A stretch of DNA of 64,000 nucleotides from Macrostomum lignano (GCA_002269645.1 NIVC01001799.1:62001-126000), one strand, 5' to 3'; counted from the stretch's first letter, positions 1 to 64,000 are shown. The notes: generated by a model from the sequence alone, not told the origin. Made by a program: numbers and translations.

Positions 1-1063
1 AACTGACACTCTGGGAGGCTGGCCCAGCAACTGAGGATCTCGGAGACTGGCATGGCAACTGAGGATCTGGGAGGCTGGCCCAGCAACTGAGGATCTCGGA
101 GACTGGCATAGCAACTGAGGATCTGGGAGGCTGGGATAGCAACTGAGGATTTGGGAGGCTAGCCCAACAACTGAGGATCTGAGAGGCTGGCCCAGCAACT
201 GACACTCTGGGAGGCTGGCCCAGCAACTGAGGATCTCGGAGACTGGCATGGCAACTGAGGATCTGGGAGGCTGGGATAGCAACTGAGGTTCTGGCATAGC
301 AACTGAGGATTTGGGAGGCTGGCCCAGCAACTGAGGATCTCGGAGACTGGCATAGCAACTGAGGATCTGGGAGGCTGGGATAGCAACTGAGGATTTGGGA
401 GGCTAGCCCAACAACTGAGGATCTGAGAGGCTGGCCCAGCAACTGAGGATCTAGAAGGCTGGCCCAGCAACTGAGGATCTGGGAGGCTGGCCTAGCAACT
501 GAGGATCTGGGAGTCTGGCCCAGCAATTGAGGATGAGAGGCTGACCCAGCAACTGAGGATCTGGGAATCTGGCCCAGCAATTGAGGATCTGGGAGTCTGG
601 CCCAGCAATTGAGGATCTGAGACGCTGGCCCAGCAACTGAGGATCTGAGAGGCTGGCCCAGCAACTGAGGATCTGAGAGGCTGGCCCAGCAACTGAGGAT
701 CTGAGAGGCTGGCCCAGCAACTGAGAATCTGAGAGGCTGGCCCAGCAACTGAGGATCTGGGAGGCTGGCCTAGCAACTGAGGATCTGGGAGTCTGGCCCA
801 GCAATTGAGGATGAGAGGCTGACCCAGCAACTGAGGATCTGGGAATCTGGCCCAGCAATTGAGGATCTGGGAGTCTGGCCCAGCAATTGAGGATCTGAGA
901 CGCTGGCCCAGCAACTGAGGATCTGAGAGGCTGGCCCAGCAACTGAGGATCTGAGAGGCTGGCCCAGCAACTGAGGATCTGAGAGGCTGGCCCAGCAACT
1001 GAGGATCTGGGAGTCTGGCCCAGCAATTGAGGATCTGGGAGGCTGGCATAGCAACTGAGGATC
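1..1063. repeat. Minisatellite, ~28-29-bp unit (GAGGCTGGCCCAGCAACTGAGGATCTGG), runs off the left edge
   Basis: Unit visibly repeated with transition-type variants; explains the repetitive ORFs at 159-1126. Confidence 0.95.
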
Positions 1064-1545
1064 CAAGGGGTTTGTGAAATGTAAGTCCCTATGCTTATAA
1101 TTTTTTAAGCTAATCACCCTAAGCAAATTGAAGAGTGAGAGCAGATGTCATAGGTGAGCCAATTAGACATGTAAAACAGCGACAGCAAAGACGCAGTCAG
1201 TAATGTATTTATTCAATAAATTTAAACCCAGGAACAAAATGAAAAAAACACACAACATCTTCATCATCTCTCTGGCATGATAGAGATTTTTCTCAGTCAA
1301 CAAAAGTCGATGGATATGACGGTTAGGGAAAGATTGGATATTAAACAGGAAAATTTCTAATCTCTGATCGAGTTGCAACAGTTGCCAGGCAAAAATTGAA
1401 GATAAAAAAATCATGATAAAATCCATCAGCCTAAACAACGGCTTGCCAAAGGCTAAAGATTTTCAAACAGACTAAAAACAATGAAAAACAACACGATTGT
1501 TTTAAGTGGAATCTCTTGATAGCAGAAATTAGTCCAATAGACCAC

Positions 1546-4500
1546 ATTAGCAATCCATTCTATTCCTTCATCAGTGATGCTGGCTAGATTAGCAATCCAT
1601 TCTATTCCTTCATCAGTGATGTTGGCTAGATTAGCAATCCATTCTATTCCTTCATCAGTGATGCTGGCTAGATTAGCAATCCATTCTATTCCTTCATCAG
1701 TGATGCTGGCTAGATTAGCAATCCATTCTATTCCTTCATCAGTGATGTTGGCTAGATTAGCAATCCATTCTATTCCTTCATCAGTGATGTTGGCTAGATT
1801 AGCAATCCATTCTATTCCTTCATCAGTGATGCTGGCTAGATTAGCAATCCATTCTATTCCTTCATCAGTGATGTTGGCTAGATTAGCAATCCATTCTATT
1901 CCTTCATCAGTGATGCTGGCTAGATTAGCAATCCATTCTATTCCTTCATCAGTGATGCTGGCTAGATTAGCAATCCATTCTATTCCTTCATCAGTGATGT
2001 TGGCTAGATTAGCAATCCATTCTATTCCTTCATCAGTGATGCTGGCTGGATTAGCAATCCATTCTATTCCTTCATCAGTGATGCTGGCTGGATTAGCAAT
2101 CCATTCTATTCCTTCATCAGTGATGCTGGCTAGATTAGCAATCCATTCTATTCCTTCATCAGTGATGTTGGCTAGATTAGCAATCCATTCTATTCCTTCA
2201 TCAGTGATGCTGGCTAGATTAGCAATCCATTGTATTCCTTCATCAGTGATGTTGGCTAGATTAGCAATCCATTCTATTCCTTCATCAGTGATGCTGGCTA
2301 GATTAGCAATCCATTCTATTCCTTCATCAGTGATGCTGGCTAGATTAGCAATCCATTCTATTCCTTCATCAGTGATGCTGGCTAGATTAGCAATCCATTC
2401 TATTCCTTCATCAGTGATGTTGGCTAGATTAGCAATCCATTCTATTCCTTCATCAGTGATGCTGGCTAGATTAGCAATCCATTCTATTCCTTCATCAGTG
2501 ATGCTGGCTAGATTAGCAATCCATTCTATTCCTTCATCAGTGATGTTGGCTAGATTAGCAATCCATTCTATTCCTTCATCAGTGATGCTGGCTGGATTAG
2601 CAATCCATTCTATTCCTTCATCAGTGATGCTGGCTGGATTAGCAATCCATTCTATTCCTTCATCAGTGATGCTGGCTAGATTAGCAATCCATTCTATTCC
2701 TTCATCAGTGATGTTGGCTAGATTAGCAATCCATTCTATTCCTTCATCAGTGATGCTGGCTAGATTAGCAATCCATTCTATTCCTTCATCAGTGATGTTG
2801 GCTAGATTAGCAATCCATTCTATTCCTTCATCAGTGATGCTGGCTAGATTAGCAATCCATTCTATTCCTTCATCAGTGATGCTGGCTAGATTAGCAATCC
2901 ATTCTATTCCTTCATCAGTGATGTTGGCTAGATTAGCAATCCATTCTATTCCTTCATCAGTGATGCTGGCTAGATTAGCAATCCATTCTATTCCTTCATC
3001 AGTGATGCTGGCTAGATTAGCAATCCATTCTATTCCTTCATCAGTGATGTTGGCTAGATTAGCAATCCATTCTATTCCTTCATCAGTGATGCTGGCTGGA
3101 TTAGCAATCCATTCTATTCCTTCATCAGTGATGCTGGCTGATTAGCAATCCATTCTATTCCTTCATCAGTGATGCTGGCTAGATTAGCAATCCATTCTAT
3201 TCCTTCATCAGTGATGTTGGCTAGATTAGCAATCCATTCTATTCCTTCATCAGTGATGCTGGCTAGATTAGCAATCCATTCTATTCCTTCATCAGTGATG
3301 TTGGCTAGATTAGCAATCCATTCTATTCCTTCATCAGTGATGCTGGCTAGATTAGCAATCCATTCTATTCCTTCATCAGTGATGCTGGCTAGATTAGCAA
3401 TCCATTCTATTCCTTCATCAGTGATGTTGGCTAGATTAGCAATCCATTCTATTCCTTCATCAGTGATGCTGGCTAGATTAGCAATCCATTCTATTCCTTC
3501 ATCAGTGATGTTGGCTAGATTAGCAATCCATTCTATTCCTTCATCAGTGATGCTGGCTAGATTAGCAATCCATTCTATTCCTTCATCAGTGATGCTGGCT
3601 AGATTAGCAATCCATTCTATTCCTTCATCAGTGATGTTGGCTAGATTAGCAATCCATTCTATTCCTTCATCAGTGATGCTGGCTGGATTAGCAATCCATT
3701 CTATTCCTTCATCAGTGATGCTGGCTGGATTAGCAATCCATTCTATTCCTTCATCAGTGATGCTGGCTGGATTAGCAATCCATTCTATTCCTTCATCAGT
3801 GATGCTGGCTAGATTAGCAATCCATTCTATTCCTTCATCAGTGATGTTGGCTAGATTAGCAATCCATTCTATTCCTTCATCAGTGATGCTGGCTAGATTA
3901 GCAATCCATTCTATTCCTTCATCAGTGATGTTGGCTAGATTAGCAATCCATTCTATTCCTTCATCAGTGATGCTGGCTGGATTAGCAATCCATTCTATTC
4001 CTTCATCAGTGATGCTGGCTAGATTAGCAATCCATTCTATTCCTTCATCAGTGATGTTGGCTAGATTAGCAATCCATTCTATTCCTTCATCAGTGATGCT
4101 GGCTAGATTAGCAATCCATTCTATTCCTTCATCAGTGATGCTGGCTGGATTAGCAATCCATTCTATTCCTTCATCAGTGATGCTGGCTAGATTAGCAATC
4201 CATTCTATTCCTTCATCAGTGATGCTGGCTGGATTAGCAATCCATTCTATTCCTTCATCAGTGATGCTGGCTAGATTAGCAATCCATTCTATTCTTGCAT
4301 CAGTGATGCTGGCTAGATTAGCAATCCATTCTATTCCTTCATCAGTGATGCTGGCTAGATTAGCAATCCATTCTATTCCTTCATCAGTGATGCTGGCTGG
4401 ATTAGCAATCCATTCTATTCCTTCATCAGTGATGTTGGCTAGATTAGCAATCCATTCTATTCCTTCATCAGTGATGCTGGCTAGATTAGCAATCCATTCT

Positions 4501-7500
4501 ATTCCTTCATCAGTGATGTTGGCTAGATTAGCAATCCATTCTATTCCTTCATCAGTGATGTTGGCTAGATTAGCAATCCATTCTATTCCTTCATCAGTGA
4601 TGCTGGCTAGATTAGCAATCCATTCTATTCCTTCATCAGTGATGCTGGCTAGATTAGCAATCCATTCTATTCCTTCATCAGTGATGTTGGCTAGATTAGC
4701 AATCCATTCTATTCCTTCATCAGTGATGCTGGCTGGATTAGCAATCCATTCTATTCCTTCATCAGTGATGCTGGCTGGATTAGCAATCCATTCTATTCCT
4801 TCATCAGTGATGCTGGCTGGATTAGCAATCCATTCTATTCCTTCATCAGTGATGCTGGCTAGATTAGCAATCCATTCTATTCCTTCATCAGTGATGTTGG
4901 CTAGATTAGCAATCCATTCTATTCCTTCATCAGTGATGCTGGCTAGATTAGCAATCCATTCTATTCCTTCATCAGTGATGCTGGCTAGATTAGCAATCCA
5001 TTCTATTCCTTCATCAGTGATGTTGGCTAGATTAGCAATCCATTCTATTCCTTCATCAGTGATGCTGGCTAGATTAGCAATCCATTCTATTCCTTCATCA
5101 GTGATGCTGGCTAGATTAGCAATCCATTCTATTCCTTCATCAGTGATGCTGGCTAGATTAGCAATCCATTCTATTCCTTCATCAGTGATGCTGGCTGGAT
5201 TAGCAATCCATTCTATTCCTTCATCAGTGATGCTGGCTAGATTAGCAATCCATTCTATTCCTTCATCAGTGATGCTGGCTAGATTAGCAATCCATTCTAT
5301 TCCTTCATCAGTGATGTTGGCTAGATTAGCAATCCATTCTATTCCTTCATCAGTGATGCTGGCTAGATTAGCAATCCATTCTATTCCTTCATCAGTGATG
5401 CTGGCTAGATTAGCAATCCATTCTATTCCTTCATCAGTGATGTTGGCTAGATTAGCAATCCATTCTATTCCTTCATCAGTGATGCTGGCTGGATTAGCAA
5501 TCCATTCTATTCCTTCATCAGTGATGCTGGCTGGATTAGCAATCCATTCTATTCCTTCATCAGTGATGTTGGCTAGATTAGCAATCCATTCTATTCCTTC
5601 ATCAGTGATGCTGGCTAGATTAGCAATCCATTCTATTCCTTCATCAGTGATGCTGGCTAGATTAGCAATCCATTCTATTCCTTCATCAGTGATGTTGGCT
5701 AGATTAGCAATCCATTCTATTCCTTCATCAGTGATGCTGGCTAGATTAGCAATCCATTCTATTCCTTCATCAGTGATGCTGGCTAGATTAGCAATCCATT
5801 CTATTCCTTCATCAGTGATGTTGGCTAGATTAGCAATCCATTCTATTCCTTCATCAGTGATGTTGGCTAGATTAGCAATCCATTCTATTCCTTCATCAGT
5901 TATGCTGGCTGGATTAGCAATCCATTCTATTCCTTCATCAGTGATGCTGGCTGGATTAGCAATCCATTCTATTCCTTCATCAGTGATGCTGGCTAGATTA
6001 GCAATCCATTCTATTCCTTCATCAGTGATGCTGGCTGGATTAGCAATCCATTCTATTCCTTCATCAGTGATGCTGGCTAGATTAGCAATCCATTCTATTC
6101 CTTCATCAGTGATGCTGGCTAGATTAGCAATCCATTCTATTCCTTCATCAGTGATGTTGGCTAGATTAGCAATCCATTCTATTCCTTCATCAGTGATGTT
6201 GGCTAGATTAGCAATCCATTCTATTCCTTCATCAGTTATGCTGGCTGGATTAGCAATCCATTCTATTCCTTCATCAGTGATGCTGGCTGGATTAGCAATC
6301 CATTCTATTCCTTCATCAGTGATGCTGGCTAGATTAGCAATCCATTCTATTCCTTCATCAGTGATGCTGGCTGGATTAGCAATCCATTCTATTCCTTCAT
6401 CAGTGATGTTGGCTAGATTAGCAATCCATTCTATTCCTTCATCAGTGATGCTGGCTAGATTAGCAATCCATTCTATTCCTTCATCAGTGATGCTGGCTGG
6501 ATTAGCAATCCATTCTATTCCTTCATCAGTGATGCTGGCTAGATTAGCAATCCATTCTATTCCTTCATCAGTGATGCTGGCTGGATTAGCAATCCATTCT
6601 ATTCCTTCATCAGTGATGTTGGCTAGATTAGCAATCCATTCTATTCCTTCATCAGTGATGCTGGCTAGATTAGCAATCCATTCTATTCCTTCATCAGTGA
6701 TGCTGGCTAGATTAGCAATCCATTCTATTCCTTCATCAGTGATGCTGGCTGGATTAGCAATCCATTCTATTCCTTCATCAGTGATGTTGGCTAGATTAGC
6801 AATCCATTCTATTCCTTCATCAGTGATGCTGGCTAGATTAGCAATCCATTCTATTCCTTCATCAGTGATGCTGGCTAGATTAGCAATCCATTCTATTCCT
6901 TCATCAGTGATGTTGGCTAGATTAGCAATCCATTCTATTCCTTCATCAGTGATGCTGGCTAGATTAGCAATCCATTCTATTCCTTCATCAGTGATGCTGG
7001 CTAGATTAGCAATCCATTCTATTCCTTCATCAGTGATGTTGGCTAGATTAGCAATCCATTCTATTCCTTCATCAGTGATGCTGGCTAGATTAGCAATCCA
7101 TTCTATTCCTTCATCAGTGATGCTGGCTAGATTAGCAATCCATTCTATTCCTTCATCAGTGATGCTGGCTAGATTAGCAATCCATTCTATTCCTTCATCA
7201 GTGATGTTGGCTAGATTAGCAATCCATTCTATTCCTTCATCAGTGATGCTGGCTGGATTAGCAATCCATTCTATTCCTTCATCAGTGATGCTGGCTGGAT
7301 TAGCAATCCATTCTATTCCTTCATCAGTGATGCTGGCTAGATTAGCAATCCATTCTATTCCTTCATCAGTGATGTTGGCTAGATTAGCAATCCATTCTAT
7401 TCCTTCATCAGTGATGCTGGCTAGATTAGCAATCCATTCTATTCCTTCATCAGTGATGTTGGCTAGATTAGCAATCCATTCTATTCCTTCATCAGTGATG

Positions 7501-8237
7501 CTGGCTAGATTAGCAATCCATTCTATTCCTTCATCAGTGATGCTGGCTAGATTAGCAATCCATTCTATTCCTTCATCAGTGATGCTGGCTAGATTAGCAA
7601 TCCATTCTATTCCTTCATCAGTGATGTTGGCTAGATTAGCAATCCATTCTATTCCTTCATCAGTGATGCTGGCTAGATTAGCAATCCATTCTATTCCTTC
7701 ATCAGTGATGTTGGCTAGATTAGCAATCCATTCTATTCCTTCATCAGTGATGTTGGCTAGATTAGCAATCCATTCTATTCCTTCATCAGTGATGCTGGCT
7801 GGATTAGCAATCCATTCTATTCCTTCATCAGTGATGCTGGCTGGATTAGCAATCCATTCTATTCCTTCATCAGTGATGCTGGCTAGATTAGCAATCCATT
7901 CTATTCCTTCATCAGTGATGCTGGCTGGATTAGCAATCCATTCTATTCCTTCATCAGTGATGCTGGCTAGATTAGCAATCCATTCTATTCCTTCATCAGT
8001 GATGCTGGCTAGATTAGCAATCCATTCTATTCCTTCATCAGTGATGTTGGCTAGATTAGCAATCCATTCTATTCCTTCATCAGTGATGCTGGCTGGATTA
8101 GCAATCCATTCTATTCCTTCATCAGTGATGCTGGCTAGATTAGCAATCCATTCTATTCCTTCATCAGTGATGCTGGCTAGATTAGCAATCCATTCTATTC
8201 CTTCATCAGTGATGCTGGCTGGATTAGCAATCCATTC
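1546..8237 (+). repeat. 42-bp satellite array, ~159 copies (ATGCTGGCTAGATTAGCAATCCATTCTATTCCTTCATCAGTG)
   Basis: 6692 bp = 159 x 42 + 15-bp terminal redundancy - 1-bp deletion near 3139. Three main variants: gCtggctAga, gTtggctAga, gCtggctGga. Confidence 0.98.
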
Positions 8238-8796
8238 CAACACACAGTCATGCAGTTTCCCAAAGTTTACAAAAGCATTAACATTCACAACTGAATTCAG
8301 CAATACTTCAAAGCGGTATATAAAATGATACTAAGCTTAACTATTTGCACAAGTCTCCAATCGAATGCCTCTTCAGAGAAGAGAATTAGCAGTGTAAAAC
8401 AGAAGTCGTAATCTAAAAAATAGGCCACACTAAACAACTAATCACAATTTAGATTAACACAGATTTAACCGTTTTAAAATCAGAACAGAAATCCAGGTAC
8501 AGACAGGAGAAACAGCACGGCAACACCTTGACAACCGCTGTGGCACATTGAGAAGTAAAACTGTGAAAACCGAATGTCATTATCGTGATTGATCACTTTC
8601 CAAGTAATGAGCAACAGAGTTGAATGTTTCGTAAGGAGATAAAAAAGGAAAAAGATACAAAAACTACAAAGGAATGCAGGACTTCTTCTGGCTTGCAGAA
8701 GAAGCTGGGCGGTCTCTGATGCAGCAGCATGGGTTCTGGTCTGAACCTGCTTGCTTTAAACAGTCCTAGGATGAGACAGGCAAAGGTAAGGTTTGT

Positions 8797-8938
8797 GGCG
8801 ATTTTTCAGGTTGCTTTGGGGCGATTTTTCAGGTTGCTTTGGGGCGATTTTTCAAATTGCTTTGGGGCGATTTTTCAGGTTGCTTTGGGGCGATTTTTCA
8901 GGTTGCTTTGGGGCGATTTTTCAGGTTGCTCTGGGGCA
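8797..8938. repeat. 23-bp minisatellite (GGCGATTTTTCAGGTTGCTTTGG), ~6 copies
   Basis: Direct tandem copies seen. Confidence 0.9.
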
Positions 8939-9190
8939 ACTTTTTAAAAGGATTCAAGGCAATTTTGATGGAGAGGGGAATTACTTACGAGGGCTTGGGG
9001 CATTTACTGAAGAGCTTCTGCAAAGGCTTTTTCTGCACAATAAGTGCAGAAAGACTTAAACATGGTACTAAGTACAAACATTAGAGATGAGAAGCAAAGG
9101 CCAACTTTAAAATGAACAGTATAAAAACTGACTCAGGAATGAACTCGTATTTTACTTTGCAGAGCCCAAAGCGATCAGCACAACTAAAAT

Positions 9191-10007
9191 ATCAATCAAT
9201 CAATCCAATCAAACTAATCAACCTGTCAATCAATCAATCCAATCAAACTAATCAACCTGTCAATCAATCAATACAATCAAACTAATCAACCTGTCAATCA
9301 ATCAATGAATCAATGCAATAAAACTAATCAACCTGTCAATCAATCAATTCAATCAAACTAATCAACCTGTCAATCAATCAATTCAATCAAACTAATCAAC
9401 CTGTCAATCAATAAATTCAATCAAACTAATCAACCTGTCAATCAATCAATCCAATCAAACTAATCAACTTGTCAATCAATCAATACAATCAAACTAATCA
9501 ACCTGTCAATCAATCAATGAATCAATGCAATAAAACTAATCAATCTGTCATTCAATCAATCCAATCAAACTAATCAACCTGTCAATCAATCAATCTAATC
9601 AAACTAATCAACCTGTCAATCAATCAATTCAATCAAACTAATCAACCTGTCAATCAGTCAATCAATTCAATCAAACTCATCAACCTGTCAATCAATCAAT
9701 TCAATCAAACTAATCAACCTGTCAATCAATCAATCCAATCAAACTAATCAACCTGTCAATCGATCAATCCAATCAAACAAATCAACCTGTCAATCAATCA
9801 ATCCAATCAAACTAATCAACCTGTCAATCAATCAATTCAATCAAACTAATCAACCTGTCAAACAATCAATTCAATCAAACTAATCAACCTGTCAATCAAT
9901 CAATTCAATCAAACTAATCAGCCTGTCATTCAATCAATCAATTCAATCAAACTAATCAACCTGTCAATCAATCAATACAATCAAACTAATCAACCTGTCA
10001 ATCAATA
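9191..10007. repeat. ~34-bp minisatellite (AATCAATCAATCCAATCAAACTAATCAACCTGTC) just 3' of the GALNT stop
   Basis: Tandem copies seen; begins ~20 bp downstream of the minus-strand TGA at 10028. Confidence 0.92.
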
Positions 10008-10027
10008 CAACAGCAGACAAATAAAGC

Positions 10028-12865
10028 TCATTTAAACCCGTCCATCTGCCAGAGCTGCTCGTCCCCGCGGCCGCAGGCAGCCATGGCCGGCTGGGACTTG
10101 GGCTGGGCGGCCAGCAGCGGCACACCCATGCAGAGCCCGGTGTAGACGTGTCGTACCCGGAAGGAGCTGCCGCCTGCGCTGTCGGCAGCGAACAGCTGTT
10201 TGCTATCGGCATCGTCGCAGGTCTCCAGGGTGAGCTCGGCCCCCGAGTAGGCCAACGACCAGCAAACGTCGTCGCTGCGGAGTCGATTATCGGCGCCCCA
10301 GGCGAACAGCTGGTTGCCGCCCTGGCCGTGGCAGGGGCCCAGCCCCAGCTTGGCGTGCGCCTGATGGCCCATTGTGTCTGCGCACATCTTGTACCGGCTG
10401 TTGCCCATGGGGCCCAGGTATCTGAGGGGTGGAATTGGGTGGGCGGGCGAGTGATGAATCGGTGAGGGAACAGGTAAAGTTGGAATCATTGGAACCGGTG
10501 AGGGAACAGGTGATTTTTGAATTATTGGAACCAGTGAGGGAACAGGTGATTTTTGAATCATTGGAACCGGTGAGGGAACAGGTGAAAACGGAATAAGTAG
10601 AACCGGTAAATCACAGGCAAATATAAGTCAAACCCGGTGAGATTTACCTGGCATTGGCGGGAAAATGCGACTCGGGATAAATATTTTCCAAATACCAGCC
10701 AAAAGATTTACAATTCAGTTTGGCTTTCAATTTCAATCTGGCAGTCACGTCGCCATAGGCAACGGAGCGCAGGGCGGGGTTGATTCGCAGCAGCAGGTCT
10801 TTGTAGTCGTCCATCCACACGGCGGCGGTCCGCATGGCGTTCTTGTTGAGTATATTGGCCACGCCGCCCGGCCACGAGTAGGGCGAGATCTGCGGATTCG
10901 CATGGTCACTTGTTGTCAATCAAAGACAGGGGACAATGACCAACTAGAGACAGATGGGTTTCGGGACAATGACTAACTAGAGATAGGGGCGTATCGGGAC
11001 AATGACCAACTAGAGACATGGGGTATCGGGACAATGACCAACTAGGGACAGGGGGTAACGGGAAAATAACCATCTCAAAAACAAGCCAATGTGACCAATC
11101 AAAGACAGCAATGACCAATCAAAGACAACTCAATGACCAATCAAAGACAACTCAATGACCAATCAAAGACAACTCAATGACCAATCAAAGACAACTCAAT
11201 GACCAATCAAAGACAACTCAATGACAATCACAGACAACTGAATGACCAATCAAAGACAACTTAATGACCAATCAAAGACAATTCAATGACCAATCAAAGA
11301 CAAGCCAATATGACCAATCAAAGACAACTCAATGACCAATCTAAGACAACTCAATGACCAATCAAAGACAACTCAATGACCAATCACAGACAACTCAATG
11401 ACCAATCAAAGACAACTCAATGACCAATCACAGACAACTCAATGACCAATCAAAGACAACTTAATGACCAATCACAGACAAGCCAATATGACCAATCAAA
11501 GACAAGCCAATATGACCAATCAAAGACAACTCAATGACCAATCACAGACAACTCAATGACCAATCTAAGACAACTCAATGACCAATCAAAGACAACTCAA
11601 TGACCAATCTAAGACAACTCAATGACCAATCAAAGACAACTTAATGACCAATCACAGACAAGCCAATATGACCAATCAAAGACAAGCCAATATGACCAAT
11701 CAAAGACAACTCAATGACTAATCACAGACAACTCAATGACCAATTATAGACAACTCAATGACCAATCAAAGACAACTCAATGACCAATCAAAGACAACTC
11801 AATGACCAATCAAAGACAACTTAATGACCAATCACAGACAAGCCAATATGACCAATCAAAGACAAGCCAATATGACCAATCAAAGACAACTCAATGACCA
11901 ATCACAGACAACTCAATGACCAATCACAGACAACTCAATGACCAATCACAGACAACTCAATGACCAATCATAGAGAACTCAATGACCAATCACAGACAAC
12001 TCAATGACCAATCACAGACAACTCAATGACCAAAAATCAGCACCTTGCGAAAGACGTGACCAACTCGGGAGCAAGTGACCAGCAGCAGGTGGCCGCCGCA
12101 CATCCACACTCGGAAGGACATCTCCAAGTTCTCGCCGCCCCAGATTTCCATGCCGGAATCGTAGGCGCCGATCTCGAAGAAATAGCGCCTGTCAATGGTG
12201 AAGAGCCCGCCAGCCATGGTCGGGGTGTACAGCGGCATGGATCGGTCCTGCTTTCGCCTATCGAACTCGCGCTGGGGCACCGGGTACCAGCGGAAATTCA
12301 ATCGCCAGTTGAATCCGCCCCAGGTGCTGTCCGAGGCCGGCACGTATTGGAAATTCTGCTCAGATATGACATCGATAATCGGGCAGGCTACCGCCCGGCG
12401 GTTCCGTTTGATCTCGGCTAGCAGGGGCTCCAGCCAGCCTGTGGTGGCCTCGCAGTGCGCGTCCAAGAAGGTGATGGTGTCGCCCTGGGCAACCGAGGCG
12501 CCACGGAGGCGAGCTCGGATCAGGCCGCTCCGGCTGGACATTCGCAGCACCCGAGTGGGCGTGGACAGGGTGGCAGTGTACTCGTCTAGAGGCTTGCCCA
12601 GGAACGGCCGGGTGCTGCTATCGTCAACTAGGATGACCTGCGGACGGAGACGCTTTAATTATTGTTGATTTCCTCGAATGTCTCCATAACAACAGCTGTC
12701 ATTCAATCCTCCATTGATTCAAGACAGACAGACAGACAGACAGACAGACACCAAGACACTAAGACACTAAGACAGACAGACAGACAGACAGACAGACGCC
12801 AAGACACTAAGACACTAAGACACTAAGACAGACAGACAGACAGACAGACAGGCAGGCAGACACTA

Positions 12866-12929
<64 letters not shown>

Positions 12930-12997
12930 GCCAAGACACTAAGACACTAAGACAGACAGACAGACAGACAGACAGGCAGGCAGACACTAAGACACTA

Positions 12998-13066
<69 letters not shown>

Positions 13067-13089
13067 GGCAGGCAGACACTAAGACACTA

Positions 13090-13134
<45 letters not shown>

Positions 13135-13154
13135 TACAGACAGACAGACAGACA

Positions 13155-13186
<32 letters not shown>

Positions 13187-13241
13187 AACACTAAGACACT
13201 AAGACACTAAGACACTAAGGCAGACAGACAGACAGGCAGGC

Positions 13242-13306
<65 letters not shown>

Positions 13307-13361
13307 GGCAGGCAGGCAGACACTAAGACACTAAGACAGACACTAAGACAGACAGACAGAA

Positions 13362-13398
<37 letters not shown>

Positions 13399-13461
13399 GG
13401 CAGGCAGACACTAAGACACTAAGACAGACAGACAGACAGACAGGCAGGCAGGCAGACACTA

Positions 13462-13537
<76 letters not shown>

Positions 13538-14356
13538 TGACTGACTGACAGGCAGACAGACAGACAGGCAGACACTAAGACACTAAGACATTTTTAGCCT
13601 GCTTTGGTCGTTCCCAATAGGGATTAATTCTTAATTTAAGTTATGAACCATGAAAAACACAGTTTAAGCATTGTTTTTATCAACTTTCAACGATTAAGCA
13701 CGAACTAACTACTAGTAACAGTAGTAGGTAAAGTAAGCTAAGCGCATAATAAAACGCGCGAACCTCTTTAAGACAGCCGGCGCACGACCTGTCAATAACA
13801 GAGTGCACCGTCCTGAGCAGGGTGCTCCAGGCCTCGTTGTGGAACACGATCACCACGCTGGTGGTGGGCAGCCGATCCGGGTACAGCTTGGTCTGGCAGG
13901 CCGACATTCGATAATCGGGCAGCGTCCGGTTCAGCGCCATTAAGTCGCTGGCAACCAGGTTGAACTGGTTCTCCGAGAACAGGATCTTTGCGCGTTCGGC
14001 CAGCTCTGGCGGAACCACAACAGCCGCACCGTTGTCGCCGGGGCGGGAGGGCGCCAGGCCCACCGCGTTGACCAGATTGTTCCACAGAGCGCCGACACCC
14101 CCGGCGCCGCCGCCTCCCCAAGGCCGGCGGAGGACGGGAGCGGCGAAGAAGACGACGCTGCCGCATCTTTGGCGACGTTGGAAAGCTCGACGGCTGAGGC
14201 TTCAACTGGGTTGGGCGAACCGGCGTAGAGCAGGCAGGCGAGGCCCAGCAGGCTGAGCAGAAGAACGGCGACGACTGCCGACCGATTGGAGAGGCGGCCG
14301 CGACGCTGGTTGCAGCATTGGCGGCAGCGACGACGGCGGCAGACGAGCGACAGCAT
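10028..14356 (-). CDS. GALNT: Polypeptide N-acetylgalactosaminyltransferase (ppGalNAc-T, GALNT1/13-like), 4 exons, one apparent 1-bp deletion in exon 1
   Basis: Exons 14356-13764, 12637-12044, 10889-10648, 10421-10028, all GT-AG and phase-compatible. Type II TM segment ([17 protein letters not shown]), GT-A motifs [19 protein letters not shown] and [18 protein letters not shown]-terminal ricin-B lectin ([10 protein letters not shown]). Sum is 1823 nt; adding one G in the run at 14116-14119 gives 608 codons. Confidence 0.93.
10447..10600. repeat. 36-bp minisatellite in GALNT intron 3
   Basis: About 4 copies of TGAATCATTGGAACCGGTGAGGGAACAGGTGATTTT. Confidence 0.85.
10929..12030. repeat. GALNT intron 2 arrays: ~40-bp unit (3 copies), then 22-bp unit TGACCAATCAAAGACAACTCAA
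   Basis: Tandem copies seen; array ends ~13 bp from the donor at 12043. Confidence 0.93.
12722..13590. repeat. (GACA)n/(GGCA)n microsatellite interspersed with CACTAAGA, GALNT intron 1
   Basis: Seen directly. Confidence 0.95.
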
Positions 14357-15477
14357 TCGATAAAGTGATTACCGGTGCCGGGGTGCCGGGGGCTGCAGCG
14401 GAGGCCGCTGTGGTGCGCAGACAGGAGTGGCTGCTGCTGCTGGCTGTCGCCGCTGGAATTTTGGGGAAAGCCAAACGGCAATAGAAATTTGACCACGGGT
14501 GCGAAATTGTTAATCAACAATAAACATATTGTTTACACATTGAGGTAGATAAACATTTACTAAAGCAGCTGTTGAAAACTGTCGGGAAAGGCAATGAAGA
14601 AAAGAAAAATTCGTGCTGACACTAATTAGCAAAACAATAAAAGTGGCCCATCAATTGGCTGGGCGGCGTATTTCAGCGCCAAGGGTGGTGGGCAGTCGGC
14701 AGTTTTCAACACTACTCTCAGAACACTTGAACAGCCAGTGCCTGTCAAAAGTATTCAGACCGCAATCCAGCTTCTTTATAGTGCGCCGCCGCCTATTCCA
14801 CTATTCATCTTTCATTCCGACTTGGAACTTTCCGACTATGGAATGTTGCTTTTTAAAATATCTATAGGTAGGGGGGGGGGGCGGGGACACGGCGCGGCCG
14901 TCCGCCGATATCAAAGCGACGCCGACAGGCTGCGGGCGCACACGCTAATAGATAGATAAAGGAATTCGCACTTTGCGCAGAGGATGGTCATTACAAAGGA
15001 ATGGCTGGCTGGGTTGACGGCGCGCACCGAATGAAATCCGCGAGCAGTTGGGAGTCTGGACTTTTATTGCGCACGGACGTCATCAAAATAGGCGGATATT
15101 TTCTACGGAAGCTTGCCGTCTAACGCCTGGATTATTTTATCTGTGGTACGAGTAAATAAATACGATTTATTTACTAATGACTAGATCCAATATATTCGTA
15201 TCTTTTAAACCAGCGTAGCCAATACTCAAAGACTTGGACAGTGCAGAAGTTCTTCATGGATAAAGGAATTAACATCATATGATAGACGAAGAATAAAATC
15301 ACTTGAACGGTAATCCAAAATATTTCCAAAATTTGTCTATGGATGCTCCCAGTTCAGATCTATTGCTGCCCTGAAACCCACCAAACTGTCTATGGTTCTC
15401 AGCAGCGAAGCTCATCATAAAAGTACTTGGCCATACCCTCGAGTAGAATAAAGCGGCACTTCTGCAAGAAACCAACA

Positions 15478-16020
15478 ATGCAAGGTCGTCGAACACTTGC
15501 TAGCACAAAACAATCGGCCAAGATGCTAGCAAAAGGCGACAATGGTACGCGAAAGCAGCAGATAAGTCAGGCGCAACAGCAGCAAAAGAAGCAATCGTCA
15601 AGCGCATGCCGGGAACTCTGCACCAGTTGTCAATCGCGGATTCAAGACATTCTCCAAGGCGAACACGATAGAAGCTGCGGCGAGCGAGACTTTGAAATTT
15701 TTCAAACAACAATGCCCGACTATGCTGTTACTATGGTGCGCCAGAAACTGCTCAAACTAACCGAATCAAACAATTATCTGACTGGAGATGACGATAGCGA
15801 AATTTCTGGCAAAATCGGCAAAGATCTCAGCCGGTTCATGGAGGAACGATTCGGAGGCGTCTGGAATGTCATTGTCGGGCAGGACTTTGCCGCCTCCGTC
15901 ATCTACGGAGCAAACAGTTTCCTGCACTGCGGCATCGATTCAGTGAACTACCTGCTGTTCTCCTGGCAGCCAGTCAGCTTGTTCAGCGACTGCATCGATA
16001 ACAGCCTGAGGCTCTATTGA
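15478..16020 (+). CDS. Dynein light chain type 1 (LC8-like) domain protein with a basic/Gln-rich N-terminal extension, single exon, 180 aa
   Basis: ATG 15478 to TGA 16020. C-terminal part (TTMPDYAVTMVRQ...IGKDLSRFMEERFGGVWNVIVGQDFAASV...FLHCGIDSVNYLLFSW) matches the LC8 pattern (F/Y)xxxW(H/N)(C/V)IVGxxF. Confidence 0.8.
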   Translation: MQGRRTLASTKQSAKMLAKGDNGTRKQQISQAQQQQKKQSSSACRELCTSCQSRIQDILQGEHDRSCGERDFEIFQTTMPDYAVTMVRQKLLKLTESNNYLTGDDDSEISGKIGKDLSRFMEERFGGVWNVIVGQDFAASVIYGANSFLHCGIDSVNYLLFSWQPVSLFSDCIDNSLRLY

Positions 16021-16302
16021 ACGCGACAACCAACAACGCAAACATTCTGACAGTAGCTACAGCATTGCTGTACATTATTTTATCAACCACTAACAAAATA
16101 TAAGCGTAAAGCAAAGCATCAATATACTAACGGGAATCTAACAACAATTTAGAAAATAACAACTCCGTCTGAGCCACATTTGAAATTATTGGTTCAGTAT
16201 ATTTAATATGATGACTTAAAACCGGTGGATGAAAACATACGAAACAATAAACTGATCATTTATTTAGCATAGTTTATCGCGCGGGTGTGCGTTCTTTTGG
16301 TC

Positions 16303-16877
16303 TCATCGGATCGAACGTTTCCTATGCTTTTGCTGCCATTTAGCACTGCTGATTGATGGCTTCTGACGCGACTTCAACGGGGCTGCTTCTGGACGCGGCG
16401 GCGGCGTCGGCGGCGGCGTCGGCGGCGGCGCAGTCAGAGGCCAGTGCCGCCCAAGCGACAATTTAAAGTGCAAATCTGTAAGCTGATCGGCTGTCACGTT
16501 AGCCGTAGCAGTTGAAAATAATTGACGCATTAACAGATGAGGCAGCTGAGGCTGGGAACAGCAGGTTAGCATCAGGGATAGGCGAAAATGCCGATCGACC
16601 AGGTCCTCCTGGCTGCCGGGGCCCAGACAGGTGTGAGTCACGGTAGTGGTGGTAGCACCAGCTGCTGCTGCAGGCTCCACTCTGGGCTTTATAACTGACG
16701 AAGCTCGCTTAGCAACCGGCTTTTTCGGCGAGCTAGGCTTCGATAATCTGCAGATTAAAAAATTACCAAAATACGTATTAATAGATTAAAACTTTATTGA
16801 TTAATCAATAGAATATCAGCTAAACAAAAAATTATATTGAATTTTCAAGCTTACCGTAGCGCAGGTTTCACCGCCAT
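16303..16877 (-). CDS. VGLL4: VGLL4/Tgi-like TEAD cofactor with two TONDU (Vg) motifs, 2 exons, 155 aa
   Basis: Exon 16877-16855 (ATG...CG|GTAAGC) and exon 16747-16303 (TTTTAATCTGCAG|A) join in phase 2. Motifs DLVDRHFRLSL and LTDLHFKLSLGRHW match the TDU consensus VxxHFxx(S/A)LG; basic PKKPVAKR segment. Confidence 0.62.
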
Positions 16878-17479
16878 CTCCTTTTATGAACGTTTTTTTC
16901 CTCGGTTCGAACTTCGAAGGAGAGAACTTCTTTTAAAGAGAGATTTGGAGAGAGGGGACCCAGGTCTCTGGGTCGGGTTTTGCGCTTCTATTTATAACGG
17001 AGAGGCAGGGAGAGGGCAGAGAAAAGAAGGAATTCCAAAGGCCAGACGGAATAGCCCAGGGCAATTGGGGGTGGCGGTGGGCCCATCCAATAGCAGGCAA
17101 AGGGGTAATTTCAGTTGGATTTTGTCCAGCCAAGCAGGCTGTATATATTCGACATTTTTTCTTGAACAAAAAAAACACAGAGATAGAGAAACCGCAAGTC
17201 AGGTGAAGGGCGACTGGGCTACAGGTGGCACTTAAAAGAAGCAAGGACAGGGGAGTGGAAGGCGAGAACGAAGATAAGCTTGGCTGCTGTCGCAGTATTG
17301 CGCCTGTTGCCCTCTTGCCTCCTCGCGAGCGAGCATTCAAAAAATGCAGCCAAACCTGTAGGAATGCCAGGAATCTCTGGCGTGACCAAGCCAGGTGGGG
17401 TGGGTGGGGGTACTTCGGCATACCAGACCCAATGCACTCTCTCACTTTGCCTCCATCTTACTATGCGCATGTTTGTCTT

Positions 17480-18030
17480 AATATCTATATCCTTCTATCT
17501 TTGTCTCCATCTTTATGTCTCTGTGTATATTTGTCTCCATCTTTATGTCTCTGTCTATCTTTGTCACTCTTTGTCTCACTGTCCATCTTTGTCACTCTGT
17601 CTGTCTCTCTGTCCATCTTTGTCACTCTGTATGTCTCTCTGTCCATCTTTGTCACTCTGTGTGTCTCTCTATCTTTGTCACTCTGTATGTCTCTCTGTCC
17701 ATCTTTGTCACTCTGTCTGTCTCTCTGTCCATATTTGTCACTCTGTATGTCTCTCTGTCCATCTTTATCACTCTGTATGTCTCTCTGTCCATTTTTGTCA
17801 CTATGTATGTCTCTCTGTCCATTTTTGTCACTCTGTATGTCTCCCTGTCCATTTTTGTCACTCTGTATGTCTCTCTGTCCATTTTTGTCACTCTGTATGT
17901 CTCTCTGTCCATTTTTGTCACTCTGTATGTCTCTCTGTCCATTTTTGTCACTCTGTATGTCTCCCTGTCCATCTTTGTCACTCTGTATGTCTCTCTGTCT
18001 CTCTTTATGTCTCTCTGTCTGTCTCTGTCG
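17480..18030. repeat. 30-bp minisatellite (ATCTTTGTCACTCTGTATGTCTCTCTGTCC)
   Basis: Tandem copies seen; source of the CLS/VSL ORFs. Confidence 0.92.
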
Positions 18031-18872
18031 CTCTTTGTATCGCTGTCATAAAGAGTCTATCTGTGGGCTCTCAGTCTATGTTTGTCACTATTCAATTCAA
18101 CTCCAACAATAGTTTAATGGCAAGAATTTGTTGACACAAGTGAAAATAAAAAGGACACAAAAGGTTAAAAGCTACTTTTTCATCACTATACTAAAAATAA
18201 CTACATGAAATAATTTGAAAAAAAGAAGGCGTGTTTATCGAACTTTGGCTTAGATTTAACCAATTCCCAAAGCAATCACATATGTACGAACTGGAAGGTG
18301 TCGAAATAGAAGGAAAAACGACCTAGCTATTAGGAGAATTTCACGTTAAGACATGCAGAGGAATGCAGAGATGGCAGAGATGGAAAATCGGGGAGCGGAC
18401 TGAATCCCAGAGACGATTTCACATAGCATAACACACCATCGTCTGGGCAGGAGCTCCTGCGATTTAATAACCCCCCCCCCACACACACACACACGCACAC
18501 ACAAACCCAGAAACACGTGAATACAAATTAAGCATGGCCTCAAAAAACACAAAGAACTAACAAAAAAGATCAACGCTATAAAAGCGCGGAATCCGTCTCC
18601 AACAAGAATGCCTACTGTAGTCTATATATACACTTTATACCAACTCCCATCAATCAAAAAAGCGAGCGCCAGACGCCGCTCCCATCATCAATTGCCCGGC
18701 CTGCCTGGGCGTGCCTGGAGGCTGAACTGAGAGGCCAGCCAGAATAGAAATGGCGCAGACACCTCGTGACCGAGGAAAACGCTACAAAAAGTCTAACCAA
18801 GTACGCGGGTGACCCCCCCCTGAAGAAGCCTGTTTTCAAGTGCAGCCTGGGACCATACTTCATACCAGATTT

Positions 18873-19140
18873 GAATGGATTGCTAACCTAGCCAGCATCA
18901 CTGATGAAGGAGTAGAATGGATTGCTAATCTAGCCAACATCACTGATGAAGGAATAGAATGGATTGCTAATCTAGCCAGCATCACTGATGAAGGAATAGA
19001 ATGGATTGCTAATCTAGCCAACATCACTGATGAAGGAATAGAATGGACTGCTAATCTAGCCAACATCACTGATGAAGGAATAGAATGGATTGCTAATCTA
19101 GCCAACATCACTGATGAAGGAATAGAATGGATTGCTAATC
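18873..19140 (-). repeat. Inverted second copy of the 42-bp satellite, ~6.4 units
   Basis: Reverse complement of the 1546-8237 unit, with the same C/T variant. Confidence 0.97.
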
Positions 19141-19365
19141 GAGCCACCACAGATACAACATTATAAATAACCAGTGTAGTGATGGTCTTTAGTACTCGAT
19201 ACTAGCAGTACAAAATTTTGTATATTATTAAAAAAGGCAAGCTTTAAGCCATATTTTCGAGCAGACATGCTGCTGTTAATAAAGAATTACAATAAATCAA
19301 ACAAATTTGCTATATTTTCAGCGTGGAACTGGGATAGAGACACATACACTCAGATACAGACAGAT

Positions 19366-19412
<47 letters not shown>
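19366..19412. repeat. (GA)n microsatellite
   Basis: Seen directly. Confidence 0.9.
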
Positions 19413-19415
<3 letters not shown>

Positions 19416-19723
19416 ACAACACAAGGATCATTACCCAGCATATCAGTTTAATTCATGCACTGTAAATTGGGTTAACAGATTATTTTGTTCGGACAGACAG
19501 ACAGACAGACATGATATTTAGCCACCAGTATACTTTTGCACTGCTACAGTCTAGACAACCTTCATTATAATAGTTCTATTGTGTACTAGGCTACGCGAAC
19601 AGGAATATCGAGGGTTCAAGAGTAACAGACTAGCATTTTATGCATTCATAGCATTAATTTTCTGAAGGATAAATAACTTGTAGACAAATGTTGATAAAAA
19701 TATTCAATCGAGATACAAAAAAT

Positions 19724-20560
19724 GGATCGAAGTGACCTGGGATCGAAGTGACCTGTGATCGAAGTTACCTGGGATCGAAGTGACCTGGGATCGAAGTGAC
19801 CTGGGATTGAAGTGACCTGGGATTGAAGTGACCTGGGATTGAAGTGACCTGGGATCGAAGTGACCTGGGATCGAAGTGACCTGTGATCGAAGTGACCTGG
19901 GATTGAAGTGACCTGTGATCGAAGTGACTTGGGATTGAAGTGACTTGGGATTGAAGTGACCTGGGATTGAAGTGACCTGGGATCGAAGTGACTTGGGATT
20001 GAAGTGACCTGGGATCGAAGTGACCTGGGATCGAAGTGACCTGGGATTGAAGTGACCGGGAATCGAAGTGACCTGGGATTGAAGTGACCTGTGATCGAAG
20101 TGACTTGGGATTGAAGTGACCTGGGATTGAAGTGACCTGGAATCGAAGTGACCTGGGATCGAAGTGACCTGGGATTGAAGTGACCTGTGATCGAAGTGAC
20201 CTGGGATCGAAGTGACCTGTGATCGAAGTGACCTGGGATTGAAGTGACCTGTGATCGAAGTGACTTGGGATTGAAGTGACTTGGGATTGAAGTGACCTGG
20301 GATTGAAGTGACCTGGGATCGAAGTGACTTGGGATTGAAGTGACCTGGGATCGAAGTGACCTGGGATCGAAGTGACCTGGGATCGAAGTGACCTGGGATT
20401 GAAGCGACCTGGAATCGAAGTGACCTGGGATTGAAGTGACCTGTGATCGAAGTGACTTGGGATTGAAGTGACCTGGGATTGAAGTGACCTGGAATCGAAG
20501 TGACCTGGGATCGAAGTGACCTGGGATTGAAGTGACCTGGAATCGAAGTCACATGAGATT
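19724..20560. repeat. 16-bp minisatellite (GGGATCGAAGTGACCT), ~52 copies, degenerate tail to ~20640
   Basis: Tandem copies; the main variant is CG>TG (gatCGaag vs gatTGaag). Confidence 0.95.
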
Positions 20561-22586
20561 AAAGTGACCTAGGGATTGAACTGAAGTGCCTAGGGTTGAA
20601 GTGACCCAAGATTTAAGTGACCTAGGATTTCAAGTCATATATGCCTTAAAATTCCTAAAAGCTAAATTATTTGAAAACATGTGCAACATAGGACCTTTAT
20701 AGTAGTAACCAATGAACATTTCTTCAAAAAAAGTAATTACAATAGGCAAAAAAGTCATGAAAATATATTTTGAAAAAATAAAAGTTGTTTACATGTCTAA
20801 TAAGAATAGTTCATGAATTATTTCAATATTTAAATAAGGAAAAGGCAAACACCACGTCAAAGATAGTTTAAATGATCAAATTGAAATAGATTGTAGCATT
20901 TAGAAACTATTATAAGGCAGGTATTTGCTAGAACAAAATGGTCTTGCAAACTGCTAAGATACATAAGATTGATTATATATTTTGGGGGTCACACAAGACT
21001 GACAACTCTATCTCATATATCTAATAAGATATACATTGCAATGCATTACTAAATATACACAATAATACTCAGTTAAAAAAATAATATTTATTTCATATTA
21101 TGATTGCTGATATTTTAATATTGATATTAATGTTTATTCCAACATTAATTGCAACATAATAAAATTGCAAAAATATGGCTGTTTTTGGTCCAGGCAAAGT
21201 AGATGAATACCATGGCTTTTTGGTCTTAGAATTATATCCTTAAGTCTATAGTTAAAGTCAAAAATATATCCTTGTATAGCTATAGGCCTTTTTTTATCAT
21301 TTTAGATATTAAAAATATTAAGTCTCTAAGTATAGAATTAGAAAAAAGACAAGGCATATTCCTAAATGTTAAATATAGAGTTTAAGATATAGTGCCATAG
21401 GCCTATCTCTAAGTTTGACAATAACTTTACTGTCAATATACTTAGCTTGTTATATAGGCTTTGGCTTAGTATAAAGTACCCATATAAAACTTAATAGCCT
21501 TTTTTCTACTTCTCTCTCTTCTGTACCTATTTTACTATTTGCCATAGGTTTTTAAAGCCCCACTTTTCAGGCTTTGCCTTAAAACTATATTCAATAGTTT
21601 TAATTTTTAGCTTGATTTTTTGTATAATTTAGTCAATACTTTGCTTAAATATTTGCAACAAAACCTTCTTTACCTTGTTGTTGCTGTGTTTTGACTACAA
21701 TTTGTATTTTGCTTTCAGTCCTAGTTGGTAGGGTTGTAGGCCAACATAATTGATTTTTTATACTAGGCCTACCAATGACAGTGTCCTGTTCTTGCTATGA
21801 GCCATTCCATATAACTTAGACAAAAAAGGCAATTTTTTATTTTGTGCTTTCAAATATGTTTTTAATAAAAGTAAACATTTCTAGCTAAAAATAAAAGTAA
21901 ATAAATTAATAAAGTAAATATTACAATTGTGACATTTAAAACAAATTAAATTTTATTGGAATGTTCATTAGTGTAATAGTATACAAATTTTTCTATTCAT
22001 ATTAGAATTTTTGTACTTTTTTTAACTTTGCATCTCTAAGTAAATCATTGTAAATCAAGTAAATTCAAGAAAACAATTAAGCCCATTCAACTTTTTCATT
22101 TTCTATTGTTACACCATTACAATCATTTTGCCTTCAATTATTTGTTTTTTATCACTTGCACTTATAAAATGGTCATTTTCCAGTAAAATTGATACCAATA
22201 AACATCGTTAAAGTATTGATTGATGAGTCACAATGTATAAATGTTACGACTGTTATTATATGGAATGACCCCTATGCATCAAAATTGCATCTAGTATTCT
22301 GCATTAAAACATATTGATAGCAAGATCGAGGTGAAAATAATAAAAGTATGATAAAAATACGAGGGAAATATCTTTTAGAAAAAAAATCGATTTCTTATAT
22401 TTCTTATCACATCACTGTTGAAATATACAGTTATACACATTTTAGATTAATCTGCTTCTTCTATGGTATATGCGTAAAAAAATATGAGGTACACTAGTAT
22501 GTAATCTCAAAACTCTCAGCTCAACTCACAAGTTATAAATTGAAATAAAGGTGAGAAAACATGTTTTTACACTTGAATGTAGTGCG

Positions 22587-22620
22587 TATACGCCCTACGC
22601 CCTACGGGTAACGGGCATAA
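22587..22620 (-). mobile_element. Possible Helentron/DINE-1-like (HINE) terminal sub-TIR with hairpin
   Basis: Minus strand reads TTATGCCCGTTACCCGTAGGGCGTAGGGCGTATA and can fold TATGCCC/GGGCGTA. It resembles my recollection of the DINE-1 5' end (TTATACCCGTTACTCGTAGAG...). No matching other end found. Confidence 0.3.
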
Positions 22621-24379
22621 GGCAATTTTTTACATTTGTTTTCTTTTTTTGCCAAAATTCTTATCTAACTTTCTTTGAAAGAATCGACTTTAAAACCGTG
22701 CGCAATTTTCACTTCGTGAAAGAAGATTATTCGAATCTTTTTCGAAAGCAAAAAGGTTAACGTCTTATGTTTTCATTTAGGGTCAAGAATCAGATAAATT
22801 TGAAAATGATGCGTTTCCGGCTCCTCAAAATGGAGAAACGTACGAAAACTTATGAAAATGTTTAAAATTAAAACTCACCACAGCTATTTTTTGATATTTG
22901 GTACAAATACGAATTGTAGGTCACGTCTATATATTACAAATATATTCTTGTCATTTTTCCTCTCACTGTGGGATAGTGCATAGTCCCAGAAAATTATAGG
23001 CTGTAAAATAAAAAATCTTAACTTGGATCATGTGGTTCTAGATCGTCATCTCTTCTATGAGCTTTACAGAAAAACGGTACATATATACTAGGTTGGGTGA
23101 ACACCCACCCCTCCGCCGGCGGGGGCATTTTATTCTTGCAACCGCGCTGCTGGGCTCTTGGCAGGCAGTGTGTTTTTGCGCAGTTCTTTTTTCTTCTTTT
23201 ATCCTTATTTTAAATGCCTCACAATAAGAAATAATGCAATACAATCGAGGTCTCGCTGCAGCCTAATTGCTTTTGCCAAACGTCGCGTTTTTTTATTGCT
23301 TGAGAGCATTATAGCTTAGATGTACTAGATATTAATACTGTAATACATGCATTCTATTAGCCAATTAGCTCGAGCTCAGTAGTATATAAATTTCCCGAGC
23401 CGATTTCGAATCGGCAATATTTTCAATTTTACTACGGTTACATTTTTTATCCTTCCAAAATGTATTCCAAAATATATCCAGGGTATCCAAAATGTTAAAT
23501 GCAATTGTATTCATGTATCAATCAAGAGCGACGATATCTCATTTCGCGACGTAGGCACGGGTACGCGAATACTTTACTTCATGTACATTTACGACTGTGT
23601 AATGCCTCTTTTTATTCTTTTTTACTCGAAAATCTAACTGTCTATGCCATTTTAAATCTGCGCATTTGAAAGAAAAACTTTTTGTTTAAGTACTCGTATT
23701 TCTCAAAATATTTTTGCAATTTAATTTTTTTTTGAACAAACTGCACTGAAATTTTAGTAAATAGACGCGATTTTGGGCGAGGAGAAGATAACTCGACTAG
23801 TTTCGAGCTTCGAAACAGCCTTCAGCCTTTACTAGCTAGTTGAGAAAATCTATTACGAATTCCGAGTAAATAATTGAGAAGTGATTCCGACAGTATAATT
23901 TTCCGAGAGTGAAGTATCCTGTAAATACTACTGATTAATTAAAAGACGAAGTAGATCTCAAAGCAGACTTATAGAATACCGGAGGCCGTGACCCTGATCT
24001 AATCTCGGGAGCGCCCAGAACTGGAAAGATCATACATGCAGTACATATGCCAGTAGAGACATGTACATGTACATACCGCTCAGGCAATACGCTACCAGAA
24101 CTAAGTAAGAACGCTACCAGTACAGAGAGAAGACGCTACGCAGTAAGAAGAAAGGAATACGCAAATATATATCTCAGCTCAATACTCAGACAGATACTCA
24201 GACAATTACTCATATATATACTAAGAATAATTCACAGACCGATTCTAAGAAAGTATAGAATTAACCCTACGACAACTTAGTGACAGTATACTTACTTACT
24301 TACTACTGACGGGGGGCGCAGGCGCCGCGAATAGGCCGCGAGGCCCCTATCGCAACCCCAAGGTAAAAGAGCACAAGGA

Positions 24380-27300
24380 TTAGCCTTGGGGGTGCGCCCA
24401 GTCCCCGCCAGTAGTCGGCAGGTCCGCAGTGGAGGCATCGGCGACCCTCATCCGGCCGGAGTCCCGGACGAAGGCGCGGAGGTCTCGGATATTGTCCGCG
24501 GTGGTCAGCTCGTCCATCCGCTGGGGGTGGCCGAGGTATTTGTGCCGCGCCTTGTTGAAGTAAGGGCAGAAGGTGACGTGATGCTCCGCGGTCTCCTCTC
24601 CTATGCCACAGAAGGGACAGGTGGGAGGGCAACCGGTTTGCAACGATATATGTCTCTGGAAGAATCCGTGGCCGGTTAGGACCATGCACATCTCCCTGAG
24701 GTCGGTTCTGTTAAGCGAAATCAGATAATCAGAGACTTTCCTGTTCAGGTTAGGCATGGCAGAGCGGCTCTGCCTGTACTCGGTGCAGCTGTTCCAGTGG
24801 AGCTGGTGCTGCTGATGGAGCCACCTGTTGATATGGCGGGTGACTTGCGACCTGGGGGTGGGTAGCCTCATCAGACGGTGGTTGCCGTCTGGGTTGCTGC
24901 CCTCCTTGGCGAGAGAGTCCGCGAGCTCGTTGCCCAGGATGTTGCTGTGACCAGGTGTCCAGATAATTCTAATCCTGTTAAGGACTGAGAGAGATTGCAC
25001 ACTGCGGTGGCATTGAGATACTGTAGCAGCGGAGATATTCTCAGTGGTTAAGGCCTTAATAGCAGCTTGGCTATCAGTGTAGAAATTAATGTCAAAATTA
25101 TTAATGTTCGCCTGAAACAGTTGCTGGGCACACTGCTCAATGGCGCAAATTTCAGCTTGGAAAACTGAGGTGTTCTCACCGAGGTGCAGACTTTCCTGGA
25201 GAAGCATCTTACCCTCGTGGAAAATGGCAATACCCGCTCCAGCGCGGCCGTTGAACAGCGAGCCGTCGGTGAAGCAGTGAATGCCCTGGCTGCGCCGGTT
25301 CACACCGACATCCAGCGGAATGTTGTCTCGGCCAGGGATGGCGGTCTTGAAGCCCCTCCTGATGTTGAGGGCGGGAGGTCGACTATCCACATTGCCCAGG
25401 TCCATGTGGATGTTGTTAAGGTCGCGGCGGACAAAGTCCATATGCGGGATTAATGTTTTCATTGGCATAAAGCCAGAGGGCGCGTTATTTAACGTTTTAT
25501 CTCTGATAAGCCGGGAGGCAGACTTCATAGCCTCCGCCCTAATAAATAGGTGAAGCGGAGGTAGGTTAAGGATAGTGTTCAGCCCCTCGTAAGGGGTGGA
25601 CGGGTACGCACCTGTGATGGCACGGCAAATGCTGCCCTGAAGCTGGTACAGCCGCTGACGGGCGGCCTTCTGCTCCAGCACGCTAGTCCAGATGAGACTC
25701 GCGTATGTGATACTGGGCCGGATGATGCCGGTATAAATCCAACGGACCGTTCTAGGCGAGAGGCCCCAAGTCGGCCCGATGGCTCTGCGCAGCTGGGCAA
25801 AGCAGCGTTTTGCCCGACCGATGACGTTATCAAGGTGCTTCGTCCAGCGCAGGTCATGCGTTAGCGTCACACCGAGGTATTTGACCTCCTTCTTGAAGGG
25901 GATGTTTCTGCCATAGACAGTGAGGTTTTTCATCTCCCACTTACGGCGCTTGGTGAAAACGACAGCGACAGTCTTAGTGACGCTGATTTTTAGGCCATGC
26001 TGTGTAGCCCAGTCGGCCGCCTTGTCGGCGAATTGCTGCATCAGGTTGCGCAGAGTGGCGGGGTCGGGTCCGCTGACGACCGCGGCAACGTCATCGGCGT
26101 AGCCCGCCCTGGTGATACTGCTGGGAATGTCAGCGGTTAGAAGTTCGTCCATGACGAGATTCCAGAGAAGTGGAGTTAGCACGCCACCTTGCGGGCCGCC
26201 TTTCATCACCGCCCGGGTGAGGGTAACGCCCATAAGTGTGGATGTCACAAACCTTTTGCGGATCATAAAATAAATCCAGCGAACAATGCTGTGTCTTACA
26301 TTCCTGCGGGAAAGAGAATTTCTGAAGGAGCGGAAGAGGACATTGTCAAATGCTCCTTCGAAGTCAACGAACAACCCGCAAGCGAGTTGTTTGCTAAGGA
26401 TGGCACTCTCAATTTTGGAGGTAATGGCGTGGAGAGCATGCTCAGTCGTCCTCCCAGGCTGGAAGGCGTACTGGTACTTACTGACAGGGTCGGAGCGCAG
26501 GTCGCACTCTCGAAGCCTCCACAGGATGAGCCTCTCCATCAGCTTAACACAAAAGGAAGTGAGGCTGATGGCCGGAAGGATTTCACGTTGGTGTAGTCAC
26601 CCTTAGCAGGTTTCGGGATGAACACGACTCTGGACATTCTCCAGATTGTGGGAATGTAACCTGTGGTATAACAGTCAACAAGCAATTTAGAGAAAGAATC
26701 AGCAAAGTTTTGCAGCTTTAGCGCCTCCTGCAGGATACAGGGGGCGATATTGTCAGGGCCAGACGATTTATACGGTTTAAAAGAATTTGCTGCCAGCTGG
26801 AGTAGCTGGGGGGTGGCGCACTGCTGGAAAAGCTTGTGATCACAAGGCCTGTGGTCATCGACCACGTACTCCGGTTCGTCAACCTGCGGAAAGCAGGTGG
26901 AGAAAAGAAGATTTAGCGAACCTTCGGCACTGGTAGTGTAGTTACCATCCAGGTGCAGAAGGGAGTTACACTGAGCTAGCGTGTCGTGCCTGAGAGTCCT
27001 GACCAGCCGGGCTGTGGGGTGTTGCCCTTCCAGGCCGGCGCAGTAGGCTTTCCAGGTGGTCTTCTTAGCCCTTCGGATAGCACTTTTGTACATCCTCAGA
27101 GCAGAGTGGTAGTTCTCCCAATCCTCTGGGGTATTCGAGCCGTTTGCGAGGCGTTGCAGTCGGCGGGTGTTTTTCTTCATGCGAGTGAGCTCTTGACTCC
27201 ACCAAGGAGAGTATTTCTTCCTGCAAAACAGCTTAGGGGCGTTAGCGCGTATGGCGGTGTTTAGGATCTCAACGAGGGAGTTGCACCGATGCTCAATGCC

Positions 27301-28196
27301 AGGGAGATCCTCGCTGGAGTCCGGTAAGTTGGCTTCGGTCAGGAGTTTTAGCAGGTCTCTTCGAAAACCTGTCCAGTCGGCCTTTTTCAAATTAAGGCGG
27401 TCCCGGTTCTCATGACGGGCTCCGACGGAGCTGATGCTGTACTGAATGTACGAGTGGTCGGAAAGCGATGGGAGGTCATCCCTAACCAGCCAGCTGTGGA
27501 CCTGATTGAGGGCGTTGTTGGAGACGAGAGTGAGGTCGATAACCTCACGCCGATTAGAGACAATAAATGTGGGTTTGCTGCCTCTGTTGCAAATGTGTAA
27601 CGAGGAGGAGTTAATGAAATCAATTAGTAAGTCACCGCGCCTGTTAGTATCGCTACTAGACCAGGCAGTGTTGTGGGCGTTAGCATCGCAGCTAACGATA
27701 AGCTTCCGATCCTGGAGATTACAGAAGTCCGCCAGCTCCTGCAGGAGGGGGGGAGGGACGTCCTCCTGAATGTCCAGGTAAGCGGAAACGAAGGTCAAGT
27801 CAAAGACTGAGAAAGTACACATGTCTTTAGAGCAAAACATTGGCATAATAGTGGCCGGGAGGTCGTTTTTGACGAGGGCGATAGCTCTGGGGGTGTCGTT
27901 CGCGCAGAGGTACAGAACCTGATAGCCTGGCGGCAGGCAGGTCGGCTTCCCCTTGCGGGTATACGGTTCCTGAATAAGGTAGATGTCAACTTCCTTGTTG
28001 GCAAAGGTGCCTGAAAGGTTGCTAGATGCTGCAAGGGCGTGGTGCAGGTTGATCTGAATAATGTGCAGGTTAACAGGTTGGTTCGCCGGCGGCGGATTAT
28101 TTATTTGGTTGCTGGTGGCAGTGTCATCATTGGGCTGGCCGTTAAGGTTCGCCCTCAGCGCCCCGCTCCTAGTTTGGCACGGGGTTGGGAACGGCA

Positions 28197-28197
<1 letters not shown>
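24380..28197 (-). CDS. LINE ORF2: AP endonuclease - reverse transcriptase - RNase H - CCHC finger; one 1-bp deletion near 26570
   Basis: APE motifs ([31 protein letters not shown]), RT motifs (FRP[I][31 protein letters not shown]), RNase H ([31 protein letters not shown]), [15 protein letters not shown]. Adding one base at 26570-26571 gives 1273 codons. Confidence 0.93.
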
Positions 28198-29257
<1,060 letters not shown>

Positions 29258-30113
29258 TTATCCCAGGATTGCTCCCAGGCGAGGCTCCGGCAGGCCCCCG
29301 GTCCACACTCTGCAAGATCAGGGGGCGGGAGGCCGGCTGCGGGCTTGGGACACAGGCGCCAGGTCGAGTTGACAGCCGACGCCCGAGCCCTCCCCCACAA
29401 GAGCGGCCCTCGAGAACCCGTGTGGTACCAGTTGCAACTAAGGGCTGTCGATGGGTAGTTGGCGCTTAGCCAGCAGCCAACTACTTAGCAGCCACCTGCC
29501 CCGCAAAAAAGCAGCAGGGGGGATCCGTCCCCCACCAGCAGACCAAGACGAGGAAGCTAGCCGCTTCCACGCCAGGCCAGAACGAAAAGGAGGGGGAAGA
29601 GCCTCCTCGAAAAACGAAAAGCTGGCGGATGTCACAGAGTCCCTCGGTTTAAGTTGCCGTTTGCCCCCCTAGTGACAGTATAGTGAGACTATTAATTTAG
29701 AGGGTAGAACTTTCCCCTTAAACAACTTTGGTGGCATCAAAGAGATTAAATTAAAGGCAGCTGCAAAAATTCTAGTATCAGCAGTTAAGGATTATTAAAG
29801 ACAGGGGAAACAGTCCCGTCACACGACCTAGTTGTAAATGTACATGCAGATAGCCAAAGACGTGTTATTATAAGGGTATTGCGGTGTTTCCGGAAATTCT
29901 TTGTCTCTTTTTGTTTCTTTGTCTGCTGATATCGTGGATTCTCAAGCGTCGAAGTGAGAGTTTCAGATCAGGCTAATCGGGTGATGAATTAAGTTCCACT
30001 TACATAGATAGCTTACATGTATATTTTAATAATTTCGGAAATTTCCCTCTCGTCCTTGAGTCTTTCTGGTGCAGTCCACATGCCGTGCTTCATTTGTACA
30101 CTTACGCCAGGGG

Positions 30114-30475
30114 TTTTTTTTAGAGGCAGGGGGGTTGTGTGCACCCTGGCGCACTTTAAGCGACATAGGCACACAACCGGCGAGAGGCATTACTGCCCAT
30201 TCCGCCGACTCCCCTGAGCAGGCATACAAGCGCGCGGATACGTACGCAGGCACACACTCACACAGGAGTTTACAGCGGCCCTAATTTTATTTTATCGTTA
30301 GGCATGTACACTTCACTGCGCCTTGGGGGGTTGGCTCTCAAGGCCGTTAATTGCACGAGCAGAGCCAAGCCGAGATTCCAATTCAGCCCCAAATTAATGT
30401 GACTGCACTTGGAATCGAGCCTGGGTCGCTGGCACACCAGAGCAGCTGCGCTACCGCTGAGCTACGCCCCCCCCC
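30114..30475 (-). mobile_element. tRNA-derived SINE, ~360 bp, with poly(A) tail and 13-14-bp TSD
   Basis: Minus strand: G-run, A box TAGCTCAGCGG (30464-30454), B-box variant GGCTCGATTCC (30421-30411), A8 tail (T run at 30114-30121). CTTACGCCAGGGG at 30101-30113 and 30476-30488. Confidence 0.85.
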
Positions 30476-30985
30476 CTTACGCCAGGGGTGCTCAAATATG
30501 TTTCCAAACAAGTACTCGTAATTGAAGAATTGCTCTAGAGTCACACCTAAAATTCGCGTATGCACGAGAAGCATGATGCATACAAAGGGGGGGTTGTGTG
30601 TTACGATAATATATTTTAATTGCATATGCAATACTGTGTATCGCAAGATGAAGAACCGTGAAAATTAATATGAAATATACTATACAAGCAGAGCACAACA
30701 TTAAGAAAAAATGTCGTCGATTAATGCACACGCTATGGTATACATGTACATGTAACACGTCTGCCGAATATACCTAATGTACACCGTGGTTTTATAGTAT
30801 TATGCGTATTTAGTCGTAGATAAGTAATACATCCAAAATGACTTTGACTATTTCTCGATAGCCAAATTTCTAGAATACAGTAATAATACGCTGTAAACAC
30901 ATTTCATTTGAAATGCAATAACTGCTAGAATGACCGGCTGGAACTTTGCGATTGCAATTACAGCAGCTTTTCCTGCTCTGTGCGC

Positions 30986-33283
30986 TTACTTTGCTGTTGT
31001 CTTGGCGGCGCTACAGCTAGTGGACGTCCAGCCGCCGCAGTAGAGAGGAGTGAAACGGTTCCTGCCGGTGGAAGCTGTCAAATCGACTGGCGACGACGTC
31101 TTCTGCCAGCACGGCATCTGGGCTTTCCGTCGGCCGTTGTAGTCGTCGCTGAACTGTTTTTTCTTGTGCATTCGACGTTCTGAATTTGTGGAATGCTGTG
31201 GCCGATGCTGGCACTGTTCTTTGCCTGGCCGTACGATGCTAGAATTGCACTGCATTTCGACAGCTTGCTGCTGCAGTAGGGAATTCGGATGGTTTAATTC
31301 GATAATCTTCTCGGGTTCTTGCAAACTTTGCCGCGCAATTTCACCATTGTTGGTATTTTGCAGAGTCACCTGAAGTAGCTGACTTTGCTGAGTCTGATGC
31401 ATATTCTGCTCAAGAAATGGACTCCATTGAGTTGGATATTCGTTCTGTTGAAGCATCGGACTCTGTTGAGTTGGATATTCGTTCTGTTGAAGCACTGGAC
31501 TCCGTTGAGTTGGATATTCGTTCTGTTGAACCATCGGACTCTGTTGAGTTGGATATCCATTCTGTTGAAGCACTGGACTCCGTTGAGTTGGATATTCGTT
31601 CTGTTGAACCATCGGACTCTGTTGAGTTGGATATCCATTCTGTTGAAGCACTGGACTCCGTTGAGTTGGATATTCGTTCTGTTGAACCATCGGACTCTGT
31701 TGAGTTGGATATCCGTTCTGTTGAAGAACCAGATTCTGCTGAGTTGGGTGTCCGTTCTGTTGAAACATAGGACTTTTCTGCTTCTGTTGAACAGTTTGTT
31801 GAAGAATTTGACTTTGTTTAGGGTGTTGCAGGTTTTGCTGAAGCACACATGTATGACTCTGTTCGGGTTGCAAGCTTTCCTGATAGACCTGACTCTTCTC
31901 GGGCTGTTGCTGAATTTGGTTATTCAAGTGACCTTGATAGAGCCTTTGTAGATTGGCCTGATGTGTTTGAACTTGCAGAAGTGGCTGAAGATTGCTGTTC
32001 TGAAGTGTGAGATTTGGCTGAAGCAGTTCATTTTGCTGGGGTTGAGCATACACAGATTTCTGAATCATTCGACCCTGCTGTTGCTGCTGCAGATTCTCCT
32101 GAAGCAGTTGGATTTGCCTTTGTTGTTGCAAATACTTCTGAAGCAGCTCAATCTGCTGCCTTTGCTCCAGATTCCTTTGATGAAGCTGGCTCTGTTGGAG
32201 TCGTTGCAGGTTCTTCTGAAGCAACTTGATTTCCTTTTTTTGCTGCAGATTATTTTGATGCAACTGGCTCTGCTGCAATTGTTTCAAATGCTTTTCAAGC
32301 TGACTCTGTTGCTTTTGCTGCAGATTCCTCTGTTGTAACTGGCTCTGCTGAAGCTGTTGCATATTTTTCTGAAGCAGCTGGATCTGCTTTTGATGCTGCA
32401 AAATCTTCAGGTGCAACTTGCTCTCTTGTTCGTACTGCAAATTCAAGTTATTTTTAACAAACTGGATCTCCTTTTGTTGCCGACTTTTCTTCCTTGATTG
32501 GTTTTGTTGAAGTTGTTGCAAAACTTTCTGATTTAGCTCCAGCCGCTGCAGTTTTTCCAGATACTTCTTCCGTTTATCTCTAATAAGCAACGCTTCATTT
32601 CGATTTTGCTCCGTTGGAACTGATGAATTTGTTGGCTCCGATGAGCGCCGCGGGATAACGTAGGTCGCGCTGTCCAGAACTCGACGGCTGACGCAGAAAT
32701 CGTTGTCGCTTGCCTCGCACGAACTCGAATCTTCGTTGTCGCTAATTCCCCATACGTTGCTTTGGTTTAGTTCATCAATATTATCATTAAATATGCCTTC
32801 AAAGCCCCAATCAAACAGCTGCCCATCGGTGTCGGCCTTGAGCTTGCGCTCAATCTTACTGATGGTGCTCATTCGGAAACTTTCACCACCACCGCCGCCT
32901 TCGCCGCCTTCGCCACCTTCGCCACCTCCACCATCAATGTTAGTCATTTTGATACTTTCGCCACTGCGGCCGCCATCAACGCCACCGCCGTCGCCTCCAT
33001 CGATGTCATTGACAAGGGGAGTATCTTCGCCACTCTCAACAGGTTCTTCCTCGCCACCATCGTCACCACCATAGACCTCGATGTAGCCATCGCCACCCGG
33101 GTCGGCTTCGTGAACTGCTCCGATGCCCCGATCGCAGATGATTTTCCACAGCTCTCTGCGGTATTGCAGCTTGCATTCGTTGATTTGGGATCGCAATGGC
33201 TCCAGGTCGATGCCAAGGTCTATGACTGAACCGAGCACGGCCGGTGTGGGCGCGCAGAAAGTCGTGTCGTTTTCGTCAGGCAT
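30986..33283 (-). CDS. Gln-rich low-complexity protein A (unknown family; paralog of 34592-35926); ORF open from 33313
   Basis: Uninterrupted 2.3-kb ORF. Met 33283 has the same spacing to the conserved FCxP motif as the paralog's Met. Gly/acidic linker, Gln-rich coiled segment, 13-aa repeats. Confidence 0.75.
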   Translation of the reverse strand: MPDENDTTFCAPTPAVLGSVIDLGIDLEPLRSQINECKLQYRRELWKIICDRGIGAVHEADPGGDGYIEVYGGDDGGEEEPVESGEDTPLVNDIDGGDGGGVDGGRSGESIKMTNIDGGGGEGGEGGEGGGGGESFRMSTISKIERKLKADTDGQLFDWGFEGIFNDNIDELNQSNVWGISDNEDSSSCEASDNDFCVSRRVLDSATYVIPRRSSEPTNSSVPTEQNRNEALLIRDKRKKYLEKLQRLELNQKVLQQLQQNQSRKKSRQQKEIQFVKNNLNLQYEQESKLHLKILQHQKQIQLLQKNMQQLQQSQLQQRNLQQKQQSQLEKHLKQLQQSQLHQNNLQQKKEIKLLQKNLQRLQQSQLHQRNLEQRQQIELLQKYLQQQRQIQLLQENLQQQQQGRMIQKSVYAQPQQNELLQPNLTLQNSNLQPLLQVQTHQANLQRLYQGHLNNQIQQQPEKSQVYQESLQPEQSHTCVLQQNLQHPKQSQILQQTVQQKQKSPMFQQNGHPTQQNLVLQQNGYPTQQSPMVQQNEYPTQRSPVLQQNGYPTQQSPMVQQNEYPTQRSPVLQQNGYPTQQSPMVQQNEYPTQRSPVLQQNEYPTQQSPMLQQNEYPTQWSPFLEQNMHQTQQSQLLQVTLQNTNNGEIARQSLQEPEKIIELNHPNSLLQQQAVEMQCNSSIVRPGKEQCQHRPQHSTNSERRMHKKKQFSDDYNGRRKAQMPCWQKTSSPVDLTASTGRNRFTPLYCGGWTSTSCSAAKTTAK

Positions 33284-33539
33284 CCTTAGACTTCTCTGCG
33301 TAAATCGGTTCATTTTGAGTCCTTGTTCAATTAAAAATCATGGATGCTCCTTAATATCAAAAGATTTTAAATAAAACCTCTTGAAGGATTTTGCATTCGA
33401 TGTGCATTTTAAACTGCCATAGACAGCCAAACTATGGGGACATTAGTAGTAATATCTTGGGTTAAAAATAGCTAATACTCAAGTCGAAGCAGGATACAGT
33501 GGCTCGGTGGAAACGAGCTTTGAACGGGGAATCATGTGC

Positions 33540-34110
33540 CGCTAATTATACTGTAGGGTCCACCTATAAGGGCCGGGCAAGCAGCGGTATGCTCTCGGGC
33601 TTGCAAACGTCGGGGAGAACCGGGTTTGGCCCGAGGTGAGTGAGCCTGAAGACTGGGCAGGGGCAGATAAAGTGCTCATGGTTTTCACTGCCGGCGCGAC
33701 AAAAAGGGGCACCGCTCCTCAGGTACCTGGTCCTAAAGGAAACGGTGGCAAGCAAAGCAGCCATGTCCGGAGAGGGCCACGCGCCATGCTGACTGCTCTA
33801 AGATCCCTGCGGGTTGAGCCAAAGGCGAGCTCTACGCAGGAGGGGGAGGGACAGGGGACGGCAGCGAGGGATTGTCTGCAATTGGGATTTGATCACCGAG
33901 ATGGGGATGGGGCCTCTGGGCCCGGCCTGAGAAGCGCGCTGGCGGAGCTGGCCTTGGCCAGCAGGTCCGGGATCTATTTGAGCTGCACCTCATTGCCCAG
34001 CGCGAGCCCATTGAGCTGGGCGTTATAATCCAGGACAGATTTGGAGCTGGTAGTACTATGGCAGAGAGCCCGAAGGGCTGCTTGGCTGTCGGACTGAAAA
34101 ATAGTATGGG
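33540..34110 (-). mobile_element. Decayed 5'-truncated LINE fragment (RNase H end and CCHC finger)
   Basis: Minus strand reads SDSQAALRAL...NEVQLK*IP[gap]DLLAKA, then VALSGHGCFACHRFL*DQVPEERCPF/CRAGSENHEHFICPCP, with stops and frameshifts; same domain order as the ORF2 C-terminus at 24380-25300. Confidence 0.8.
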
Positions 34111-34591
34111 ACCATATGTACACGCGAGTGCTTTTTAAAGTTTCAGATGCGAATGCAAAGTAAAATCCGTCAATTGTAAAAAATGACGAATACGAGCGTA
34201 CAATACAACCTTTGGCCCAGTTCTACTCTTCTCAATGAATCATATTGTTCTTGCTCATTCTAATAATTCGTTAATGGTATAAACGTAAACAAGTGGACTG
34301 CATTGACAATTATTCATGCCTTGTACTTGAGTATAGGCTGCAGAATACGGGTCAACCTTTCTCATTCGATTGGTACCGAGGAAGGTTATTACACTTCTAT
34401 TGTACAGGCATTTAATTAGACAGCATACGGAGGGGCTTTAAAAATAAAAAATTATTAACATACGTTTAGTTGCGTAGGAGGATATTTAAAACCGACACAA
34501 ACTCGAATTGTTGCGTTGTTCAAAAAAGTAGCCATGAAATATTTGTATGTAGTTAGCCTGGACAGTGTTGAGTAGCTTACTGACGAGTTCG

Positions 34592-35926
34592 TTACCGTTC
34601 CGTACCGGAGTTCTTGTGCCGCTTCTTCTTGGCTATGCACGTGGCAGATTTGTTCCAGTCGCCGCACTTCATTGGAACAAAAGAGTGACTACCTATGTGG
34701 CGCCGCGCCGGTGCACTTCCTGCTTCGCTCTTCAGTGATTCGTCGGCAGCTGTTGTGCTGTGCGGAGAGGAGCAGCTGCTGCTGCTGCTGCTGGATGTGC
34801 TGGACAAGTTGTAGTCATGCAGGTGAGACATTCGCCGGCTCAGGTACGCCAGCCGTGGATTGACTGGATGCGACTGCTGCGTACCTGCTTCGAACGGGTT
34901 TTCTGCATAATACCGCTGCATTGGATAGGCGGACCTGGGCTCTAGATACGACTTCTGCTGAGATAGGAAATCTTGCTGTTGTTGTTGAAGAAGAAAATTA
35001 CTTTGGATATTGACCGGTGGATAGTATTGCCGTTGAATGTGAGGTTTCTGCTTCTCTGCATAAGACTGCGGCTCAAATTGCTGATGCAACTGTTGTGGCT
35101 TGTGTCGCGATTTAGCCGGTCGTGGATGCTTGGAATGGGGCAGACGGTGCAGAGGAGGCTGCACCTGAGCTTCAGGATACAGCAGCTGTTGCGCTTGCAT
35201 TGCGTTTGGAGGACCTGGCGGGGGGATTTTTTGCGGAATAAACTGCTGCTGCTGACCTGCAGCCTGGGGTTGGTAACCGGACTGCTGTTGCGACCGTTGG
35301 TTTGGCCCCTGGTTCCGCAAAATCGTTGCACCTTGTTGCATCATCATCTGCGCCTGTTGAGTCAGAAGCGTCTCAGCCAGAGTTGCTGAGTTTGGTGACG
35401 AAGTCTGCGAATAGGCCAGGACTGGGCTGCTGCACTGTTGGACTCCTTGGCTTTTGCGATTGCGCCATCTGGCGTTGCTGCCGCCTTTGCAAACTGCACC
35501 AGAGTTCGATGCTGAAGTACCAAATCTTCTGCTTCTGGCGTTGCTCTGGTTTTCATCGTCGCCTTCCTCAGCTGGCTGCTCCTCGCCAATGCCACCGCCG
35601 CCGCCAATACCACCACCGCCGCTGCCGCCGCCGTTGCCACCGCCACTGCTGCCGCCACCGCCACTGCTGCCGCCACCGCCACGGACGCCGCCGCCGAGGC
35701 CACCGCCACTGCTGCCGCCGCCGCCGCCATCGCCTCCACCACCGCCGCCACTATCGCTACCCTGAATACCCTGATCGCAGATGATGTTCCACAATTCCTT
35801 GTGGTAGCGCAGCTTGCAAGCTTGAATCCGATCGCGAGCTGGGGCCAGGTCGACGCCAAGGTCGATTATGCTGCCGAACAAACCGAAGGCAGGGGTGCAG
35901 AAGACCGTGTACTTTTTACCGGACAT
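34592..35926 (-). CDS. Gly/Gln-rich low-complexity protein B, 444 aa (unknown family; paralog of 30986-33283)
   Basis: Uninterrupted ATG-TAA ORF; N-terminal 49 aa are ~57% identical to protein A by manual alignment; shared C-terminal FxPxxCGxW motif. Confidence 0.78.
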   Translation of the reverse strand: MSGKKYTVFCTPAFGLFGSIIDLGVDLAPARDRIQACKLRYHKELWNIICDQGIQGSDSGGGGGGDGGGGGSSGGGLGGGVRGGGGSSGGGGSSGGGNGGGSGGGGIGGGGGIGEEQPAEEGDDENQSNARSRRFGTSASNSGAVCKGGSNARWRNRKSQGVQQCSSPVLAYSQTSSPNSATLAETLLTQQAQMMMQQGATILRNQGPNQRSQQQSGYQPQAAGQQQQFIPQKIPPPGPPNAMQAQQLLYPEAQVQPPLHRLPHSKHPRPAKSRHKPQQLHQQFEPQSYAEKQKPHIQRQYYPPVNIQSNFLLQQQQQDFLSQQKSYLEPRSAYPMQRYYAENPFEAGTQQSHPVNPRLAYLSRRMSHLHDYNLSSTSSSSSSSCSSPHSTTAADESLKSEAGSAPARRHIGSHSFVPMKCGDWNKSATCIAKKKRHKNSGTER

Positions 35927-37653
35927 TTTTTACTTATTAATTCCTCTTATGCATGCATGAGAGCTTAAGCCAAGTTATGGCTTTTTGCTTGGGCATGAAG
36001 AAATTGTTCATTTGCCAACGATAGAGAGAATTCTAAAGCAACTGATCTCGTACCATAGAGATGAAAAGGACAAGGAGGTATATGCTCATGTTTGCATAAT
36101 AATTCTATATTGTATTGCATTCATGTACAAGCAAGCCGGTTACGAAGCTTTGTATGTCTTCTCGGTTTATTGATTTATTTATCAATATCAAAATGACATT
36201 TACTAGGTAGCCAGCTTCACAAAAGTTTTGAGGCGAGAGGGCGAAAGCAATGGTGATAAAAGCCTGGCAGAGCCAATCAGCTCCGAGCAAACAGGCTTGA
36301 GCCAGAGCTACTAGCAAGAACAACACGTACAAATACTAGGCTAAGATATGAGACGCAGTATAAAGCACAACAAGCATGTGGTAGAAATTGAAAAAGTGCA
36401 GAACACCGTCCGTTAGGCGCAGGACGCAAAGCTCTAGAGAACGCATAGCGCTGAATGGGGTTTTGCCATAGACAAATTCTGTCGATAAAAATCCGCGCTA
36501 GATAAATCCCATTTCTCGAAAGCATGCTCAATGCACCAGCGATATGATAAATACATGTATATACATGTACATGTGTAACCGACCTTCCCAGCTCATTTCT
36601 AGAAAAATCAACTGCAAGTGTATAGCGTTTTAATTCAAGGTGACCATGGATTTTAGCTTCAGAAGTCCAGATTTGTACACCATACATTTGCATGTCTGTA
36701 GCTGTCGTAAATCTTCCCCAAGCACTCCAAACCGTTACGCCCCGATCGACCTCGCTCTACACTATAATTAAATCCCTTTTGCTAAAAAAATGTGGACCAC
36801 AAATGCCTGCAAGTAGTTTTTGACCTATTCAAAATCCGAGAAGAGACAGAAGCATAAGCGCATATATCCTGAAGTAGTTGCGGCCGGGCGACACGATCAA
36901 GGCTGACTTAAAGTGTCTTTAATAAGTTGTAATGCTGGGCAGAGGATGTAAATGTAGTAAACACGAATTAAAATAATGGACTGACCTCCGGTTAGGCTAC
37001 GTCAATCAGGCGCTCTAGGAGTGTCATCAATTGCAAATTGGAAAAGTGCATAAGAAACAAATATGCAGGATTAGCAACAGAATTAAAGTGCATGTTCATT
37101 AGTAGTGACTTGCATGTTACAATTCTACACACTCGATACGAACGTGATCTTTTTCGGATACTCTGCAGTCAGTTTAAAACTGGACTATGAACACAAGCGT
37201 TAAAAACTTTGAGACTTAATTTAAATCAAATGAATCAAATTACGCAATTGTGGTTAAAGGCTTGGTGGTTAAAGTGCAAGATACGTGTTTATTCCAAAAA
37301 ATAAATTAACGGTTTTTGTAACATAGAAACAAAACTGATATTACTTGTGTAGTTTTTGAGGTAAAGCTTAAATTTGATTCAAACAAGAAGAAATTTTTTA
37401 AAAATACATTTTTAGCCTTGGAATTAAAAACTAATATTAACTAGAGAATTGTACATTTTTGTTTGCTGACACATCACACGATTTTGCTTATGTTCTCTCC
37501 TCAGCATTTGTTTCTCTTGTATATTGACCTCATTACAAGTTGCCTTTCTGTGCATCTGGAGGTTTGATAAGAAGAGTAGTCAGATATCAGTTTCAGTATC
37601 AAATCTGTACGTTCTCTCTCTAATTATCCTAAATTCTGACCAAGAAGTCAGAA

Positions 37654-40600
37654 ATGCTATCCAAATTTGAGTCGAAATCTGCACGAGTGAAGGGTAAGTA
37701 CAATTGCGGAATTTTAAACAATTTATTTTACAATGTATTTTTAATTAAAACTTTTGCATATTCAATAGATTTTTTTCTGATTGTGCCTATTAGTCAAATT
37801 TTTAGACAGAAGTGCTATAACCTAATATGTATCTTGTAGGCCTAATAATTTTGTTCCAGACAAAATGACTAACTTAGTGGAAAAATGGCTCTCTACAATT
37901 ATTACTAGACAGAAAGGTGGCAAACAAAGCAATAGAAGAATCATTGTCAATTGCTAAGGTGGCCATGGCCTTCCTCTCAGCTATGACCTAGCTATGTAAT
38001 ATTTATAATGGCAGTGCTTATCCCCATGGTACCGTAGTAATAATTTCTGTCTTATTCCAACGGTACCGTGCGAATAATTTTCTGCTTATCCGCACGGCAC
38101 ACTGACGAGATAGCTGCCCTATCTTCTACATATGCCGTGTGGGAAGTTTAGTACATACGATTTGAGTGCAGTATAACAACATAACTTGGCTTGAACATTT
38201 GTTCTAAAGAAATAAAGATTTAACGACTTTTCTATGAGAAAGAATTTTTTTGTGTAGTAACAAATAATTTAAATTGCGTGCCGTGTGGATAAGCAGAAAA
38301 CTATTCGCACGGTACCGTTGGAATAAGACAGAAATTATTCCTACGGTACCGTGGGGATAAGCACTGCCATTTATAATTAATTGGATTGTTGGATTGAATT
38401 GTATATAGCTTTTCTCAAAAACATTTAGTATCTAACCCTAAGTGTTTTTATCTATTGAAAATGACTAACATAATTGATTCTTTTGTTTATCACTATATTG
38501 TAGCCAATGTTGATATATATATACTTATGTTAGGTCATTAAAATTTAAAATTAATAAAAATGAATAGATTTAACCTTTGAAATAAATAAAGAAACTAGAC
38601 TTTTTTGCTATTTTCATGATATAGACCAATGTATAATAGCTTTATTCTTTTATATCCTAAATGTGCAATTTTGTTTTAATGTATATAATATTAAAAATAT
38701 TGTAAATATTTTGAATATTATGATTGTGACAACTCTTTTGTTTTAAACAGCACCAAGAAAAACCTATAAATACAAGTATATAAGTTGCCAACAGGGAAAA
38801 CTAAACCTGTGTGCTTCTTTTTAGGCTTCTACAATGAAAATAAATTGAGCAATATTTCTGTCTTAGTCATTTAAGGATACCAAAGACCCTAAGCATTGAA
38901 AGAACTCATTCAATTCTTAGAACAAGATTAGAACTAGACTTCTAGATTTAGAATCTAAAAAATCACTTCAGGGTAGAACATCTACTAAATGGTTAGGAAT
39001 ATTTAGACCTAGGATCTAAGAACTTACCTCAAAGCAAAATATCTACCAAAGTGTAAGTTGTGACCCTTTGATCCTAGTAATGCCTGGACTAAGAAAAGCC
39101 CCTAAAAGAGAGAATTAATACAGATAGAAGTTTAGTGTTATAGATTGCTCAGGCCAAGAGTACATATATATTACCTGCTTAAGATGATATATAAGCAGTA
39201 CTACTAGCACAAAGTACAATGTTAAAAATACATCAAAATGTCACATTAGAAATGGAAACTTTCTACAACTTGGTTGTAGCAATAAGATTAGTTTCAAAAG
39301 ATAGAATAATACCCTTTCCACAAATATGTAATTTTTTTCTATTGTATCTAATATAATTTTTATAGCCTATTTTGTTTTTGATTAAGAAAAAAGCAAATCT
39401 AAAAAAACTAAAAATTTAAGCAAGTTTTTAATATTTGAAATTTAATATGCTAATTAAAAATTGAAATAGAAGTTTACTATAATAGCACTGCATTTTTAAT
39501 GACCTTTGTTCAAATTATGAACTTCATTCAATTTTGAGTTATATTTATAACAAGTATTTTTCATTGTAAAAAAGTCTTTCTGTTTTGCATATTTGCTTTT
39601 TAGTCTATAGAAAAGTCATTTATTTGCAAAATTATACCAATTTTATATGTAAAAATGAAGGCAGTCTTTATTATTTTAACAAATATAAGATAAGAATGCT
39701 TGCCTAAAGTAGTAAGAAATATTGAGATGATTTTAAAAAACTTTAAAATATTATTTATAGCTACAGCTCTAATTTCAGCCAATGAAAAAACTCTTTTTTA
39801 TACAGTAGGCTAAGCTTTTGATATTTATTGTATTACTACAGTGTTATTTTTCAATGTTAATTTGATAAATGTATCAAATTATAGACTAGTGTGTTTAATC
39901 ATTTAATTGCATTTTGTGTATTAAAAAGTGGTTAGACATATGTTTTTAATTAACTTTTGTCTTTTACCATATTTATGGTTTAAATACCATCTACCACTAT
40001 TTGGCCAGTATTTATTAATATATTGCACATAAATTTTGGCTAATATTAGCCTGTCCAGAAAGCTTATAAAGCAAATTTTTCCTAAGCCCAAGCCACTCAC
40101 ATTAACTCATGGATGCAGGCCTCTCCTTCCATCCCAAGCGGCCATGGATCCTGTGCTCTCTGCACAATGGCGTTATCCAGCTCTGGGACTATCGAATGCG
40201 CACTCTTATTGAGAAGTTCGATGAACACGAGGGCCCAGTTCGAGGCATCCATTTCCATGGCAACCAGCCATTGTTTGTGTCCGGCGGAGACGATTACAAA
40301 ATCAAGGTGTGGAATTACAAGCAGCGCAAGTGCCTGTTCACCCTGCTAGGCCATCTGGACTACATCCGAACTACATTCTTCCATCACGAGTATCCGTGGA
40401 TTCTGTCCGCTAGCGATGACCAGACAATCAGAGTGTGGAATTGGCAGGCTCGCACTGCTATCTGCGTGCTAACTGGCCACAGTCACTACGTTATGTGCGC
40501 CCAGTTCCACCCGAGCGAAGATCTGGTTGTCAGCGCTAGCCTAGATCAGACCATTCGAGTCTGGGATATTAGCGGCCTGCGCAAGAAGAACGTGGCTCCG

Positions 40601-43600
40601 GGACTTGGCGGTCACGACGATATCGGAGGTTACAGAGGCGGCGGCATGCAGGTTAGTTGAGCTTATAGTTGTTGAGGCCAATTTTGCCTGAAAAATGATT
40701 AAACAGCACTGTTTATTGTGAACCATTTGCCCAGGGTCCCGGTCATACCGACTTGTTCGGCACCACCGATGCCATTGTGAAGCACGTGCTAGAAGGCCAC
40801 GATCGCGGCGTCAACTGGGTGATGTTCCACCCAACTATGCCCGTCATTGTTAGCGCCGCCGACGACCGTCAAGTGAAACTGTGGCGAATGAATGACAGCA
40901 AAGCCTGGGAGTTGGACACCTGCCGAGGCCACTATAACAACGTGTCCTGCGCCATCTTCCATCCCCGTCAAGAGCTCATGCTCAGTAATAGCGAGGACAA
41001 GAGCATTCGAGTGTGGGACATGGCCAAGCGGACCTGCGTGCAAACGTTTCGTAGGGACAATGACCGATTCTGGATTCTAACAGCGCATCCGTCATTGAAC
41101 CTGTTCGCTGCTGGGCACGACAATGGCATGGTCATCTTCAAGCTGGAGCGGGAGCGGCCCGCCTACTCGGTTAGTGCTGCTGCAGATCCTATTCCGGTAG
41201 CTGAGATCCCATTCACGTAGCTGAGATCCCATTCCGGTAGCTGAGATCCCATTCCGGTAGCTGAGATCCCATTCCGGTAGCTGAGATCCCATTCCGGTAG
41301 CTGAGATCCCATTCTGGGTAGCTGAGATCCTATTCCGGTAGCTGAGATCCCATTCCGGTAGCTGAGATCCTATTCCGGTAGCTGAGATCCTATTCCGGTA
41401 GCTGAGATCCCATTCTGGGTAGCTGAGATCCCGTTCCGGTAGCTGAGATCCCATTCTAGGTAGCTGAGGTCCGGATCCCATATCCCTCACTCCCGATCCC
41501 CAGTGAGCAGGCAGCAAAAGCAGAAATCCCAAACACCGTCTCCTATTCAGATCCACGAGAACTGCCTGCTATACGTGAAGCAGAAGACGCTTCGCCGGCT
41601 AGACCTGAACACGAACAAAGACCAGCCGGTGCTGCAGCTGCCAAAGAAGGCCAACTACACCAGTCTGACTTACAACCCAGCCGAGAATGCCGTACTGCTG
41701 GGCTGCCGCAGCGCTAATCCGGACAATTCCACCTACGAGCTGCACTGCTTGCCAAGAGACGCCACCGATTCGGCTGTCGATGCCGCCGACTCGAAGCGAT
41801 CTTCGGGCCTGACCGCAATCTGGGTGGCCCGCAACCGGTTCGCCGTGCTTGACAAAGGCCACACGCTGGCCGTTAAGAATATGCGCAACGAGGTGTCTAA
41901 GAAGTTTCAGCTGGCCAACGCTGAGGAGATTTTCTACGCCGGTACTGGCTGCCTGCTGGTGAAGGAGCCCGACACCGTGTCGCTGTACGATGTGCAGCAG
42001 AAACGTGCTCTCAGCTCTGTGAAAGCTGCTCAGGTAAGATTAAATATTTGTTGGTTGTTTCCCGGATTTCAACATTTCATTAATACTCATCTAGGTTTCG
42101 ATTGGGTACAGTACGTATCTGAAAACAAATATCCCAATATCCTGAACGGCTCCAGATCTCACTGTCCTGAGCAGCTCCTGATCCCTAATATCCCTAATCC
42201 CTGATCCCTAATATCCCTAATCCCTGATCCCTAATATCCCTAATCTCTGATCCCTAATATCCTTAATCCCTGATCCCTAATATCCCTAATCCCTGATCCC
42301 TAATATCCCTAATCCCTGATCCCTAATATCCCCAATCCCTGATCCCTAATATCCTGAGAGTTCCTGATCCCTAATAATATCCCTAATCCCTGATCCCTAA
42401 TATCCCTAATCCCTGATCCCTAATATCCTGAGAGTTCCTGATCCCTAATAATATCCCTGATCCCTAATATCCTGAAAGTTCCTGATCCCTAATAATATCC
42501 CTAATCCCTGATCCCTAATATCCCTAATCCCTGATCCCTAATATCCTGGAGAGTTCCTGATCCCTAATATCCTGAGCAGTTTCTGATTTCTAATATCCTG
42601 GAGAGTTCCTGATCCCTAATATCCTGGAGAGTTCCTGATCCCTAATATCCTGGAGAGTTCCTGATCCCTAATATCCTGAGCAGTTCCTGATCCCTAATAA
42701 TATCCCTAATCCCTGATCCCTAATATCCCTAATCCCTGATCCCTAATATCCTGGAGAGTTCCTGATCCCTAATATCCTGAGCAGTTCCTGATCCCTAATA
42801 TCCTGGAGAGTTCCTGATCCCTAATATCCTGGAGAGTTCCTGATCCCTAATATCCTGAGCAGTTCCTGATCCCTAATAATATCCCTAATCCCTGATCCCT
42901 AATATCCCTAATCCCTGATCCCTAATATCCTGGAGAGTTCCTGATCCCTAATATCCTGAGCAGTTCCTGATCCCTAATATCCTGGAGAGTTCCTGATCCC
43001 TAATATCCTGGAGAGTTCCTGATCCCTAATATCCTGGAGAGTTCCTGATCCCTAATATCCTGAGCAGTTCCTGATCCCTAATATCCTGAGCAGTTCCTGA
43101 TCCCTAATATCCTGAGCAGTTCCTGGTCCCTAATAATTCAAAATTACCTCTCGTCCTCTCCGTCCGCAACAAAACAGGTGCGCCAGGCGATCTGGTCTGC
43201 CGACATGTCCAATGTGGCCCTAATCTCAAAGCTGACCGTGACCCTGTGCGATAGGAAACTGGCCACCCTGTGCACAGTGCAGGAGAGCGTCCGGATTAAG
43301 AGCGCCGCCTGGGACGACTCCGGCGTGCTGCTGTACACCACAGCCAATCATATTAAGTACCTGCTGACCTCCGGCGATAATGGCATTATTAGAACCCTGG
43401 ACGTGCCAATCTACCTTACTCGGGTTAAAGGTGAGCTTTTAAACTGGCAAAAGCGTTTCAATACATATCGGTGTCATCTTTACCATGTAGATTTTTTCAA
43501 TACATATCGATAGTAAATTATTGAATTATCATATTATCAATACATATCAGTTATATTTATTATTTAGCGTTTTTCGATACATATCGGTGCCATATTTACC

Positions 43601-46600
43601 ATTTAGAATTTTTCGATACATATCGGTGTATCTTTACCATTTAGCATTTTTCGATACATATCGGTGTCATCTTTACCATTTAGCATTTTTCGATACATAT
43701 CGGTGTCATCTTTGCCATTTAGAATTTTTTTCGATACATATCGGTGTCATCTTTACCATTTAGCGTTTTTTTATTCATATCGGTGTCATCTTTACCATTT
43801 AGCATTTTTCGATACATATCGGTACAATTCGATACATAGAGATAGTTATATCGTGCTCCTCATACCCTCAAACTAGGCACCTCTGTCTACTGTCTGGACC
43901 GCGAATGCGTGCCCCGCGTGCTGGGCATCGACCCCACCGAGTACCGATTCAAGATGGCCCTGGTGAATCGCAAATACGAAGAGGTGCTGCACATGGTGCG
44001 CCACGCTAAGCTGGTTGGCCAGGCTCTCATCGCCTACCTGCAGCGCAAAGGCTACCCGGAGGTGGCGCTGCACTTTGTCAAAGACGAGCGCACCAGATTT
44101 GGCCTGGCCGTCGAATGCGGCAACCTTGACGCCGCCCTGGAGAGCGCCCGGGCCCTTGACGACAAGCAGTGCTGGGAGCGGCTGGGCGAGCTGGCCCTGG
44201 CCCACGGCAACCACCAGATGGTGGAGATGGCCTACCAGCGCACTAAGAATTTCGACAAGCTGGCCTTTCTATACCTGATTAGCGGCCAGCTGGACAAGCT
44301 GCGCAAGATGATGCGCATAGCTGAGATTCGCAAGGACACCAGCGGCCACTTCCAGATGGCTCTGCTGCTTGGCGACGTGTCCGAGCGTGTCCGAGTTCTG
44401 CGCACCTGCGGCCAGACCGGCCTGGCTGGCCTCACCGCCGCCGCGCACGGCCTGCAGGAGGCCGAACCGGGCGCCGCCGACGATCCGGCGGCTGGCCCGC
44501 CGACGGTGACGCCGCCGCCGAACGCTTCGCTGCTGCAGCCGCCCTGCCCGCTGCGCAGCCAGGACTCCAACTGGCCGTTGCTAACCGTTACTAAGGACTT
44601 TTTCGAGGCCGCCATGCGAGCCAGGGGCGCCGGTGGAACTGCCGGAGCCGCCGCCGCCGCTGTCGCATCAGCCGGGCCGGCGTCCGCTGTGGCCGCCGTC
44701 GAAGTCGAAGAAGCCGAAGTCGGCAGCGGCTGGGGCGACGACGAAGACGACGAGAACGCATCCAAGGGCGGCGCCAAAGGCGAAGGCTCCGACGTCGAAG
44801 ATGAGGAGGGCGACGGCTGGGAGGTCGACGACGATTTGGACTTGCCAGCCGACGCCGGCGGTCACGACTCTGCGGCTGGCGGTGGCGGCTACGTGCCGCC
44901 CGTGCGCGGCCCGCCTCCCAGGCAGGTCTGGACTGCCGGCTCCCAGCTGGCTGCCGATCACGCCGCTGCCGGCAGCTGGGAGTCCGCGATGAGGCTGCTT
45001 GCGCAACAGGTTTGGCTTTGCAGACCTTAGGTGTCTTGCTTAGGTCACTCTAATTGTCACTCCGCGTATTAGGTCACTCTAATTGTCACTCCGCGTATTA
45101 GGTCACTCTAATTGTCACTCCGCGTATTAGGTCACTCTAATTGTCACTCCGCATATTAGGTCACTCTAATTGTAACTCCGTGTCCTACGACACTAATTGT
45201 CACTCCGCATATTAGGTCACTCTAATTGTCACTTCGCGTGTTAGGTCACTCTAATTGTCACTCCACTGACTCTTTCAAACCGCTTGCAATTCTTCAGGTC
45301 GGCGTGGCCCGCTTCGAGCCGCTCAAGCCGCTGTTCGTAGCCGCCTACGCCAGGTCCCGGGCCTGCCTGCCCACCCTGGCCGGCTCGCCGCCTCTCTTTG
45401 CCGCCCCTCTGCGCAACTGGAAGGAGGCCGGCAGCGGCGGCCAGCGCGGAGGCGGCGGCGGACTGCCAGCGGTGGGCATCCGGCTCCGTCAGCTGCTGGA
45501 CCGGCTGCAGACTGCCTACGGTTTGACTACTCGCGGCAACTTTGCCGATGCTGTTGATCGATTCCGTCAGTGCCTGCTGGGCGTGCTGATGCTGGTTGTC
45601 ACTAGCAACCAGGTGAGTTTACGAAGGAGAAATAGATTTATCTATAGATATTGTCGACTTATCTATAGCTGATTTAGATTCATCTGTGGATATTGTAGAT
45701 TCATCTGTGGATATTGTAGATTCATCTATAGATATTGTAGATTCATCTATAGATATTGTAGATTCATCTATAGATAATGTAGATTCATCTATAGATAATG
45801 TAGATTCATCTGTGGATATTGTAGATTCATCTGTCGATATTGTAGATTCATCTGTGGATATTGTAGATTCATCTGTCGATATTGTAGATTCATCGAGAGC
45901 TAAGAATAGATCTTGTTAACTTATCTATAGATATTGTATATTCATCCATAGACACTTTAAGCTTATCTATAGAGATAGTGTCGATCAATCAGTAGATAAT
46001 GATAATTATCAGGAGATTGACGTATATGGTCTAAAAGTCGACAATCTATAGACACTGTCTACAATCTAGAGCACATCAGCTAAACTATTTCTTAACTTCT
46101 ATTCGCAGGAGGTGGCGGAGGCCAAGCAGCTCATTGAGGTGTGCCGCAACTACATAGTAGGCCTGCAGATGGAGCTGGCCCGCAAGGCTCTGCCTCGGAC
46201 TGAGGAGATTCGCTCAGCCGAAATGGCCTGCTATTTCACTCACTGCGACCTGCAGCCAACCCACACTATGCTGACTGTCCGTTCGGCTTTGAAGATTCTC
46301 TACAAGCTGCGCAACTTCGCCACCGCTGCCATGTTCGCCAGGCGCCTGCTTGAGCTCGGCCCCAAGCCCGAGGTGGCCAACGAGACTCGGAAAATCTTGC
46401 AGACCTGCGAGAAGAATCCAACCGACGCCAGACAGTTGAACTACGATCCGCACAATCCGTTCGACATCTGCGCCGCCTCCTACGTGCCTATTTATCGGGG
46501 CAGGCCGCTTGTGAAGGATCCGCTGTCCGGGGCCTGCTATGCTCCCGAGTTTGCCGGCCAGCTCTGCCGGGTCACTCAGGTATGTAATGTCCCTCTGACA

Positions 46601-47410
46601 TATCACTCCGTGCCTACTGTCACTCTGACATATCACTCCGTGTCTACTGTCTACTGTCACTCTGACATGTCACTCCGTGTCTAGCGTTACTCTTACATGT
46701 CACTCCGTGTCTAGCGTTACTCTTACATGTCACTCCGTGTCTAGCCTCACTCTGACATATCACTCCGTGTCTACTGTCACTCTGACATGTCACTCCGTGT
46801 CTACTGTCACTCTGACATGTCACTCCGTGTCTACTGTCACTCTGACATTTCACTCCGTGTCTACTGTCACTCTGACATGTCACTCCGTGTCTAGCGTCAC
46901 TCTGACATGTCACTCTGTGTCTAGTGTCACTCTGACATGTCACTCTGTGTCTAGTGTCACTCTGACATCTCACTCTGTGTCTAGTGTCACTCTGACATCT
47001 CACTCCGTGTCTAGCGTCACTCTTACATATCACTCCGTGTCTAGTCTCACTCTGACATGTCACTCCGTGTCTAGCGTCACTCTTACATGTCACTCCGTGT
47101 CTAGTCTCACTCTGACATGTCACTTCATGTCTAGTGTCACCCCACCTTGTCACTCTGCCACGTCAACTCCAAATCTAGTGTCAATCCGCCAACTCTTTCT
47201 GGATCCAATGTCACTGCCATGTCACTCCATGCTAAAATCACCCCACCATGTCACTTTACCTTGTCCCTCTGCATCTAATTTCACTCTGGCATGTTCCTAC
47301 AATTTCTTGCGCTTTATTAAATGTCACCCTGTACTCTTGTGCCATTGCAGTGCACGGAGATCGGCAAGGATGTCACGGGCTTGAAAATCAGCGCTCATCA
47401 ATCGCACTGA
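37654..47410 (+). CDS. COPA: Coatomer subunit alpha (alpha-COP), complete, 9 exons, 1240 aa
   Basis: Exons 37654-37693, 40119-40651, 40735-41169, 41551-42033, 43178-43430, 43877-45009, 45298-45612, 46109-46579, 47351-47410; all GT-AG, sum 3723 nt in frame. Starts [25 protein letters not shown]40 repeats, ends [19 protein letters not shown]. Confidence 0.98.
38010..38368. mobile_element. Mutator-type MITE, 359 bp, 91-bp TIRs, 9-bp TSD, in COPA intron 1
   Basis: TIRs 38010-38100 and 38278-38368 (GGCAGTGCTTATCCCC..., few mismatches); ATTTATAAT at 38001-38009 and 38369-38377. Confidence 0.92.
41188..41470. repeat. 20-bp minisatellite (GTAGCTGAGATCCCATTCCG), COPA intron 3
   Basis: Tandem copies seen. 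Confidence 0.92.
42165..43135. repeat. CCCTAAT/CCCTGAT-based composite minisatellite, COPA intron 4
   Basis: Units TCCCTAATATCCCTAATCCCTGA and TCCCTAATATCCTGGAGAGTTCCTGA alternate. Confidence 0.92.
43455..43830. repeat. ~39-bp minisatellite (TTTCGATACATATCGGTGTCATCTTTACCATTTAGCATT), COPA intron 5
   Basis: Tandem copies with an internal inverted repeat CGATAcaTATCG. Confidence 0.9.
45040..45264. repeat. 29-bp minisatellite (TTAGGTCACTCTAATTGTCACTCCGCGTA), COPA intron 6
   Basis: About 8 tandem copies. Confidence 0.92.
45640..45900. repeat. 21-bp minisatellite (ATCTATAGATATTGTAGATTC), COPA intron 7
   Basis: Tandem copies seen. Confidence 0.9.
46587..47160. repeat. 30-bp minisatellite (GTCACTCTGACATGTCACTCCGTGTCTAGT), COPA intron 8
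   Basis: Starts a few bases after the donor at 46580. Confidence 0.92.
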
Positions 47411-49319
47411 GTGATGAAATAAAGTACATTGAACAATTATAAACTCTGCTTCTTGATTGAATCTTCTTCCGCCTAGAAGATTCTTTATCTTAGCAAATTA
47501 AATGAACAGTTTCTTCTTTGCTGCTTCTGTCTGCTACAATCAGACACATTGTGCTGATGTGTGACTGACAGGTGATTTGGGGAATCAAGCTTATTGTCAA
47601 GCACGAGTTTGTCTGTCAGCACTAAGCCGCATGCACTCTTTAACTTCCTCATCTATTAAATTGTAGATCCCCTTTATATAAAATCACAAAAATGCCAACA
47701 GGTTCATACAGTAATTCAAGCAAATTTTCAACTTCATTATTTCAGTTTTTAGGCAGTAAAAGTTTTGTTTGTTTTCTCTTTGTTAGATAAACAATTATTG
47801 GCCTGTTGCTGCTTTTGTGTTGCCTGTCTGTTGGTTGGCTGTTGTTGTTTTTTTAGTTTATTACTATATTGCCTGTCCTCTCTGCCCCTGAGTCCCCCCT
47901 GGTCAGGAGACTCACTCGGTGGTTTGCTTGTATCTGTGTGCGTCTCCTTATCAAGTTATAATTCACCCGCAAATATTTCGGTGTCTGTCATTTACCTTAG
48001 TCCCAGAGAATAATAATTCATATTTATTGATCCCAGTAAATTTCTCTACTCCCAACAATATGAGCGTAATATGCTTAGTGTGCTACTATTTGTCCGCTAA
48101 CAGTAGTAGCGTGTTGCGAAGTTTATTTTTTTGATAGATTCTATTATTAGCTGAATGGGCTATGGATTTAATTCAATTTTTTATGATTTATGATTAATGA
48201 TTACTAATTATAATTGTTTGCAATGTAATAAAACCTTTGTTTGTCTGCGCGGCTACTCTCACTATAACTCACATAACCATACATACCTAATCGGTTTTTG
48301 CGTGTGAAGACCAAAACATTTCTGTTATTTTGCTGTCTGCCTGTTTTGCTTAGTCTTCTCGCATCTGACACTGAGGGTAGCCATGGAGTTGAAAAAGTTT
48401 ATTAGGCATATTATAGCAAAACTGTTCGAGTGTTGTTATTGACAAATAAATAAATATTACCATTATTACTATGGTCCTATTCCGACACCTGTTAGCTTTT
48501 GATCTGAAATATTAATTATAGCCTATAAAAGCTAGGCTAGGCTAGGCTATCTTGATAAATAGTGTTTATAATGATAGGTTGGCTTGAATGTGTTGACTTA
48601 TTTTTTCGCGTAATATAGTTTTATACGATACATATCGGCAGTTGGCTGAGTACCTAACAAAGACTGTACATCTATACCTACCAACTGTCACAGATCCACC
48701 CGCGCCACGTTGAAAAAAACAAATCCGGAAAAGGTGCGATAATAAATACTTAAGGCGCGAATTCAAATGCTTTTTTCTAAGAAAGTTTTCGTCCAGCGTA
48801 TTGCAATTGTATACATAATGGAATATCGCGACTCTGTTTAAAATAAAGTACACGACGTCTATGTCCCGCTCAGCATCCATCATCAACATCCGGGAACAAA
48901 TTTACCCCGGCTGCTGAATCAACAAATGGCTGATCGCATGCGAGCTGTCCATTCAGTCCCATTGTGATATCGTCTTTTTATATTCTTTTAGATTTAGGCC
49001 CGATAGATTCTTCTTATCATAATAGGATGATGCTTCTCTGACAGCGGCACTGAGCTGCACGCACAGGGCGGAAAGAATCGCATTCAGCTGTAAAACTGCT
49101 CATGCTGTGCAGGGACTGCATGGCTGATCTGTTTCCGCGATTATAAAACATAAGAATAAGCTCGTTTAGTGCACTGATCGAGTTTGTGAGGAACGGTTTG
49201 CCTCTGTTTATTACTTTTGACTGATTCCTAGGCAAAGGAAGGCTTCTAGAGAGACGCTGGAGTGCCAAATGTCAGTTTTTATTACATTTAACAATCAACA
49301 TTTCTAAAATTATAGTAGA

Positions 49320-50740
49320 GGCAGATACTGACAGACACTGAGACAGATGCTGCACGAGACAGACAAGATACTAAAACAGGACACTGAGACAGATGCTGCA
49401 CGAGACAGGCACTGAGACAGACAAGATACTAAAACAGGACACTGAGACAGATGCTGCACGAGACAGGCACTGAGACAGACAAGATACTAAAACAGGACAC
49501 TGAGACAGATGCTGCACGAGACAGATAAGATACTAAAACAGGACACTGAGACAGATGCTGCACGAGACAGACAAGATACTAAAACAGGACACTGAGACAG
49601 ATGCTGCACGAGACAGACAAGATACTAAAACAGGACACTGAGACAGATGCTGCACGAGACAGACAAGATACTAAAACAGGACACTGAGACAGATACTGCA
49701 CGAGACAGGCACTGAGACAGACAAGATACTAAAACAGACACTGAGACAGATGCTGCAAGAGACAGGCACTGAGACAGAAAAGATACTAAAACAGACACTG
49801 AGACAGATACTGCACGAGACAGGCACTGAAATAGACAAGATACTAAAACAGACACTGAGACAGATACTGCAGAGACAGGCACTGAGACAGATACTGCAGA
49901 GACAGGCACTGAGACAGACACTGAGACAGACACTGAGACAAACACTGAGACAGGCACTGAGACAGTCACTGAGACAGACACTGGGACAGACACTGAGACA
50001 GACACTGAGACAGGCCCTGAGACAGGCACTGAGACAGTCACTGAGACAGACACTGAGACAGTCACTGAGACAGGCACTGAGACAGACACTGAGACAGGCA
50101 CTAAGACAGTCACTGAGACAGATGCTGCACGAGACAGACAAGATACTAAAACAGGACACTGAGACAGATGCTGCACGAGACAGACAAGATACTAAAACAG
50201 GACACTGAGACAGATGCTGCACGAGACAGACAAGATACTAAAACAGGACACTGAGACAGATACTGCACGAGACAGGCACTGAGACAGACAAGATACTAAA
50301 ACAGACACTGAGACAGATGCTGCAAGAGACAGGCACTGAGACAGAAAAGATACTAAAACAGACACTGAGACAGATACTGCACGAGACAGGCACTGAAATA
50401 GACAAGATACTAAAACAGACACTGAGACAGATACTGCAGAGACAGGCACTGAGACAGATACTGCAGAGACAGGCACTGAGACAGACACTGAGACAGACAC
50501 TGAGACAAACACTGAGACAGGCACTGAGACAGTCACTGAGACAGTCACTGAGACAGACACTGAGACAGTCACTGAGACAGGCACTGAGACAGACACTGAG
50601 ACAGTCACTGAGACAGACACTGAGACAGTCACTGAGACAGGCACTGAGACAGACACTGAGACAGGCACTAAGACAGTCACTGAGACAGACAAGAAACTAA
50701 AATAGACACTAGGACAGACACAATACACACTAAAACAGAC
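49320..50740. repeat. Composite GAGACAGACACT-type satellite with a ~567-bp higher-order duplication
   Basis: 12-bp and longer nested units; a distinctive block recurs at 49750 and 50317. Confidence 0.9.
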
Positions 50741-51469
50741 ACCGCAGAGACAGGCTTTTAAAACTGTAAAAAATATACCTCAAAATCCATCTTCAGTGTC
50801 TAAAATTCCTGGGTGCCTTGCCAAGCGTAAAGGGACTTATTTCCAGGAAACTTCCCAATCCGACCCCCACCGCGGATTGCCCCTCGGGTGTGGAGTGAGG
50901 ACGAGGAGGAGGGGACTAAACTTGGGGATCAGCCTCTGCTGCTTTTATCTCTCGCGGGGATTCGGAGCAGCCGAAGTGATGCAACGTCAATAATGCGGCT
51001 TGGGGATCACATCGGATGGCCTGCTGGGGAAGAGGGGCCTTGGAAACTAAGGTTTTTTCTCGTATGCCACTGCAGCTCAGAATAGTGCAAGGCGCGCGGT
51101 TGACCCGTTCTGCAGCTGGGAGAGACTGCTTTGACTTGACCATCCCGCGGGGAGTTGTGGGGCTGCAGTGCTGCCCTGGCTGAGCCGACAATGTATGTTG
51201 CCGCGAAATTCAAGTTTCGTTCAATTTTGACTTTAATTTTTGTGATAGCACAAAAAATTATAAATTGGATTTTACGGCATCGCTAGCAACTATATTAAGG
51301 TTTAATTAAGGCACTGCTCAGAGTTGCCAAATAAAAAAGGGGACTGATGCAACAGGCACTGTAGGAAAAGTACATCCCATGGAAGATGCTGTCGATTTAT
51401 TATAGAGGTGGAGACGTAAGTAAAATTTATGATAGGCAGGATTGGGTAGTTAAGGAGGGGGAGAAGTAG

Positions 51470-51880
51470 CTCGTAGAGAGGGGAGAGGTAGAGAGGCGAG
51501 GGGTAGAGGGGAGAGGTAGAGGGGAGAGGTAGAGAGGGGAGAGGTATGTAGGGGAGAAGTAGACGGCAGAGGTAGAGGGGAGAGGTAGAGAGGGGAGAGG
51601 TATGTAGGGGAGAAGTAGACGGCAGAGAAGTAGAGAAGGGAGAAGTAGAGAGGAGAGAGGTAGGTAAGAGAAAGATAGACAAGAGAGAGGTAGACAGGAG
51701 AGAGGTAGACAAGAGAGAGGAAGACAAGAGAGAGGTAGACAGGAGAGAGGTAGACAAGAGAGAGGTAAACGGGAGAGAAAAAGAGGGTTAAGTAGACTGG
51801 AAAGAAATAATGAGAAGTGCAGTAAGATGGGGAGGGGTAGAGAGGGAGAGGTGGAGAGGGGAAAGGTAGAGTGTGAAGAG
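51470..51880. repeat. Polypurine low-complexity tract (GGAGAGGTAGA-like)
   Basis: Seen directly. Confidence 0.8.
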
Positions 51881-52196
51881 GCAGAGATTGTGATTGAACA
51901 AGTGCACCCGGCTGCTCAAGTCGCACGGCCCCAATCCACAGCTGCAAAGAAAACTCGATGCAATTTGGTGCCTTAAAGCGACTTGAGGAACTTGCTTAAG
52001 ACGACGATTCTGTCATGAAATTGTTGCCATGCCAGTCACGTCCGCCAGCAGGCCAATCAGCTGGAAGTGAAACTTTCTGCTCCCCTGGTACTGCCCACAG
52101 AATCTGATCTCTACGTGTACTCCGGTGACCTGGGTCTTATGGGTGCTTGCTTTTTCTGGACCGGCTTTCGGTAGAGGGAACATGACAGACAGATAG

Positions 52197-52650
<454 letters not shown>

Positions 52651-53039
52651 ACCGATAGCGGCAAGCCGCAGGCATTATCAAGCACTGAATCGGGCTCCAC
52701 ACGGCGGGAGCAGCTCATTCAGTTTCGAATATCTGAGCCGATCAGGGCTCATAAACCAGTTGGCTTTCGCGGGAGCCCCCGAGGGCGCCTGATCGAAACT
52801 GAGGCGATCGGGTCGAGCCTTCCGCTCCCGCTGCCGGGGAAATGTCTCCAGCCTATCCTGGGAAATAAATCATGGTTTTGTGTTCAAGAGAAGCAGCCCA
52901 GTTTTTCTTTTGAGCTGTATAAAAGAAATAATAATTTTTTGTATTTGCTCAAGGGAAACAGTCAAGTGGAAAGGCCTAGGTAGAAAGCCAAGATAATTAA
53001 GTGAGCTGTGATCTATCTGGAAATCTAGGAATCCTGGGA

Positions 53040-53730
<691 letters not shown>

Positions 53731-54142
53731 ATATTATATCAAGGGTCTTATTCTCTAATGTTTTATATATCGATAGTTACTGATATCCCATTATTCTCAA
53801 TTTTCTACTTGATTGAGTTTGCAGCCTCAGGCCAGCACTTGTCTAAAGCGCTGGAGCCCAAATGAGCTCAGAGAGAGCGGAGCTGGCAAGTAGGCAAGAG
53901 CCGAGAGAGCATCAAGAAGCATGGAGAGGTCAGCTGTGGTCACAAGATGCTGATTTAATCGACCCCCTTGTAAAAGACAGCTTGATGCTGGCAGTTGTCA
54001 TGGCAACAAGGTTTGATAAATTTTTAACTGTTAAAATTTTCTAAAAAAGGGTAGGAAAAGACAGATTGGGAGACAGGGGCAGCCAATCCATTCGGAGAAG
54101 ATCCTCATTGGTTCTCATAGGCGATAATTGCAAGCCCCAGGT

Positions 54143-56059
54143 ATGGGAAAGGGGTACCCGACTGCGCTGCAGCCAGAAGACCGAGAGCCAGACAAAGAAG
54201 AAAGCATGGACCAGCAGCAGGTCAACTGCCTGTCGGTGGCACCGTCGAACTACACGGATGTGCTGCACTACAAGCCTCTCAGAGCCGCTCTCGCGCTGGC
54301 GTGGACAGGCGTCGGGCTGATGATGTTCGCAGGAAATCTGCTGGTGATCATCACAGTCTGGCTGAATAAAGCGATGCACACGCCTACGAACTGGTACATC
54401 TTGAATCTGGCTGTCACGGATCTGCTGGCCTCGGTTGTGGTTGTACCGTTCAAAGGTCTGCAGCTGATGGGGCCGTGCTGGATGGCCGCGGCCGTGTTCA
54501 ACAGAGTCGGCTGTCCGCTCATCAGCTTCTTCCTGATGCTGCTGGTGTTCACGAGCCTGCTCACCCTGGTTGCCATCTGCATTGAGCGGTGAGTGGGATC
54601 TGGGTTTCTTCCGAGTAAGGGATTATCTCACTTCCTCCTCATGAGGATGGAGATCCCTCTCATCTCCATCCTCACGAAAGGAAAACTGAGAGTGACTAGA
54701 CTGGGAGTGACTGAGAATAGAGAGAGAGAGAGTGACTAGACTGGGAGTGACTGAGAATAGTGAGAGAGTGACTAGACTGGGAGTGACTGAGAATAGAGAG
54801 AGAGTGACTAGACTGGGAGTGACTGAGAATAGTGAGAGAGTGACTAGACTGGGAGTGACTGAGAATAGTGAGAGAGTGACTAGACTGGGAGTGACTGAGA
54901 ATAGAGAGAGAGTGACAAGACTGGGAGTGACTGAGAACAGTGAGAGAGTGACTAGACTGGGAGTGACTGAGAATAGTGAGAGAGTGACTAGACTGGGAGT
55001 GACTGAGAATAGAGAGAGAGTGACTAGACTGGGAGTGACTGAGAATAGTGAGAGAGTGACTAGACTGGGAGTGACTGAGAATAGAGAGAGAGTGACAAGA
55101 CTGGGAGTGACTGAGAATAGTGAGAGAGTGACTAGACTGGGAGTGAATGAGAATAGTGAGAGAGTGACTAGACTGGGAGTGACTGAGAATAGAGAGAGAG
55201 TGACAAGACTGGGAGTGACTGAGAATAGTGAGAGAGTGACTAGACTGGGAGTGAATGAGAATAGTGAGAGAGTGACAAGACTGGGAGTGACTGAGAATAG
55301 TGAGAGAGTGACTAGACTGGGAGTGACTGAGAATAGAGAGAGAGTGACTAGACTGGGAGTGACTGAGAATAGAGAGAGAGTGATAAGACTGGGAGTGACT
55401 GAGAATAGTGAGAGAGTGACTAGACTGGGAGTGACTAAGAATAGTGAGAGAGTGACTAGACTGGGAGTGACTGAGAATAGTGAGAGAGTGACTAGACTGG
55501 GAGTGACTGAGAATAGTGAGAGAGTGACTAGACTGGGACTGACTGAAAATAGAGAGAGAGTGACAAGACTGGGAGTGACTGAGAATAGTGAGAGAGTGAC
55601 TAGACTGGGAGTGACTGAGAATAGTGAGAGAGTGACTAGACTGGGAGTGACTGAGAATAGAGAGAGAGTGACTAGACTGGGAGTGACTGAGAATAGTGAG
55701 AGAGTGACTAGACTGGGAGTGACTGAGAATAGAGAGAGAGTGACAAGACTGGGAGTGACTGAGAATAGTGAGAGAGTGACAAGACTGGGAGTGACTGAGA
55801 ATAGTGAGAGAGTGACTAGACTGGGAGTGACTGAGAATAGTGAGAGAGTGACTAGACTGGGAGTGACTGAGAATAGAGAGAGAGTGACAAGACTGGGAGT
55901 GACTGAGAATAGAGAGAGAGTGACAAGACTGGGAGTGACTGAGAATAGAGAGAGAGTGACTAGACTGGGAGTGACTGAGAATAGAGAGAGAGTGACAAGA
56001 CTGGGAGTGACTGAGAATAGTGAGAGAGTGACTAGACTGGGAGTGACTGAGAATAGAGA

Positions 56060-56115
<56 letters not shown>

Positions 56116-59100
56116 GAGAGAGAGAGAAGAGAGGTCACGGCGTGTTTAAAAAAATCAAAGACTTAATTAATTTAATATGGGCTACCGGTTTCGAGCCTCT
56201 GGGCTCTTCGTCAGGCCAAAAAATCTGTGTGTCATGCAATTCAAGTTGGTCTTTTAAGTATTATTTTTCTTAGTCTGATAGAATTGATGAGTAGTTGTAC
56301 ATATGAGGGATGTACATTTAAAACCCTGTTTTGCCTAGCTCTAACTTGTCCCAGAGGCTTTCCACCATTCATTTTAAACGACAGTATATTTGTTATAAAA
56401 AATTGTTATTTCGAAGTACTATACGATATGCGATACTATACGATTAGATGAAATGCCGGTATTGGGGGTAGGAGCATAAAAATCAATATTGAGCATACAA
56501 TTAAGCAGTTTGAATAAAATAAAATAAATGACACGTGAATAAATATTGTACTTTAATAGGGTAAAAATAGCGCATTGGTTAAAATGATTCAATGTTTCCT
56601 GGCTGAGACTTGAACTTATTGGGAGCCAGGAGGCTCTGTAAGTTACGTTGCCGTGTAAATGCGGGCATTATGCGGGAGCCTGGTTTATTTTGTAGCTTAT
56701 CAAAGTTTTTAGCAATCTCGTTGGCAAGTCAGACCGTAGATGGGTGAAAAGGAAGGACCATTGGGATGGGTCGGAGAAGATGATTGTCGACCCTGATGTT
56801 CGTACCTGGCGGTTTGTCAGTCCCTAGTCTAGCCAGTCACTAGGCAGCCTACTTTTATCGATTTTGATATTTAAGTGCCAGCTAAATCTAAAGTTGAAAT
56901 TCGATTGGCTAGATGGGTACAAGTGAGCAGTGAACGCAAACACAAGTATGAGAAGTATGAGATTGCTGGGTGTCAGGCTTAGCATCATTCTTAAAGCCAT
57001 AGTTTTAATTCTGAAATTTCGTCGAAGCATTGATTTCCCTATAAGAAGCTTCCGCTCCGAAGCCGCTTTCCTAACTAATCCTTTGAGAGTCTTTAGAACC
57101 TTTTAGGTATCTCAGTATCTCAGGCTTGATAAAGTATTTAGTATAAAGTTCTCAATGAACTTTCACCAGCACGACGACACAGTGGCAACTCTTTCTGCCC
57201 CTCTGCAGGCGCACAGTCCCCCTAAACCCTTTCTGCCCTTCTGCGTGCGCACAGCCCCCCCCCCCTAAACCCTTTCTGCCCCCTGCGTGCGCACAGCCCC
57301 CCCCAAACCCTTTCTGTCCCTCTGCGTGCGTACAGCCCCCCCAAACCCTTTCTGTCCCTCTGCGTGCGCACAGCCCCCCTAAACCCTTTCTGCCCCTCTG
57401 CGTGCGCACAGCCCCCCCAAACCCTTTCTGTCCCTCTGCGTGCGCACAGCCCCCTTAAACCCTTTCTGCCCCTCTGCGTGCGCACAGCCCCCTCCAAACC
57501 CTTTCTGTCCCTCTGCATGCGGACAACCCCCCCCCCCCACCAAAAAACACCTACTCCCCTACTCTCACCCCTAACCCGAGTGCGCATTCCACAAAATAGA
57601 ATATGTGTACAACTGCGAACTTTTCACAACCCCCTCAACTTGCAGTTTCCTGGCAATCGTGCACCCGCTGCGCAGCAGGCTATTTCAATCGAATCGTCGC
57701 ACCTGCCTATTCATTTTGCTTACCTGGGCTGTGCGAGCGCCTTCTGCCTCGTGCAGGCTCTGCACGCCAAGCCGACACCATTCTATGGGGTGAGTCAGTA
57801 CGGCGAGATGCGCAACCAGCATTGCCTGGATAGCCTGGACAATGTCGGCCGAAATGTCTACGTGCTGTCCTCGTTCGTCCTGCTGTTCCTGTGCCCCCTG
57901 CTGGTCGTGGCCTACACCTCCTGCGCCATCGTGCTGGCTCTAGTTCGACCCGCTCCAGTTCAACTCGAAGCCTGTCCGGGCGGCGGCGCCAGCGGCGGCA
58001 GCGGCGGAGGCGGAGGAGCCGGCGGCGGAAGCAACAGAGAGGAGAGCAAGCGGAAGGTAGTCTCAGCATCTGGTTGAATCTGACCCAAATAATTTCATAC
58101 TTAAGGAATATAATGCATAGAGAATCTCATCTTGGAGAATCTTACCTGGGAATCTCACCCTATAGAATCTCACCCCATAGAATCTCACCCTATAGAATCT
58201 CACCCTATAGAATCTCACCCTATAGAATCTTACCCTATAGAATCTCACCCCATAGAATCTCACCCTATAGAATCTCACCCTATAGAATCTCACCCTATAG
58301 AATCTCACCCTATAGAAACTCAACCTATAGAATCTCACCGAAGATAATCTCACCCTAGAAATCCCTAGAAATAGAGATTCTCGTCATAGATCACCGTAAT
58401 CACCGTAGATCACCTAAGATAATCTCACCGCAGATAATCTCACCCTAGAATATCTCACCCGAGAGAATCTTAACCCAGTGAATCTCAACCCTATCTATTC
58501 CCATTACTGCTTTGAAACGATGCAATTAAAAAATCAATCCTAAGCTCCTAATTAGCAACGGGCACAGGCCAGCACAGTCCAACTCGAAGATCCCACGATC
58601 AAAGAACACTTTGAGGCCGCGATCGATCTGCAAAACAACTTAAACTCTTTGGCTTGCCCTGCCTCAGTGGTTCCCGAGCTTCCACTCTGGCAAAAAACGG
58701 TGTTTTGAAATTCGAATCTTACAGAGCGAAAACAGAATGGCCATTCGGGAGAAAATCTTACGGAATAAAATTTCCCGATAAACTTTCGAAGCGGCCGACG
58801 GGGATGGGATGGTCCGAGATGCACACATGCAGCTTCACACTGAACCCTCAGGCTCTTACAATCCCGCTTCATCAAGCGCGTCTAAGAGAAGTTTCTCAAA
58901 TTTCTCAAATTTCCAAACTTGCTCAGAAATAGAAATTGACAGCTCCCTTCTGAATAAGCGAGTGCTCAAGCTGTGTGCTTCCAAGCCCCCGAGGCTGAAC
59001 ACTGAGATTATAGAAATCTAATTCTATCGTTCATTTTAACTCACAGGTGGCCAAGATGATGGTGGTGGTGGCCTGTCTGTACCTGGTGTCCTGGGTGCCC

Positions 59101-59562
59101 TGGTACTCAACTAACGTGATCGGCCTGGTGTACAAGAACATGTACGACAGGAACTACGGCTTGCTGATGGTGCTGCTGCATCTCATCGGCTTCGTGAACT
59201 CCATGAGCAACCCGATTGTGTACTATTTCATGTCGCAGAGGTTCCGTCTGGGGTACCGTCGGGCCCTTTGCTGCTGCTGTCCCGGCGCTGTCGGCGGCAG
59301 CAGCGGAGGCGGCGGCACCGTGAGCACCTACAGTCAGCACCACCAGCAGCTGCTCAAGCAGTCAACCACTCTGAAGTCGGCACCGATGCACAGACAACAG
59401 CGGAAGAGCACTGAAGAGTCCTCTGCGATCTTCTGCGAGAGGCAGGCGAAGGCCGATGACGGAGCTGGGAGCCGCGCGGAGCAGCACTTCGAGATGCAAT
59501 CCCGCTGCGGCCGCCCTGCCGACTGCGGCAGCGACTCCTTTCGCGATGACGGCTACGTCTGA
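54143..59562 (+). CDS. Class A (rhodopsin-like) peptide GPCR, 3 exons, one apparent 1-bp deletion in exon 2; start could be 54143 or 54206
   Basis: Exons 54143-54588, 57646-58056, 59047-59562. TM1 GN, TM2 LAVTD, TM3 ER|F, TM6 SWVPW, TM7 NPIVY. Adding one G at 57726-57728 (TWGCASAF) gives 458 codons. Ligand family not determinable. Confidence 0.9.
54684..56130. repeat. 36-bp minisatellite (GTGACTAGACTGGGAGTGACTGAGAATAGTGAGAGA) ending in (GA)n, GPCR intron 1
   Basis: About 38 copies; source of the 480- and 513-aa repeat ORFs. Confidence 0.95.
57200..57535. repeat. ~41-bp C-rich minisatellite (CCCCTAAACCCTTTCTGCCCCTCTGCGTGCGCACAGC), GPCR intron 1
   Basis: About 8 tandem copies. Confidence 0.88.
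58130..58480. repeat. 15-bp minisatellite (ATAGAATCTCACCCT), GPCR intron 2
   Basis: Tandem copies with degenerate edges. Confidence 0.9.
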
Positions 59563-61345
59563 CTGGGCTGACCAGAAATGACAACTGACCAGAAATAACA
59601 ACTGACCAGAACTGACACCTGACCAGAACTGACACCTGACCAGAACTGACACCTGACCAGAACTGACAACTGACCAGAAATGCCACCTGACCAGAACTGA
59701 CACCTGACCAAAATTGACACCTGACCAGAAATGACACCTGACCAGAAATAACACCTGACCAGAACTGACACCTGACCAGAACTGACACCTGACTAGAACT
59801 GACATCTGACCAGAAATGACACCTGACCAGAAATGACATCTTACCAGAACTGACACCTGACGAGAAATGATACCTGACAAGAAATGACATCTGACCAGAA
59901 CTGATATCTGACCAGAAATGACATCTGACCAGAACTGACACATGACCAGAAATGACACCTGACCAGAAATGACACCTGACCAGAAATGATACCTGACAAA
60001 AAATGACATCTGACCAGAAATGACACCTGACCAGAAATGACACCTGACCAGAACTGACACCTGACCAGAAATGATACCTGACAAAAAATGACATCTGACC
60101 AGAACTGACACCTGAGCAGAACTGACACCTGACTAGAACTGACATCTGACTAGAACTGACACATGACCAGAAATGACACCTGGCCAGAACTGACACCTGA
60201 CCAGAAATGATACCTGACAAAAAATGACATCTGACCAGAACTGACACCTGACCAGAACTGACACCTGACTAGAACTGACATCTGACCAGAACTGACACCT
60301 GACCAGAACTGACACCTGACCAGAAATGAAACCTGACCAGAAATGACATCTGACCAGAACTGACATCTGACCAGAACTGACATCTGACCAGAACTGACAC
60401 CTGACCAGAACTGACACCTGACTAGAACTGACTCCTGACCAGAACTGACACCTGACTAGAACTGATACCTGACCAGAACTGACACCTGAACAGAAATGAC
60501 ACCTGACCAGAAATGACATCTGACCAGAACTGACACCTGACCAGAAATGACATCTGACCAGAACTGACATCTGACCAGAACTGACATCTGACCAGAACTG
60601 ACACCTGACCAGAACTGACACCTGACCAGAACTGACTCCTGACCAGAACTGACACCTGACCAGAACTGACACCTGACCAGAAATGACATCTGACCAGAAA
60701 TGACACCTGACTAGAACTGACATTATCTGACCAGAACTGACACCTGACCAGAAATGACATCTGACCAGAACTGACACCTGACCAGAGCTGACACCTGACC
60801 AGAACTGACATCTGACCAGAACTGACACCTGACCAGAAATGACATCTGACCAGAACTGACACCTGACTAGAACTGACATCTGACCAGAACTGACATCTGA
60901 CCAGAACTGACACCTGACCAGAACTGACACCTGACTAGAACTGACACCTGACTAGAAATGACATCTGACCAGAACTGACACCTGACCAGAAATGACATCT
61001 GACCAGAACTGACACCTGACTAGAACTGACACCTGACTAGAACTGACATCTCACCAGAACTGACATCTGACCAGAACTGACACCTGACCAGAACTGACAC
61101 CTGACTAGAACTGACACCTGACTAGAACTGACATCTGACCAGAACTGACATCTGACCAGAACTGACACCTGACCAGAACTGACACCTGACTAGAACTGAC
61201 ACCTGACTAGAAATGACATCTGACCAGAACTGACACCTGACCAGAAATGACATCTGACCAGAACTGACACCTGACTAGAACTGACACCTGACTAGAAATG
61301 ACACCTGACCAGAACTGACACCTGACCAGAAATGACATCTTACAA
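59560..61345. repeat. 17-bp minisatellite (CTGACCAGAACTGACAC) starting at the GPCR stop codon
   Basis: About 100 copies; first units overlap or abut TGA 59560-59562. Confidence 0.96.
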
Positions 61346-61673
61346 GCAGTGACACCTGACAGTAAAATAGTCAAATGAGTCATTAAATTTTGCAGCCGCA
61401 GTTCTGCATGTACACTTATAGTCAAACCAGATGCACAATTAATTGCACGGTCGAAACTCAAAATTTCAAGCAGGCGCACCTTGGATGTCGCTTTAACTTC
61501 AAGCAATCATATCCCTGTTCTTTTTGTTATACACAAGCTACAGCCCAAAATTGGGCGTCTTGTCAACGTCTTATAATAAATCCTAAAACATTAACACCGC
61601 TTGCAGAAGTGCATAGGTGTTCCACTTAACTCATTACTTAACTAGAAACTTGTTCGACCTGTGACTGATCTCT

Positions 61674-62636
61674 ATGACTGAGGATGAATTCTATGACTGA
61701 GGATGAATTCTATGACTGAGGATGAATTCTATGACTGAGGATGAATTCTATGACTGAGGATGAATTCTATGACTGAGGATGAATTCTTTGACTGAGGATG
61801 AATTCTTTGACTGAGGATGAATTCTATGACTGAGGATGAATTCTATGACTGAGGATGAATTCTTTGACTGAGGATCAATTCTTTGACTGAGGATCAATTC
61901 TTTGACTGAGGATCAATTCTTTGACTGAGGATAAATTCTTTGACTGAGGATGAATTCTATGACTGAGGATGAATTCTTTGACTGAGGATCAATTCGATGA
62001 CTGAGGATCAATTCGATGACTGAGGATCAATTCGATGACTGAGGATGAATTCTTTGACTGAGGATCAATTCTATGACTGAGGATCAATTCTATGACTGAG
62101 GATGAATTCTATGACTGAGGATCAATTCTATGACTGAGGATCAATTCTATGACTGAGAATCAATTCTATGACTGAAGATCAATTCTATGACTGAGGATCA
62201 ATTCTATGACTGAGGATCAATTCGATGACTGAGGATCAATTCGATGACTGAGGATCAATTCTATGACTGAAGATCAATTCTATGACTGAGGATCAATTCT
62301 ATGACTGAGGATGAATTCTATGACTGAGGATCAATTCTATGACTGAGGATCAATTCGATGACTGAGGATCAATTCTATGACTGAGGATGAATTCTATGAC
62401 TGAGGATGAATTCTTTGACTGAGGATCAATTCTATGACTGAGGATCAATTCTATGACTGAGGATCAATTCTATGACTGATGATCAATTCTATGACTGATG
62501 ATCAGTTCTATGACTGAGGATCAGTTCGATAACTGAGAATGAATTCTATTATTGAGGATCAATTCTATGACTAAGGATCAATTTTATGACTGAAGATCAA
62601 TTCTATGACTGAGGATGAATTCTTTGACTGAGGATC
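61674..62636. repeat. 19-bp minisatellite (TATGACTGAGGATGAATTC / ...GATCAATTC)
   Basis: About 50 copies. Confidence 0.95.
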
Positions 62637-62807
62637 ATATTATATATGTTAAAAAATTTTACGAGCTAAGGAACTCATGCTCAATGACGTTTTTCTCATC
62701 TATATTAAACATCCATGTTCTGTGCGGATTATGGAAAATCGCTTTTGTAGACATTTTCCTGGAGAGAATAATCGCATATCCAGTGAATAAAGACTACAGC
62801 TTCTTAA

Positions 62808-64000
62808 GAACTCGAAACTTCAGGAACTCGAAACTTCAGGAACTCGAAACTTCAGGAACTCGAAGCTTCAGGAACTCAAAACTTAAGGAACTCAAACTTC
62901 AGGAACTCGAAACTTCAGGAACTCGAAACTTCAGGAACTCGAAACTTCAGGAACTCAAACTTCAGGAACTCGAAACTTCAGGAACTCGAAACTTCAGGAA
63001 CTCGAAACTTCAGGAACTCGAAACTTCAGGAACTCGAAACTTCAGGAACTCAAACTTCAGGAACTCGAAACTTCAGGAACTCGAAACTTCAGGAACTCGA
63101 AACTTCAGGAACTCGAAACTTCAGGAACTCGAAACTTCAGGAACTCGAAACTTCAGGAACTCGAAACTTCAGGAACTCAAACTTCAGGAACTCGAAACTT
63201 CAGGAACTCGAAACTTCAGGAACTCAAACTTCAGGAACTCGAAGCTTCAGGAACTCGAAACTTAAGGAACTCGAAACTTCAGGCACTCGAAGCTTCAGGA
63301 ACTCGAAACTTCAGGAACTCAAACTTCAGGAACTCGAAGCTTCAGGAACTCGAAACTTCAGGCACTCGAAACTTCAGGCACTCGAAACTTCAGGAACTCG
63401 AAACTTAAGGAACTTGAAACTTCAGGCACTCGAAACTTCAGGAACTCGAAACTTCAGGAACTCGAAACTTCAGGAACTCGAAACTTCAGGAACTCGAAAC
63501 TTCAGGAACTCGAAACTTCAGGAACTCAAACTTCAGGAACTCAAAGCTTCAGGAACTCGAAACTTAAGGAACTTGAAACTTCAGGCACTCGAAACTTCAG
63601 GAACTCGAAACTTCAGGAACTCGAAACTTCAGGAACTCGAAACTTCAGGAACTCGAAACTTCAGGAACTCAAACTTCAGGAACTCAAACTTCAGGAACTC
63701 GAAACTTCAGGAACTCAAACTTCAGGAACTCGAAACTTCAGGAACTCAAACTTCAGGAACTCAAACTTCAGGAACTCGAAACTTCAGGAACTTGAAACTT
63801 CAGGAACTCGAAACTTCAGGAACTCGAAACTTCAGGAACTCGAAACTTAAGGAACTTGAAACTTCAGGCACTCGAAACTTCAGGAACTCGAAACTTCAGG
63901 AACTCAAACTTCAGGAACTCAAACTTCAGGAACTCGAAACTTCAGGAACTTGAAACTTCAGGAACTCGAAACTTCAGGAACTCGAAACTTCAGGAACTCG
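62808..64000. repeat. 16/15-bp minisatellite (CAGGAACTCGAAACTT), runs off the right edge
   Basis: Tandem copies; source of the QELETSGT ORFs. Confidence 0.95.

Follow-up and report, generated by a model that had tools for sequence, protein, structure and literature searches.

A tandem gene pair from a small Macrostomum lignano orphan family, with conserved ends around a core predicted to be disordered

HMW glutenins, spidroins and involucrin/SPRR (the last encoded by genes of the vertebrate epidermal differentiation complex) carry terminal domains around a repetitive core. Oskar, Bucky ball/Velo1 and C. elegans MEG-3 are lineage-restricted condensate organisers, and co-activators of the kind of LAG-3/SEL-8 can be unrecognisable by sequence. 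Macrostomum lignano can be made transgenic and is amenable to RNAi, and it serves as a model in research on stem cells, regeneration and sexual selection; to our knowledge many of its genes are without recognisable homologues outside flatworms. Here we compare with these systems two M. lignano genes on contig NIVC01001799.1, found in a stretch of 64,000 nt (the window). The family to which they belong is new as an orphan group, but of an ordinary kind rather than a surprising system.

Two head-to-tail reading frames and their ends

As originally predicted, two uninterrupted ORFs of about 765 and 444 aa lie head to tail on the minus strand; their coordinates were confirmed, and their parts are as follows.

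30986..33313, minus strand: ORF A, uninterrupted; 775 aa if counted from the first ATG, 765 aa if counted from Met11
33122..33265, minus strand: N-motif of ORF A, residues 17-64, TTFCAPTPAVLGSVIDLGIDL and the helix EPLRSQINECKLQYRRELWKIICDRGI; profile match 105 bits
32069..32563, minus strand: Q/L-rich stretch of ORF A, residues ~251-415, helix-prone, with 26-aa periodicity
31403..31774, minus strand: in-frame 39/78-nt tandem repeat of ORF A, ten 13-aa units QQN[GE]YPTQ[QR]SP[VM][LV]
30986..31066, minus strand: C-motif of ORF A, GRNRFTPLYCGGWTSTSCSAAKTTAK and stop; regex match, and BLASTP match to the ORF B C-terminus
33314..34591, minus strand: intergenic spacer, 1278 bp
34592..35926, minus strand: ORF B, uninterrupted, 444 aa, with a Gly-rich and then Q/P/S-rich core
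35765..35908, minus strand: N-motif of ORF B, residues 7-54; profile match 103 bits
34592..34696, minus strand: C-motif and basic tail of ORF B, GSHSFVPMKCGDWNKSATCIAKKKRHKNSGTER and stop

Met11 of ORF A is the counterpart of ORF B Met1 in the alignment, and the distance from Met to motif is equal in the two proteins, as the original prediction had noted. ORF A is on record as a called gene of 775 aa on this contig, and ORF B as a 432-aa product over the identical 1335-nt range, which corresponds to 36 nt taken out within that range. Both coding regions appear intronless, as predicted, when read from the DNA, and introns in the 5'-UTRs are possible. The spacer was without an Rfam match.

The middles of the two proteins are of low complexity and do not align, again as predicted. 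Gln makes up 19% of ORF A overall; its 165-residue Q/L-rich stretch (35% Q, 20% L) includes tandem repeats of 78 nt and 153 nt at 32122-32442, and the 13-aa array was resolved by TRF as 9.1 copies at period 39 or 4.8 copies at period 78 (92% matches). Repetitive sequence accounts for ~630 nt of ORF A, and the conserved ends are free of it. The middle of ORF B consists of a 70%-Gly stretch followed by Q/P-rich and S-rich segments. The window as a whole is packed with minisatellites that yield very long spurious ORFs, for example of 1700 aa on both strands at 3114-8328.

By BLASTP the two N-termini share 29/54 identities (E 4e-19); the 28 matches counted earlier were found again, though the strings quoted there have 48 residues, not 49. 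The C-termini, which had also been taken to be conserved, give a weak match as a pair alone (11/27 identities, E 0.004), and a motif in them, F[VT]P[LM]x4W, recurs in six family members. ORF B has a KKKR cluster at residue 433; the C-terminal tail of ORF A is not basic, and KKK and RRK clusters lie ~50 residues upstream. The absence of a signal peptide appears, by inspection, to hold for ORF A and for the paralogues P0005, P0006 and P0007, and since the N-module is internal in the latter three it is not itself a signal peptide. The claim is less secure for ORF B and P0002: residues 1-20 of ORF B (MSGKK-YTVFCTPAFGLFGSII) reach a Kyte-Doolittle maximum of 1.54 over 19 residues, which is moderate hydrophobicity, and P0002 has a similar, borderline hydrophobic start after KK.

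A Macrostomum family under constraint

When 1.84 billion representatives were searched exhaustively with HMMER, only six true relatives were found, five of them M. lignano 'hypothetical proteins' and the sixth a single Logan transcript from a sequencing run. That the proteins form a small, fast-evolving family, so far restricted to Macrostomum, is well supported by these sequence comparisons, in line with the lineage-specific family first proposed. The N-motif, [VI]D[LMF]G[ILV]D[LV]..[LAV][RQ]..I..CK[LR][RQ][YF]..E[LVI]W.[IV][IL]C, occurs in all seven member types. Its module lies at residues ~88-122 in P0006/P0007 and ~30-60 in P0005, and has nine invariant positions over six subfamilies; I, C-K, E, W and C are invariant in its helix, and only two Cys are invariant. 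The C-motif, mostly followed by a basic tail, is found in six of the seven types (ORF A, ORF B, P0002, a duplicate in locus L005, P0006 and P0007), always within ~45 residues of the stop, and was missing from P0005 in a regex scan of the member types. Because just 6 of 200,000 shuffles of ORF B produce its core, the motif is not a product of chance. Most members have Cys in both end-motifs, but that of the C-motif varies: the L005 duplicate has Val instead, and in P0007 its position is displaced. Also conserved is a short patch that is acidic and then reads N[QK]SN, and basic clusters (KKKRHK, KRRHGKQERHRRL, RRRPPQPPGRQRRPSKRRI) stand at or near the C-terminus. P0006/P0007, the most conserved lineage, carry acidic, basic and Pro-rich tracts.

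The homeologous locus (L002) has the same COPA <- B -> A order as the window, with an 813-aa counterpart of ORF A (L002:10001-12442) and a 434-aa counterpart of ORF B (L002:7397-8701). Between homeologs the N-motif of ORF A and its last 55 residues show no substitutions, its Q/L-rich stretch differs by 4 synonymous and 0 non-synonymous changes, and the C-motif and tail of ORF B are identical in protein with 2 synonymous changes. Outside its repeats, ORF A differs by 3 non-synonymous and 7 synonymous changes (omega ~0.11, binomial P 0.001), statistics which rest on few substitutions because the homeologs have diverged by only 1-4%; gene conversion could also give the impression of conservation. 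Substitutions reach 0.5% in the coding sequence of ORF B versus 1.3-1.5% in intergenic DNA; the spacer differs by 1.33% and has out-of-frame indels (22, 1). All four coding indels are multiples of three (18, 12, 117, 3), while eight of 10 in flanking non-coding DNA are not. The ends are thus under constraint, judged both against the homeolog and across paralogues. The 13-aa array is 39 residues (three units) longer in the homeolog of ORF A, and a decayed tandem duplicate in L005 adjoins P0002. Together with tandem pairing, such decay and such differences in repeat number between homeologs make birth-and-death evolution visible in the family. The core evolves freely: its repeats expand and contract, and its composition drifts (Gly-, Q-, Q/L-, P- or S-rich).

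Are these genes at all? The window's long spurious ORFs, the clear decay of one L005 family member, and a LINE on the same strand 1.3 kb downstream (24290-29670) might suggest chance products of repeat-rich DNA, LINE-derived ORFs or decaying pseudogenes. However, repeats cover just ~630 nt of ORF A and neither conserved end, dN/dS is low, indels in the coding sequence keep the frame, and the motifs are conserved across paralogues that are otherwise unalignable. The LINE is missing from the homeologous locus, where both genes remain, and is therefore a later insertion. Its RT, RNase H and endonuclease domains are encoded by other ORFs (24380-28197); with no co-insertion, the possibility that ORF A and ORF B are LINE-encoded proteins was rejected. 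Gene models are also on record for the window copies and for paralogues, and as the Mlig_3_7 annotation is RNA-seq-derived (PMC5730564) we take these models to be transcript-supported. A lack of function is thus largely refuted and extremely improbable. Among the rows listed in supplements of M. lignano papers, none of the gene IDs of the paralogues was found. That ORF A and ORF B are genuine single-coding-exon genes and tandem paralogues, expressed to judge from their annotation, is well supported.

Predicted structure and possible roles

Neither end-motif matches a known domain or transposable-element protein in Pfam and PDB-sequence searches, which agrees with their having gone unrecognised at first: hmmscan against Pfam gave no match (full proteins E<=1; N-modules E<=10), profile search of PDB sequences no true match (E<=10), and Foldseek with the predicted structure 0 matches. 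AlphaFold (AF2) places a helix at residues 28-59 of an N-terminal fragment of ORF A (pLDDT ~83, the rest low) and at 28-55 of ORF B (pLDDT ~75). The N-module is therefore modelled as a single amphipathic helix of ~30 residues, preceded by the alternating hydrophobic/acidic stretch I-D-L-G-I-D-L. Both proteins, including the core, as anticipated, are predicted to be largely intrinsically disordered, with 333/444 residues of ORF B (~75%) at pLDDT<50, though this could partly reflect a shallow alignment since the models rest on 6-7 sequences. Two structural claims of the original prediction found no support in their original form. In place of a folded, Cys-containing N-domain the models give a lone, non-globular helix with two invariant Cys, and the supposed C-terminal clasp is predicted to be unstructured (pLDDT ~38 in ORF B), lacks an invariant Cys and is missing altogether in P0005. 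With a lone helix at one end and a motif predicted unstructured at the other, the termini do not appear to be folded domains.

From sequence and models we infer fast-evolving, disordered adaptor or co-regulator proteins, probably nuclear. The N-terminal strand-plus-helix may dock onto a conserved cellular partner or self-associate; the basic C-terminal tail would be a nuclear localisation signal, and the C-motif next to it a second docking site; and the variable Q-rich, acidic and Gly-rich core could make contacts that are weak but multivalent, like those of activation domains, so that the cores of different paralogues would recruit different things. It is this combination of candidate docking ends, NLS-like tail and multivalent core that leads us to propose nuclear adaptors or co-regulators. 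NLS-like basic clusters are a weak sign of nuclear location, and the acidic and Q-rich tracts of family proteins were counted as a further hint. As a whole, the explanation that these are genuine tandem paralogues of a disordered Macrostomum family acting as nuclear adaptors or co-regulators is a tentative one, to which we give slightly less than an even chance.

The same architecture of conserved termini around an unalignable low-complexity core could instead be read as that of structural, or polymer- or condensate-forming, scaffolds, whose ends would assemble end-to-end (by Cys disulfides, Gln/Lys cross-linking or helix bundling) and whose repetitive Q/G/Y/P-rich core would be the material or the condensate; germ-granule or chromatoid-body organisers and an intracellular cross-linked structure are possible settings. 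Such condensates or polymers would be in keeping with the composition of the proteins. ORF A has ten Tyr/Pro/Gln-rich 13-mers, in numbers that vary between homeologs, and a 165-residue periodic Q/L region, and this array together with Cys in both end-motifs of most members would fit a cross-linked structural role. Tandem duplication and single coding exons recall other fast-evolving structural gene clusters, and the moderately hydrophobic N-termini of ORF B and P0002 after KK are also in keeping with it. Yet the termini appear to lack folded domains, the Cys of the C-motif varies and P0005 is without the motif, a true repeat array occurs only in ORF A, the tracts of P0006/P0007 are typical of regulators, and an N-module ~88 residues in excludes a signal peptide there for these two. 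We therefore think a scaffold role unlikely, if still worth serious consideration. A bolder idea, which we regard as quite doubtful, is that the DLGIDL-helix and FVPMx4W form an undescribed bipartite docking module. On this idea the Macrostomum-specific family would organise either a membraneless compartment (nuclear bodies, or chromatoid bodies of neoblasts or the germline) or a transcription complex. If true, it would be a flatworm counterpart of Oskar, Bucky ball and MEG-3, or of Mastermind/SEL-8, and its diversification through tandem duplication and the turnover of repeats would tune the biology of stem cells or the germline in a regeneration model.

A lineage-specific functional analogue of Mastermind/MAML or of C. 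elegans LAG-3/SEL-8, with the N-helix seated in a groove of a transcription-factor complex on DNA while the Q-rich tail recruits transcription machinery, is very improbable. The predicted architecture agrees with it, having one long helix at the N-terminus and then a disordered tail that is rich in Gly, acidic residues and Gln and has basic clusters, and LAG-3/SEL-8 is a precedent for co-activators beyond sequence recognition. The helix start LaplR--IneCKr resembles MAML1 MERLRRRIELCRR over 13 columns (pairwise E 0.006). But hhalign with MAML1 helix 13-74 (verified against PDB 2F8X chain M) gave a probability of 6% over those 13 columns, Pfam MamL-1 (PF09596) went unmatched even at E<=10, and the PDB profile search (E<=10) did not recover MAML1, so that the resemblance failed in profile comparison; moreover, at least six paralogue groups exceed the need of a single-pathway co-activator, and the conserved C-motif is without counterpart in Mastermind.

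Whatever the role, this is a cleanly delimited orphan family, in which two short constrained motifs flank a freely evolving core predicted to be disordered. Should a partner of the N-helix or C-motif be found, it would offer a tractable case for the origin and diversification of disordered adaptors after recent whole-genome duplication.

Comparison with described systems

Superficially the family resembles Cip/Kip CDK inhibitors, in which an N-module of ~50 residues with LFG...W is followed by a disordered middle and, near the C-terminus, by a short motif with a putative NLS. However, of the cyclin-binding RxLFG only LFG occurs, in ORF B and P0002 alone and without Arg, RxL and WNFDF are missing on inspection, and the invariant Trp is followed by [NKG][IV][IL]C in place of the CDK-binding W-N-F-D-F of Cip/Kip. 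Pfam CDI (PF02234) was not matched (full proteins E<=1; N-modules E<=10), hhalign of the N-profile against a p27/p21/p57 KID alignment gave a probability of 0.24% over 6 columns, and this candidate was rejected.

Like the glutenins, spidroins and involucrin, the family has ends with Cys or Gln flanking a variable repeat core, and genes that form tandem clusters, have a single coding exon each and vary in repeat copy number; the QQNGYPTQQSP units of ORF A are close to glutenins in Q/P/Y composition. Unlike them, most members appear to be without a signal peptide and are without true repeats, and their ends, as modelled by AF2 from a shallow alignment and with 0 Foldseek matches, are not the folded domains of spidroins and glutenins, to which there is no homology. 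With Oskar, Bucky ball/Velo1 and MEG-3 the family shares taxonomic restriction, predicted disorder over most of its length, one short conserved N-terminal element and rapid evolution, although it has no sequence relationship to them and no RNA-binding or LOTUS-type domain. Finally, the family differs from Mastermind in its additional C-terminal motif, its DLGIDL stretch before the helix and its many paralogues, but shares with it the short local resemblance R..I..C[KR]R and, as with the Notch co-activators Mastermind/MAML and LAG-3 (SEL-8) together, a likely nuclear location and a lone N-terminal helix as the only conserved element predicted to be ordered, the remainder being Gln-, Gly- and acid-rich and apparently disordered.

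The gene pair and its surroundings

The two paralogous reading frames, ORF A and ORF B, lie head to tail on the minus strand, separated by 1278 bp, with a retrotransposon downstream of ORF A and a coatomer gene divergent from ORF B.

Features of the window around the gene pair
30986..33313 (-): ORF A, uninterrupted; 775 aa from the first ATG, 765 aa from Met11
31403-31774: 13-aa repeat array in ORF A; ten in-frame units QQN[GE]YPTQ[QR]SP[VM][LV], corresponding to a 39/78-nt tandem repeat
34592..35926 (-): ORF B, uninterrupted; 444 aa
24290-29670 (-): non-LTR retrotransposon (LINE), apparently intact
28223-29119 (-): LINE ORF1
26539-28197 (-): LINE endonuclease
24380-26539 (-): LINE RT + RNase H
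~40109-47000 (+): coatomer alpha (COPA) gene; WD40, second beta-propeller, TPR and C-terminal exons
41179-41472, 42165-43135, 43456-43823: minisatellites within COPA, between the coding segments identified
10-1063, 9192-10006, 11092-12033, 19724-20584, 54688-56067, 59568-61360, 61671-62637, 62808-64000: examples of further minisatellites

In BLASTP comparisons, residues 11-64 of ORF A matched residues 1-54 of ORF B at 29 of 54 positions (E 4e-19) and the C-terminal ~27 residues matched at 11 of 27 (E 0.004), while nothing aligned outside both ends. The original prediction of two head-to-tail ORFs with similar ends and low-complexity cores thus agrees with both coordinates and alignments; its count of 28 identities between the N-terminal strings was also right, although these strings are 48 residues long rather than the 49 given. 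The core of ORF A comprises a Gly/Glu/Asp stretch and a Q/L-rich region of 165 residues that has a 26-aa period, and in ORF B a 70%-Gly tract precedes segments rich in Q/P and in Ser. No further copies of either end motif were found by tblastn within the 64-kb window, and Rfam gave no match over 29000-40000.

The pair clearly consists of metazoan nuclear genes. Reverse-complemented, the window is the same sequence as locus L001, and the exact ORF A product is already recorded as a called gene on NIVC01001799.1 in the Mlig_3_7 assembly (GCA_002269645.1). Since the annotation of this assembly is a genome-guided RNA-seq transcriptome (PMC5730564), we infer from the gene models at the pair and at the paralogue loci that these genes are transcribed.

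The LINE, whose two ORF2 parts (endonuclease; RT + RNase H) overlap by 1 nt, is missing from the homeologous locus L002 (NIVC01000150.1), where its flanks abut with a ~12-bp overlap that is likely a target-site duplication. The element thus inserted recently and has no connection with the ORF A and ORF B genes, and because L002 has both genes, we rejected the idea that they encode transposable element proteins. Also downstream of ORF A is a tRNA-like stretch, GGGGCGTAGCTCAGCGGTAGCGCAG...GGCTCGATTCC (~30395-30475, minus strand), possibly a SINE fragment, in which ARAGORN detected no tRNA and Rfam no match.

Minisatellites of 8-57 bp units are packed densely throughout the window and explain most of its long ‘ORFs’ and the strong local swings in GC/AT skew; those between the COPA coding segments are presumably intronic. 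ORFs of this kind measuring ~1700 aa, on both strands, belong to a 42-bp minisatellite at 1546-8237 (159 copies, 97% identity) and give spurious Pfam matches to DUF7446 and Amj. A short array of its reverse-complement unit lies at 18873-19146.

A Macrostomum-restricted family and its motifs

An exhaustive HMMER search of 1.84 billion representative proteins, with a profile made from the two N-termini, returned eight matches, namely six true relatives and two repeat-protein false positives (P0003, P0008).

True relatives recovered by the profile search
P0001 (cluster-mate P0009): homeolog or allele of ORF A
P0002 (with P0010 and P0011): 328-350 aa; B-like group
P0004 and P0005 (with P0012 and P0013): 348-406 aa; one group
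P0006: 427 aa; M. lignano
P0007: 450 aa; known only from mRNA-like contigs of ~1.6 kb in Logan SRR30276804 and SRR30276812 (L003/L004)

All are M. lignano proteins except P0007, which alone was not traced to the M. lignano assembly; it is 40% identical to P0006 across 212 residues, and its GC3 (0.79) is similar to that of P0006 (0.76). The family is so far restricted to Macrostomum, and the lineage specificity originally proposed is borne out at the scale of this search. A scan of JGI metagenomes with the pattern CK[LR][RQ][YF]x[RKQ]E[VL]W yielded no relatives, and a full-length homologue search of a protein collection with P0006 and P0007 recovered only the queries. Searches with short N-module alignments also returned nothing, even though members with identical N-termini represent clusters in the searched collection, so these last negatives are uninformative.

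The M. lignano relatives are labelled hypothetical or uncharacterised, save for one UniRef label on P0005 (‘Zf-CpG_bind_C domain-containing protein’, UniRef100_A0A1I8HN22), which could not be reproduced with current Pfam at E<=10. We found no relevant literature on the family gene IDs or on glutamine-rich Macrostomum proteins, and the relatives' gene IDs did not occur in the searchable supplements of M. lignano papers reporting expression classes. The proteins have already been deposited as hypothetical, and the family and its motifs appear to be undescribed; the M. lignano genome has many such orphan families of disordered proteins.

Alignment of the N-modules, the shared N-terminal stretches, from six subfamilies revealed nine invariant positions and the consensus [VI]D[LMF]G[ILV]D[LV]..[LAV][RQ]..I..CK[LR][RQ][YF]..E[LVI]W.[IV][IL]C. 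By identity in this module, ORF A, ORF B and P0002 cluster together, with P0005 and the P0006/P0007 pair standing apart. At the other end, ORF A, ORF B, P0002, P0006, P0007 and an extra gene copy at the P0002 locus (L005) share a C-motif, F[VT]P[LM]x4W, no more than ~45 residues from the stop; P0005 lacks it. When ORF B was shuffled 200,000 times, the motif arose in only 6 cases. Usually, a basic cluster (KKKRHK, KRRHGKQERHRRL or RRRPPQPPGRQRRPSKRRI) comes after it. Inspection of the sequences and an alignment showed, in addition, an acidic-then-N[QK]SN patch in most members and SGWKK/SSWKK after the helix of the N-module in P0002, P0006 and P0007.

Constraint and turnover

The COPA <- B -> A order of the window recurs at the homeologous locus L002, with ORF B as a 434-aa ORF and ORF A as an 813-aa ORF carrying three extra 13-mers (39 residues; array at ~11537-12025 of L002). 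Most amino-acid differences between the ORF A homeologs fall in this array. The annotated 735-aa product of ORF A at L002 (PAA89508) leaves out 234 nt of the array, probably through faulty transcript assembly. Intergenic DNA differs between the loci at 1.3-1.5% of sites, with eight of 10 indels not multiples of three, whereas the coding sequence of ORF B differs at 0.5% and the four coding indels measure 18, 12, 117 and 3 nt. Outside the 13-mer array, ORF A shows three non-synonymous and seven synonymous differences (omega ~0.11, binomial P 0.001), and the N-modules and C-motifs show no protein-level differences. These counts of differences between aligned homeologs are small, and all of them point to purifying selection.

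Elsewhere in the family, the P0002 and P0006 genes are single-exon and the P0005 gene has introns. Adjoining P0002 (L005:10001-11038) on the same strand is the extra copy (L005 12026-13383, plus strand), which has a GGKAGG-repeat core, lacks an in-frame ATG, is frameshifted near 12844 and has not been called as a gene. Unless these defects are the product of assembly errors, it is a decaying tandem duplicate and probably a pseudogene. Together with the repeat changes, this copy indicates that the family repeatedly undergoes tandem duplication, turnover of repeats and loss.

Predicted structure and possible function

Neither end motif had been recognised originally, and our comparisons agree. 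No Pfam family matches ORF A or ORF B, hmmscan of eight relatives and isolated N-modules found nothing credible up to E<=10, and the six-subfamily N-profile matched nothing significantly among all PDB sequences. A string shared with a Ser/Thr phosphatase chain helix (ECKRR[YF]..[LV]WK; 8pq7_A, E 2.3) was judged to be chance, and a likeness to the Cip/Kip kinase-inhibitory domain noticed by eye did not survive testing (hhalign probability 0.2%).

AlphaFold2 modelled the N-module, from the six-sequence alignment, as a single helix (fragment residues 28-59, EPLRSQ to RGIGAVHE; pLDDT ~83), with low confidence throughout the preceding region. Foldseek found no PDB match for this model, as expected for a lone helix. 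In a full-length model of ORF B from a seven-sequence family alignment, 333 of 444 residues had pLDDT <50, and the only elements were the N-helix (28-55) and two Q-rich helices (180-204 and 308-325). As both alignments are shallow, these models are weak evidence. By helical-wheel reasoning, I34, C37, K38, Y41, E44, L45, I48 and I49 occupy one broad face, with W46 and C50 alongside, an arrangement that would fit packing against a partner or within a bundle. In the I-D-L-G-I-D-L stretch before the helix, hydrophobic residues take turns with acidic ones or Gly, as they might in an edge strand. The N-module is thus predicted to be a strand-plus-helix docking element and not globular, unlike the folded domain first envisaged.

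The family, then, is transcribed, as judged from RNA-seq gene models, constrained and mostly predicted disordered, and is anchored by a conserved N-terminal element, predicted as strand plus helix, and a short C-terminal motif. What such proteins do can be suggested only tentatively. The reading we lean towards, at somewhat short of even odds, is that they are putative nuclear adaptors or co-regulators, in which the N-element would dock to a conserved partner or self-associate, the basic tail would serve as a nuclear localization signal, and the Q/acidic/Gly core would make weak contacts, multivalent or of the activation type. A scaffold role in a structure, polymer or condensate, as first proposed, seems less likely: the disordered core on which that idea drew is upheld by the shallow-alignment model of ORF B, but nothing supports its C-terminal clasp (C-motif pLDDT ~38). 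That the ORFs are non-functional or derived from transposable elements is very improbable given their constraint and the LINE-free pair at L002. Something else again accounts for the remaining probability.

Among known systems, Mastermind invites comparison, through the start of the N-helix. With the MAML1 helix string checked against PDB 2F8X chain M, hhalign aligned 13 columns at 6% probability, so homology to the Mastermind-like-1 helix is unsupported, and that the family is an analogue of Mastermind/SEL-8-like co-activators strikes us as a long shot.
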